Shown: piece after piece, positions 1 through 32,000 of the stretch
How positions within the stretch are numbered: the stretch's first letter is position 1
Layout of the letters: each line of letters opens with the position of its first letter
Assembly (NCBI RefSeq): GCF_008189405.1
Contig: NZ_CP043316.1
Coordinates: 570,001-602,000, forward strand
DNA: 32,000 nucleotides
Reading direction: 5' to 3'
DNA from: Candidatus Saccharimonadota bacterium
GTDB taxonomy: Bacteria; Pseudomonadota; Alphaproteobacteria; CAJXXZ01; 1604HC
The notes under the pieces: generated by a model
Told to the model about the DNA's origin: nothing
Databases searched by the model: none
Seen by the model: the letters and a program-made list of their open reading frames with translations, nothing else
Made by a program: the position numbers and the translations under genes

Positions 1-1
1 T

Positions 2-490
2 GTTAATGCACTAGAGGATATGTTAAATGCAATTATTAGGAGTAAGCTTTATTATAAAGTTGGAAATGGAGGAGGAGACCGAAAATTCCAAGCATATTAT
101 CCCGGGGAGGAGCGTAGAGGTGACGTTGAGTTTTTCAAGAAGGATTATGCTGACTGGTATGCAAAATCTGATGGAGACAAGGCTGTTACAGCATTAAGAA
201 AAGAAGAAGCTGCTAAGCTTGCGAAGGAACGTGATCATGAGGATTATATCGTACACTTGTTTGACAGAGCAGAGGAATTGCTGAATGGATACGAAGGTGA
301 TAAGGACATGATGGGAGAGATCTTTGGAAACTTCTTGTTCTTAAGATGGGCAGAATACAAGGAGAATGCTAGAGGGCGAGACTTCATGAACAGTGCAAAG
401 GATGCATTAGAGGGCATGTTAAAACTGGAATCTTCAGACATTGAAAAACTAAATGCAATCTCAAACGAAAAAATCAAATCCCTGCAATAA
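2..490 (+). CDS. C-terminal module of an unrecognised multi-copy protein family (copy 1). Probably the 3' end of a longer gene that starts upstream of the window.
   Basis: The ORF track gives 20..490, but the frame stays open back to nt 2 (VNALED precedes the first Met). The 156 aa are identical to ORF 11992..12462(-). They are near-identical to the last ~140 aa of ORF 17156..18754. The residues around the first Met (EDMLNAIIRSKLYYKVGNGGG) align with an internal stretch of the 532-aa paralogue (KEVLQEVINRSRKEKVWGEVGNRGGG). Confidence 0.6.
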   Translation, partial: VNALEDMLNAIIRSKLYYKVGNGGGDRKFQAYYPGEERRGDVEFFKKDYADWYAKSDGDKAVTALRKEEAAKLAKERDHEDYIVHLFDRAEELLNGYEGDKDMMGEIFGNFLFLRWAEYKENARGRDFMNSAKDALEGMLKLESSDIEKLNAISNEKIKSLQ

Positions 491-537
491 TATGTCTGTA
501 TTAATCCATAAACTTAACAAACCTATATAAGATTAAG
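19..537 (+). repeat. Repeat copy 1 of the family's C-terminal module plus ~40 nt of 3' flank. Inverted partner at 11945..12463; direct partner at ~18323..18763.
   Basis: Direct comparison. Identity to the reverse complement of 11945..12463 starts at nt 19 (tATGttaaatgc) and runs through the stop codon and tgtctgtattaatccataaacttaacaaacctatataa. I saw only a few single-base differences. Confidence 0.9.
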
Positions 538-1240
538 GAATTAATATATTTGATTTCCTACTTAAAGCTCATTTATGGAAGTTAAATATAGTAGTTTTCA
601 GATTATTTATTTTCAGAGCATATGCAAGTATTATCATGAAATTATATAAAACAAGAAAATATTATTATGCATTCCCTAAGCTGTTAAGATGAAGTTGCTT
701 TATAATGGAGTGAAAATCATAGCTCTCGTGAAATAAATACTTATCTTATGGAATGAGTTAGTTACATTAGGCAAAACTCAGTCTATAATCTTTTAATGTA
801 CCGAGTCCTTTCTCAGCAAATCACTAAAAAATATAAGTTTACTGTAGAAATATTGTGCACGGCTGATACTGCCACATCATTCTAATATGGTGAATTATAT
901 ATATTAGAAAAGATAAAGAAAATTCTAAGTTAAATTAAAAAAACATTCAAAATCATCTGAATATTATTTGCTATAATTATAAAATCAATAAGCGAAAATC
1001 ATGCATAAGCAAACTTCTAATAAAAACATTAATTGAAAGGGGAATTATAAAAGTTTTGAAGCATTATGCTTTGAGTTATAAATATATGGTTTGTATGATT
1101 TAACAAATATGCAAATGAAGAAAATCAAAACATATCATAGCATGGAAGAAATCAGCCATAGGATAACAAACAAAATCACATAATAACTTACAAATGCAAA
1201 AATCTAATCTACTAGCTATTTAGATAAATTGGATTTTAGA

Positions 1241-1951
1241 TTATTTTGTTGTTTCATTATCAGATTGCTTTGACTCTGATTTATCTGATTTTGGTTTATC
1301 TTCAGATTGAGCATCGTTTTGTTCAATGCTTTTTCTTGAAACAATTATGTTCCATTTTCTTTCCATTCTAATAATGAAGAAAGGAAGTTTTTTATTTCTC
1401 ATGGTTTGCAATATATTGGAAGACTTTCCACCTATTGATCTAAATTCAATTTGACTTGAAGGAAGAAATGCTTTCACACCCCACGGAAGTAAAGCAACTA
1501 TAAACCCACCACGTACTTTTTCTATAATAGTTCCTTCAACCAATTTTTTGCTTTGAAAAATATCTTCTAATTCTTTCCAAGATCTAATATGGTTAACTTT
1601 AGAAAAACTAACTACTAAAGATCCATTAGAATCTTCGTGTTTTTCGATCCAAACTGAAATCAAATCTCCAAGATTAGGAACCTCTCCAAATCCATTAATT
1701 TTGAATTCGTTTATATCTATTTTACCTTCGGCTTTAATGCCAATATTAACCCATACATAATCTTTAGTAATGCTACTTACTGTAGCTTGAACTATGCTTT
1801 TTTCTCTGGGCATAGAAGATAACTTAGTCAGTTCTGACATTGCACTTACGTGTTCTGATTTAACCTCTACTATTTGATCGTATTTTGTTTGCTTTGGTTT
1901 TAAACTATGCATGTCAACATTATATTCCAACACTTTGTTATAATCAAGCAT
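1241..1951 (-). CDS. S1 RNA-binding domain protein. Resembles the first two S1 domains of ribosomal protein S1, with an acidic/Ser-rich tail.
   Basis: VQATVSSITKDYVWVNIGIKAEGKIDINEF and VEGTIIEKVRGGFIVALLPWGVKAFLPSSQIE...IIVSRKSIE match the G-x-V / KSEG / AFLP-S / VSRR pattern of RpsA domains 1-2. At 236 aa it is far shorter than a ~560-aa six-domain S1. Confidence 0.6.
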   Translation of the reverse strand: MLDYNKVLEYNVDMHSLKPKQTKYDQIVEVKSEHVSAMSELTKLSSMPREKSIVQATVSSITKDYVWVNIGIKAEGKIDINEFKINGFGEVPNLGDLISVWIEKHEDSNGSLVVSFSKVNHIRSWKELEDIFQSKKLVEGTIIEKVRGGFIVALLPWGVKAFLPSSQIEFRSIGGKSSNILQTMRNKKLPFFIIRMERKWNIIVSRKSIEQNDAQSEDKPKSDKSESKQSDNETTK

Positions 1952-2010
1952 ATTAGTAGATATTGCTAAAAATGCACATATAATATATAGATTAGAGGTA
2001 AAGGAGTTTT

Positions 2011-3528
2011 ATGAATCAAAATATAAAAGCTAATATGTTGAGCAATTTGCTTGGCAAAATAGTTAGCTTGTTCTTTCCTATTAAGAAAACAGAAATTAAG
2101 AAATACCTTCCTACAGCTATGATGATGTTTATCATTTTATTTAACTATAACGTTGTAAGAACTTTGAAAGATGCTTTGATCATTGCAGACAGAATATCTG
2201 GAGCGGAGGCTGTGAACTTTTTGAAAACATTTGTTGTATTGCCTGCTTCTATTATTTTTGTGCTTTTGTATAGCAAAATAAGCAATATGTTTAGTAAAAC
2301 CAATGTGTTTTATGTATGTATCGCGCCATTTATTGTATTTAATATTGTATTTACTTATATTTTATACCCTAATGTGGGTTCATTACACCCATCTGCTGAG
2401 AGTATTCAAGCTTTGAAGCTTGCTTATCCTAAGCTAAGATCAGTATTTCCTGCGTATGGATTATGGACTTATTCTTTGTACTACACATTCTCAGAATTAT
2501 GGGGAACAGTTGGTATGACATTATTGTTTTGGCAGTTTGCAAACAGAATTGTGAAGAGTGAAGAATCCAAGAGATTTTACCCATCATTTGGTTTGGTTGG
2601 TAATATCGGATTCACAATCGCATCATTTATGGTTATGAATGTTGTTTCTTCACCATCATCATTTGCGCAGAATTTTACGTATATTATGAATGTTGTAATC
2701 ATTTTAAGTCTTGTATTAGTCGCAATATATTGGGGTATCAACAAATATGTACTTACAGATGAAGATATTGATTGCAATATAAATAAACCTAAAAAGAAGA
2801 AAGTAAAGCCTTCATTAGTTGAAAGTTTTAAAATTATATTTTCATCTAAATACTTGGGATGTATCATGCTTTTGATTTTTTCTTATAACTCTATGATTAA
2901 TTTAGTAGAAGTTACTTGGAAGAGCCAGGTAAAAGCTTATACATTTTCAAATGATGCAGAAGCTGCAAGATCAGGTTATACAGCATTAATTGCTAAAACA
3001 AATGCATATACCGGATCAGTTTCTATATTATTATTTGCAACAGCAAACTTTTTGTTGAGTAGATTTAAGTGGGCTGTATCTGCTTCTATTACTCCAATAA
3101 TCATGGTTTCTACATCCATATTGTTTTTCTTGTTCACAGTATTTCCTAAATTTGCTGGACCATTAACAAGTATGTTGTCAGTAACACCATTGTTCTTGGC
3201 AGTTATTATGGGTGCAATCCAAAATGTTGCAAGTAAAAGTACTAAGTACTCTTTATTTGACCCTACAAAAGAAATGACATATATTCCTTTGGATTCTGAA
3301 TTGAAAAGTAAAGGTAAGGCTGCAGTAGACATTGCTGGAAGCAGGATCTCTAAATCATTTGGTGGATTAGTACAGTTATTCTTACTATTCGTTACTGGAG
3401 GAAGTCAGTTAGATATTGCTCCTTATCTAATGATCTTTATTGTTACAATTGGAGTGATTTGGTTTGTAGCTATTAAGCTATTATCAAAACAATATGATGA
3501 AGCTTTAAAATCCGATAAGTGTGAATAG
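2011..3528 (+). CDS. tlc: ATP/ADP (nucleotide) translocase, Tlc/NTT family
   Basis: 505-aa polytopic membrane protein. The N-terminus (FPIKKTEIKKYLPTAMMMFIILFNYNVVRTLKDALII), FWQFANRI, SKSTKYSLFDPTKEMTYIPLD and GKAAVD are characteristic of Rickettsia/Chlamydia-type nucleotide transporters. Good SD (aaggag) upstream. Confidence 0.9.
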   Translation: MNQNIKANMLSNLLGKIVSLFFPIKKTEIKKYLPTAMMMFIILFNYNVVRTLKDALIIADRISGAEAVNFLKTFVVLPASIIFVLLYSKISNMFSKTNVFYVCIAPFIVFNIVFTYILYPNVGSLHPSAESIQALKLAYPKLRSVFPAYGLWTYSLYYTFSELWGTVGMTLLFWQFANRIVKSEESKRFYPSFGLVGNIGFTIASFMVMNVVSSPSSFAQNFTYIMNVVIILSLVLVAIYWGINKYVLTDEDIDCNINKPKKKKVKPSLVESFKIIFSSKYLGCIMLLIFSYNSMINLVEVTWKSQVKAYTFSNDAEAARSGYTALIAKTNAYTGSVSILLFATANFLLSRFKWAVSASITPIIMVSTSILFFLFTVFPKFAGPLTSMLSVTPLFLAVIMGAIQNVASKSTKYSLFDPTKEMTYIPLDSELKSKGKAAVDIAGSRISKSFGGLVQLFLLFVTGGSQLDIAPYLMIFIVTIGVIWFVAIKLLSKQYDEALKSDKCE

Positions 3529-3696
3529 AAAATCTTTTCTTTTTAAATGCATTGAGTGCTTTAATTAGTATTTCATTATCATTGTTTTTTTATCTTTATC
3601 TTATTTATTTAATTTTAACTTTTAATTTTTAACCTGATAATGATTAATCATTATATTTCTATTACAATATGATTTTCTTTATGAAATAATAAAATT

Positions 3697-4677
3697 ATGT
3701 TTAATATCGCAATTATCGGGGCTACAGGTCTTATTGGTAGATCTATTATAGATGTATTACATGAGCGCGCATTTCCAATTAAGAATTTATACTTATTAAG
3801 TAGAGTAGAACAAGAAATTTCATTTAAAGATGAAGTATTAAAATGTACGAAGCTTGAGGACTTTGATTTTAAGTCTGTAGATATCATTTTTAATGCAACT
3901 GATAAAGATGTACTAATGAAATATATTGGCGAGATCACAGAATCTGGAGCATTTTTGATTGATAAATCTGAAGCACTTAGAATGGATAAAGATATTCCAC
4001 TTATTGTTCCAGAAGTTAATTCTGATCAATTAGATAGTTATATTACTAATAATAAAATTATTTCTTCTCCAAATTGTGTAGCTATTCCTATGTCCATTAT
4101 AATTAGAACATTGTCACATAAAACAGCAATTGAACAAATTTTCATGACCACATTTCAATCTGTATCTGGAGCAGGCAATAATGGGACTAAAGCATTATTA
4201 GATGAAACAAAGAAAAGTTTTATGGCATCAAGTGTGAATGCAACTAATTTCGAAAAAAGCATAGCATTTGATATTTTGCCTAAAATCGGAAGTTTTAATT
4301 CTGACTTTACGACTTCTGAAGAATTGAAAATAAAACAGGAAATGCAGAAGATATTAAATAATAAGTTAAATATCTGTGTAACATGCACTCGTGTGCCAGT
4401 ACTAAAGGGACATGGAGTTGATTTGCATATTCCTTGTAAGTTTAAGGATAGAAATGATGCAATTAAAGCACTAAAGAGCTCTGATGTGATTCACGTATGT
4501 GATAGAGATGATGCCTATATTACTCAGAAAGAATCCATAGGTGAGGATAAAATTTCTATAAGCAGAGTGAGATATATTGATGGAATTTTAAGTATGTGGA
4601 TTGCATATGATAATGTACGATTTGGTGGATCTGTAAATGGAGTGAAAATTGCTGAAGCAATTACAAAATCACTTTGA
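3697..4677 (+). CDS. asd: Aspartate-semialdehyde dehydrogenase
   Basis: N-terminal Rossmann motif IAIIGATGLIGR, active-site segment SSPNCVAIP, and TFQSVSGAG. Length 326 aa. Confidence 0.88.
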   Translation: MFNIAIIGATGLIGRSIIDVLHERAFPIKNLYLLSRVEQEISFKDEVLKCTKLEDFDFKSVDIIFNATDKDVLMKYIGEITESGAFLIDKSEALRMDKDIPLIVPEVNSDQLDSYITNNKIISSPNCVAIPMSIIIRTLSHKTAIEQIFMTTFQSVSGAGNNGTKALLDETKKSFMASSVNATNFEKSIAFDILPKIGSFNSDFTTSEELKIKQEMQKILNNKLNICVTCTRVPVLKGHGVDLHIPCKFKDRNDAIKALKSSDVIHVCDRDDAYITQKESIGEDKISISRVRYIDGILSMWIAYDNVRFGGSVNGVKIAEAITKSL

Positions 4678-4885
4678 TTGTAAAGAAAATAAAATAATAG
4701 CTGTACAGCATAGTAATAGCGCAATAATTGTAAAATATATTAACAATGAATAGTATAATCGAAATTAATAAGATAAAGTAAAGCTAATATAATTTAATCA
4801 TATAAGATGAAACAGAATAAAATATGTAGGGTAAAGTGCTTACACATTTACTAATAGAAAACTGCTATATGCTTTAATAGCGTAT

Positions 4886-5278
4886 CTATTTAGGTTCATA
4901 ATGTGTCCAATTAGAGAACATGCTATACGCTCTAATAATGTGTCCATCAGGATCTGAAACTGCAAAAGTACGACCATAACATTCATCAGTTGGTTTTTGC
5001 ACAACTTTCACATCAAGCTCATTTTGCCATTTATCAAAAAACACATCTACATCTTCTGTAGATTTCACGTGGATTCCAATTTCAGAAAACCTTACAATAG
5101 AAGTGTCTGGAGTTCTGGTTCCTTCACATATTGCAAATGATGAGTCTGCACCAGCTGCAAATTCTACATAACCAGGGTTAGCAAATACAGGTTTAGCATC
5201 AAACAGCTTTTCATAAAAAGCAGTTGAAGATTCCATATTAGATACATAAATAATTTGTAAATTTGGTCTAATTGTCAT
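4886..5278 (-). CDS. VOC (glyoxalase/bleomycin-resistance/dioxygenase) family protein
   Basis: 130 aa. Start pattern IIYVSNMESSTAFYEKLF and end pattern FAVSDPDGHIIR are typical of small VOC-fold proteins. Confidence 0.7.
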   Translation of the reverse strand: MTIRPNLQIIYVSNMESSTAFYEKLFDAKPVFANPGYVEFAAGADSSFAICEGTRTPDTSIVRFSEIGIHVKSTEDVDVFFDKWQNELDVKVVQKPTDECYGRTFAVSDPDGHIIRAYSMFSNWTHYEPK

Positions 5279-5425
5279 TAAATTTTTTCCTTTGAATTAG
5301 AAATAACACTAATTATACCTTTAAACAAGAGTGCTAAATGTGCAAATAATTGCTTTTCCTCATGGCAAAACATATTCCATTTTAACTAGATATGCATGAA
5401 TATTCATTATTATATATAGATGCAT

Positions 5426-6136
5426 TTAATTTAAAGATGTGATTTCGCTTAAGTTGTTGATAAAAGCTTGCATTGTAAATAATCCTGGGTTTTGATTTAC
5501 AAGCCATTCACATACTTTCAAAGCATCATTTGCATAAATTTTGCGATTAAATACTTGATGCTCAAATCGAATCATTTCTTGATTGTTTAAACCAAGGAAT
5601 TGATGCATAGACATATTATCTCCTGCTCTTAAAGACCATATTTGATCAGCTTGTATTTTATCATGAAGCTGCTTAGTAGTCCCAGATGGATTGTCTGCTT
5701 TGTTTTTATGGTGTACTTCTCCAATTGAAACTGCAAGATTTCTTATTTTATTAATTTTCTCAATAGAAGATTGAATAATACTCCATGAAATTGATGTGTT
5801 TGGAGCCCATAGAATTGGAATAATATTTTGATATGCTTTGTAATCAGATGCAGTATGACTGCCTGTAGTTCCAATAAGGATTGGTATATTGTATTGAACA
5901 GCTGATTTAATATTATTTAATGTGGATTGATGATTGGAGAAATCCAGAATCACATCAGCTCCTTTTTCAATATGATTTGATATCTTTGTATTATTTTGCG
6001 TTAGTGCAACCCCATGATACTGAGTATTTTCCCTAATAACCGCAGAGTGTATTATTATGTTTTGCATTTGAGCAATTTGGATAATAGCTTGACCCATTCT
6101 ACCATTTGCACCTACTATACATATTTTCATAATCAT
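5426..6136 (-). CDS. dapB: 4-hydroxy-tetrahydrodipicolinate reductase
   Basis: MKICIVGANGRMGQ (NAD(P) binding), ILDFSNHQ, IPILIGTTG, APNTSI and EVHHKNKADNPSGTT (E-x-HH-x-x-K-x-D-x-PSGT motif). The start may be the second ATG at 6130. Confidence 0.88.
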   Translation of the reverse strand: MIMKICIVGANGRMGQAIIQIAQMQNIIIHSAVIRENTQYHGVALTQNNTKISNHIEKGADVILDFSNHQSTLNNIKSAVQYNIPILIGTTGSHTASDYKAYQNIIPILWAPNTSISWSIIQSSIEKINKIRNLAVSIGEVHHKNKADNPSGTTKQLHDKIQADQIWSLRAGDNMSMHQFLGLNNQEMIRFEHQVFNRKIYANDALKVCEWLVNQNPGLFTMQAFINNLSEITSLN

Positions 6137-6158
6137 ATTTTAACATCGATCAGATTAT

Positions 6159-6965
6159 ATGCATATGAATTTACATTCAATGTTTTATTATTCAGCTGAT
6201 TCTGTTAAGTTTGATCTAATGATTACAGAATATATATTACATGGCATATTTGAAGCTTTTCCGGTTAGTTCTTCGATGCACTCAATGTTATTTAATTATG
6301 CAATGCAAAATAGCTATGTTATGCAAAATATTGGCATAATTGGGATATTACATGGCATCACAGCAATTGTGACAATTGTATATTTTCATAAAAGTATAAT
6401 TAAGTTATTAATAGATTTTATAAAACCAGGTCATTACAATTTTCTTTCTTGGAAACTATGTTTGATTCTACTACCTAAATTATTATTTGGATTTATTTAC
6501 AGAAATGCGAATTTCCCTTTTTCTTTTTATACAATAATTGCATTTGGACTGCTACTTGCCTTTTATGATATTTATTCCCATCAAAATAAAAAAGCTCATG
6601 AAATATCTTATATGCAGTCTATTTTTATTAGTTTTCTAAGTTTATTTGCATTCTTACCGGGAGCAAGTAGTTTAGGAACTTACTATACAGCTTTTAGAGC
6701 ATGCAACATTAATAGGAAGGAATCTCTTGATTATGCATTTATTTTGAATGTGATCCCATCTATAGGTGCATTTGTGTTAAGATTTACTTATGTTGAAGTA
6801 AATTTAGTACGAATTTTTACTTGCATGTTTGTATACTTATTTGCACTAATTCTTTGTAGAAAATTAATAAATTATTTATATTTGCTAGGTATTTATAGAG
6901 TGATTATAGGAATATGGGTATGTCAAAACATAAATATACAAAAATACTTTTACTGTGCTTTTTAA
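6159..6965 (+). CDS. uppP: Undecaprenyl-diphosphatase (BacA/UppP family), divergent
   Basis: GIFEAFPVSSSMH aligns with the E. coli EGLTEFLPVSSTGH motif. FLPGASSLG...DYAFILNVIPSIGA aligns with WPGFSRSG...EFSFLLAVPMMMGA. Polytopic membrane protein of 268 aa. The 3' end overlaps the next ORF by 52 nt. Confidence 0.72.
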   Translation: MHMNLHSMFYYSADSVKFDLMITEYILHGIFEAFPVSSSMHSMLFNYAMQNSYVMQNIGIIGILHGITAIVTIVYFHKSIIKLLIDFIKPGHYNFLSWKLCLILLPKLLFGFIYRNANFPFSFYTIIAFGLLLAFYDIYSHQNKKAHEISYMQSIFISFLSLFAFLPGASSLGTYYTAFRACNINRKESLDYAFILNVIPSIGAFVLRFTYVEVNLVRIFTCMFVYLFALILCRKLINYLYLLGIYRVIIGIWVCQNINIQKYFYCAF

Positions 6966-8626
6966 TTGTTGGATGTGATAAGAAATCTGATAAGAAAGAA
7001 ACAATTAATTCAAAGATAGCTTCTAGTATACAAAAAGAAGATTGGTATGCAGCCTCGAAGCTGCTTAATTTACATTTAAACATGAAAAGCTCTGCTTCAA
7101 TGCATCTAGCAAATGGTTTTATTTACGATAAACTTGCAAAGCAAGATCCATCCTATGCAGGATTATCAGTTATTGCATATAAAAGAGCATTGAATTTAGA
7201 TCCAAATAATTGGTCTGCTTCATTAGCAATCGGTAAATATTATATGAGAGAACATGATTACTTAAAGGCGATCAGCGCATTTGCAAAGACATTGACTTCT
7301 AATGAAAATAATTTCGAAGCATTATATGGAATGGCAAATGCTGCATATGCAACCAGAAACATTACATTAGCAAAAAATTGCATAGATAAAGCTATTGATT
7401 TACGTGGTGATAATAAATTAGTGAATAGGTTGGCTGCATTGATTTATGCTGCACAAAATAACTCTCGAGCAGATAAATATGCAAATAAATATGCATTTAT
7501 GGAAGATGACTTGTATGAAATTAAATATTTAAGAGACAGGATTCAAGACTGGAAGAAAACTCATAAAAAAATGAGATACAATCCTAATTTCATGAAATCT
7601 TTTGATAGCCCTGATACAAATCAGAAGGATGAAAATATTACAATTGAGTGTGTAATTCTAAGCTTTAATGAGTCAGGTGCATTTTCTCGTGGAAATAATT
7701 TCTTAGAAACTTTACAAGAATTTAAAAGAGATGAATTTACTAAAGGGTTAAGTATCAGAATGGGAAATAACTCACAAGTTGAAACTGGGTTAGCTTCTAG
7801 TCCTGTATATAGTAATAATCAAGATAAGAAATATATATTTGATAATGGGAAATGGATTTTAAGTCCAGATCTGAATGATCATAGTAAATTAATTAAGAAA
7901 GGTTTTTCAATTGGATTTGATAGCATTAGATATAATTTAAATATTCTGAACTCTAGCAGCTCTATAATTGATATAATTTCTAGGCCAATTATGCAGGTTT
8001 CATCAAAAAATGGTAAAGGTGCATTTGATTCTAATGATAAAAGTTTTGTAAATACTGGTGGAGATGTAGGTTCTGCATTATCAAATATTCCATCTGGAGT
8101 AAAGCTAGAAGTTGAAGCAAATCAGGTCGATAAGGACCATATTATGTTAGGTGTAATGTTGGAAATAAGCAAAACAACCTTCAAAAACAACATTGGATCT
8201 CTGAATGATAATGCTAATGTGATTAGTGCTCAATTACAAACACAAATCAAAGCTAAATTAAATGAAACAATGGTTATTGGTGGTGTATATAGTAATGTGA
8301 ATGAATCTTCTAAATCAGGAGTTCCTGGCGCACAAAATATGCCATTATTAGATTTAGTGCTTGCAAATAAAAGTACTCATACTTCTAAAAAGTCTGTAAT
8401 GATGCTATTAACTGCAAAAAACACACAAGAATCTAAAGTGATGGAAGTTGATATTGATCGCATGGAAAACGTTGTTCTATTAAAACAAAGTGAGCCATCA
8501 TTCTTTAAGCACAAATATAATAGAGAAAAAACTATAAAACAACAAGTACATGCATATAGAAGAGAGGATATAAAGTCGCTTAATATATCTAATAATACAA
8601 TACAATCATTTGCTGAAAGAATATAA
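6914..8626 (+). CDS. Lipoprotein with N-terminal TPR repeats fused to a C-terminal secretin domain (type II/III secretion / pilus secretin family)
   Basis: Lipobox LLLCFLIVGC. TPR-like helices: AYKRALNLDPNNWSASLAIGKYYMREHDYLKAISAFAKTL, ALYGMANAAYATRNITLAKNCIDKAIDL. Secretin-like C-terminus: ITIECVILSFNES, IISRPIMQVSS, GVKLEVEANQVDKDHIMLGVMLEIS, NETMVIGGVYSN..SKSGVPG...PLLDLVL, MMLLTAK. Confidence 0.7.
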   Translation: MGMSKHKYTKILLLCFLIVGCDKKSDKKETINSKIASSIQKEDWYAASKLLNLHLNMKSSASMHLANGFIYDKLAKQDPSYAGLSVIAYKRALNLDPNNWSASLAIGKYYMREHDYLKAISAFAKTLTSNENNFEALYGMANAAYATRNITLAKNCIDKAIDLRGDNKLVNRLAALIYAAQNNSRADKYANKYAFMEDDLYEIKYLRDRIQDWKKTHKKMRYNPNFMKSFDSPDTNQKDENITIECVILSFNESGAFSRGNNFLETLQEFKRDEFTKGLSIRMGNNSQVETGLASSPVYSNNQDKKYIFDNGKWILSPDLNDHSKLIKKGFSIGFDSIRYNLNILNSSSSIIDIISRPIMQVSSKNGKGAFDSNDKSFVNTGGDVGSALSNIPSGVKLEVEANQVDKDHIMLGVMLEISKTTFKNNIGSLNDNANVISAQLQTQIKAKLNETMVIGGVYSNVNESSKSGVPGAQNMPLLDLVLANKSTHTSKKSVMMLLTAKNTQESKVMEVDIDRMENVVLLKQSEPSFFKHKYNREKTIKQQVHAYRREDIKSLNISNNTIQSFAERI

Positions 8627-8733
8627 TAAATATGGTTAAATTATATGATATCTGTATAGTGAATTTAACTTAATTTTTGCTCAATAATACATTAAGGGCT
8701 TGATTAACCCAAAATTTATGGTAGATTAGTACC

Positions 8734-10407
8734 ATGAAATGTCATCGTAATATTTTAATTGTTGTTTTTTCGAGTTTTTTAATGTATGATTCCCCTCACG
8801 CTATGGGAGAAGAATTAAATAAAGATACAAATAATATGTGTGCATTTATAGTACAAGCTTTAGAAGGCGATGCTGTACAAAATAGATCAGATCTTGTGAA
8901 CATTCTTAAAGAAACATCTATGGTTATGTTAGAATTAGAAGAAATAAAAGGTAAATTAAGTGGATTATCTTCAAAATTAAGAGGATACGGGTTTGATGAT
9001 CATAAATCAGGAACGGAATCAGAGAAAAAATTAATAGCAAAAGAAGTAGAAGAATCAGTTGATAATCAAGAGAAAACTACTATTTGTGATGAGAATGCAC
9101 CTAATTGCGAATCACAGGAATCACAGGGATTAAGTGATAGTTCTGGTAGTAGCTCTTCAGGTAATACGAGCCCATCACATGATGAAATATCAGATTCTAA
9201 GCAACCAGAAACAGAGCTGGTAGTAGCATCTGAAACAAAAAAAGCAGATAGTCAAGAAACTACCAACTGTAATGAGAATACTACTACATTGCTAGATTCT
9301 AAGAAGGATGTTGCAAGTAGAGCTGTATTAGATGCTTCGACAGAATGTGATGACATAGAAGAACTTGATGCAAAATATAAATATACTAAACCAGAAGAAC
9401 CATATGCTGCATACTATACTACAATTCAGGAAGATATAGAAATATTAAAACACGAAATAATGACAACATATGTAGAAGCTGATAGCATAAAGCAAAAATT
9501 ACAATTGAACCAAAGAGTTGTTAGTATACCTGATCTAAGTAATGCTAGCCTTACTAGCTCTGTTCATGATGTACGTTTCAATGAAATTGATATATCAAAG
9601 ATGCATTATGATCCTAATCACTTTAGACTTCATACATTAGAGTTATACGATTGCACTGGCGTTTCATTGCCTCGTATAGATCTATATGACATTTTTCAAA
9701 TATCTATTATTAACCATTTAGGTTCTGAGATGAATGCAAGTGATTTTTTTATGTTACCTATAGATTTTAATCCTTCAGTAGTAAATATTATAAATAGCAA
9801 TTTAAGTGGTGTGTTTATGGGATTATCAAATACTGTATACAAATTGTTAACATTAAACATATCGCATAATGCACTTAAGAAATTTGAGAAATTCTCAGCA
9901 CCAAAATTACAAGTTTTGAATGGTAATGACAATTCATTTACAAATTTACCATTATATTTAGAAAACTTGCAATATTTATTTTTACAAAACAATCTTATTA
10001 ATAATATTGATTGTGATAATAGTTTGAAATCATTGAGAGTGCTAGATTTAAGTGGCAATAATCTTAGTACCCTGAATAGCAACATATTGAAAATTGGTTC
10101 AATTGCTCCTAATCTTGAAGAATTGCATATAAGTCATAATAAAATGGAAGGGTTTATAGATCTAGGGGATATCCCAAAACTAAGAATACTTAAAGCTTCT
10201 GATAACATCAGATTATCAATTAGATTTAATCGTAATATAGAATATATTGATGTTACTAATACTTACATCATGGAAGTTACTAACTGTCCAGCAGTAGCTT
10301 TCATTACATTTGAATATACCCCTAGCATGGTATCAAGCACTGTAATATCACGTACTGAATCACTTTTAAAATCAGATGAGTTTAAAAAAAAACTAATTGT
10401 GAATTAA
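8734..10407 (+). CDS. Secreted leucine-rich-repeat protein with an acidic/Ser-rich N-terminal half. Possibly the 5' part of a gene split at an A9 tract.
   Basis: Signal-peptide-like start MKCHRNILIVVFSSFLMYDSPHA. LRR consensus runs: LTLNISHNALKKF, LQVLNGNDNSFTNLP, LQYLFLQNNLINNI, LRVLDLSGNNLSTL, LEELHISHNKMEG. Confidence 0.75.
   Translation: MKCHRNILIVVFSSFLMYDSPHAMGEELNKDTNNMCAFIVQALEGDAVQNRSDLVNILKETSMVMLELEEIKGKLSGLSSKLRGYGFDDHKSGTESEKKLIAKEVEESVDNQEKTTICDENAPNCESQESQGLSDSSGSSSSGNTSPSHDEISDSKQPETELVVASETKKADSQETTNCNENTTTLLDSKKDVASRAVLDASTECDDIEELDAKYKYTKPEEPYAAYYTTIQEDIEILKHEIMTTYVEADSIKQKLQLNQRVVSIPDLSNASLTSSVHDVRFNEIDISKMHYDPNHFRLHTLELYDCTGVSLPRIDLYDIFQISIINHLGSEMNASDFFMLPIDFNPSVVNIINSNLSGVFMGLSNTVYKLLTLNISHNALKKFEKFSAPKLQVLNGNDNSFTNLPLYLENLQYLFLQNNLINNIDCDNSLKSLRVLDLSGNNLSTLNSNILKIGSIAPNLEELHISHNKMEGFIDLGDIPKLRILKASDNIRLSIRFNRNIEYIDVTNTYIMEVTNCPAVAFITFEYTPSMVSSTVISRTESLLKSDEFKKKLIVN
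10384..10392 (+). repeat. A9 homopolymer at the 3' end of the first LRR ORF; candidate slippage / frameshift site
   Basis: tttAAAAAAAAActaattgtgaattaa. One extra A places the upstream frame into the frame of ORF 10494..11498. That frame is open from 10386. Confidence 0.9.
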
Positions 10408-10493
10408 TAGACACGCTGAGCAGTGAAGAATCTGATGAAAGTGAAGAACTTGATGAAGATATAGAAAATATACAATTTCTAAAAAATGAGCTA

Positions 10494-11498
10494 ATGGTAA
10501 ATGGAAATAGTATTGGAAATCTTTATGTTGTACGTGGTTGCACAAAAGTAGTACTTAATGATATAAAATTGACAGGAAATAAGTTAAGTATTCTGGATAA
10601 AATTATTAGTATAAATGAGTTAAGATATCTTGATTTAGTGAATTGTGCTTTGACCAAGGCTTTACCTAATATATTTACTTTACAACTATTAGAATGCCTA
10701 TCTTTATCTAATAACAACTTATCAGAAATTGTAATAGCAAAAAAAACACTACCATGTTTAAGAAAGCTTGATTTATCTCGTAATAATTTATCAAAATTCA
10801 GTTGTAGGTTTCTACGACAAATAGAAGATTTGGATTTAAGTAGAAATAAAATTAGTGACCTTAAATATATAAAAAATATGAAAAATCTAGTTTCTTTAAA
10901 TATAGCTAATAATAATATAGATCAATTAGATGATATTGGCGATTTAGTTAATATAGAAATACTTAACTTTGTAAATAATCGTATTTCAAAATTACCATGC
11001 TTAGATGCTCTGCAAAAATTACGTGGATATTATGCACGTAATAATAGGTTTGCATGCATAGAAGAAACTTTCAAACCTATTCATAATATAATTTGTAGGA
11101 AAGTTCCAATAGGCGTAATATATAATCCAGATACTATGAGATATGTTGTGAAATATGGTTATCATCATACAATGAATGATGCTCTATATTACCTTCCCTA
11201 TGAGATGCATATTTGTGGTGGGGATGGAAAAGAATATGATGCAATAGAGAAAGTCTCACATACCGATGACGATAAGATATCTAAATTCAAAAAAGAATAT
11301 AGAGTTGGAATTCCCAATTATAATTCTAAACATAGAATGCAAATACATGGAAATGTAGATAAAGGGATATATGATTTCATTAGTCATTATGTAACTGTGG
11401 ATTGTGTGTATTGTGAAGTCAGTAGTACTAATAGACCCCCATCTAATTATGAAGATAATTTTCAAAACATGCAGAGATGCGCATGCTATGGCTATTAG
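10494..11498 (+). CDS. Leucine-rich-repeat protein with a Cys/His-rich non-LRR C-terminal domain. Possibly the 3' part of the split gene.
   Basis: LRR runs: LRYLDLVNCALTKALP, LECLSLSNNNLSEI, LRKLDLSRNNLSKF, IEDLDLSRNKISDL, LVSLNIANNNIDQL, IEILNFVNNRISKLP. No signal peptide. The frame is open 108 nt upstream of the ATG and encodes an acidic stretch (SSEESDESEELDEDIENIQFLKNEL). Confidence 0.72.
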   Translation: MVNGNSIGNLYVVRGCTKVVLNDIKLTGNKLSILDKIISINELRYLDLVNCALTKALPNIFTLQLLECLSLSNNNLSEIVIAKKTLPCLRKLDLSRNNLSKFSCRFLRQIEDLDLSRNKISDLKYIKNMKNLVSLNIANNNIDQLDDIGDLVNIEILNFVNNRISKLPCLDALQKLRGYYARNNRFACIEETFKPIHNIICRKVPIGVIYNPDTMRYVVKYGYHHTMNDALYYLPYEMHICGGDGKEYDAIEKVSHTDDDKISKFKKEYRVGIPNYNSKHRMQIHGNVDKGIYDFISHYVTVDCVYCEVSSTNRPPSNYEDNFQNMQRCACYGY

Positions 11499-11991
11499 AT
11501 TTGTTTATCATTAGTAATTATGCATCTTGATATTTATTCGTAATGTTTTTTATTATGCCTTATAATACCATTTTCAATTAATAAATTAAACTTAAGTTAC
11601 TTTGAATCGCAATCATTTATACCAGAAGATTAGATTAACTATATAAAAATATTAGATCTTTGAAGCAGTTGGTTGAAAGGTTTATACATATAATAAGATC
11701 ATAGTTAGTTAGGATAGCAATGAGAGAAGGGAATTATTTCTACTGCTAATAGTTATGACCATTTGATGTTATGACAATATATATCATCATAAGGTAAATG
11801 GATGGGATGAATAATTTAGAATATCTATACATTATGCTGCTTCGATTGCCTAAAAATGTATTTTCAATAATCTCAATTAATAAATCATAGTATTATATAC
11901 TATTATAAACTAATCCTATATATCAATAACGTAATAACATTTTTCTTAATATTATATAGGTTTGTTAAGTTTATGGATTAATACAGACACA

Positions 11992-12462
11992 TTATTGCAG
12001 GGATTTGATTTTTTCGTTTGAGATTGCATTTAGTTTCTCAATGTCTGAAGATTCTAGTTTTAACATGCCCTCTAATGCGTCCTTTGCACTGTTCATGAAG
12101 TCTCGCCCTCTAGCATTCTCCTTGTATTCTGCCCATCTTAAGAACAAGAAGTTTCCAAAGATCTCTCCCATCATGTCCTTATCACCTTCGTATCCATTCA
12201 GCAATTCCTCTGCTCTGTCAAACAAGTGTACGATATAATCCTCATGATCACGTTCCTTCGCAAGCTTAGCAGCTTCTTCTTTTCTTAATGCTGTAACAGC
12301 CTTGTCTCCATCAGATTTTGCATACCAGTCAGCATAATCCTTCTTGAAAAACTCAACGTCACCTCTACGCTCCTCCCCGGGATAATATGCTTGGAATTTT
12401 CGGTCTCCTCCTCCATTTCCAACTTTATAATAAAGCTTACTCCTAATAATTGCATTTAACAT
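11992..12462 (-). CDS. Stand-alone C-terminal module of the family (copy 2), with its own ribosome-binding site
   Basis: The 156 aa from ATG 12462 are identical to copy 1. AAGGAGG (12478..12472) lies 9 nt upstream of that ATG. The track's longer ORF (to 12498) adds 12 aa that overlap the upstream ORF. Confidence 0.65.
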   Translation of the reverse strand: MLNAIIRSKLYYKVGNGGGDRKFQAYYPGEERRGDVEFFKKDYADWYAKSDGDKAVTALRKEEAAKLAKERDHEDYIVHLFDRAEELLNGYEGDKDMMGEIFGNFLFLRWAEYKENARGRDFMNSAKDALEGMLKLESSDIEKLNAISNEKIKSLQ

Positions 12463-13327
12463 ACTTATCAGCCTCCTTAAAATGCTTTTGCATAGCATTC
12501 CCTACCTTGACAGTTCTAATTACATTCCAAGATGCATCCTGTCTAACAACCTCATCAAGCATGATTTTAAATTTCTCCAAGCCTTTTGCCGCCTCAACTG
12601 CCATCTTCTTTAACGCAATATGCTTTGCAATGTTTGTAAAATGTTCCTTGTCTTTTGATAGGGATTGTAAAATAGTTGCATTAACCTTTGCTGCTTCCGC
12701 TTTATCGCTCAGCATCGATAATCCTGGATTTTCTAGGTTGTACTCATATATTGAATTGTAGTACAAACTATGAGCTTCCAACCTATCTGATTCTAAGTCC
12801 CAATCAACTTCTAATGTTCCATTTTGAGACCTGTCAGCAAGATATACAGCATTTTTGAATACATCACCATCCATGTCATAGTTACCATACGCATCTGCTA
12901 ACTCCGCATAGCGAGTACTCTGCTTCATTATGTAAGAACGGGACTCATAAACGTATCGCAACATGGCATATTCAGTAGCTTGCTCATCCTTTAAATTATT
13001 TAGTTGTTCTTGCAACTCTTCTTCACTATATTTAGATAATGATTCTATGTATTCATCTTCATCATCTTGGTTAATCATTTGCATATATACGATTGATTTA
13101 CACTTATTATCTGTAAGATCTTTAACAACTTCTTTAGTTCCATCAAGTACAGTTTGATAAAACTCATCATCTCTACATTCTAAATTAGATTCCTCCAGCT
13201 CTATTGCTAAAGATTGATCAGATTTCTTCAAACAATATGCAAATTTACTTGTGCATTCCGTTAATTCTGGGCCATTTGCCATAACTGATAAGCATAATAC
13301 CAGCGATAAAATTCTTAGATTCTTCAT
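12443..13327 (-). CDS. Secreted protein, N-terminal part of the family: signal peptide, variable acidic segment and conserved core. Truncated relative to the 532-aa paralogue.
   Basis: MKNLRILSLVLCLSVMANG signal peptide. Residues 120-268 differ at only 5 of 149 positions from residues 116-264 of ORF 17156..18754. The ORF ends (KYVKCNY*) where the out-of-frame C-terminal module begins. Confidence 0.7.
   Translation of the reverse strand: MKNLRILSLVLCLSVMANGPELTECTSKFAYCLKKSDQSLAIELEESNLECRDDEFYQTVLDGTKEVVKDLTDNKCKSIVYMQMINQDDEDEYIESLSKYSEEELQEQLNNLKDEQATEYAMLRYVYESRSYIMKQSTRYAELADAYGNYDMDGDVFKNAVYLADRSQNGTLEVDWDLESDRLEAHSLYYNSIYEYNLENPGLSMLSDKAEAAKVNATILQSLSKDKEHFTNIAKHIALKKMAVEAAKGLEKFKIMLDEVVRQDASWNVIRTVKVGNAMQKHFKEADKYVKCNY
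12472..12478 (-). promoter_or_regulatory. Shine-Dalgarno sequence (AAGGAGG) for the stand-alone C-terminal module, embedded in the end of the upstream ORF
   Basis: Minus-strand sequence ttAAGGAGGctgataagtATGttaaat. Other genes in the window use comparable SD sites (aaggag, aggagg, aaggaga). Confidence 0.55.
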
Positions 13328-13384
13328 ATATCTCCCTTATAAATTGATTTATTATGTTATATTTACACCTAAATAACAAGAGAT
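13328..13384 (-). promoter_or_regulatory. Conserved 5' leader / promoter-proximal region and SD of family locus A
   Basis: Minus strand: atctcttgttatttaggtgtaaatataacataataaatcaatttataagggagatatATG. Locus B: atcttgttatttaaggatagatggaacataataagtcaatttataagggagatatATG. Confidence 0.5.
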
Positions 13385-13474
13385 TTTGCAGGAAAACCTA
13401 CCTGAAATAGGCATAATTTATATAATATTTAGGTAGCAATCTTATAGAGTGTACTATTTCTAATAATAATTATC

Positions 13475-14020
13475 CTAATCGAATATTTCTTCTTTTATCA
13501 CTTTCCCACCCATATCAAACTGCTTCCATATTCCTGATTTATTTCCATCTATGTATTGTCCAAATTCTAGAATATTAGATGATTTTGGGTGATATGTAAT
13601 AGAATTTCCGTAAAGTAAATCATCTTTATAATTCTCTTCTTTGACTAAATACCCTTTTCCAAATATGAAAAATGCTCCATGTTTTTTATTATCCTTATAT
13701 GCTCCTATTTGCGATAAATTACGATTCTCAAATATATACATAGCGCCATCTGGTTTTTCACCCTTATAGTTCATGATCAAACTTAATTCACCATTTTTAT
13801 AAATTTCTACAACTCCATCAATTTTCCCATCTTTATAATTGACTCTTTGTGCAATGGATCCATTTTTATAATATATGCTCTCTCCATTTCGCACGCCATC
13901 TTTCAATATATGCTTCTCAACAACTTTTCCATCAATCACAACTTCTTCAAATTGTTGCTCTGGAATTTCTTCAGTTTTACAGTTCAATTCATGCTTTTTT
14001 ATAATCTGCTCAATATTCAT
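13475..14020 (-). CDS. MORN-variant repeat protein (YwqK-like / MORN_2-type repeats), translationally coupled to vgrG
   Basis: Repeats of the Y-x-N/D-G-x-x-x-G type: YYKNGSIAQRVNYKDGKIDGVVEIYKNGELSLIMNYKGEKPDGAMYIF...AYKDNKKHGAFFIF...YKDDLLYGNSITY...YIDGNKSGIWKQF. No signal peptide. Its ATG overlaps the vgrG stop (cTAATGaat). Confidence 0.75.
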   Translation of the reverse strand: MNIEQIIKKHELNCKTEEIPEQQFEEVVIDGKVVEKHILKDGVRNGESIYYKNGSIAQRVNYKDGKIDGVVEIYKNGELSLIMNYKGEKPDGAMYIFENRNLSQIGAYKDNKKHGAFFIFGKGYLVKEENYKDDLLYGNSITYHPKSSNILEFGQYIDGNKSGIWKQFDMGGKVIKEEIFD

Positions 14021-17000
14021 TAGTTTAAATTCACCATTCCTGCTTTTATATTAATCATTGCTGATGCTTCAATATCTGCTGTTGTATCACTTTTTAGCGC
14101 CACAATTCCTCCTTTTAAGTTTAAATTACCCCCAGCTTCCAAAGTTAGGTTTCCTCCAGATTTAATTGTAAAATTGCTAGATGCCTTATATGTAATCTGA
14201 TTTGCTTCAATTTCCATATTTCCTCCTGAGATTTTGATAGTATGATTTCCACTATTAATCGTTATATCTTTGTTCCCGGAAATTTCTTCTTTACTATTAC
14301 CATTCCCTAGATTTATTTCCATATTCCCTTTAGAAATTTCGATATTCATATTTCCATCCTGAAGTGTAATTTCTTTATTTCCCTTGTTTAAATCTAATTT
14401 ATAATTACCTTCCTCAATTTTCGTAATCATATCTCCATTTTTGAGCTCAGTGAGGAAATGCTTCGCTTCCTCTGATTCTAATTTAATCTCTTTGTTCCCT
14501 TTTTTGATGATTAATATATCATTTCCTTCTCCATCTGTAGGTTCATCTTCCCCAGACAATTCTACCTTTCGATCTCCACGCCCAATAATCAATTCTGAAG
14601 ATCCAGTTTGAATTGTAGAGCTTTTACCATCTTTAATAATTTCCTCATAATCTTTCTCAGCATGCAAAAATATTTTTTCTTCATTTGCTTTGTCCTCAAA
14701 GCTAAATTCATTGAATCCACGCTCTTCGCCTTCTTCAACATCTTTTAGCGATTCTGTTTTTAGGCCAGTTTTCGAAATAACATCTTCAGTTTCAACCAGA
14801 TTATACGGTGGCATTGTAGTTCTATTATATAAGCACCCTGTAATAATTGGGTAATTTGGATTCCCATTTTCGAATGAAATTACAACTTCTTGCCCTATAC
14901 GAGGAACAAAAAATCCTCCCCATTCATTTCCAGCGCCTCCCCATTGCGCAACACGAATCCATACAGCTTGCTGCAGCATCTCTCCATTACTCAAATTCTT
15001 TCTCCCATTATCCCAATGGAAATAAACTTTCACTTGCCCTAGGTGATTTGTATAGATTTTCTGATCCTCTCCACCAACAACAATTCCTGTCTGAATTCCT
15101 GCAATTTTCCTGTATGGCTCAGGTTTGACTTTAAATGGTTGATCAATTTTCGAAAACACGGCGCTATTTTCATAGTGTAAAACCATATCATCCAAATCTA
15201 CAGTAGCATCATCCATATTTTTATCCACAGCCTGATATTCTAATTTATGAGAAACTCGCTTTACATAATACTGCCCATTCATCTCAATATCTGGGTGATG
15301 CGTAAGAACAAACTTGTATCCAGGGCTAACTTCCTGACGAAAAGTTTTTGTATGATATTCTGTCTCACTTGTATCTGCATGTTGATTGCATATTCCATTA
15401 TATTCTTTCACTTTTTGATCTGAGGTAAATGTTTCGCTATAATGATCATCCACATCGCTAGCAGAACTCTCTGATGAATTTGCCCCAGAGGAATTTTCAA
15501 CTTCATGAATTATATTGCGCTTTTCAGGGTCAAGATCTGGGTTGAATCCTTGAAGTTGGGTGGAATTAGGGGCATATTTATGTGCAACATTCCATTGCGA
15601 GATATATTTATCGTTACGACCCTCCAATCCAGTTGTTGTATAATGCAAAGGACGAGAATCGGTGAATGGGTCGGACATATCAAAAACTTTTGAAACAGCT
15701 CCATCTTCTACAGCCCCTTTCCCCTTAGATTGCGATTCAGCAACAATTTGCGTGTCAAAACCATCGTCGAAAATACTCATTTCTCCACTTTGTACGGAAG
15801 TATAGGCGTTCGCTCCTTTGGAGGCTAACTCTCCTGTGGGGCTATAGTTTTCAATGGCATTTTCATACCCTAAATATGTTTTATATGGCGAGGGAGATGA
15901 GGAAGCAGAAGGAGAAACACTACCTGATTCATCAGCAATTTCTGCACCATCTCCAGAATTAAACCCAGCCAAATCATCTTCCTCTTCCTCGTCATCCGCA
16001 TCATAGTTAGCATCTGCACTATCTGACACATCTGCTCCCTGAGGATTATTATAAAACACAATCCCTGTATGCACGTCCGTATGCTCAAAACAATAATAAA
16101 CCCCAAAATCCCTACACAACCGATTCAATAACTCCCAATCCGTCTCCTCATACTGCACTATATATTCAGGAAAATCCTCCTGTTCACTCTTAGCAAAATT
16201 TGTCTGATCATCATAATTCAAATATTTACTCCTTGGATTCTCAATCGCAGCCATACGATATTGTGCATCCAAAATACTCATATTAATATCAATAATTACC
16301 TTATCATAATGATTATCATGCTGGTCATTCTTTGCCTCAAATTCATCTATTTGAATTTCATAATCATCTGATTGTGATTCATAATTTCCATGTATGGCAA
16401 CTAATTCTGAAGTTCTATCTTTTGATTTTTCATCTTTTAAAGTTATATTATTTTTCTTTATTAATCTTTCAATAATATTTGCCATTAATTTTGACTTGTT
16501 AAATATGATATCTTGATTTTGCTCAACTGGTGCGTCATCTACAGATGGATAGAAAATACGATTACGTTTTGTGCCTAATTTAAATTGCATTTCAGGAATC
16601 ATGCTAAACCCATAAACATAATATTGCTCTTCCTTAGTTGGGGTTTTTATTCCTAAATATGTCCATTCATTGATTATTCCATGCCAATATTTTCTATCAA
16701 TATTTGGCTTGCCAACACTTAAGCCCATGTGCATTTTTTTACTAATCATATTTGGTTTTTTCTCAAAAAATGCAACTTCTCCTTGAATAAAGAATGGTTG
16801 AGATAACCCTTCCTCTATATTAACTTTATAAACTCTCCCTAAATGACGTTTATATCTTCTATCTTCATCAGTTTTAGGTTGCCATTGATCATAACCTAAG
16901 GTCGCTAATCCAATCATTTCAAAATCAGAATTATCTTCAACCTTTTGGTTATGCTTATAAGTATTATTATAATCTTCTTCTAAGGTATAATCTTTTTTTT

Positions 17001-17025
17001 CGAGCTCTTCAGGCATTTGAGACAA
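14020..17025 (-). CDS. vgrG: Type VI secretion system spike protein VgrG (gp27-like plus gp5-like plus beta-helical C-terminus), with large insertions
   Basis: IVQYEETDWELLNRLCRDFGVYYCFEH; YKFVLTHHPDIEMNGQYYVKRVSH; KIAGIQTGIVVGGEDQKIYTNHLGQVKVYFHWDNGR...VWIRVAQWGGAGNEWGGFFVPRIGQEVVISFENGNPNYPIITGCLYN...PPYNL. C-terminal degenerate repeats: GNKEITLQDGNMNIEISKGNMEINLGNGN...GNHTIKISGGNMEIEAN. The first codon at 17025 is TTG; the first ATG is at 17016. Confidence 0.9.
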   Translation of the reverse strand: MSQMPEELEKKDYTLEEDYNNTYKHNQKVEDNSDFEMIGLATLGYDQWQPKTDEDRRYKRHLGRVYKVNIEEGLSQPFFIQGEVAFFEKKPNMISKKMHMGLSVGKPNIDRKYWHGIINEWTYLGIKTPTKEEQYYVYGFSMIPEMQFKLGTKRNRIFYPSVDDAPVEQNQDIIFNKSKLMANIIERLIKKNNITLKDEKSKDRTSELVAIHGNYESQSDDYEIQIDEFEAKNDQHDNHYDKVIIDINMSILDAQYRMAAIENPRSKYLNYDDQTNFAKSEQEDFPEYIVQYEETDWELLNRLCRDFGVYYCFEHTDVHTGIVFYNNPQGADVSDSADANYDADDEEEEDDLAGFNSGDGAEIADESGSVSPSASSSPSPYKTYLGYENAIENYSPTGELASKGANAYTSVQSGEMSIFDDGFDTQIVAESQSKGKGAVEDGAVSKVFDMSDPFTDSRPLHYTTTGLEGRNDKYISQWNVAHKYAPNSTQLQGFNPDLDPEKRNIIHEVENSSGANSSESSASDVDDHYSETFTSDQKVKEYNGICNQHADTSETEYHTKTFRQEVSPGYKFVLTHHPDIEMNGQYYVKRVSHKLEYQAVDKNMDDATVDLDDMVLHYENSAVFSKIDQPFKVKPEPYRKIAGIQTGIVVGGEDQKIYTNHLGQVKVYFHWDNGRKNLSNGEMLQQAVWIRVAQWGGAGNEWGGFFVPRIGQEVVISFENGNPNYPIITGCLYNRTTMPPYNLVETEDVISKTGLKTESLKDVEEGEERGFNEFSFEDKANEEKIFLHAEKDYEEIIKDGKSSTIQTGSSELIIGRGDRKVELSGEDEPTDGEGNDILIIKKGNKEIKLESEEAKHFLTELKNGDMITKIEEGNYKLDLNKGNKEITLQDGNMNIEISKGNMEINLGNGNSKEEISGNKDITINSGNHTIKISGGNMEIEANQITYKASSNFTIKSGGNLTLEAGGNLNLKGGIVALKSDTTADIEASAMINIKAGMVNLN

Positions 17026-17100
17026 TATATGAGATGATGGTTAATATTCTCTTAAAATTATGCTGGGCTTTCCTACAATTTATTAATAAACACCACATAA

Positions 17101-17155
17101 ATCTTGTTATTTAAGGATAGATGGAACATAATAAGTCAATTTATAAGGGAGATAT
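17101..17155 (+). promoter_or_regulatory. Conserved 5' leader / promoter-proximal region and SD of family locus B, within the divergent vgrG intergenic region
   Basis: About 80-85% identical to the equivalent 57 nt upstream of locus A. SD aagggaga lies 5 nt before the ATG. Confidence 0.5.
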
Positions 17156-18754
17156 ATGAAGAATCTAAAAATCTTATCATTACTATTATGTTTATCAGTT
17201 ATGGCAAATGGCCCAGAATTAACGGAATGTACAAGTAAGTTTGCGTATTGTTTGAAGAGTCCTGGTCGCGCAACGGAAGTTGCTGTGCCAAATATGGGTG
17301 CACAGGTTCTCACTGATGCCGTATATAAAAAGAGATACGATATAGTAAAGGGTGCAATTCCATCAATAGATGAAGAGAAGTGCAAATATCTTGTATATAC
17401 AATGATTATTAATAGAAAAAGCAAACCAGAATATGTTAAGAAAATAGGTGAGAATACAGTTGAGCAATTGTTTGCAGGTTTATCCAATGCGGATAAATCA
17501 TATGCCATGCTGCGATACGTTTATGAATCTCGTCCTTACATAATGAAGCAGAGTGCTCGCTATGCGGAGTTAGCAGATGCGTATGGTAACTATGACATGG
17601 ATGGGGATGTGTTCAAGAATGCTATGTATTTGGCAGAGAGATCTCAAAATGGAACCTTAGAAGTTGATTGGGACTTAGAGTCAGATAGGCTAGAAGCTCA
17701 TAGTTTGTATTATAACTCGATATATGAGTACAACCTAGAAAATCCAGGATTATCGATGATTAGTGACAAAGCAGAAGCAGCAAAGGTTAATGCAACTATT
17801 TTACAATCCCTATCAAAAGACAAGGAACATTTTACAAACATTGCAAAGCATATTGCATTAAAGAAGATGGCAGTTGAGGCAGCTAAGGGGTTAGAGAAAT
17901 TTAAAATCATGCTTGATGAGGTTGTAAGGCAGGATGCGTCTTGGAATATGGTTCATATAGTTCAGATGAACAAGGCTGCACAAAAGCATTTTAAAGATAC
18001 TCAACTTTATTTAGATGATTTGGTAGGCGTAGAAATAACTATGTCAGATCTGAGATCAATTAAGAATGTCCAAGGTGGATATGTAGTTATTTTTGGCGAT
18101 AAAGACAAAGTAAAATTTGATGAGATTATAGAATTATTTAATACAGATAGGGAAAAATGCAAAGAGCTTATTTGGGAAAGAATAGTAGCGGGAGAAGAAT
18201 ATATAAACAAATATATAGTGAAGCCTATGTTTGATAAGCTCTTTAATGAGATGGAAAAGATGGACAAAGAAGTATTGCAAGAGGTAATAAATAGATCACG
18301 TAAAGAGAAAGTTTGGGGTGAAGTAGGAAATAGGGGAGGAGGAAAGAAGTTTCGCGCATACTACCCAGGAGAGGAGCGTCGAGGTGACGTTGAGTTCTTC
18401 AAGAAGGATTATGCTGACTGGTATGCAAAATCTGATGGAGACAAGGCTGTTACAGCATTAAGAAAAGAGGAAGCTGCTAAGCTTGCGAAGGAGCGTGATC
18501 ATGAGGATTATATCGTACACTTGTTTGACAGAGCAGAGGAATTGCTGAATGGGTACGAAGGTGATAAGGACGTCATGGGAGAGATCTTTGGAAACTTCTT
18601 GTTCTTAAGATGGGCAGAATACAAAGAGAATGCTAGAGGGCGAGACTTCATGAACAGTGCAAAGGATGCCCTAGAAGGTATGTTAAAACTAGAATCTTCA
18701 GACATTGAGAAACTAAATGCAATCTCAAACGAAAAAATCAAATCCCTGCAATAA
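17156..18754 (+). CDS. Secreted protein, full-length member of the family: signal peptide, variable segment, conserved core, ~100-aa unique linker and C-terminal module
   Basis: 532 aa. MKNLKILSLLLCLSVMANG signal peptide. The core YAMLRYVYESR...VVRQDASWN is shared with ORF 12443..13327. The C-terminal ~140 aa are shared with the two other copies; differences include DKDVMG vs DKDMMG and GNRGGGKKFRAYY vs GNGGGDRKFQAYY. Confidence 0.8.
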   Translation: MKNLKILSLLLCLSVMANGPELTECTSKFAYCLKSPGRATEVAVPNMGAQVLTDAVYKKRYDIVKGAIPSIDEEKCKYLVYTMIINRKSKPEYVKKIGENTVEQLFAGLSNADKSYAMLRYVYESRPYIMKQSARYAELADAYGNYDMDGDVFKNAMYLAERSQNGTLEVDWDLESDRLEAHSLYYNSIYEYNLENPGLSMISDKAEAAKVNATILQSLSKDKEHFTNIAKHIALKKMAVEAAKGLEKFKIMLDEVVRQDASWNMVHIVQMNKAAQKHFKDTQLYLDDLVGVEITMSDLRSIKNVQGGYVVIFGDKDKVKFDEIIELFNTDREKCKELIWERIVAGEEYINKYIVKPMFDKLFNEMEKMDKEVLQEVINRSRKEKVWGEVGNRGGGKKFRAYYPGEERRGDVEFFKKDYADWYAKSDGDKAVTALRKEEAAKLAKERDHEDYIVHLFDRAEELLNGYEGDKDVMGEIFGNFLFLRWAEYKENARGRDFMNSAKDALEGMLKLESSDIEKLNAISNEKIKSLQ

Positions 18755-19202
18755 TGTGTCTGTTTTGATGTGAGTTCAATTGCTAAGAGAGATTGATAAT
18801 CAAGCGCCTATTTTACAGCAATATATATTATCAAAATCGTTTGTTTGCATAATTAATCATATTTTTATAAAACTAATTTGCCTCAAATTTATATAATAAT
18901 CTATCAATATAGAATTACAAATTAAGCATAGAACAATAAAGCAAGTTGATAGTATTGATATACATTATAGATTAGTACAATGGAAGGTCTCTAATATAAT
19001 TTTTGATTATGACTATTAGCATATTACCAATATGTTTGGCCATGAATAAATTATAGCTAATATATCAATGATTATCATAATTTTAATATTATATGAAATT
19101 ATTAGCATATATTCACAAGTATATAACAGATTTATACAAATACGATATTAAATTATTACTTAACTGTACATGAAAATATTACTATAAAAAGCATTGCTTC
19201 AA

Positions 19203-20771
19203 TCAAATAGAAAGTGCAGCTTTAATTAGATTATCAAATAATGGATGTGCTCCATCTATATGAGTTTGGAATTCTGGATGAAATTGAACTCCAACATAAA
19301 ATGGATGATCAGTAATTTCAAACCCTTCAAGTAATGTATAATCTGGAGACCAAGCTGATAAATTGAAAAATTTCTCCAAATGCACTTTATAGTGCAAATG
19401 ATTCACTTCATATCTGTGTCTATGCCTCTCAGATGCTAAACCATTGATTAATCTGCCAGAGCTTTCATACATATCATGAATTCTACCAGAAAGCTTACAT
19501 GGGTATGCCCCCAATCTCATGGTTCCACCTTTCACGTTTTCCATACATTCATCAATTAATCCGATTGCTGGATTAACAATATTTTTCTTGAACTCAGAAG
19601 AATAAGTATCAATCTTAGCTATATTACGCAACCCTTCTATAACCATCAGCTGCATTCCTAAGCAAATCCCCAAACATGGAATCTTATTTTCTCTAGCAAA
19701 TTGTAAAGCAGCAATTTTCCCTTCCACTCCACGCTCACCAAATCCACCAGGAACGATAATGCAATTATATTTTGTCAAATCTTGCACATCTAGTTCATCT
19801 GAACTAATTGCAGTAATTTCAACATCAGATTTATACTGAACACCAGCATGTTTTATTGCCTCAATTACTGAACAATAAGAATCATTTATTTTATCGTACT
19901 TTGTAATCAAAGCTAATTTTACCTTATTATCGTATTGGAAATATGGCATGCTAAGCTGCTTGTACTCACATTTTACTCCAAAAAATTCACAAATTCTTTG
20001 ATCTAATTTATCATCATAATACTGTTCTAATACATCGTACAAAGAATCTTGATCCCAAGCTGGAAATACCATATTCTCATCTAAATTAGCAAATAATGCT
20101 ATTTTCTTTTTCCATGATTGATCATCATATTTTTGAGATCTACATAAAATTATGTCTGGCTTAATACCAAATCTTTGTAACTCACTCACTGAATGTTGAA
20201 TAGGCTTTGTTTTGAATTCTTTTGATTTGCTTAAAAATGGCATCAATCCAATATGCAAATAAAGCACATCATAATTTCTTGATTTCTGCCTAATACTCTC
20301 TAAAAATGGCAATCCTTCCATATCACCTATAGTCCCACCAATCTCACAAATCAAGAAATCAGTATCTTCATCTATGTTAGCTGTAATCTTCTCTGAAATC
20401 ATGGATGTAATATGTGGGATAATCTGTACTGTTTCCCCTAAATAGTCACCTTTTCTTTCAGCATTAATAACTTCTAGAAAAATCTGACCAGACGTAATGT
20501 AGTCGTCTTTTGTACACTTAATCCCTACGAAACGCTCGTAATTTCCTATATCCATATCAGTTTCTGTACCATCTTCTGTGACAAAAACTTCCCCATGTTG
20601 ATCAGGGCTTAGAGTTCCAGCATCAACATTTAGGTATGGCTCTAATTTCCTCATTCGAACTTTGAATCCACGTTTTCTAAGCAATAAAGCAACCATAGAA
20701 GCAGTCACACCTTTTCCAAGTGATGACATAACTCCCCCGGTTACAAATATAATTTTCAATTTCGACTTCAT
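19203..20771 (-). CDS. pyrG: CTP synthase
   Basis: IFVTGGVMSSLGKGVTASM, the N-terminal synthetase region, and C-terminal glutamine amidotransferase motifs GICLGMQL and HRHRYEVN...FHPEF. 522 aa. Confidence 0.93.
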   Translation of the reverse strand: MKSKLKIIFVTGGVMSSLGKGVTASMVALLLRKRGFKVRMRKLEPYLNVDAGTLSPDQHGEVFVTEDGTETDMDIGNYERFVGIKCTKDDYITSGQIFLEVINAERKGDYLGETVQIIPHITSMISEKITANIDEDTDFLICEIGGTIGDMEGLPFLESIRQKSRNYDVLYLHIGLMPFLSKSKEFKTKPIQHSVSELQRFGIKPDIILCRSQKYDDQSWKKKIALFANLDENMVFPAWDQDSLYDVLEQYYDDKLDQRICEFFGVKCEYKQLSMPYFQYDNKVKLALITKYDKINDSYCSVIEAIKHAGVQYKSDVEITAISSDELDVQDLTKYNCIIVPGGFGERGVEGKIAALQFARENKIPCLGICLGMQLMVIEGLRNIAKIDTYSSEFKKNIVNPAIGLIDECMENVKGGTMRLGAYPCKLSGRIHDMYESSGRLINGLASERHRHRYEVNHLHYKVHLEKFFNLSAWSPDYTLLEGFEITDHPFYVGVQFHPEFQTHIDGAHPLFDNLIKAALSI

Positions 20772-20780
20772 AATACAATC

Positions 20781-21266
20781 CTATTTTTCTTTATTAATAC
20801 TTTCAGAATTATTTTTACTTGATTCACTATATTGCTTCTGTTCTGATTTGTTTTCTTTTGTATTTTCTATAATATCACTATTTTTTCCTATAGTATTACT
20901 ATTGCTTTTTATTTCACTAATAGAAGCTTTATCAATGTCTCCAGAAGAAGTATTATCTATATGCTCAATATTACTATCAGCAATATCATTAGTATTATTA
21001 GCACTATTTTCAGAAATACTTTCAGAACTAAATTCTTTATTTAATGCAATTTTCTCTTTTTTGATCATAATTCCAATTATTAAACATAAAGATATAAATA
21101 TAACATATAAAGTATATGTTGATTTTGTCAAAAATGTAGACATTGCCCTAGGAGTCATAAATTGAGACTGGCTCATACTTACAGAATCTTCACCTTTTTG
21201 CAAAAATATTAAAATGGATAGGCTCAATACTACTACCAAGTAAATGGACCAAATAAAACTTAACAT
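20781..21266 (-). CDS. secG: Preprotein translocase subunit SecG with a long Ser/Asn/Glu-rich C-terminal tail
   Basis: Two-TM N-terminal ~75 aa with the LIFLQKGEDS (LLQ-x-G-K-G-like) motif and a second TM segment (TYTLYVIFISLCLIIGI). It lies directly upstream of pyrG on the same strand. The remaining ~85 aa are low complexity. Confidence 0.65.
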   Translation of the reverse strand: MLSFIWSIYLVVVLSLSILIFLQKGEDSVSMSQSQFMTPRAMSTFLTKSTYTLYVIFISLCLIIGIMIKKEKIALNKEFSSESISENSANNTNDIADSNIEHIDNTSSGDIDKASISEIKSNSNTIGKNSDIIENTKENKSEQKQYSESSKNNSESINKEK

Positions 21267-21354
21267 TCCTACATTTTACAGAAAATTCAAAACCTTAGCA
21301 ATTGAATAATATGAATTCATAATCATTATTACAAACTGAGGTAACCATCATTAT

Positions 21355-22596
21355 TTATTGAGATTTCCTGAATATTTCTAATTGTTTTATAAGATCAGAA
21401 TATGGTGCTGGAGCATCTTGCTCTACGAACCACTCTTTAAGTTTGTCTAAGTATTTCTTCACACCAGGACCAGAAGGCAAATGCATGATATTCATTACAT
21501 CATTTCCAGAAAAATGAAATAAATTCTTCTTCCATGGCTCCAAGAATTGTAAGTCATCTAATGCGCCTTTTAAAATAAATCCATCATTCCATAAATCACT
21601 TGGAACTTCATTAATCCACTTAATGTAATCAGATTTCTCTTTCATTACATTTACATTTCTAAGTAATTTGATATTTTTTTTCTGCAAATTTGACAGCTTT
21701 ACATTCTCAATACTACCATCAAAAGAAGCAAATTTCGCTAGAGCTGAAGACTTTAAATTCATTGCTTTTTCTTTTACAATAATATTTTCTAACACATCAA
21801 AATTTGGTTTTGGGAAATCACAATGTTCCCAAATATTAATATCATCCATTAATCTAAGAGTAGAAATAAAATTACACGCATCTAATAACTTCATCATTTC
21901 ATTAATACATCTTTCTCGTGCAATCTTTTGCAAATTCTGCACATATTTCTTACATGCATGCAATGATTCAAAGTCATAATTCTTACCATAATGAGCCAGA
22001 AAACGGAAAAATCTAAGAATACGCAAATAATCTTCTTGGATTCTTAAATCTGGATCTCCAATAAATCTAATCATCCCTTTTTTTATATCATCCAGACCAC
22101 CAACGAAATCATAAATTTTGCCATTGATATCTGCATATAGCGCATTGATTGTTAGATCACGCCTTTTAGCATCTTCTTCCCATGATTTGGAAAATTCTAC
22201 TTGAGCATGGCGTCCATCTGTATCAATGTCTACACGTAAAGTTGTGACTTCAAAAACATCACCATCCATCACACATGTAACAGTCCCATGCTGTAATCCT
22301 GTTGGAATGACTTTAAATCCTGCTTTTTTTGCTAATCTCATTACTTCTTCAGGCAATAACGGGGTTGCTAAATCTACTTCATCATTTAAACCTTTGCCAA
22401 TCATTGAATTACGAACACAACCTCCAACAGCCATACACGGATCCAATACTTTCATCAGTTTCTGTAAATTACTATTTTGGAGCCAATCCATCAAATTACC
22501 TTTTCTCCCATTGCCTTTGCTATCATCATTTTTGCTATTACTGCTTCTCCTATCATTACTTTTTCCATTAAATTCATATTTTTCTATCCAATGCAT
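21355..22596 (-). CDS. cca: CCA-adding tRNA nucleotidyltransferase / poly(A) polymerase family protein
   Basis: AVGGCVRNSMIG...DEVDLAT...TGLQHGTVT...EVTTLRVD...RRDLTINAL...GGLDDI..G.IRFIG...ED.LRILRFFRF. Start is uncertain. The longest ORF reaches 22689 but overlaps tatD by 116 nt. ATG 22596 (MHWIEKY) or ATG 22491 (MDWLQNS) are more plausible. Confidence 0.8.
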   Translation of the reverse strand: MHWIEKYEFNGKSNDRRSSNSKNDDSKGNGRKGNLMDWLQNSNLQKLMKVLDPCMAVGGCVRNSMIGKGLNDEVDLATPLLPEEVMRLAKKAGFKVIPTGLQHGTVTCVMDGDVFEVTTLRVDIDTDGRHAQVEFSKSWEEDAKRRDLTINALYADINGKIYDFVGGLDDIKKGMIRFIGDPDLRIQEDYLRILRFFRFLAHYGKNYDFESLHACKKYVQNLQKIARERCINEMMKLLDACNFISTLRLMDDINIWEHCDFPKPNFDVLENIIVKEKAMNLKSSALAKFASFDGSIENVKLSNLQKKNIKLLRNVNVMKEKSDYIKWINEVPSDLWNDGFILKGALDDLQFLEPWKKNLFHFSGNDVMNIMHLPSGPGVKKYLDKLKEWFVEQDAPAPYSDLIKQLEIFRKSQ

Positions 22597-23347
22597 TAAT
22601 TCGCATGAAATTGTAAAAGTTAGTAGTGGTAATATTTGCGAATTCATTTTCATCAATACCTTTAAGCTCGGCAATATATTTACCAACATGTGAAACGTAT
22701 GCTGGTTCGTTTGATTTACCTCTATATGGAGCAGGGGCTAGGTATGGAGAATCAGTTTCAATAAGGATTCGATCTAATGGTACAAATCTTGCTACTTCTC
22801 TAACATGCTCTGCATTTTTAAATGTAATAATGCCTGAAAAAGAAATCATCCAACCTAAATCTAAAATATTCTTCGCAAATTCCAATGTTCCTGTATAACA
22901 GTGTCCAATTCCCCTTACATTATATTTTCTTAGCAAATCTAATGTTAAATCTTCTGCCTCTCTCATATGTAAAACCAAAGGTAAATCATGTTTTTCTGCA
23001 TGAACAAGTTGCACTTCAAAGCCTGGAATCTGCTTATTAATATCACTACCTTTAAAGCTATCCAATCCAGCTTCACCAATTGCAATAATATTTTTCTTAC
23101 CAATCCATTTAGTTAAATAATTATCAATTTCATTAACCTGGCCAATTTTATCATCTAATGGATGCACGCCAACAGAAAACCATATATTATCTCGTAAATA
23201 TGCATATGATTTATCTAATGTATTCGTTGTAGTGCTAATGCTCATTGCTCCAATAACATCATGATTTTTCATGTTTGACATTACTTTCTCTATATCTTTA
23301 CTCATAGGCTCGTAATCTAAATGGCAATGGCTATCTATCCAGTTCAT
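22574..23347 (-). CDS. tatD: TatD-family metal-dependent hydrolase (DNase)
   Basis: MNWIDSHCHLDY start, IGEAGLD, HMREA, GHCYTG and ETDSPYLAP motifs. 257 aa. Confidence 0.88.
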   Translation of the reverse strand: MNWIDSHCHLDYEPMSKDIEKVMSNMKNHDVIGAMSISTTTNTLDKSYAYLRDNIWFSVGVHPLDDKIGQVNEIDNYLTKWIGKKNIIAIGEAGLDSFKGSDINKQIPGFEVQLVHAEKHDLPLVLHMREAEDLTLDLLRKYNVRGIGHCYTGTLEFAKNILDLGWMISFSGIITFKNAEHVREVARFVPLDRILIETDSPYLAPAPYRGKSNEPAYVSHVGKYIAELKGIDENEFANITTTNFYNFMRINALDRKI

Positions 23348-23506
23348 TGATCAAATTGTAACGTTACCATACAATTCCATCAATAGAATACAGAGATTTA
23401 CATTTTCTTTTGCATTTATTTTTATATTGCTTAAAATTGTAAACTATACTTCTTTTCACCTTAGCAACCTTGTGTTTATTTATAATACAAGTGTAAAATT
23501 AGTTAT

Positions 23507-23578
23507 GGCCGAGTGGCAGAATGGTTTATGCAGAGGATTGCAAATCCTTTTATGTCGGTTCGATTCCGGTCTCGGCCT
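23507..23578 (+). tRNA. tRNA-Cys (anticodon GCA)
   Basis: Hand-folded cloverleaf. Acceptor stem GGCCGAG/CTCGGCC. Anticodon stem GAGGA/TCCTT with loop TTGCAAA. T-arm GTCGG-TTCGATT-CCGGT. D-stem has a 13:22 G-A mismatch. The discriminator is U, as expected for tRNA-Cys. No encoded CCA. Confidence 0.92.
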
Positions 23579-23655
23579 TACCTAATCTTATAGCAAACGC
23601 TATAGTTAGCTTCACCTTATAGCGGATACTGTGGTTATATATTAGAATATAGTAG

Positions 23656-24345
23656 ATGAAAAAGGTTTATGTATATTCTTTAATATTAAATATAGCATTG
23701 CTAATCATAATGTTAAATGAATGTATAAAATGCTCTAATGCTAGTTTTAATGTAGAAAAACAGCATGCATTATTGAAAAAGAATAAACAAGACCAAACAT
23801 ATATACTACAAACCCAACCACAATGGCAAAAGCATGCCGCAATAGACCCAAAATTAATTTATGCGTGGTTCTTCGAAAGAAATATTAATCTCTCAGTATT
23901 AAGTGAAAATACAAATAGTGAATATAAAACATATAATATTAAGTTAGAATGCTATGCACAAAACCAAAACACAACAATAGAAATTCTGAAAAACCTACCA
24001 TTTGGTAATTTTTTATTTTATGAGATTAATGCAAAAGGTAAGAAAATCACAATCACAGGGTCTATCACTTTTAGCAATATGCTTCCTCCACAAAAATTGC
24101 AACTAAATAATAATATTGATGATATTGTATTAAAGTTACAAGGAATTATCAAAACGCAAAATAATTGGCAAATTTGTCTAAATGGCATTTGGATAAGCAA
24201 GCATGACAAAATTCCATGGAGTATTAAGATAATAGATGTTCAATACAATCAAATCAAAATAATATGGAATTCATTTGGAAAAGAAAAAATGAATATAGTC
24301 CAATTAGGGCATGAAATTAAATTAGAGCATGATTGTAAATTCTAG
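23656..24345 (+). CDS. Hypothetical protein with an N-terminal signal/anchor segment
   Basis: 229-aa ORF in an otherwise empty interval. Hydrophobic start YSLILNIALLIIMLNEC. No motif recognised. The C-terminal beta-rich part is faintly reminiscent of PilP/GspC-type secretin-binding domains, but I cannot support that assignment. Confidence 0.45.
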   Translation: MKKVYVYSLILNIALLIIMLNECIKCSNASFNVEKQHALLKKNKQDQTYILQTQPQWQKHAAIDPKLIYAWFFERNINLSVLSENTNSEYKTYNIKLECYAQNQNTTIEILKNLPFGNFLFYEINAKGKKITITGSITFSNMLPPQKLQLNNNIDDIVLKLQGIIKTQNNWQICLNGIWISKHDKIPWSIKIIDVQYNQIKIIWNSFGKEKMNIVQLGHEIKLEHDCKF

Positions 24346-24509
24346 TTTGGTACATTCTCATAATATGATTGATTTTCTAATGCTGCAGATGTGCACGCTA
24401 CTTAATCAATTATTTTACCAACTTATCAATCAGTTGATCAGTACATTATTTGAGCTAACCACTAAAACTGCACTAACCATAACCTGCATCAACGTGGAAA
24501 TATAAATAT

Positions 24510-26534
24510 ATGCCAAATGTGTCACTTAAATTTGATGTGCTACTTCCATATTCATGGACAAATGATGAACTATATACTTACAAATCAAATAAGCAAATAG
24601 AACCAGGAACACTTGTAAGCATTCCTATACAAAACAGAGAAATAATTGGATTGGTAATACGAAGATCAAGTGACAATAATTGTGTGAAAAATCTTAAAGA
24701 AGTAAAAGAAGTTCTAAATTATCACTTAAATGCAAAAACTATAAAATGGATGAATATTGCAAGTAAGTACACATTAATACCTATGCACCAAATATTAAAA
24801 ATGATTCTTGTTTCATATAAAAATAATAAGCCTGGGTATTTTGAAACAAACATAATTATAAATAATTTAGAGCCTGGCAAATATCCTTTAGAAATGCTTA
24901 AAACTAATTGGATAAAACTAAAAAAAATGATTAAGGAAGGAGAAATATCTGAAACTAAATTTCCAACTTCTTCAATCCCAATAGATGCAGATTTCTTTTC
25001 AGATGATCAAATATATGCAATTAATCAAATTAATCATATGGCAAATCAACATCATATTATCACATTACAAGGATCAACAGGGTCTGGAAAAACAAATGTA
25101 TATTTTGAAGCAATTGCCAAAGCTTTAGAGCAAAAAAAGCAAGTTCTTGTTCTTGTTCCTGAAATTTCATTAACATCTCAATTAATTGAGCGATTTCATG
25201 ATCGTTTCAAAGTATACCCATATAGGTGGTATAATTCATGCAAACAACCAATATGGGATTGGGCATCAAAAGAAGAGTCAGGTGTTTTAATTGGAGTACG
25301 TTCAGCATTATGGGCTCCATTTAATAATCTAGGATTAATTATTGTAGATGAGGAGCATTCTACAACCTACAAACAAGAAAATGGACCACGGTACAATGCG
25401 AAAGATATAGCAATACTAAAAGCAAAGTCTGAAAATATTCCAATCATTCTTGTATCTGCCACTCCTTCATTAGAAACACTACATAATATACAAACAAGCA
25501 ATTATAAACATATTCAATTAACTAGAACTATTCCACATAAGCTCAATATCCAACTAGTCAAAACAAAAACATGGATGTCTACAGAATTACAAAAGCATAT
25601 CCAAATTACTTTAAATAAAAAAGAGCAAGTGATGTTATTCTTGAACCGTAAAGGCTTTTCAACGCATATATATTGCAGTACTTGCTCAAACAGACTGCTA
25701 TGCAAAGCATGTACTGCTGGATTAATTTTCCATAAAAGCAACCATACACATTGTAGCTATTGCGCACAGAAAAGTGATTTACCTAGCGCTTGCCCTGAAT
25801 GTAAAGCAGAAGATTCATGGAAATTTTATGGGCTTGGGATTGAAAAAATACATGAAAATATACAAAAGCTATTTCCAAATAATATTGTATCTATTCTGAG
25901 TAGTGATACAACCGAAGTAATAGATGAAACAATGCACAAAATGGAAAATAGTGAGATTGATATTTTAATCGGAACGCAAATATTAGCTCAAGGATGCCAT
26001 TTCCCAAATCTAACATTGGTTGGGATAGTGCAGGGAGATATTGGAATTCATTCGGGGGACATTAGAAATACAGAGAGAATGTACCAATTAATTTCACAGG
26101 TAAAAGGGAGATGTGGGCGAGCGGATAAACCTGGCACTGTAATAATTCAAACTAGTGATGATTCTCACCCGCTTTTACATGCAATAGCCCATGAGAATGT
26201 AGATCATTGGCTTGAGCAAGAATTACAAATTAGAAAACAGCATAATCTCCCTCCATTTAGCAGAATTATTCGTATCATTATAAGTTCAAAATCTGCTGCA
26301 TTAACTGAAAAAATTGCTCTCAGTATTCACAAACCTAAAATTCCAGGAATTGAAATAATGGGACCTGCACCTGCACAGTTATACAAGTATAATAATGATT
26401 ATCGATGGTCATTTTTAATACAATATAATAAAAAGTCATTCCCACAGCTACAAATAAGCAAGTGGATTCAATCTATGAAATTACCAAAAAATATTAAGCT
26501 TACTATTGATGTAGATCCTCAAAGTTTCTTTTAA
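24510..26534 (+). CDS. priA: Primosomal protein N' (replication restart helicase PriA)
   Basis: Walker A GSTGSGKT, DEEH box, and the Cys-rich zinc insert CSTCSNRLLCKACTAGLIFHKSNHTHCSYCAQKSDLPSACPECK. Also helicase motif VI QVKGRCGRADKPG. 674 aa. Confidence 0.93.
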   Translation: MPNVSLKFDVLLPYSWTNDELYTYKSNKQIEPGTLVSIPIQNREIIGLVIRRSSDNNCVKNLKEVKEVLNYHLNAKTIKWMNIASKYTLIPMHQILKMILVSYKNNKPGYFETNIIINNLEPGKYPLEMLKTNWIKLKKMIKEGEISETKFPTSSIPIDADFFSDDQIYAINQINHMANQHHIITLQGSTGSGKTNVYFEAIAKALEQKKQVLVLVPEISLTSQLIERFHDRFKVYPYRWYNSCKQPIWDWASKEESGVLIGVRSALWAPFNNLGLIIVDEEHSTTYKQENGPRYNAKDIAILKAKSENIPIILVSATPSLETLHNIQTSNYKHIQLTRTIPHKLNIQLVKTKTWMSTELQKHIQITLNKKEQVMLFLNRKGFSTHIYCSTCSNRLLCKACTAGLIFHKSNHTHCSYCAQKSDLPSACPECKAEDSWKFYGLGIEKIHENIQKLFPNNIVSILSSDTTEVIDETMHKMENSEIDILIGTQILAQGCHFPNLTLVGIVQGDIGIHSGDIRNTERMYQLISQVKGRCGRADKPGTVIIQTSDDSHPLLHAIAHENVDHWLEQELQIRKQHNLPPFSRIIRIIISSKSAALTEKIALSIHKPKIPGIEIMGPAPAQLYKYNNDYRWSFLIQYNKKSFPQLQISKWIQSMKLPKNIKLTIDVDPQSFF

Positions 26535-26602
26535 ATTACTTAAGGTTTCTTTTAAGTTATTTAGAACCTAGTGTTGTTAACGTTCTATATATACACTATA
26601 AT

Positions 26603-27376
26603 GTGTATATGAATAGGATAGTAATTATATCTACATTAATAGCAGTGATGCAAATTTCTTCCATGAATCAAAGTATGATAGAAGAATATACAGTGTTTCA
26701 CAATGCTATGCAAGCTGTATGTGAATCTGCTACAAGATTAAAGGTACAAGAAAAAGAATTACATGCAAAGTTAGATACATCACAAAGCAAAGAAGAGGAA
26801 ATGCAGTTATTGCGCGATGAAAATGAGCAGTTGAAAGCAACAATCAATCAATTACAGCAGAGTGATACTGATAGCAAATCTAAAGAAAATGTAAAAGAAG
26901 CAAAAGAACTACGCGCCGCATTATCTCAATGGAAAACAAAAACAAAAGCAGCAAATAAGAATCTAAATGAAGAGCAAATAACATCTAAAACCTTAAGGGA
27001 TCATTTATCAAAAATAAACAAAGACTTGCTTGGTTCACAAACTGCATTTAAAGATCTACAAATCAAATTTAATAGTAATGATGTTGATTTACGTAACAAA
27101 AATAAAGAATTAGCAAATGAAAATAATAAATTAAAAGAACACGTTGCACAACTTCAATCATCTTTCAATGAGAACCATGAACTCATAGATACATTAGAAA
27201 GGCAAACACAAATGCAACACGATGCATTTAATAGTTTAAAAAAACAAGAGGAAGAATTAAGAGACAGATTTAGAAAGTTATACCATGATAACAAAATAGC
27301 ACAATCAGAAAAAGCAGAATTACAAAGCATAATTGAGAAATTGCAGGACACAAATAAAGAAGAGACTGATAAGTAA
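26603..27376 (+). CDS. Hypothetical coiled-coil protein with an N-terminal signal/anchor segment
   Basis: MNRIVIISTLIAVMQISS is followed by ~230 aa of heptad-like K/E/Q/L-rich sequence. No family recognised. Confidence 0.5.
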   Translation: MYMNRIVIISTLIAVMQISSMNQSMIEEYTVFHNAMQAVCESATRLKVQEKELHAKLDTSQSKEEEMQLLRDENEQLKATINQLQQSDTDSKSKENVKEAKELRAALSQWKTKTKAANKNLNEEQITSKTLRDHLSKINKDLLGSQTAFKDLQIKFNSNDVDLRNKNKELANENNKLKEHVAQLQSSFNENHELIDTLERQTQMQHDAFNSLKKQEEELRDRFRKLYHDNKIAQSEKAELQSIIEKLQDTNKEETDK

Positions 27377-27654
27377 TTAATGCATATGTAATATATATAA
27401 GATCATATGAAAAACGAATCTAAAATCACATGAAGCATAACTTAAATTAGTTCTACTTAATTAAGAGACCTAACTATTGATTATAAAATCACACAACTTA
27501 TTAACTGAATTATATTTACTTAATATGTTAAAACCATTACTACTCAGAACACAAACACTACATCGCTATATATTATATATACTTATAACATATCGTCTTA
27601 TATAGCATTTATTATATTATGAATTCACTAAATATAAACTTTATTAATTATAAA

Positions 27655-28401
27655 TTATAACTTGCTTGATTTTTTATTTTTCTTCTTAGTGCTTACTGTA
27701 ATATCCAATAGCATTTTATCTTTAACATATGTATAAAGCTCTTCATAAAGCTCTTCAGAATGATCAGAAAAATAATGATCAGACCCATTAATGCATTTGT
27801 AGTCAATAAATGCATTTTTCTGACATGATAATAGATCAGGCAATGATGAAACAAACTCTGCATCTACTGTATGGTCATGCTCTCCAACTATGAACATTCC
27901 ATTAGGGCAAGGAGTTAACATGTTCAAGTTTTCACTTTCTTTAGGAGGACTGATTGCAATAAAACCATTAATGTTAGGTCTCCTCATTACAGTTTTCATG
28001 CAAACCAATCCACCAAAACCAAAACCTGCCACCCATACATTTGCTAAATTATCATGTTTATCTAATAGCCAATCTATTGCATCAAGGGCATCATCAACTT
28101 CTCCTACTCCTTTATCATATTCTCCTTGAGATCTACCAACACCTCTAAAGTTAATTCTTAACACATCAAAATCTAATTCTATAAATGCATTACCTATAAC
28201 TTTTACAATTTTATTATTCATTGATCCGCCATGTATTGGATCTGGATGCAGTATAAGAACAACAGATTTATTATGGAAACTACTTACATCATGTTGATAA
28301 TATTTCGCATCAATAGCTCCATGCTTTCTTTGGATCATAATATCAGAATATTTTTTAACAGACTTCGAATCCTTATTAACAACCATAAACACCTTTAACA
28401 A
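27655..28401 (-). CDS. Alpha/beta-hydrolase-fold protein (nucleophile elbow reads GFGFG rather than GFSFG)
   Basis: LILHPDPIHGGSMNNKIV...LRINFRGVGRSQGEYDKGVGEVDDALDAIDWL...VWVAGFGFGG...GSDHYF is the pattern of a widespread small alpha/beta hydrolase family. The N-terminal start is uncertain. Confidence 0.7.
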   Translation of the reverse strand: MLKVFMVVNKDSKSVKKYSDIMIQRKHGAIDAKYYQHDVSSFHNKSVVLILHPDPIHGGSMNNKIVKVIGNAFIELDFDVLRINFRGVGRSQGEYDKGVGEVDDALDAIDWLLDKHDNLANVWVAGFGFGGLVCMKTVMRRPNINGFIAISPPKESENLNMLTPCPNGMFIVGEHDHTVDAEFVSSLPDLLSCQKNAFIDYKCINGSDHYFSDHSEELYEELYTYVKDKMLLDITVSTKKKNKKSSKL

Positions 28402-28606
28402 TTAGCATAACAAAATACACTCCCACATTTTAACAATTAATTCATACTCAATCAAGCTTTTGATTGACATTTAAATAATAATTAAATATTCAAACTGTGC
28501 AGCCAATATATTTTTATATTGTGTAATATATTTTCTAAATGCACATGTGTACGCTTGCTGATTGAATAAAGTATATAATTTATGTAAAATTCTTATAGGA
28601 GAAATA

Positions 28607-30043
28607 GTGAAAGAAATTAAAAATAGTGAAAAAACTTCTACAAATAATATTAATGACATTGGGGCAAAATCCGATATGTGCTGTGATCATAACTCAGTAG
28701 AAAAATGTTGTGATAGCAGTTCAATCGAACAATGTTGTGATATTGATTCAATAAATAATGAAAATAAAGCATGCTGCTCAAGTGAAGCTACATGTAAACC
28801 TTCATACTTATCTACAAATCAATCAAATTCAAGCAATGCCGTATATTTGGATTACAGCGCTACAACACCATGTGACCCTAAGGTAGTGGATGCGATATGT
28901 GAAAGTTATCAATGCTTTGGTAATCCTCATTCAATAACCCATCAATATGGATGGGATGCTACGGATCTTGTTGAAACTAGCCGTAAGAAAATTGCAAGCA
29001 TTATCAAATCTGATTCGAAAGAGCTAATATTTACTTCTGGAGCAACAGAATCTAATAATATATCTATTCAAGGCGTTGTGAAAAGCAGGCAAGAGAATGG
29101 GGTAAGTGATATGCATATCATAACCACAAATATAGAGCACAAAGCCACTTTAGAAACATGCCATGAACTGGAACAAAATGGGATCAAAGTAACATATCTA
29201 TCAGTTGAAGCAAATGGATTGCTAGATTTACAAAAATTCCATGATGCTATCCAAAAAAACACAGTATTAGCATCTATAGGATGGGTAAACTCAGAGCTTG
29301 GAACAATTCAACCGATTAAGGCCATTGGTGAAATATGCAAAGAAAAAGGCATATTACTACATGTTGATGCTGCACAAGCATTAGGTAGAATCAAAATTGA
29401 CTTAAGTGATATACATGTAAATTTAATGAGCTTTTCTGCCCATAAATTCTATGGACCAAAAGGAATAGGCGCACTATATATCAAAAGGAAAACTAAAGTT
29501 TCTCCTATTGTGTTTGGTGGAAGACAAGAAAAAGGAATTAGATCTGGGACAGTTCCTGTACAACTATGTGTTGGAATGGCAAAAGCAGCAGAAATTGTAG
29601 AAGAATCACGCGAAGATGAATATGTAAGGATGCAAAGATTACAAAAGAAAACCTTAGATCGCATCACATCATCCTTGGAAGATATATATGTCAATGGAGA
29701 TTTGGATCAAAGAGTTCCACATAATATGAATATTAGCTTTGCATATATCGAAGGGGAAGCATTGATGATGAAATTGAAAAATTATGCTATGTCATCTGCT
29801 TCTGCATGCTCATCAACTACATTACAACCATCTTATGTGTTAGATGCGATTGGAATAGATGAAAATCTAATTCATACATCACTAAGGATTGTAATGGGAA
29901 GGTATACAACTGAAGAAGATATGGATAATTTTACAAATGATATTATAAAAGCTGTGAATGACTTAAGAGATATGAGCCCACTTTGGGATATGAAGAAATC
30001 AGGCGTTGACCTAAAGAAGGTTAAATGGCATACACACCACTAA
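28607..30043 (+). CDS. iscS: Cysteine desulfurase IscS with a Cys-rich N-terminal extension
   Basis: VYLDYSATTPCDP, PLP-lysine segment FSAHKFYGPKGIGALY, catalytic loop SSASACSS, and C-terminal WHTHH. The track ORF starts at a TTG (28562). GTG 28607 is preceded by aggaga. The first ATG is 28676. Confidence 0.9.
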   Translation: MKEIKNSEKTSTNNINDIGAKSDMCCDHNSVEKCCDSSSIEQCCDIDSINNENKACCSSEATCKPSYLSTNQSNSSNAVYLDYSATTPCDPKVVDAICESYQCFGNPHSITHQYGWDATDLVETSRKKIASIIKSDSKELIFTSGATESNNISIQGVVKSRQENGVSDMHIITTNIEHKATLETCHELEQNGIKVTYLSVEANGLLDLQKFHDAIQKNTVLASIGWVNSELGTIQPIKAIGEICKEKGILLHVDAAQALGRIKIDLSDIHVNLMSFSAHKFYGPKGIGALYIKRKTKVSPIVFGGRQEKGIRSGTVPVQLCVGMAKAAEIVEESREDEYVRMQRLQKKTLDRITSSLEDIYVNGDLDQRVPHNMNISFAYIEGEALMMKLKNYAMSSASACSSTTLQPSYVLDAIGIDENLIHTSLRIVMGRYTTEEDMDNFTNDIIKAVNDLRDMSPLWDMKKSGVDLKKVKWHTHH

Positions 30044-30266
30044 AAGGGCAATTAGCATATACATCGCTAATTTGCACACCATTCCAATTTGTATGCACAC
30101 TAGATTTACTATGTAAAATTTGTAATAAAATACATAAGAATTTAGAAATTACAAAAACAATCAATATGATAAGTTATATGAAAAACGCATATAATACAGT
30201 AAATAATATAAATAGAGCAAGCATAGCAAATATGAATATAAAGCATGATGAATATAGGAGGGAATC

Positions 30267-30662
30267 ATGAATAGATACAACGAAAAAATAAATGAAACAT
30301 TTAAGAATCCAAAAAATGTTGGATCAATGGATGAAACAGATCCAACAGTTGGGGTTGGATTTGTTGGATCACCAGGATGTGGAGATGTATTAAAAATTTA
30401 CATCAAAGTTGATGATGAAGATAGAATTACTGACGTCAAATTCAAAACATTCGGATGTGGATCTGCAATTGCATCTAGCTCTGTTTTGACTGAAAAAGTA
30501 ATAGGGCTTAAATTAGAAGAAGCAAAAAAAATCACAAATAAAGATATAGCAGATGAGTTGTCATTACCACCCATCAAAACACATTGTTCAGTTCTTGCTG
30601 AAGAAGCAATTACAGAAGCAATCGCAGACCTGATTTCTAAAAGATCTCAGCAAGCTGTATAA
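30267..30662 (+). CDS. iscU: Fe-S cluster assembly scaffold IscU
   Basis: GSPGCGDVLK, FKTFGCGSAIASSS and THCSVLAEEAI carry the three conserved Cys ligands. SD aggaggg upstream. Confidence 0.93.
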   Translation: MNRYNEKINETFKNPKNVGSMDETDPTVGVGFVGSPGCGDVLKIYIKVDDEDRITDVKFKTFGCGSAIASSSVLTEKVIGLKLEEAKKITNKDIADELSLPPIKTHCSVLAEEAITEAIADLISKRSQQAV

Positions 30663-30753
30663 TAGAGCTTCATAAAGATGTACAATGAAGTGATGGGTGT
30701 TGTTAATTCACTTACCAACACCATAAATATAAATCAATACAAAGGAGAAAATC

Positions 30754-31149
30754 ATGAGCTGTTCTAGCAACACTACAAATATTAATAATGTAAAGATAAA
30801 ACCAGAAGATATCACTCCTCCAATAATCTCAGAGAAAGCTGCTAGCAAAATCAATGAGAAATTCGAACAATATGCTGAGAAAAAAGGCCAAAAACCAGTT
30901 GGCATAAAAATCAATGTTGTACGAGATGGTTGTGCTGGATTAGCATATGGAATGGAATATGTATTCGATATAAATGATAATGCATATATTACAACGAATG
31001 GTATAAAAGCTTTCATGGATGATCATGCATTAGAAATGCTATCAGATGCTACAATTGATTACCATGAAACAGAAAGTGCATCAGGATTTGTATTCAACAA
31101 TCCAAATGAACAGTGTAAATGCGCATGTGGGAAATCATTTAGTGCTTAA
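30754..31149 (+). CDS. iscA: Fe-S cluster insertion protein, IscA/HesB (A-type carrier) family
   Basis: GCAGLAYGMEYV and the C-terminal CKCACGKSFS (C-x-C-G-x-S-F) signature. SD aaggaga upstream. Confidence 0.88.
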   Translation: MSCSSNTTNINNVKIKPEDITPPIISEKAASKINEKFEQYAEKKGQKPVGIKINVVRDGCAGLAYGMEYVFDINDNAYITTNGIKAFMDDHALEMLSDATIDYHETESASGFVFNNPNEQCKCACGKSFSA

Positions 31150-31735
31150 TCCAAGAATAATCAAAGGAATATACAGAATGAAACAGATTCCTGTGATTCA
31201 ACCTTCCAGACCACCATTAGCAAGAATCAGAAGAATCATATTTGATACTCTCGAACATCGACATAAAATGGTTAAGGTCCTAGATTTATGCTGTGGCAGT
31301 GGTTCTCTTGGGTTAGAAGCATTATCAAGAGGAGCTTCTGAAGTTGTTTTTATAGATAAAGATGCAAGCGTGATACAAAACCTAAACCAAACAATTAAGC
31401 GCTGGCATATCCCTACTGACATAGTAAACCCTAAAGCAAGAACTTATGTTTGTGATGCTACAAGGGTTAAAATCACTGAATGTTTCGATACCATATTTGT
31501 AGATCTACCATTTCTACACAAAAAAGAGAATATTATCCTATCGAATATTTTAAGTAATAATTTGGCAAATACAGATTCTATCATTGTTGTAAAATCTATA
31601 AAAAATCACCACTATAACCATGATGGATTTGAAGTGATTAAGCAAAAAGATGAAGGCCGATCAAGTGTTATATTTTTTAAACGTAAAATTGAGCTAGATA
31701 TTGAAAACAAGCAATTTGAAAAGCAATCTATTTAA
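31142..31735 (+). CDS. rsmD: 16S rRNA (guanine966-N2)-methyltransferase RsmD family
   Basis: RIIKGIYRMKQIPV...RPPLARIRRIIFDTL, the SAM motif VLDLCCGSGSLGLEALSRGASEVVFIDKD, and the conserved D-P-P-F-type motif here reading VDLPF. The homologous N-terminus begins right after GTG 31142, 8 nt before the iscA stop. In-frame ATGs at 31046 and 31106 would give long overlaps with iscA. Confidence 0.8.
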   Translation: MLNPRIIKGIYRMKQIPVIQPSRPPLARIRRIIFDTLEHRHKMVKVLDLCCGSGSLGLEALSRGASEVVFIDKDASVIQNLNQTIKRWHIPTDIVNPKARTYVCDATRVKITECFDTIFVDLPFLHKKENIILSNILSNNLANTDSIIVVKSIKNHHYNHDGFEVIKQKDEGRSSVIFFKRKIELDIENKQFEKQSI

Positions 31736-32000
31736 CCATAAGAATAGCCTTAATCCTTAATATATACTTAAATAATTTCTATGGCGTCATAGCTTTTTAT
31801 TAACATGGCCTTATATAGCTTGATTTGTTTTCAGTAACAAATATTATGATCATATAGACTGATATAATCTTGTTGATTACACTTTAGATTAATGTATGCA
31901 TTCCTTCTTTCATATTTATTGCATATGAAAAATTATTTCCTCACGTGCTTGGATATTTTTCTGAATATTATGTAAGAAACTTAAAATTAACCTGCCTTTG

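Follow-up and report, generated by a model that had tools for sequence, protein, structure and literature searches.

A Cytomitobacter-specific family of predicted exported proteins linked to the T6SS spike gene vgrG

Why should a T6SS spike gene lie between inverted copies of one family of putatively exported proteins, and what could these proteins do? The question is raised by the window, that is, the whole 32,000-nt stretch of DNA analysed here, which comes from the protist endosymbiont Candidatus Cytomitobacter primus. Its relevant features are the following.

2..490, +: 3' end of a third family paralogue (C-terminal 162 aa and stop, from the translation), running off the left window edge
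541..11941, no strand: 11.4-kb segment between about 99% identical inverted family 3' ends (blastn, gene tables, Pfam/NCBIfam)
11992..13327, -: locus A, family copy broken into two overlapping ORFs in different frames
12443-13327, -: first ORF of locus A, 294 aa (P0003)
11992-12498, -: second ORF of locus A, 168 aa
13328..13414, -: 5' leader common to the family genes; carries SD AAGGGAG and promoter-like TTGTTA-17-CATAAT at 13379-13351
13475..14020, -: YwqK/MORN-variant repeat protein, 181 aa, without signal peptide; start codon overlapping the stop of vgrG
14020..17025, -: vgrG/tssI spike gene, 1001 aa from TTG; TIGR03361, Phage_GPD, Phage_base_V, Gp5_trimer_C
17026..17155, no strand: intergenic region of 130 bp separating the divergent vgrG and locus B, with family leader and promoter-like site at 17104-17132
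17156..18754, +: locus B, intact family gene, 532 aa (P0001; ORF and paralogue alignment)
17156-17209, +: locus B predicted signal peptide, aa 1-18
within locus B, +: conserved N stretch, aa 19-34 (alignment)
17258-17500, +: locus B hypervariable segment V1, aa 35-115 (alignment)
17501-17980, +: locus B conserved core, aa 116-275 (alignment)
17981-18340, +: locus B variable segment V2, aa 276-395 (alignment)
18341-18751, +: locus B conserved C-terminal module, aa 396-532 (alignment)

The spike gene and its secretion system

The original prediction of a 1001-aa VgrG coupled to a MORN protein is borne out: the TIGR03361 match of VgrG (E = 1.5e-82) is above the family cutoff, and the MORN start codon overlaps the stop of vgrG in the sequence TAATG. 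The overlap is also present in OZ247489.1, OZ247501.1 and C. indipagum, and the same vgrG is annotated as 998 aa in OX638200.1, a PacBio HiFi assembly of the same strain. The MORN_2 match of the smaller product amounts to 19.8 bits, under the 29.6 cutoff, and an identical protein is named YwqK family antitoxin by NCBI. No C-terminal toxin domain was found in VgrG with the Pfam/NCBIfam profiles.

With the same profiles, no T6SS core gene other than vgrG was found within the window, as first noted. The spike gene had been called an orphan on this basis, and would have been a relic in a genome devoid of T6SS core genes, but neither label holds. In the HiFi assembly, tssL-tssM-tssA stands directly upstream of the third family paralogue (172 nt), about 15.6 kb from vgrG, and the available text of George et al. 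(bioRxiv 10.1101/719211; Curr Biol 2020) reports most T6SS core genes for the C. primus genome, Hcp and TssJ not being found. The same text, dealing with the same organism and locus, already describes the modified T6SS, VgrG with its adjacent YwqK-family protein and the nearby LRR genes; LRR proteins adjoin T6SS genes in diplonemid endosymbionts. The T6SS of C. primus is largely complete but modified, and its vgrG is neither an orphan nor a relic.

Inverted copies and invertible DNA

The predicted pair of inverted paralogues around vgrG-MORN stands as far as the repeats are concerned, since loci A and B share inverted repeats of 498 nt at 89%, 449 nt at 93% and 166 nt at 87%, the last including the leader; locus A, however, is not one gene but two out-of-frame ORFs. 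A further copy at 2-490 (+) had been overlooked. This region shows 100% identity to the 3' end of the 535-aa gene in OX638200.1 and pairs with 11942-12463 as a 522-nt, 99% inverted repeat. In total, C. primus has three intact paralogues.

By blastn, the 5' 871 nt of locus A match the 535-aa gene of OX638200.1, and its 3' 472 nt match the paralogue P0002. Compared with the intact 535-aa gene, locus A is without 265 nt at the junction 12457-12463, and this gap falls inside a stretch that is 100% identical between both parent genes. In the HiFi assembly, an intact 535-aa gene stands at the locus A position and the 541..11941 segment, which encodes an S1-domain protein, tlc, asd, glyoxalase, dapB, bacA, a TPR-secretin, LRR557 and LRR334, is oppositely oriented (blastn). 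The broken locus A is carried by the C. primus assembly of George et al., Illumina-only according to their available text (10.1101/719211). The asymmetry between the short locus A and the 532-aa locus B is probably an assembly effect rather than biology, and locus A would thus look broken solely in the older Illumina-only assembly.

The GC-richer character of the island, first noticed by eye, was confirmed (0.34-0.40 across the cassette vs about 0.27-0.31 on either side). It stems mostly from the shared modules, where GC3 is 0.38-0.44 vs 0.16-0.26 in other window genes.

Sequence, export and selection of the family

Everything described earlier as common to the two loci was present: an N-terminus, a core differing by 5 substitutions, a C-terminal module and a leader of about 55 nt with its SD AAGGGAG. 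The leader common to the family genes extends over 55-87 nt with TTGTTA-17-CATAAT and SD, and that of locus A is 97% identical to the P0002 leader (blastn); in such AT-rich DNA a promoter scan alone is not significant, and the motif is to be read as promoter-like only. Paralogues within one genome differ mainly in the N-proximal segment V1 of about 80 aa, which is saturated and leaves the copies 21-29% identical in amino acids. The conserved modules of the C. primus copies are under purifying selection (dN/dS 0.05-0.13), and a dS of 0.3-0.5 separates locus B from the two remaining copies.

All N-termini (9/9) combine a K/R-rich start with a hydrophobic run of 10-12 residues, and an A-x-A-like cleavage site (VMA|N, IDA|C, ITA|N, IFA|G) is equally constant (9/9); the Sec signal peptide is thereby predicted by inspection and hydropathy rather than by a trained predictor. 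Neither a conserved Cys nor a lipobox was found among the nine members, nor a second hydrophobic segment, the 19-residue hydropathy maximum past residue 25 being <= 0.95. The mature proteins have a pI of about 4.9-5.6 and a GRAVY near -0.6. AlphaFold models are helical, with mean pLDDT of 44.6 and 55.7 and confidence at aa ~51-135 only, and Foldseek of these low-confidence models against the PDB gave no match.

That the family was unrecognised still holds: no match was obtained in Pfam, NCBIfam, PADLOC or PDB sequences, no Sel1 or other repeat family was detected by profile search, and a homologue outside Cytomitobacter was found neither by exhaustive HMMER over 1.84 billion representatives nor in GTDB genomes or JGI metagenomes. 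Taken together, the sequences and models suggest Cytomitobacter-specific, acidic, all-helical proteins of about 430-575 aa, predicted to be exported by Sec and mosaic in architecture.

Cargo, immunity and accessory partner had been proposed as roles for the family. The linkage to the spike stands, whereas cargo is the least likely of the three. Loading of the family protein on VgrG, with the MORN protein as adaptor or immunity, would fit the typical position downstream of vgrG and a small coupled gene, a lineage-specific family with a variable domain, and a literature in which T6SS substrates are known for no Holosporineae. Canonical T6SS cargo is loaded in the cytoplasm, and the predicted Sec signal peptide of every copy (9/9) makes such a role unlikely. 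Moreover, profile searches detected no PAAR, MIX, Rhs, DUF4123, DUF1795 or DUF2169 marker and no toxin domain, and the variable part is N-proximal, against the C-terminal variation of polymorphic T6SS toxins. This reading is highly improbable.

An improbable, though less extreme, alternative is a periplasmic or outer-membrane accessory replacing the missing TssJ, which would anchor or guide the membrane complex. Predicted export, the lack of TssJ (and Hcp) in these genomes and the copy immediately downstream of tssL-tssM-tssA argue for it; the missing lipobox and conserved Cys argue against it, and a structural part would not typically occur in several copies that carry a hypervariable domain. 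Furthermore, the modified T6SS is common to Holosporaceae, Nesciobacter included, with no TssJ homologue there (available text of George et al., 10.1101/719211, and further literature). As the family is confined to Cytomitobacter, it is not a core T6SS part.

Linkage to T6SS genes and possible roles

The neighbourhood of the family was compared in four Cytomitobacter genomes, C. primus, OZ247489.1, OZ247501.1 and C. indipagum. All full-length copies (9/9) adjoin vgrG-MORN or tssA, and each genome has a family copy on either side of vgrG-MORN, with differing outer flanks. The family is linked to the T6SS spike in a conserved association. In C. indipagum the copies face inward and one lies 36 nt upstream of vgrG. 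The second copy is accompanied by duplicated vgrG 5' fragments in OZ247489.1 and C. indipagum, and the duplication unit therefore included both the family gene and the vgrG 5' end.

These fragments would also suit a link to the T6SS that is not functional, in which an exported ORFan family was duplicated with the vgrG 5' end and inherited synteny and repeat-mediated rearrangement keep the adjacency. The near-identical inverted copies coincide with the rearrangement difference between two assemblies of one strain, and the four genomes belong to one genus, so that the linkage observations are not fully independent. This explanation is nevertheless rather unlikely: the module stays together although the outer flanks differ in every species, adjacency is kept where orientation to vgrG has changed, the third copy lies beside tssA, and a 620-kb genome keeps, under purifying selection, 2-3 copies of a gene of 1.3-1.7 kb.

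Auxiliary vgrG modules, such as the Vibrio cholerae aux clusters and the Pseudomonas aeruginosa vgrG islands, combine vgrG, adaptor, effector and immunity genes. The C. primus locus likewise keeps vgrG at a distance from the main structural genes, and behind it come a small coupled gene and genes specific to the lineage. It differs in having no adaptor family (DUF4123, DUF1795, DUF2169), PAAR or recognisable toxin, and in a partner that is predicted to be Sec-exported and occurs as inverted copies on both sides of vgrG. An example of periplasmic T6SS immunity paralogues is given by the P. aeruginosa Tli5b copies beside pldB/vgrG, tandem arrays with Sel1-like repeats placed directly beside a phospholipase effector. 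Both are signal-peptide-bearing, helical, multi-copy genes adjoining vgrG, but the C. primus family is inverted, with no Sel1 repeat detected and no adjacent cognate effector. As to phospholipases, one family copy of OZ247489.1 is followed after 49 nt by the gene for a 220-aa PLDc_2 protein, which has a hydrophobic segment at its N-terminus and resembles the small exported PLD proteins of rickettsial type; this gene is absent from the C. primus, OZ247501.1 and C. indipagum loci and so is not a conserved partner.

The main rival, unlikely but with more in its favour than the preceding ones, is that the exported paralogues neutralise periplasm-acting T6SS effectors from sister cells, other Cytomitobacter or co-resident Nesciobacter, V1 matching toxin variants. 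A signal peptide together with vgrG adjacency is the classical immunity signature against such effectors (Tsi/Tai/Tli families), and the multi-copy paralogues with a variable segment, the lineage restriction and the peptidoglycan-pathway genes dapB, asd and bacA within the window point the same way. Two Holosporaceae species share one host, and effector/immunity compatibility is invoked in the available text of George et al. (10.1101/719211). However, no conserved candidate cognate effector lies beside any copy, the neighbours being vgrG, the cytoplasmic MORN protein, tssA and unrelated genes, and VgrG has no toxin domain. At 430-575 aa, of which about 400 aa are under strong purifying selection, the proteins are also large for immunity proteins, and inverted flanks with their own promoters are not a tandem array 3' of a toxin.

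The reading tentatively preferred here, with somewhat less than an even chance, is that of an exported envelope- or host-facing factor working alongside the T6SS, for instance in contact with host structures or the mitochondrion, and co-regulated with the spike, the co-regulation being suggested by gene arrangement only. Each copy would be transcribed from its own promoter within the repeat; the vgrG-adjacent copy would share its promoter region divergently with vgrG, the C. indipagum copy lying instead directly upstream of vgrG. Exported by Sec and then freed of its signal peptide, the protein would therefore act in the periplasm, on the cell surface or extracellularly and, being Sec-exported, would not be loaded onto the spike. 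Release might involve a T2SS/T4P-like secretin system encoded nearby: a TPR-secretin is encoded within the window, and T2SS E and F genes lie 6-7 kb off in OZ247489.1 and OZ247501.1 and are absent at the C. indipagum locus. In a 620-kb genome, such proximity is weak evidence. V1 may serve as a helical specificity determinant, wholly different between paralogues, and gene conversion between copies would keep the remaining ~400 aa uniform. A host-facing role does little to explain the close linkage to vgrG, which might reflect inherited synteny or have arisen as a by-product of segmental duplication.

The Anaplasma msp2/p44 genes are an exported multigene family of an obligate intracellular bacterium, in which gene conversion homogenises the sequence on both sides of a hypervariable segment. 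Both cases combine the reduced genome of an intracellular bacterium, concerted evolution of the copies inside it, and conserved flanks next to a hypervariable segment in central or N-proximal position. Cytomitobacter differs in having only 2-3 full-length, expressed-looking copies with no pseudogene donor pool, soluble helical proteins rather than outer-membrane porins, T6SS-linked genes, and a protist host without adaptive immunity.

The locus had been considered a new configuration. Its vgrG-YwqK-LRR part is published, while an exported family flanking vgrG, its mosaic evolution and repeat-bounded invertible segments were not found described in the available text of George et al. (10.1101/719211). 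The inverted near-identical copies may render the DNA between them invertible, both the vgrG-ywqK pair and the 11-kb segment. The novelty resides in the lineage-restricted exported family, within a locus of an already known kind, and this family belongs as a constant element to the vgrG-ywqK module in the modified T6SS of this genus.

The vgrG module and its inverted repeats

The original observation of a VgrG translationally coupled to a small MORN-like protein was borne out. Above-cutoff matches to TIGR03361, PF05954 (Phage_GPD), PF04717 (Phage_base_V) and PF22178 (Gp5_trimer_C) were found in the 1001-aa ORF, whose stop overlaps the start of the 181-aa ORF as TAATG. A protein identical to the product of this second ORF is named YwqK family antitoxin by the NCBI, and its orthologues carry precomputed PF07661 matches.

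Features of the window
14020-17025 (-): vgrG/TssI spike, 1001 aa; TIGR03361 at 277.9 bits (cutoff 186.35)
13475-14020 (-): YwqK/MORN_2 repeat protein, 181 aa; PF07661 at 19.8 bits, below the 29.6 cutoff
17156-18754 (+): locus B, intact 532-aa family gene (ORF map)
541-11941: 11.4-kb segment between family repeats, holding housekeeping and host-interaction genes, among them tlc, asd, dapB, bacA, a TPR-secretin and two LRR proteins

A long insertion of low complexity, acidic and rich in Ser, is located inside the gp27-like region of the VgrG at aa ~330-560 (DADDEEEEDD..., SSSPSP...), and the C-terminal beta-helix of the protein gives a weak match to the Francisella TssI model (3.6e-07). A further Cytomitobacter-like vgrG-MORN pair, with 62% MORN identity, was found on a 2,395-bp Logan contig (L008, SRR12358676). 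This contig ends ~200 nt past the MORN gene, which would fit a short-read assembly interrupted by a repeated family gene.

The vgrG-MORN pair is surrounded, as had been described, by inverted repeats of 498 nt (89%), 449 nt (93%) and 166 nt (87%). These repeats belong to locus A (11992-13327, -) and locus B (+), two outward-reading members of one family. The elements said to be shared were all found: the N-terminus, a core differing by five substitutions, the C-terminal module and a leader of ~55 nt that includes a Shine-Dalgarno sequence. The same leader (TTGTTA-17-CATAAT plus Shine-Dalgarno) is present in each copy of the organism. Locus A had been taken for one gene and consists instead of two ORFs, 294 and 168 aa long, which overlap out of frame. 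A third copy, overlooked in the first reading, encodes at 2-490 (+) the last 162 residues and extends past the left window edge. It forms with 11942-12463 a 522-nt inverted repeat (99%), so that the segment 541-11941 is also bracketed by family repeats. This segment encodes a secretin with an N-terminal TPR region, then two LRR proteins (6914-8626, 8734-10407 and 10494-11498, all +); the LRR protein of 557 aa starts with what looks like a signal peptide. These three genes lie between two family copies and possibly belong to one host-interaction neighbourhood with them. The only tRNA of the window, tRNA-Cys(GCA) at 23507-23578 (+), does not adjoin the vgrG module, which therefore gives no sign of a tRNA-targeted island insertion.

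Two assemblies of one strain

Locus B matches at 100% identity a hypothetical protein of Candidatus Cytomitobacter primus, a member of the Holosporaceae that lives as an endosymbiont in the diplonemid Diplonema japonicum. George et al. (bioRxiv 10.1101/719211) describe the T6SS of C. primus as "modified", with most core genes present and Hcp and TssJ not found. In all diplonemid endosymbionts they find the VgrG adjoined by a YwqK-family protein, and they also note LRR proteins beside T6SS genes; both the vgrG-ywqK pair and its setting in the T6SS are thus already published. The sections consulted do not mention the flanking exported family. A T6SS devoid of TssJ is reported across the Holosporaceae (George et al.; 2025 review). 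According to the 2025 review, no other host-interaction apparatus is as conserved among the Holosporineae as the T6SS, and no molecule secreted by it is known.

Two assemblies of this strain were compared, the older one of 622,357 bp, built from Illumina reads with SPAdes only, and a PacBio HiFi assembly of 622,378 bp (OX638200.1). The latter holds three intact paralogues: locus B (P0001), a 535-aa gene downstream of vgrG-ywqK, and a 536-aa gene (P0002) located 172 nt downstream of tssL-tssM-tssA. These T6SS genes were confirmed with NCBIfam (TssL 1.6e-25, TssM 1.5e-46, TssA 1.7e-29). They lie ~15.6 kb from vgrG in OX638200.1, with two family genes and an 11-kb segment in between, and can be expected just beyond the left edge of the window.

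By blastn, the window regions 1-5054 (reverse) and 12457-28754 each match one locus of OX638200.1 (L002) at 100%, and 1992-12463 matches another (L001) at 100%. The ~11-kb segment 541-11941 is opposite in orientation to OX638200.1 157.7-168.0 kb (L001, L002, L007). These matches identify locus A as a composite, in which the 535-aa gene accounts for the 5' 871 nt and P0002 for the 3' 472 nt, with 265 nt missing at 12457-12463. The inversion breakpoint and the 265-nt deletion both fall within a stretch that is 100% identical between the parent genes (119 codons, zero differences), and the 294-aa fragment (P0003) is known only from the older Illumina assembly. The simplest reading of this disruption and inversion is a mis-join, its rival being a real variant produced by repeat-mediated recombination; locus A is probably an assembly casualty. 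Part of the original surprise, the orphan vgrG and the truncated hypervariable copy, thus no longer holds. The vgrG is neither orphan nor relic, since tssL, tssM and tssA are in the same genome and George et al. report the majority of core genes. The published Illumina assembly departs from the HiFi one exactly at the family copies. Inverted copies as similar as these can mislead short-read assembly and probably promote rearrangement in a genome that should otherwise be static.

Distribution, export and evolution of the family

The family appears restricted to one genus. An exhaustive phmmer search of 1.84 billion cluster representatives returned one distant relative (P0004, 27% identity), and a word-indexed search of 5.8 billion proteins, run both from one sequence and from a profile, returned the C. 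primus copies only. A scan of GTDB genomes detected relatives only in two further Cytomitobacter-like genomes of ~620 kb (OZ247489.1 and OZ247501.1); a scan of JGI metagenomes detected no member. The members of C. indipagum (CP043315.1) were reached via the MORN orthologue.

Gene order around vgrG in the relatives
OZ247489.1: 574-aa copy (-), vgrG, MORN, 194-aa ORF, vgrG 5' fragment (-), 542-aa copy (+)
OZ247501.1: 556-aa copy (-), vgrG, MORN, 558-aa copy (+)
C. indipagum: 431-aa copy (+), vgrG, MORN, vgrG 5' fragment (-), 432-aa copy (-)

Linkage to T6SS genes was observed for every full-length copy of the four genomes, eight of the nine adjoining vgrG-MORN and the remaining one tssA. The outer flanks differ in every species and the vgrG-family module is kept together. 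In C. indipagum the two copies face inward, the 431-aa copy being located 36 nt upstream of vgrG. That the family has no functional link to the T6SS is considered unlikely.

The inverted partial duplicates of the vgrG 5' region (98 aa at 9607-9903, -, in the OZ247489.1 locus L003; 201 aa at 10635-11240, -, in the C. indipagum locus L006) adjoin the second family copy in these two relatives, which points to an ancestral duplication unit made of a family gene and the vgrG 5' region. The 194-aa ORF between MORN and the second copy (L003 9038-9622, +) starts with a family-like signal peptide (MKYLRNIFLLLCL...), shows no other similarity beyond it, and could be either a remnant or an exported protein in its own right. 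In OZ247489.1 only, a 220-aa PLDc_2 protein with a single HKD and an N-terminal hydrophobic segment (L003 11678-12340, +) lies 49 nt downstream of a family copy. It resembles small rickettsial PLD; a PLD effector as general partner was rejected on its presence in one genome only.

All nine members begin with a K/R-containing N-terminus, a hydrophobic run of 10-12 residues and an A-x-A-like site (VMA|N, IDA|C, ITA|N or IFA|G), as judged by inspection and not by a trained predictor, and contain no second hydrophobic segment. Members from OZ247501.1 and C. indipagum have no Cys in their signal region, and this lack of conservation indicates a Sec/SPase I rather than a lipoprotein signal. The family had been proposed as possible T6SS cargo carried by the spike, and the position of eight copies beside vgrG-MORN and one beside tssA would suit that role. 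Such cargo is loaded in the cytoplasm, whereas a Sec-type signal is found in nine of nine members; no PAAR, MIX, FIX, Rhs or known toxin marker was found in any member (Pfam, NCBIfam, PADLOC), and no adaptor family gene in the loci examined. Canonical cargo is consequently very improbable. An envelope accessory replacing TssJ is improbable as well, on account of the missing lipobox with its non-conserved Cys, which rejects a lipoprotein or TssJ analogue, and of a distribution limited to Cytomitobacter when the TssJ-less T6SS is clade-wide. A prePAAR or TM-anchored effector was also rejected (motif absent, hydrophobic run too short), as was a lytic transglycosylase suggested by a YES...AYGNY motif (no SLT match).

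The mature proteins are acidic, hydrophilic and predicted to be almost entirely helical. No match to Pfam, NCBIfam or PADLOC was obtained for any member of the four genomes, and the best E-value against PDB sequences was 0.41 with profiles of 7 and 9 sequences. A Foldseek search of the PDB with AlphaFold2 models gave nothing at E below 2, a weak negative because the models are poor except at aa ~51-135 (mean pLDDT 44.6 for the full protein, 55.7 for aa 36-280).

Paralogues of one genome share an identical or nearly identical signal peptide and first residues. The hypervariable segment V1 that follows (~80 aa; aa 35-115 in locus B) is unalignable at the DNA level between paralogues and only 21-29% identical in amino acids in C. 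primus. Beyond V1, most of the protein is homogenised in C. primus and OZ247501.1, and only parts of it in OZ247489.1, where the middle modules are 52-62% identical, and in C. indipagum, where the two copies are 56% identical overall. For the core (aa 116-275) and the C-terminal module (aa 396-532) of C. primus, locus B compared with the other two copies gives dS of 0.3-0.5 and dN/dS of 0.05-0.13. These C. primus copies encode functional, selected proteins.

The GC-richer island noticed by eye stood in part: the rise in GC is real, its excess being confined to modules shared between paralogues. In C. primus, GC3 is 0.36-0.44 in the modules present in all copies (including window 17501-17980 and 18341-18751) and 0.16-0.26 in variable modules and neighbouring genes, which accounts for the impression of an island. 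The excess recurs in the shared modules of C. indipagum and is absent in OZ247489.1 and OZ247501.1. A horizontally acquired GC-rich island was rejected, since the excess is limited to shared modules in two of four genomes; GC-biased gene conversion is possibly at work and fits better than import.

A possible partner of the spike

In the HiFi assembly the family genes are intact; they are modular, evolve under purifying selection, encode a signal-peptide-like N-terminus and are fixed beside vgrG or tssA. Our tentative preference goes to an exported, host- or target-facing partner of the spike that is not its cargo. Each gene would be transcribed from its own repeat-borne promoter, the promoter region of the vgrG-proximal copy being divergently shared with vgrG. 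The protein would be exported by Sec, cleaved after the A-x-A-like site, and would then function in the envelope, on the cell surface or beyond the cell. It might be released through the T2SS/T4P-like secretin system encoded in the window; with regard to such release, the signal peptide, this secretin and, near the loci of relatives, T2SS E and F genes were observed. V1 would then provide specificity, and the conserved body a common function supporting spike activity.

Periplasmic immunity proteins are a somewhat unlikely rival, with which paralogy and the export signal of all nine members agree. No conserved candidate effector adjoins any copy in the four genomes, the VgrG carries no C-terminal toxin domain in domain scans, and a strongly constrained body of ~400 aa fits poorly with immunity. 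Another proposal, doubtful at best, makes the family a new class of Sec-exported T6SS partner for a system devoid of Hcp and TssJ. In one version the protein would be a targeting or tethering factor, located at the surface or in the periplasm, and its V1 would pick the spike target, for example the host mitochondrion or a co-symbiont; in another the spike would take the protein up in the periplasm. Recombination between inverted copies would reshuffle combinations of V1 and V2 (variable aa 276-395) and flip the intervening DNA, as a recombinase-independent, shufflon-like switch.

A vgrG with lineage-specific neighbours is a known type of locus, and the T6SS of this organism, its YwqK gene and its LRR neighbours were already known. 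The new elements are an exported family, confined to one genus and permanently tied to vgrG, the mosaic pattern of its concerted evolution, and segments bounded by repeats on which the two assemblies of the strain disagree. Among secretion machines, the T6SS alone has been retained by almost all Holosporineae, these 620-kb genomes included, and none of them has a known T6SS substrate or partner (2025 review). Cytomitobacter is wrapped by the host mitochondrion. Being vgrG-bound, multi-copy, under purifying selection and exported, the family is a concrete, testable candidate for the dealings of Cytomitobacter with host, mitochondrion or co-symbiont, and gives the T6SS of the Holosporineae its first concrete candidate for a partner.

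Follow-up and report, generated by a model that had tools for sequence, protein, structure and literature searches.

The gene for the type VI secretion system (T6SS) spike VgrG in Candidatus Cytomitobacter primus (Holosporaceae), an endosymbiont of the diplonemid Diplonema japonicum, lies between two paralogous genes that are nearly identical at both ends and almost unalignable in the middle. This arrangement raises the question of whether the middle segment evolves unusually fast, as a preliminary description of the locus had proposed, or whether it has a history of its own. The DNA that we analysed, referred to below as the window, is a stretch of 32,000 nucleotides taken from an assembly of 622,357 bp; a second assembly of the C. 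primus strain (GCA_951805245.1; OX638200.1, 622,378 bp) holds the same sequence. The positions of the genes and of the segments compared here are collected in the table.

Table. Features of the vgrG locus and its paralogous genes; positions are those of the window.
Feature	Position	Strand	Remarks
Copy C, 3' end (P0002, 536 aa)	1..490	+	last 156 codons only in window; module of C lies outside the window
Copy A, C-terminal module, 156 aa (P0006)	11992..12462	-	separate out-of-frame ORF
Copy A, N-terminal ORF, 294 aa	12443..13327	-	signal peptide, conserved N-terminus, variable module, core
Variable module of copy A, aa 35-120	12968..13225	-	acidic, net -17, pI 4.05
Conserved 5' region of A	13328..13381	-	TTGTTA-17-CATAAT promoter-like site and AAGGGAGA ribosome-binding site
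MORN-repeat / YwqK-like gene	13475..14020	-	3' of vgrG; counterparts in L003 and L004 56-61% identical
vgrG (T6SS spike)	14020..17025	-	between inverted paralogues A and B; same layout in L003 and L004
Conserved 5' region of B	17102..17155	+	same promoter-like site
Copy B, full length, 532 aa	17156..18754	+	divergent orientation relative to vgrG
Variable module of copy B, aa 35-116	17258..17503	+	basic, net +3, pI 9.0
Second divergent block ("mid") of B versus A and C	17998..18320	+	between repeat arms I2 and I3

Three copies of the gene, A, B and C, together take up about 0.8% of the genome. LRR genes and pyrG adjoin copies A and B, and copy C comes after tssL-tssM-tssA. The linkage to vgrG is kept in three genomes, with copies sitting on either side of it: both other chromosomes of about 620 kb (OZ247489.1 and OZ247501.1) have the order paralogue, vgrG, YwqK-like gene, paralogue, and the copies are found at 3592-5316 and 10001-11629 of locus L003 and at 4525-6201 and 10001-11671 of locus L004. 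Directly 3' of the downstream copy in L003 lies a PLDc_2 gene (220 aa), and two ORFs of 194 aa and 98 aa beside the L003 copy, tested as remnants of the family, have no similarity to it. Rfam models identified no RNA in the region.

A modified T6SS, in which TssD and TssJ were not detectable, has been described for these bacteria in the parts of the text of George et al. available to us (bioRxiv 10.1101/719211). The same parts place a YwqK-family protein next to VgrG, with LRR genes close by, name the gene beside vgrG a YwqK-family immunity protein, and contain no discussion of the paralogue family. VgrG itself carries a long acidic, Ser-rich, low-complexity insert (window ~15700-16020, roughly residues 335-440), placed between the gp27-like and the OB-fold/gp5-like parts, and the local GC rises to 0.40 there. 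Near the paralogue/T6SS region the window also encodes two leucine-rich-repeat proteins (8734-10407 and 10494-11498) and a secretin with TPR repeats (6914-8626).

Each copy appears to carry its own promoter, since an upstream block of about 55 nt containing a promoter-like site and the AAGGGAGA ribosome-binding site is common to all three. The promoter-like sites of A (13351-13379, minus strand) and B (17104-17132, plus strand) are identical, and no phase-variable repeat was noticed when the 5' ends of the copies were read by eye. Copy A is interrupted in the window: it lacks 265 nt, the whole of the block that we call mid, through a deletion at 12457-12463 between two TATGTTA direct repeats. 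Because of the resulting frameshift, the gene is broken up into the two ORFs that are annotated in this assembly as proteins of 294 aa and 156 aa. In OX638200.1, copy A is intact and encodes 535 aa (L002 4565-6172).

The comparison of A with B confirmed that a divergent segment lies between conserved blocks. Residues 1-34 differ at 2 positions and the 148-aa core at 5, against 64 of 82 positions in the segment between them, which we refer to as the variable module and which is about 24-27% identical between the two proteins. At the DNA level, the inverted repeats I4 (13216-13381 / 17102-17267, 87%) and I2 (12474-12971 / 17500-17997, 89%) end exactly at the edges given for the segment before, leaving 12972-13215 of A and 17268-17499 of B as unmatched DNA between them. 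The swap in charge was also found as described, strongly acidic in A and basic in B, and the small anchor KCK..VY...IN is present in both copies. The flanks are 97% identical in protein, with a dS of 0.32-0.52 and a dN of 0.02 (Nei-Gojobori), and the resulting dN/dS of about 0.05 bears out the strong purifying selection that had been claimed for them. Inside the module, the same method gives a dN of 0.89 and a dS of about 2.2, a value that is saturated. A two-breakpoint maximum chi-squared test placed the anomalous segment between codon 35 and about codon 126, with a chi-squared of 163, whereas none of 100 permutations exceeded 26. Both the breakpoint test and the block-wise rates describe a discrete module with sharp edges and a history unlike that of its flanks.

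What kind of history this is can be read from copies A and C, the DNA of which is 99-100% identical everywhere except in the module. Over 1,590 aligned nt, with A in its intact form from OX638200.1, 56% of the positions differ within the module and 0.9% elsewhere (chi-squared 739, permuted maximum 26), and dS rises from 0-0.10 in the flanks to 1.3 in the module. We also compared the codons used at identical residues, a measure that is robust to alignment, and found that they differ at 4% of the flank positions and at 42% of the module positions (p = 1.6e-6). For A versus B, this measure gives the module a synonymous excess of no more than about two-fold, which does not reach significance (p = 0.12). 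Since synonymous divergence, too, is much higher inside the module, the module appears to be older than its surroundings rather than faster. Differences between A and C gather beside the module edge, and at several of these sites C agrees with B, as expected where conversion tracts end.

The pair of copies in L004 has the same structure. Starting about 90 nt upstream and ending with the stop codon, their DNA is 100% identical apart from a stretch of ~250 nt at ~45% identity, and their modules have no detectable similarity to one another (Smith-Waterman score 24, z about 0). The same mosaic pattern has thus arisen, or has been maintained, independently in two genomes, C. primus and that of L004. 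Within C. primus, it is also found a second time in a single gene. The mid block of B (about aa 282-388) is ~37% identical to those of A and C, which match each other fully there, with zero differences over a 390-nt mid block when A is taken from OX638200.1. Across aa 265-395 of B, dN is 0.60 and dS 1.35, compared with a dS of 0.3-0.45 in the flanks, and mid is the best single anomalous segment in the maximum chi-squared comparison of C with B. The mid block of B shows the same mosaic phenomenon as the variable module.

We then asked how the modules relate to each other across the three genomes, in a sample of seven sequences in which module alignments, at 14-35% identity, are fragile. Outside the module, the sequences group strictly by genome: for the core and the C-terminal parts, identity is 97-100% within C. 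primus and within L004, 63-78% within L003, and 16-38% between genomes. The module of B is closest to a module from L003 (L3_div574; Smith-Waterman score 112, z about 20) and to one from L004 (L4_down558; score 91, z about 15), and the latter resembles B far more than it does the other module of L004. Targeted bootstrap tests gave 93-99.8% for these relations of the B-type module. Between genomes, this basic type is 26-35% identical, the core 27-32% and the C-terminal half 16-19%. The basic module is thus as conserved between genomes as the core and more conserved than the C-terminal half, so that the word "hypervariable" is not supported. The notion that the segment has diverged radically fares no better, as synonymous change is raised along with amino-acid change and the basic type of B recurs in two other genomes. 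Nor does the comparison support the earlier proposal of diversifying or antigenic variation, since the contrast between the module and its flanks would come from the homogenised flanks.

Both charge classes occur in all three genomes, a single basic module (+1 to +4) being accompanied in each by one or more acidic ones (-6 to -17). Cross-genome grouping is weak for the acidic types (bootstrap 26-78%), and the module type of C has no counterpart in the other genomes. The modules of L003 are mutually 40% identical, which suggests that protection from conversion is not absolute there. Relative to vgrG, the positions of the basic and acidic types are swapped in L004 as compared with C. primus and L003; modules or copies have therefore changed places over evolutionary time, and a swap of this kind would result if crossovers took place on both sides of the module.

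The family itself is restricted in distribution. Searched exhaustively with HMMER, 1.84 billion representative proteins yielded just two further clusters, P0004 and P0005, which come from OZ247489.1 and OZ247501.1. A metagenome scan for the family returned nothing, and of the scans of GTDB genomes one returned nothing and another just the two known genomes. Word-indexed protein searches matched no protein outside C. primus and the L003 genome, a weak negative, as the word-indexed alignment searches missed members of the query set itself (P0004 and P0005 in one case, P0005 in another). Judged from these searches, the proteins appear to form an orphan, lineage-specific family found in only three genomes of ~620 kb. 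Members gave nothing significant against Pfam, NCBIfam, PHROGs or PADLOC; the best E-value was 0.41 in a PDB sequence profile search and 1.8 when the family model was compared with the PDB by Foldseek. No toxin or immunity domain was recognisable by any of these routes (Pfam, NCBIfam, PADLOC, PHROGs, PDB sequences, Foldseek-PDB), and no cognate partner gene adjoins the paralogues besides the YwqK-like gene. A "YES...AYGNY" motif brought up a lytic transglycosylase as a candidate, which was rejected on inspection by eye: the Ser varies in L003 and L004, and a GLMQ motif is absent.

All seven proteins open with what is, by eye, a typical Sec-type signal (a positive start, about 12 hydrophobic residues, and Ala followed by Asn/Cys), and the family is predicted to be Sec-exported. 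A lipoprotein was considered and rejected, as Cys is absent from the signal region in the L004 proteins. An AlphaFold model built from a 3-sequence alignment was poor (pLDDT 42). The model built from a 5-sequence alignment has a pLDDT of 72-91 over residues 51-180 of B and is poor elsewhere (mean 50). Its most confident part is residues 54-112 (mean pLDDT of 72-91 in 10-residue blocks), where helices are predicted at 54-67, 73-86, 91-97 and 102-112 that run into the first helices of the core; the folded part of the module of A corresponds to these residues of B. In the model, the module is thus a predicted four-helix unit that continues into the core of an all-helical protein, and it would pack against the core, judging from the contiguous model confidence. 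Residues 35-53 have low model confidence and may serve as a tether. The helical and hydrophobic pattern is conserved across all seven sequences, and the prediction is of a folded module and not of a disordered linker.

We put the probability at about 0.7 that the segment is not evolving fast and is an old, copy-defining module, spared while gene conversion homogenises the rest of a vgrG-linked, Sec-exported, all-helical family. Each genome would keep two or three copies in inverted orientation, and homologous recombination and RecA-dependent gene conversion between them would time and again make promoter, signal peptide, core and C-terminal half alike. At the module of ~250 nt, the tracts of conversion would end because it is too diverged to pair. 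In addition, the loss of a module type would be selected against: as nothing else in L004 escaped homogenisation, we infer that selection keeps the types apart. The module would then retain a divergence older than the separation of the three known genomes, each of which holds a basic type and one or more acidic types, and would look "hypervariable" only by contrast with flanks whose own divergence has been erased. Each module would set the partner or target of its copy, in the envelope or outside the cell. RecA/RecFOR are reported as present in these genomes in the available parts of bioRxiv 10.1101/719211, and the abstract of PMC6053082 describes concerted evolution in prokaryotes that lasts for long periods.

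Other explanations have to be weighed against this one. Diversifying selection after a single duplication, whether antigenic or driven by an arms race, would fit a module dN of 0.8-1.0 against 0.02 in the flanks, the radically different charge of the copies, and the speed of the family as a whole, which is 16-38% identical between genomes where neighbouring genes are 53-72% identical. Selection on amino acids would not, however, predict that synonymous divergence is raised too, and for A versus C it is raised more than ten-fold. The dN/dS of the module is below 1, although saturated, the basic type has been retained in three genomes at the level of identity of the core, and the host is a protist and as such has no adaptive immunity. 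We regard this explanation as unlikely.

It is likewise improbable, in our judgement, that the module is a mobile cassette, swapped recently from silent copies or imported from another bacterium into young duplicates. The razor-sharp edges between flanks of 99-100% identity speak for such a cassette, as does the opposite placement of the basic and acidic types in L004 and C. primus, but crossovers in the two flanking blocks of homology would suffice for the latter. Moreover, no further module-like sequence or silent cassette was found in the window together with loci L001 and L002 (about 60 kb), no relatives turned up beyond the three genomes among the representative proteins, metagenomes and GTDB genomes searched, and the nearest modules of other genomes are so distant (26-35% identity) that no recent donor is visible. 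As for the cassette exchange suggested in the preliminary description, the swap in L004 makes it plausible that copies have traded modules in the course of evolution, and a recent or external donor is not visible. A disordered, poorly constrained spacer that simply drifted after the signal peptide is very unlikely: the low model confidence of residues 35-53 and the absence of a known domain are compatible with it, but the four confident helices that follow, the pattern common to all seven sequences and the conservation of the basic type across genomes speak against it, and drift would not have stopped conversion from erasing a neutral difference in the otherwise identical L004 pair.

Homogenisation of the flanks around an old module, the reading that we prefer, involves recombination between inverted copies, which can also invert the DNA between them. 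The segment 541-11941 of the window (11.4 kb), which lies between the inverted copies C and A and contains an S1-like gene, tlc, asd, a glyoxalase gene, dapB, bacA, the secretin gene and the two LRR genes, has the opposite orientation in OX638200.1. It is flanked by 19-540 and 11942-12463, the inverted ends of C and A, which are 99% identical. The flipped block is either a real inversion by crossover between the copies or a mis-assembly across repeats of 1.3 kb. Base composition also differs between the parts of the copies. GC3 is 0.35-0.44 in the blocks common to all three copies (12474-12967, 11992-12425, 17504-17997 and 18321-18754), and about half of that in the modules (0.16-0.26) and in the neighbouring genes (0.17-0.27). 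The high GC3 of the shared blocks is possibly a trace of GC-biased gene conversion in an AT-rich endosymbiont, with which it is compatible; alternatively, it could reflect codon or amino-acid constraint.

The locus illustrates how a "hypervariable" middle can arise from the homogenisation of its flanks, without fast evolution of the middle itself. Endosymbiont genomes of this small size are usually thought to be static, and here gene conversion, and probably inversion too, would be at work in a genome of 620 kb. The family is uncharacterised, and its linkage to vgrG, its predicted export and the preservation of at least two module types per genome make it a candidate source of effectors or accessory components for the atypical Holosporaceae T6SS. 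A specificity determinant is our best functional guess for the module, and we suggest tentatively, at somewhat less than even odds, that the exported protein is tied functionally to VgrG and the T6SS and that the module sets what each copy binds. A more specific, but unlikely, idea is that the acidic and basic types form a conserved functional pair, either because the copies co-assemble through charge-complementary helical modules or because they address two targets, for example the host mitochondrial membrane and a bacterial envelope. The proteins would then be periplasmic or secreted parts of the non-canonical Holosporaceae T6SS, reported to be without TssJ and Hcp, and might replace a missing component; crossovers flanking the module would change the copy in the vgrG operon.

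Several known systems share features with the family. Its position directly beside vgrG and its paralogous copies recall the vgrG-linked effector/immunity modules of the T6SS and orphan immunity arrays, and its signal peptide resembles that of periplasmic immunity proteins. Unlike in those modules, the variation lies inside the protein, close to the N-terminus, and not in a C-terminal toxin tip, and membership in an effector-immunity system is unsupported beyond the linkage to vgrG. The preliminary description had pointed to the surface antigens of Rickettsiales. Like Msp2/P44 and OMP-1 of the Anaplasmataceae, this is a paralogous family of an intracellular alphaproteobacterium with a variable stretch between conserved flanks; unlike them, it has few types, of which the basic one is conserved across genomes, and its host is without adaptive immunity. 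The analogy also fails on the protein itself, which matches neither PF01617 nor any other Pfam family and has an all-helical model, and on taxonomy, as the organism belongs to Holosporaceae, not Rickettsiales, and lives in a protist. No silent cassettes were seen in the ~60 kb examined.

Closer parallels are found among genes subject to conversion. The tufA and tufB genes of Salmonella are, like the Cytomitobacter copies, inverted and homogenised, and experiments have shown that their conversion is RecA-dependent, processive and blocked by large stretches of heterology (PMC5485169). Homogenisation extends over the entire tuf genes, whereas in Cytomitobacter it leaves out an internal block, and a second one in B, which persist as distinct types. 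In its logic, the closest analogue is the Bab family of Helicobacter pylori, in which the N- and C-termini are nearly identical, the middle is divergent, and gene conversion operates between loci within the genome; within a given type the middle region is conserved, and specificity is attributed to it (PMC4552749). BabA, BabB and BabC thus resemble the Cytomitobacter family in their near-identical ends, divergent middle and intragenomic conversion. They are, however, beta-barrel adhesins of a mucosal pathogen, with phase variation by CT repeats and frequent chimeras among strains, whereas the Cytomitobacter proteins are predicted to be all-helical, have no known domain, are linked to vgrG and come from one strain of a protist endosymbiont with a 620-kb genome. 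Mosaic paralogue families are thus already known, and it is the setting that is unusual here: a T6SS-linked orphan family in a protist endosymbiont with a genome of 620 kb.

Follow-up and report, generated by a model that had tools for sequence, protein, structure and literature searches.

Three vgrG-linked paralogues of Candidatus Cytomitobacter primus share a C-terminal module that was probably homogenised by recombination

The tufA and tufB genes of enterobacteria are inverted duplicates that undergo RecA-dependent gene conversion, and recombination between them inverts the intervening chromosome segment. Intracellular bacteria also carry paralogous families of envelope or secreted proteins with hypervariable regions, as in msp2/p44 of Anaplasma and wsp of Wolbachia. 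Here we analysed a 32,000-nt stretch of DNA (the window) of Candidatus Cytomitobacter primus, a Holosporaceae endosymbiont of the protist Diplonema japonicum with a 622-kb genome. The three copies of a module in this window were found to be the C-termini of three paralogues, X, Y and Z (532-536 aa), which resemble both systems in part.

Module copies and the genes that carry them

Copy 1 of the module (20..490, +; module start near nt 57, stop codon 488..490) is the 3' end of X, which leaves the window at the left. X is the 536-aa protein P0002, which is encoded on both assemblies of C. primus, and the window part matches its residues 375-536 at 100%. Copy 2 (11942..12463, -) comprises the last 12 linker codons, the module (11992..12463) and the 3' flank of Y. 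Copy 3 (18321..18754, +) comprises the C-terminal 144 codons and the stop codon of the 532-aa gene Z. DNA repeat comparison placed copies 1 and 2 in a 522-nt inverted repeat with 99% identity (19-540 / 11942-12463), which reaches ~50 nt beyond the stop codon into a common 3' flank (491..540, +).

Translation of 2..490 (+), 11992..12462 (-) and 18323..18754 (+) bore out the first-pass annotation, according to which the module occurs three times and copies 1 and 2 encode identical 156-aa ORFs. At least three third-codon differences had been noted between these two copies; the exact count was three silent sites, all close to the 3' end (GAT/GAC, CTG/CTA, GAA/GAG), and one further site past the stop codon. 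Copy 3 showed 92-93% DNA identity to copies 1 and 2. Its many silent changes and about five residue changes, likewise described before, were counted as 21-22 synonymous and 7 non-synonymous differences with 5 amino-acid changes, four of which fell in the GNRGGGKKFR/GNGGGDRKFQ border. Nei-Gojobori estimates for the module (dS ~0.31, dN 0.021, omega ~0.06) support purifying selection, as had been proposed.

X, Y and Z are built alike: a Sec-type signal peptide is followed by a variable cassette, then by a central domain, a linker and lastly the module. Residues 1-34 of Z (17156..17257, +) form the putative signal peptide (MKNLKILSLLLCLSVMA|NG) and a conserved Cys-containing N-terminus. The variable cassette (17258..17500, +; aa 35-115) showed 22-27% identity among X, Y and Z, and its silent sites were saturated. 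The central domain (17501..17997, +) was ~91% identical to that of X and Y at the protein level, with omega ~0.13; homologues in other genera could be detected for this part alone. In the linker (17998..18320, +), X and Y were identical to each other and both strongly diverged from Z, which keeps an FNTDR.KCKE island in common with them. The conserved DNA upstream of Z (17102..17155, +) is a DNA repeat with the Y upstream region; a weak sigma-70-like site within it (17104-17132) was a consensus match only, with no enrichment over shuffles. The Y counterpart (13328..13414, -; promoter/5'UTR) shares ~54 nt with Z and ~87 nt with X, and window positions 13225..13414 matched the HiFi-assembly locus at 97%. 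Y itself is represented by its N-terminal 290 codons (12443..13327, -; the 294-aa ORF P0003), which cover the signal peptide, cassette and central domain.

DNA and protein alignments showed that the three genes are alike in the signal peptide, the central domain and the promoter-proximal DNA. The DNA upstream of copy 2 (12464..13381) and the 5' half of Z (17102..17997) were homologous at 87-89% identity, which indicates that the copies are not attached to different upstream sequences, as had been thought; all three upstream regions are homologous. The ~100-aa linker before copy 3, called unique in the first reading, does differ from the X/Y linker, but the gene upstream of it is still homologous.

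A truncated, out-of-frame junction had been reported at copy 2, and it is present in the window at 12457..12463 (-), where a single TATGTTA is left and the reading frame is shifted. The intact gene has two TATGTTA copies 272 nt apart, and copy 2 in the window lacks 272 nt between them, seen as a 7-nt overlap of two 100% matches to the HiFi-assembly locus. The deletion occurs only in the short-read assembly, to which the window belongs, whereas the HiFi assembly of the same host strain has Y as an intact 535-aa gene. The 622,357-bp assembly alone encodes P0003 and the 156-aa ORF, whereas the intact protein (P0005) is confined to the 622,378-bp assembly. Look-ups of P0003 and of the S1-like neighbour at the left flank of the window returned nothing, or the HiFi assembly only.

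The two assemblies also differed in orientation. Window 1..12463 was inverted with respect to OX638200.1, and window 1992..12463 corresponded to the HiFi-assembly locus (L001) 21611..11140 with 100% identity. The 11.4-kb segment between copies 1 and 2 is oppositely oriented in the HiFi assembly, where gene X ends in a sequence with 100% identity to copy 2 of the window. The window assembly is short-read only and the flanking repeat is identical over ~1 kb; this inversion, the sole one observed between the short-read and HiFi assemblies, may be an assembly error. The repeats have produced a disagreement, or real isomerism, between two public assemblies.

Neither the module nor the full proteins nor any of ten family candidates matched an entry of Pfam, NCBIfam or PADLOC (E up to 1), and a profile search of PDB sequences returned no hit up to E = 10. 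AlphaFold2 models had a pLDDT of 42 with 3 sequences and of 50 with 5 sequences, confident only at aa 52-180. The protein is predicted to be all-helical, and the models agree with the helical module expected earlier. With these poor models as query, the best Foldseek match in the PDB had a meaningless E of 1.8. As judged from these searches of Pfam, NCBIfam, PDB sequences and PDB folds, the X/Y/Z family is undescribed and the module is without a known domain or fold, which upholds the initial impression.

Only the three module copies were found by a word search of 5.8 billion proteins, a HMMER scan and a GTDB genome scan; the HMMER scan was exhaustive for 1.84 billion representative proteins, none of which had the module on another scaffold. 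The word-indexed protein search with the family profile returned C. primus proteins only. The first GTDB genome scan found no relatives, which indicates that the source genome is absent from that collection; the second found only two MAGs, both already known from earlier searches.

Relatives, gene neighbourhood and possible function

BLAST matches with E from 1e-7 to 1e-24 were obtained against proteins of C. indipagum, OZ247489 and OZ247501. Three related genomes of ~620 kb each carry a pair of homologues, one on either side of vgrG and the MORN gene and inverted with respect to each other, and X, a further copy, was seen in C. primus alone. Relics of the vgrG 5' end adjoin the second paralogue in two genomes, suggesting that the duplication unit took in neighbouring DNA. 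Local alignment of the module with the OZ247489 proteins was marginal (z 3.9-4.8) and with the remaining non-C. primus relatives not significant; an hhalign comparison of just the module with the MAG protein C-termini was likewise not significant (P = 0.13). Membership in the family could not be shown for the 441-aa VgrG neighbour of MAG CP060235 or for a 194-aa ORF of OZ247489.

In the window, vgrG (14020..17025, -) encodes a T6SS spike protein of 1001 aa with Phage_GPD, Phage_base_V and Gp5_trimer_C (TIGR03361, 1.5e-82). Between vgrG and Y lies the gene of a 181-aa MORN-repeat (YwqK-like) protein without a signal peptide (13475..14020, -; weak MORN_2 match), which has been termed a YwqK-family immunity protein (bioRxiv 10.1101/719211). 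X is placed after tssL-tssM-tssA, Y after vgrG and the MORN gene, and Z is divergent from vgrG. A tRNA-Cys gene at 23507..23578 was the only RNA gene found by Rfam and tRNA scans and is unrelated to the module.

By inspection, an n-h-c signal was seen in 9/9 family members, with a basic n-region, a hydrophobic core of 8-12 residues and a small-x-small site. The proteins look like Sec-exported proteins by this N-terminal pattern, with putative cleavage. They were also compared with TssJ, the outer-membrane lipoprotein that this T6SS is missing, and this identity was rejected: they have no lipobox (LLLC then LSVMANG) and no NCBIfam match, are three times the size of TssJ, are predicted to be all-helical and occur in variable paralogues.

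T6SS is conserved in almost all sequenced Holosporales genomes, with no secreted substrate or accessory factor known (PMC11909080). The X/Y/Z family is the most consistent non-structural vgrG neighbour in the Cytomitobacter clade, which makes it a concrete candidate for such a substrate or accessory factor. Functional inference was based on gene neighbourhood and N-terminal sequence only. We tentatively suggest that the proteins could be exported by Sec and act with VgrG-MORN in the envelope or outside the cell, where the cassette might set partner specificity.

The same neighbourhood can be read in another way, with the proteins as T6SS cargo effectors on VgrG, the MORN protein as their adaptor or chaperone and the N-terminus as a helix that inserts into the membrane and is not cleaved off as a signal peptide. 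The genes are encoded beside vgrG or other T6SS genes, and the order of vgrG, a small protein and a large unknown protein is a classic effector layout. The association of these genes with vgrG-MORN is kept in four genomes, and the T6SS of Holosporaceae has no known effector (PMC11909080). Against this, the hydrophobic core has only 8-12 residues, with a small-x-small site behind it, as cleaved Sec signals typically do, and such an N-terminus argues against cytoplasmic loading as T6SS cargo. A Sec signal is unusual for cargo loaded onto VgrG. No PAAR, Rhs, DUF4150, DUF4123, DUF1795, DUF2169, MIX-type or toxin domain was found in 10 members (E up to 1), the variation is N-proximal and not in a C-terminal toxin, and Z and X are not downstream of vgrG. 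We consider a cargo role somewhat unlikely.

The proteins might instead be periplasmic immunity proteins against a T6SS toxin, with a cassette matching toxin alleles, in a host shared by two symbiont species. This would fit the Sec signal, the several paralogues with a variable region beside vgrG and the interbacterial roles that George et al. propose for this T6SS. It is nevertheless clearly unlikely, as there is no adjacent toxin gene, VgrG is without an enzymatic extension, 430-570 aa is large for immunity proteins and the MORN/YwqK protein is already annotated as the immunity candidate.

Silent divergence and the origin of the repeats

Silent divergence was uneven along the genes, which also contain long identical tracts. 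For the X-Z pair, dS values were 0.31 (module), 0.46 (central domain), 1.44 (linker) and 0.9-2.3 (cassette), and the contrast of module and linker was significant (Fisher p = 2e-6). The dS values by segment spanned 0 to 2.3, with silent sites flanking the cassette differing by 0.04-0.5. X and Y were 100% identical over ~1,000 nt, yet their cassettes were saturated, and the X cassette was as distant from Y as from Z. The omega of the cassette was high (0.4-0.9). Near-identity of the copies extended into non-coding DNA, both upstream and downstream.

The pattern was the same in four genomes. Paralogues within a genome were 90-100% identical outside the cassette and 22-44% inside, and identity between genomes was 12-40%. 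Paralogues of one genome resemble each other far more closely than they resemble the homologues of another. The inverted two-copy layout is common to the four genomes, whose proteins are 20-40% identical, which indicates that the duplication is older than their split. The cassette (aa ~35-125) was as diverged within a genome as between genera, with saturated silent sites. Cassette types grouped across species only weakly, and polarised X/Y differences (5 vs 7 sites) were too few to use as evidence on biased conversion.

The fact that the paralogues are near-identical except in a saturated cassette suggests that the duplication is old and that gene conversion has since made the copies alike. 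The module is the C-terminal domain of three paralogues, which are probably old and homogenised by recombination, and is not a moving domain. Gene conversion had been named before as a force that keeps the module uniform, and it best explains the uneven dS and the within-genome identity. After an old duplication, homologous recombination would repeatedly copy stretches between the paralogues; RecA/RecFOR, encoded outside the window, have been reported for these genomes (bioRxiv 10.1101/719211). Purifying selection would purge amino-acid changes, and the two processes together would keep the module, the central domain and the 5' end alike. The cassette would escape conversion and remain distinct, and the same repeats could invert the DNA lying between them. 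A 0.6-Mb endosymbiont genome described as stable would thus still show concerted evolution of inverted paralogues.

A wider proposal, which as a whole is a long shot, joins this origin to function. The atypical Holosporaceae T6SS, which is without recognisable Hcp and TssJ, would find its missing partner or cargo in this family, whose proteins Sec would export and VgrG-MORN would then engage. The ancient hypervariable cassette would serve specificity or self-recognition between co-resident symbionts, and the rest would be homogenised by GC-biased conversion, a bias that would account for the doubled GC3 (40%) of the converted blocks in a reduced genome of 30% GC.

A recent triplication in each lineage without conversion, after which cassette and linker diverged fast by positive selection, is improbable. 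The ~1 kb of identity between X and Y, the omega of the cassette and the confinement of the extra copy X to C. primus would be expected from it, but positive selection does not raise dS, and dS in the cassette is far above that of its flanks. Nor does such a history account for an inverted layout around vgrG-MORN common to four genomes with such diverged proteins, or for an X cassette equally far from Y and Z.

That an autonomous ~140-aa domain moves between genes, in the manner of polymorphic-toxin C-terminal cassettes, is scarcely credible: the module is a sharply bounded high-identity block, the Z linker before it is unlike that of X/Y and copy 2 in the window follows a junction, but the central domain forms an equally sharp block, the signal peptide, central domain and promoter are homologous upstream of all three copies, the junction is a deletion in a paralogue that is complete apart from it and that the HiFi assembly shows intact, and there is no other carrier among the representative proteins scanned. 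The first-pass annotation had seen a mobile, domain-level module on varied N-termini and had named one multiplied gene without independent N-terminal partners as the finding that would speak against it. This is essentially what was found, since each copy ends one full-length paralogue, except that the duplication looks old and homogenised and not recent. A repeated C-terminal block can be the visible end of whole-gene paralogues that are hidden off-window or by an assembly lesion.

Comparison with known systems

X, Y and Z can be set beside four kinds of described loci. They are like polymorphic toxin, Rhs and CDI cassettes in the sharp borders between conserved and diverged blocks and in the truncated copy in the window. 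There, a constant N-terminus precedes a varying C-terminus, whereas in X/Y/Z the C-terminus is constant, being the most conserved block, and the variable block is N-proximal; X/Y/Z are also without a toxin/immunity pair. As in vgrG-linked T6SS islands, the immediate neighbours of the genes in all genomes examined are vgrG and the gene of a small conserved partner (MORN). They differ from such islands in the Sec signal peptide, in having no PAAR, Rhs, DUF4123, DUF1795, DUF2169 or toxin domain, and in the position of the copies on both sides of vgrG in inverted orientation.

With msp2/p44 and wsp they share conserved flanks, here probably homogenised by recombination, around a hypervariable block, signal peptides and an intracellular lifestyle. 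Unlike these families, the X/Y/Z type has two to three full-length, expressed-looking copies with their own promoter regions, no pseudogene donor pool and a tight link to T6SS genes, and there is no sequence kinship. The likeness to tufA/tufB lies in the inverted, near-identical paralogues with long perfect tracts and in probable conversion that reaches slightly beyond the coding sequence. An intervening segment in both orientations would be a further likeness if the difference between the two assemblies is no assembly error. The differences are that conversion in X/Y/Z would be mosaic, with a very old internal cassette, and in Z also the linker, excluded from it, and that three copies of an undescribed family are involved, in a pattern that recurs in four reduced endosymbiont genomes.

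Module copies and the paralogues that carry them

Translation of the stretches 20..490 (+), 11992..12463 (-) and 18323..18754 (+) (copies 1 to 3) recovered the quoted module sequence from all three. Copies 1 and 2 form an inverted repeat of 522 nt at 99% identity, extending ~50 nt beyond the stop codon, and their coding differences in the aligned DNA amount to three silent changes close to the 3' end. The DNA of copy 3 is 92-93% identical to copies 1 and 2; the changes that separate it from them number 21-22 silent and 7 replacement (5 residues), most of them at the 5' border. Nei-Gojobori estimates for the module were dS ~0.31, dN 0.021 and omega ~0.06. The translations and the repeat alignment confirmed a module present three times and conserved in protein despite silent drift, far from chance. 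It also matched no described domain, in line with the first reading: searches of Pfam, NCBIfam, PADLOC and PDB sequences gave no match for any member of the family described below, and Foldseek with an AlphaFold model gave none. The AlphaFold models were all-helical and poor, with pLDDT 70-90 reached by residues 52-180 only.

The first-pass annotation regarded the module as a mobile domain joined to different N-termini. DNA alignment of 17050..18800 (+) with 11950..13440 (-) showed that copy 2 is preceded by DNA of the same gene that ends in copy 3, corresponding to its 5' half. Both share upstream non-coding DNA, a signal peptide, a diverged stretch and a highly similar central block, followed in the alignment by a ~270-nt gap and the module. 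The copy-3 protein, Z (P0001, 532 aa), was used as query against 5.8 billion proteins and returned just three clusters, namely Z, the copy-1 protein X (P0002, 536 aa), which ends in 162 residues encoded exactly by window 2..487, and P0003, the 294-aa N-terminal part of the copy-2 protein Y. By exact look-up, P0003 and the 156-aa module ORF were confined to a 622,357-bp contig and intact Y (P0005, 535 aa) to a 622,378-bp contig, and X and Z were present on both. Each of the three copies is thus the C-terminal end of a full-length paralogue, and the paralogues are built alike (signal peptide, then a variable cassette at aa ~35-125, central domain, linker and module). By the refuting condition that the first-pass annotation itself set, this refutes mobility of the module among different N-termini.

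The 622,378-bp contig is OX638200.1 (GCA_951805245.1), a HiFi assembly of Ca. Cytomitobacter primus, the Holosporaceae endosymbiont of Diplonema japonicum YPF1604. Its gene order is tssL-tssM-tssA-X(+), an 11.4-kb segment, Y(-), MORN(-), vgrG(-), Z(+) and pyrG. The segment contains two leucine-rich-repeat (LRR) genes, a secretin gene, uppP, dapB, a glyoxalase-family gene, asd, tlc and an S1-like gene. BLAST showed 100% identity throughout between the window and these loci, but 1..12463 is inverted; the inverted segment is bounded by the X/Y inverted repeats, and the host strain is the same. At the junction, the Y-derived part stops at 12457 and the X-derived part begins at 12463, an overlap of 7 nt. 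The intact genes carry TATGTTA at each end of the linker and the window carries one TATGTTA; loss of the 272 nt between the repeats shifts the frame and splits gene Y at 12457..12463. The window's assembly (GCA_008189405.1, 622.4 kb) relied solely on MiSeq reads, assembled with SPAdes (bioRxiv 10.1101/719211). In the HiFi assembly X and Y share ~1,000 nt at 100% identity, longer than MiSeq reads can bridge, so the inversion and deletion may be products of assembly. Misassembly across this 1-kb perfect repeat is somewhat favoured; real heterogeneity (isomers) is a plausible alternative.

Within the segment, the secretin gene (6914..8626, +) has an N-terminus resembling a lipobox (LIVGC) and TPR repeats joined directly to the Secretin domain, and looks like a pilotin-like/secretin fusion in a reduced T2SS/T4P apparatus. 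The two LRR proteins (8734..10407, + and 10494..11498, +), previously remarked on by George et al. (bioRxiv 10.1101/719211), lie between secretin and copy 2. One starts with a sequence resembling a signal peptide and has a region rich in acidic residues and Ser, and both are candidate host-interaction proteins. Elsewhere in the window, an IscS-like cysteine desulfurase (28562..30043, +) has a ~90-residue N-terminal extension with abundant CC motifs (MCCDHNSVEKCCDSSSIEQCCD...).

Relatives in other genomes

When 1.84 billion representatives were scanned exhaustively with HMMER and the X/Y/Z profile, only two further proteins emerged, P0011 (E = 7e-13) and P0012 (E = 3.5e-6), with matches limited to profile positions 1-260. 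They are encoded on OZ247489 and OZ247501, two MAGs of ~620 kb labelled 'Rickettsiales bacterium', and in each MAG two genes of this kind are placed around vgrG-MORN. The order is 574aa(-), vgrG(+), MORN(+), other ORFs and 542aa(+) in OZ247489, and 558aa(-), MORN(-), vgrG(-) and 556aa(+) in OZ247501. In C. indipagum, too, genes lie on both sides of the one for the VgrG orthologue, encoding 431 aa (+) and 432 aa (-). These C. indipagum genes matched X/Y by BLAST (best E = 8e-17). Homology to the family was not demonstrable for a 441-aa VgrG neighbour with a signal peptide in MAG CP060235.

Compared profile to profile at full length, X/Y/Z and the four MAG proteins aligned over their entire extent (E = 2e-20), an alignment that owes its score to the N-terminal half. 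The module alone aligned with the OZ247489 C-termini at z = 3.9-4.8, a score reached by 0-4 of 500 shuffles; it gave no significant alignment with OZ247501, C. indipagum or CP060235 proteins, and hhalign with the module alone gave P = 0.13. The module is probably the fast-evolving C-terminal domain of the family.

In C. indipagum (locus L004, 13799..14404, -) and OZ247489 (locus L006, 9607..9903, -) the second paralogue is neighboured by a short ORF that is a relic of the vgrG 5' end; these ORFs matched C. primus VgrG at E = 9e-41 and 2e-12, respectively. These relics indicate that the original duplication took the whole gene with neighbouring DNA, including part of vgrG. Following MORN in OZ247489, a 194-aa ORF (L006 9038..9622, +) has a family-like signal peptide, MKYLRNIFLLLCL. 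Beyond it, no significant similarity to the family was detected (hmmsearch E = 3, search space 1 million); the ORF may be a decayed family member.

Silent-site divergence and GC3 along the paralogues

Four genomes were compared by column-wise identity matrices and sliding DNA identity, with agreeing results. In all four, identity between the paralogues is 90-100% in the central domain, at the C-terminus and at the 5' end, where it takes in 50-90 nt of upstream DNA. Cassette identity between paralogues within a genome is just 22-44%, and between genera it is no better (12-33%). In C. primus, dS between X and Y is 0 in the linker, 0.04 in the module, 0.09 in the central domain and 1.2 in the cassette; between X and Z it is 0.31 in the module, 0.46 in the central domain, 1.44 in the linker and 0.9 in the cassette (module versus linker, Fisher p = 2e-6). 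Such segment-wise differences can arise from differing times since the last recombinational homogenisation and could not arise from protein-level selection. The shared inverted synteny suggests a duplication older than the split of these genera. Given this heterogeneity and an old duplication, uniformity of the module is best explained by gene conversion together with purifying selection. The genomes keep RecA/RecFOR and MutSL (bioRxiv 10.1101/719211). Omega and the segment-wise dS support the first reading that the module is under selection and/or conversion. The module is not special, as the central domain behaves alike; the unusual part is the cassette, which is protected from conversion.

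GC3 is 35-42% in the two blocks common to all three C. primus paralogues (central and module); 14 other window genes lie at 17-26%, and the X/Y/Z cassette and linker at 16-28%. The high-GC3 blocks, at about twice every other window gene, are 57..490, 11992..12971, 17501..17997 and 18321..18754. GC-biased gene conversion is a possible cause; the raised GC3 is absent from the MAG paralogue pairs, and polarised differences were too few for testing such bias. Every module copy also contains an open antisense frame of 77 codons that starts with TTG (244..477, -; 12005..12238, +; 18508..18741, -), probably a by-product of locally higher GC and hence fewer stop codons.

Predicted export signal, neighbours and possible function

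In all nine members the protein opens with a basic n-region, which is followed by a hydrophobic core of 8-12 residues and then by a small-x-small site (MKNLKILSLLLCLSVMA|NG in Z). This N-terminus is predicted to be a Sec signal, not a transmembrane anchor or lipobox. The invariable neighbours are vgrG and a gene for a cytoplasmic MORN/YwqK-like protein, annotated as an immunity protein by George et al. (bioRxiv 10.1101/719211). VgrG in the window (14020..17025, -) has a TTG start and, inside the Phage_GPD region, an acidic/Ser-rich insertion at about aa 330-400. It is extended at the C-terminus by ~170 residues of GN-rich repeats, with no enzymatic domain.

We tentatively propose that the family proteins are Sec-exported and work together with the VgrG-MORN unit, either in the envelope or once released, and that the cassette confers specificity. 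That they are cargo effectors loaded on VgrG, with MORN as chaperone, seems rather unlikely, and a role as periplasmic immunity proteins is more doubtful still. Substitution for TssJ is unlikely because a lipobox is absent and the paralogues vary.

X, Y and Z thus belong to an undescribed family of paralogues that is restricted to one clade, linked to the T6SS and subject to concerted evolution. The discrepancy between the two public assemblies of Ca. Cytomitobacter primus also stands. The result is of use to specialists on Holosporales symbionts; the phenomenon is otherwise ordinary.
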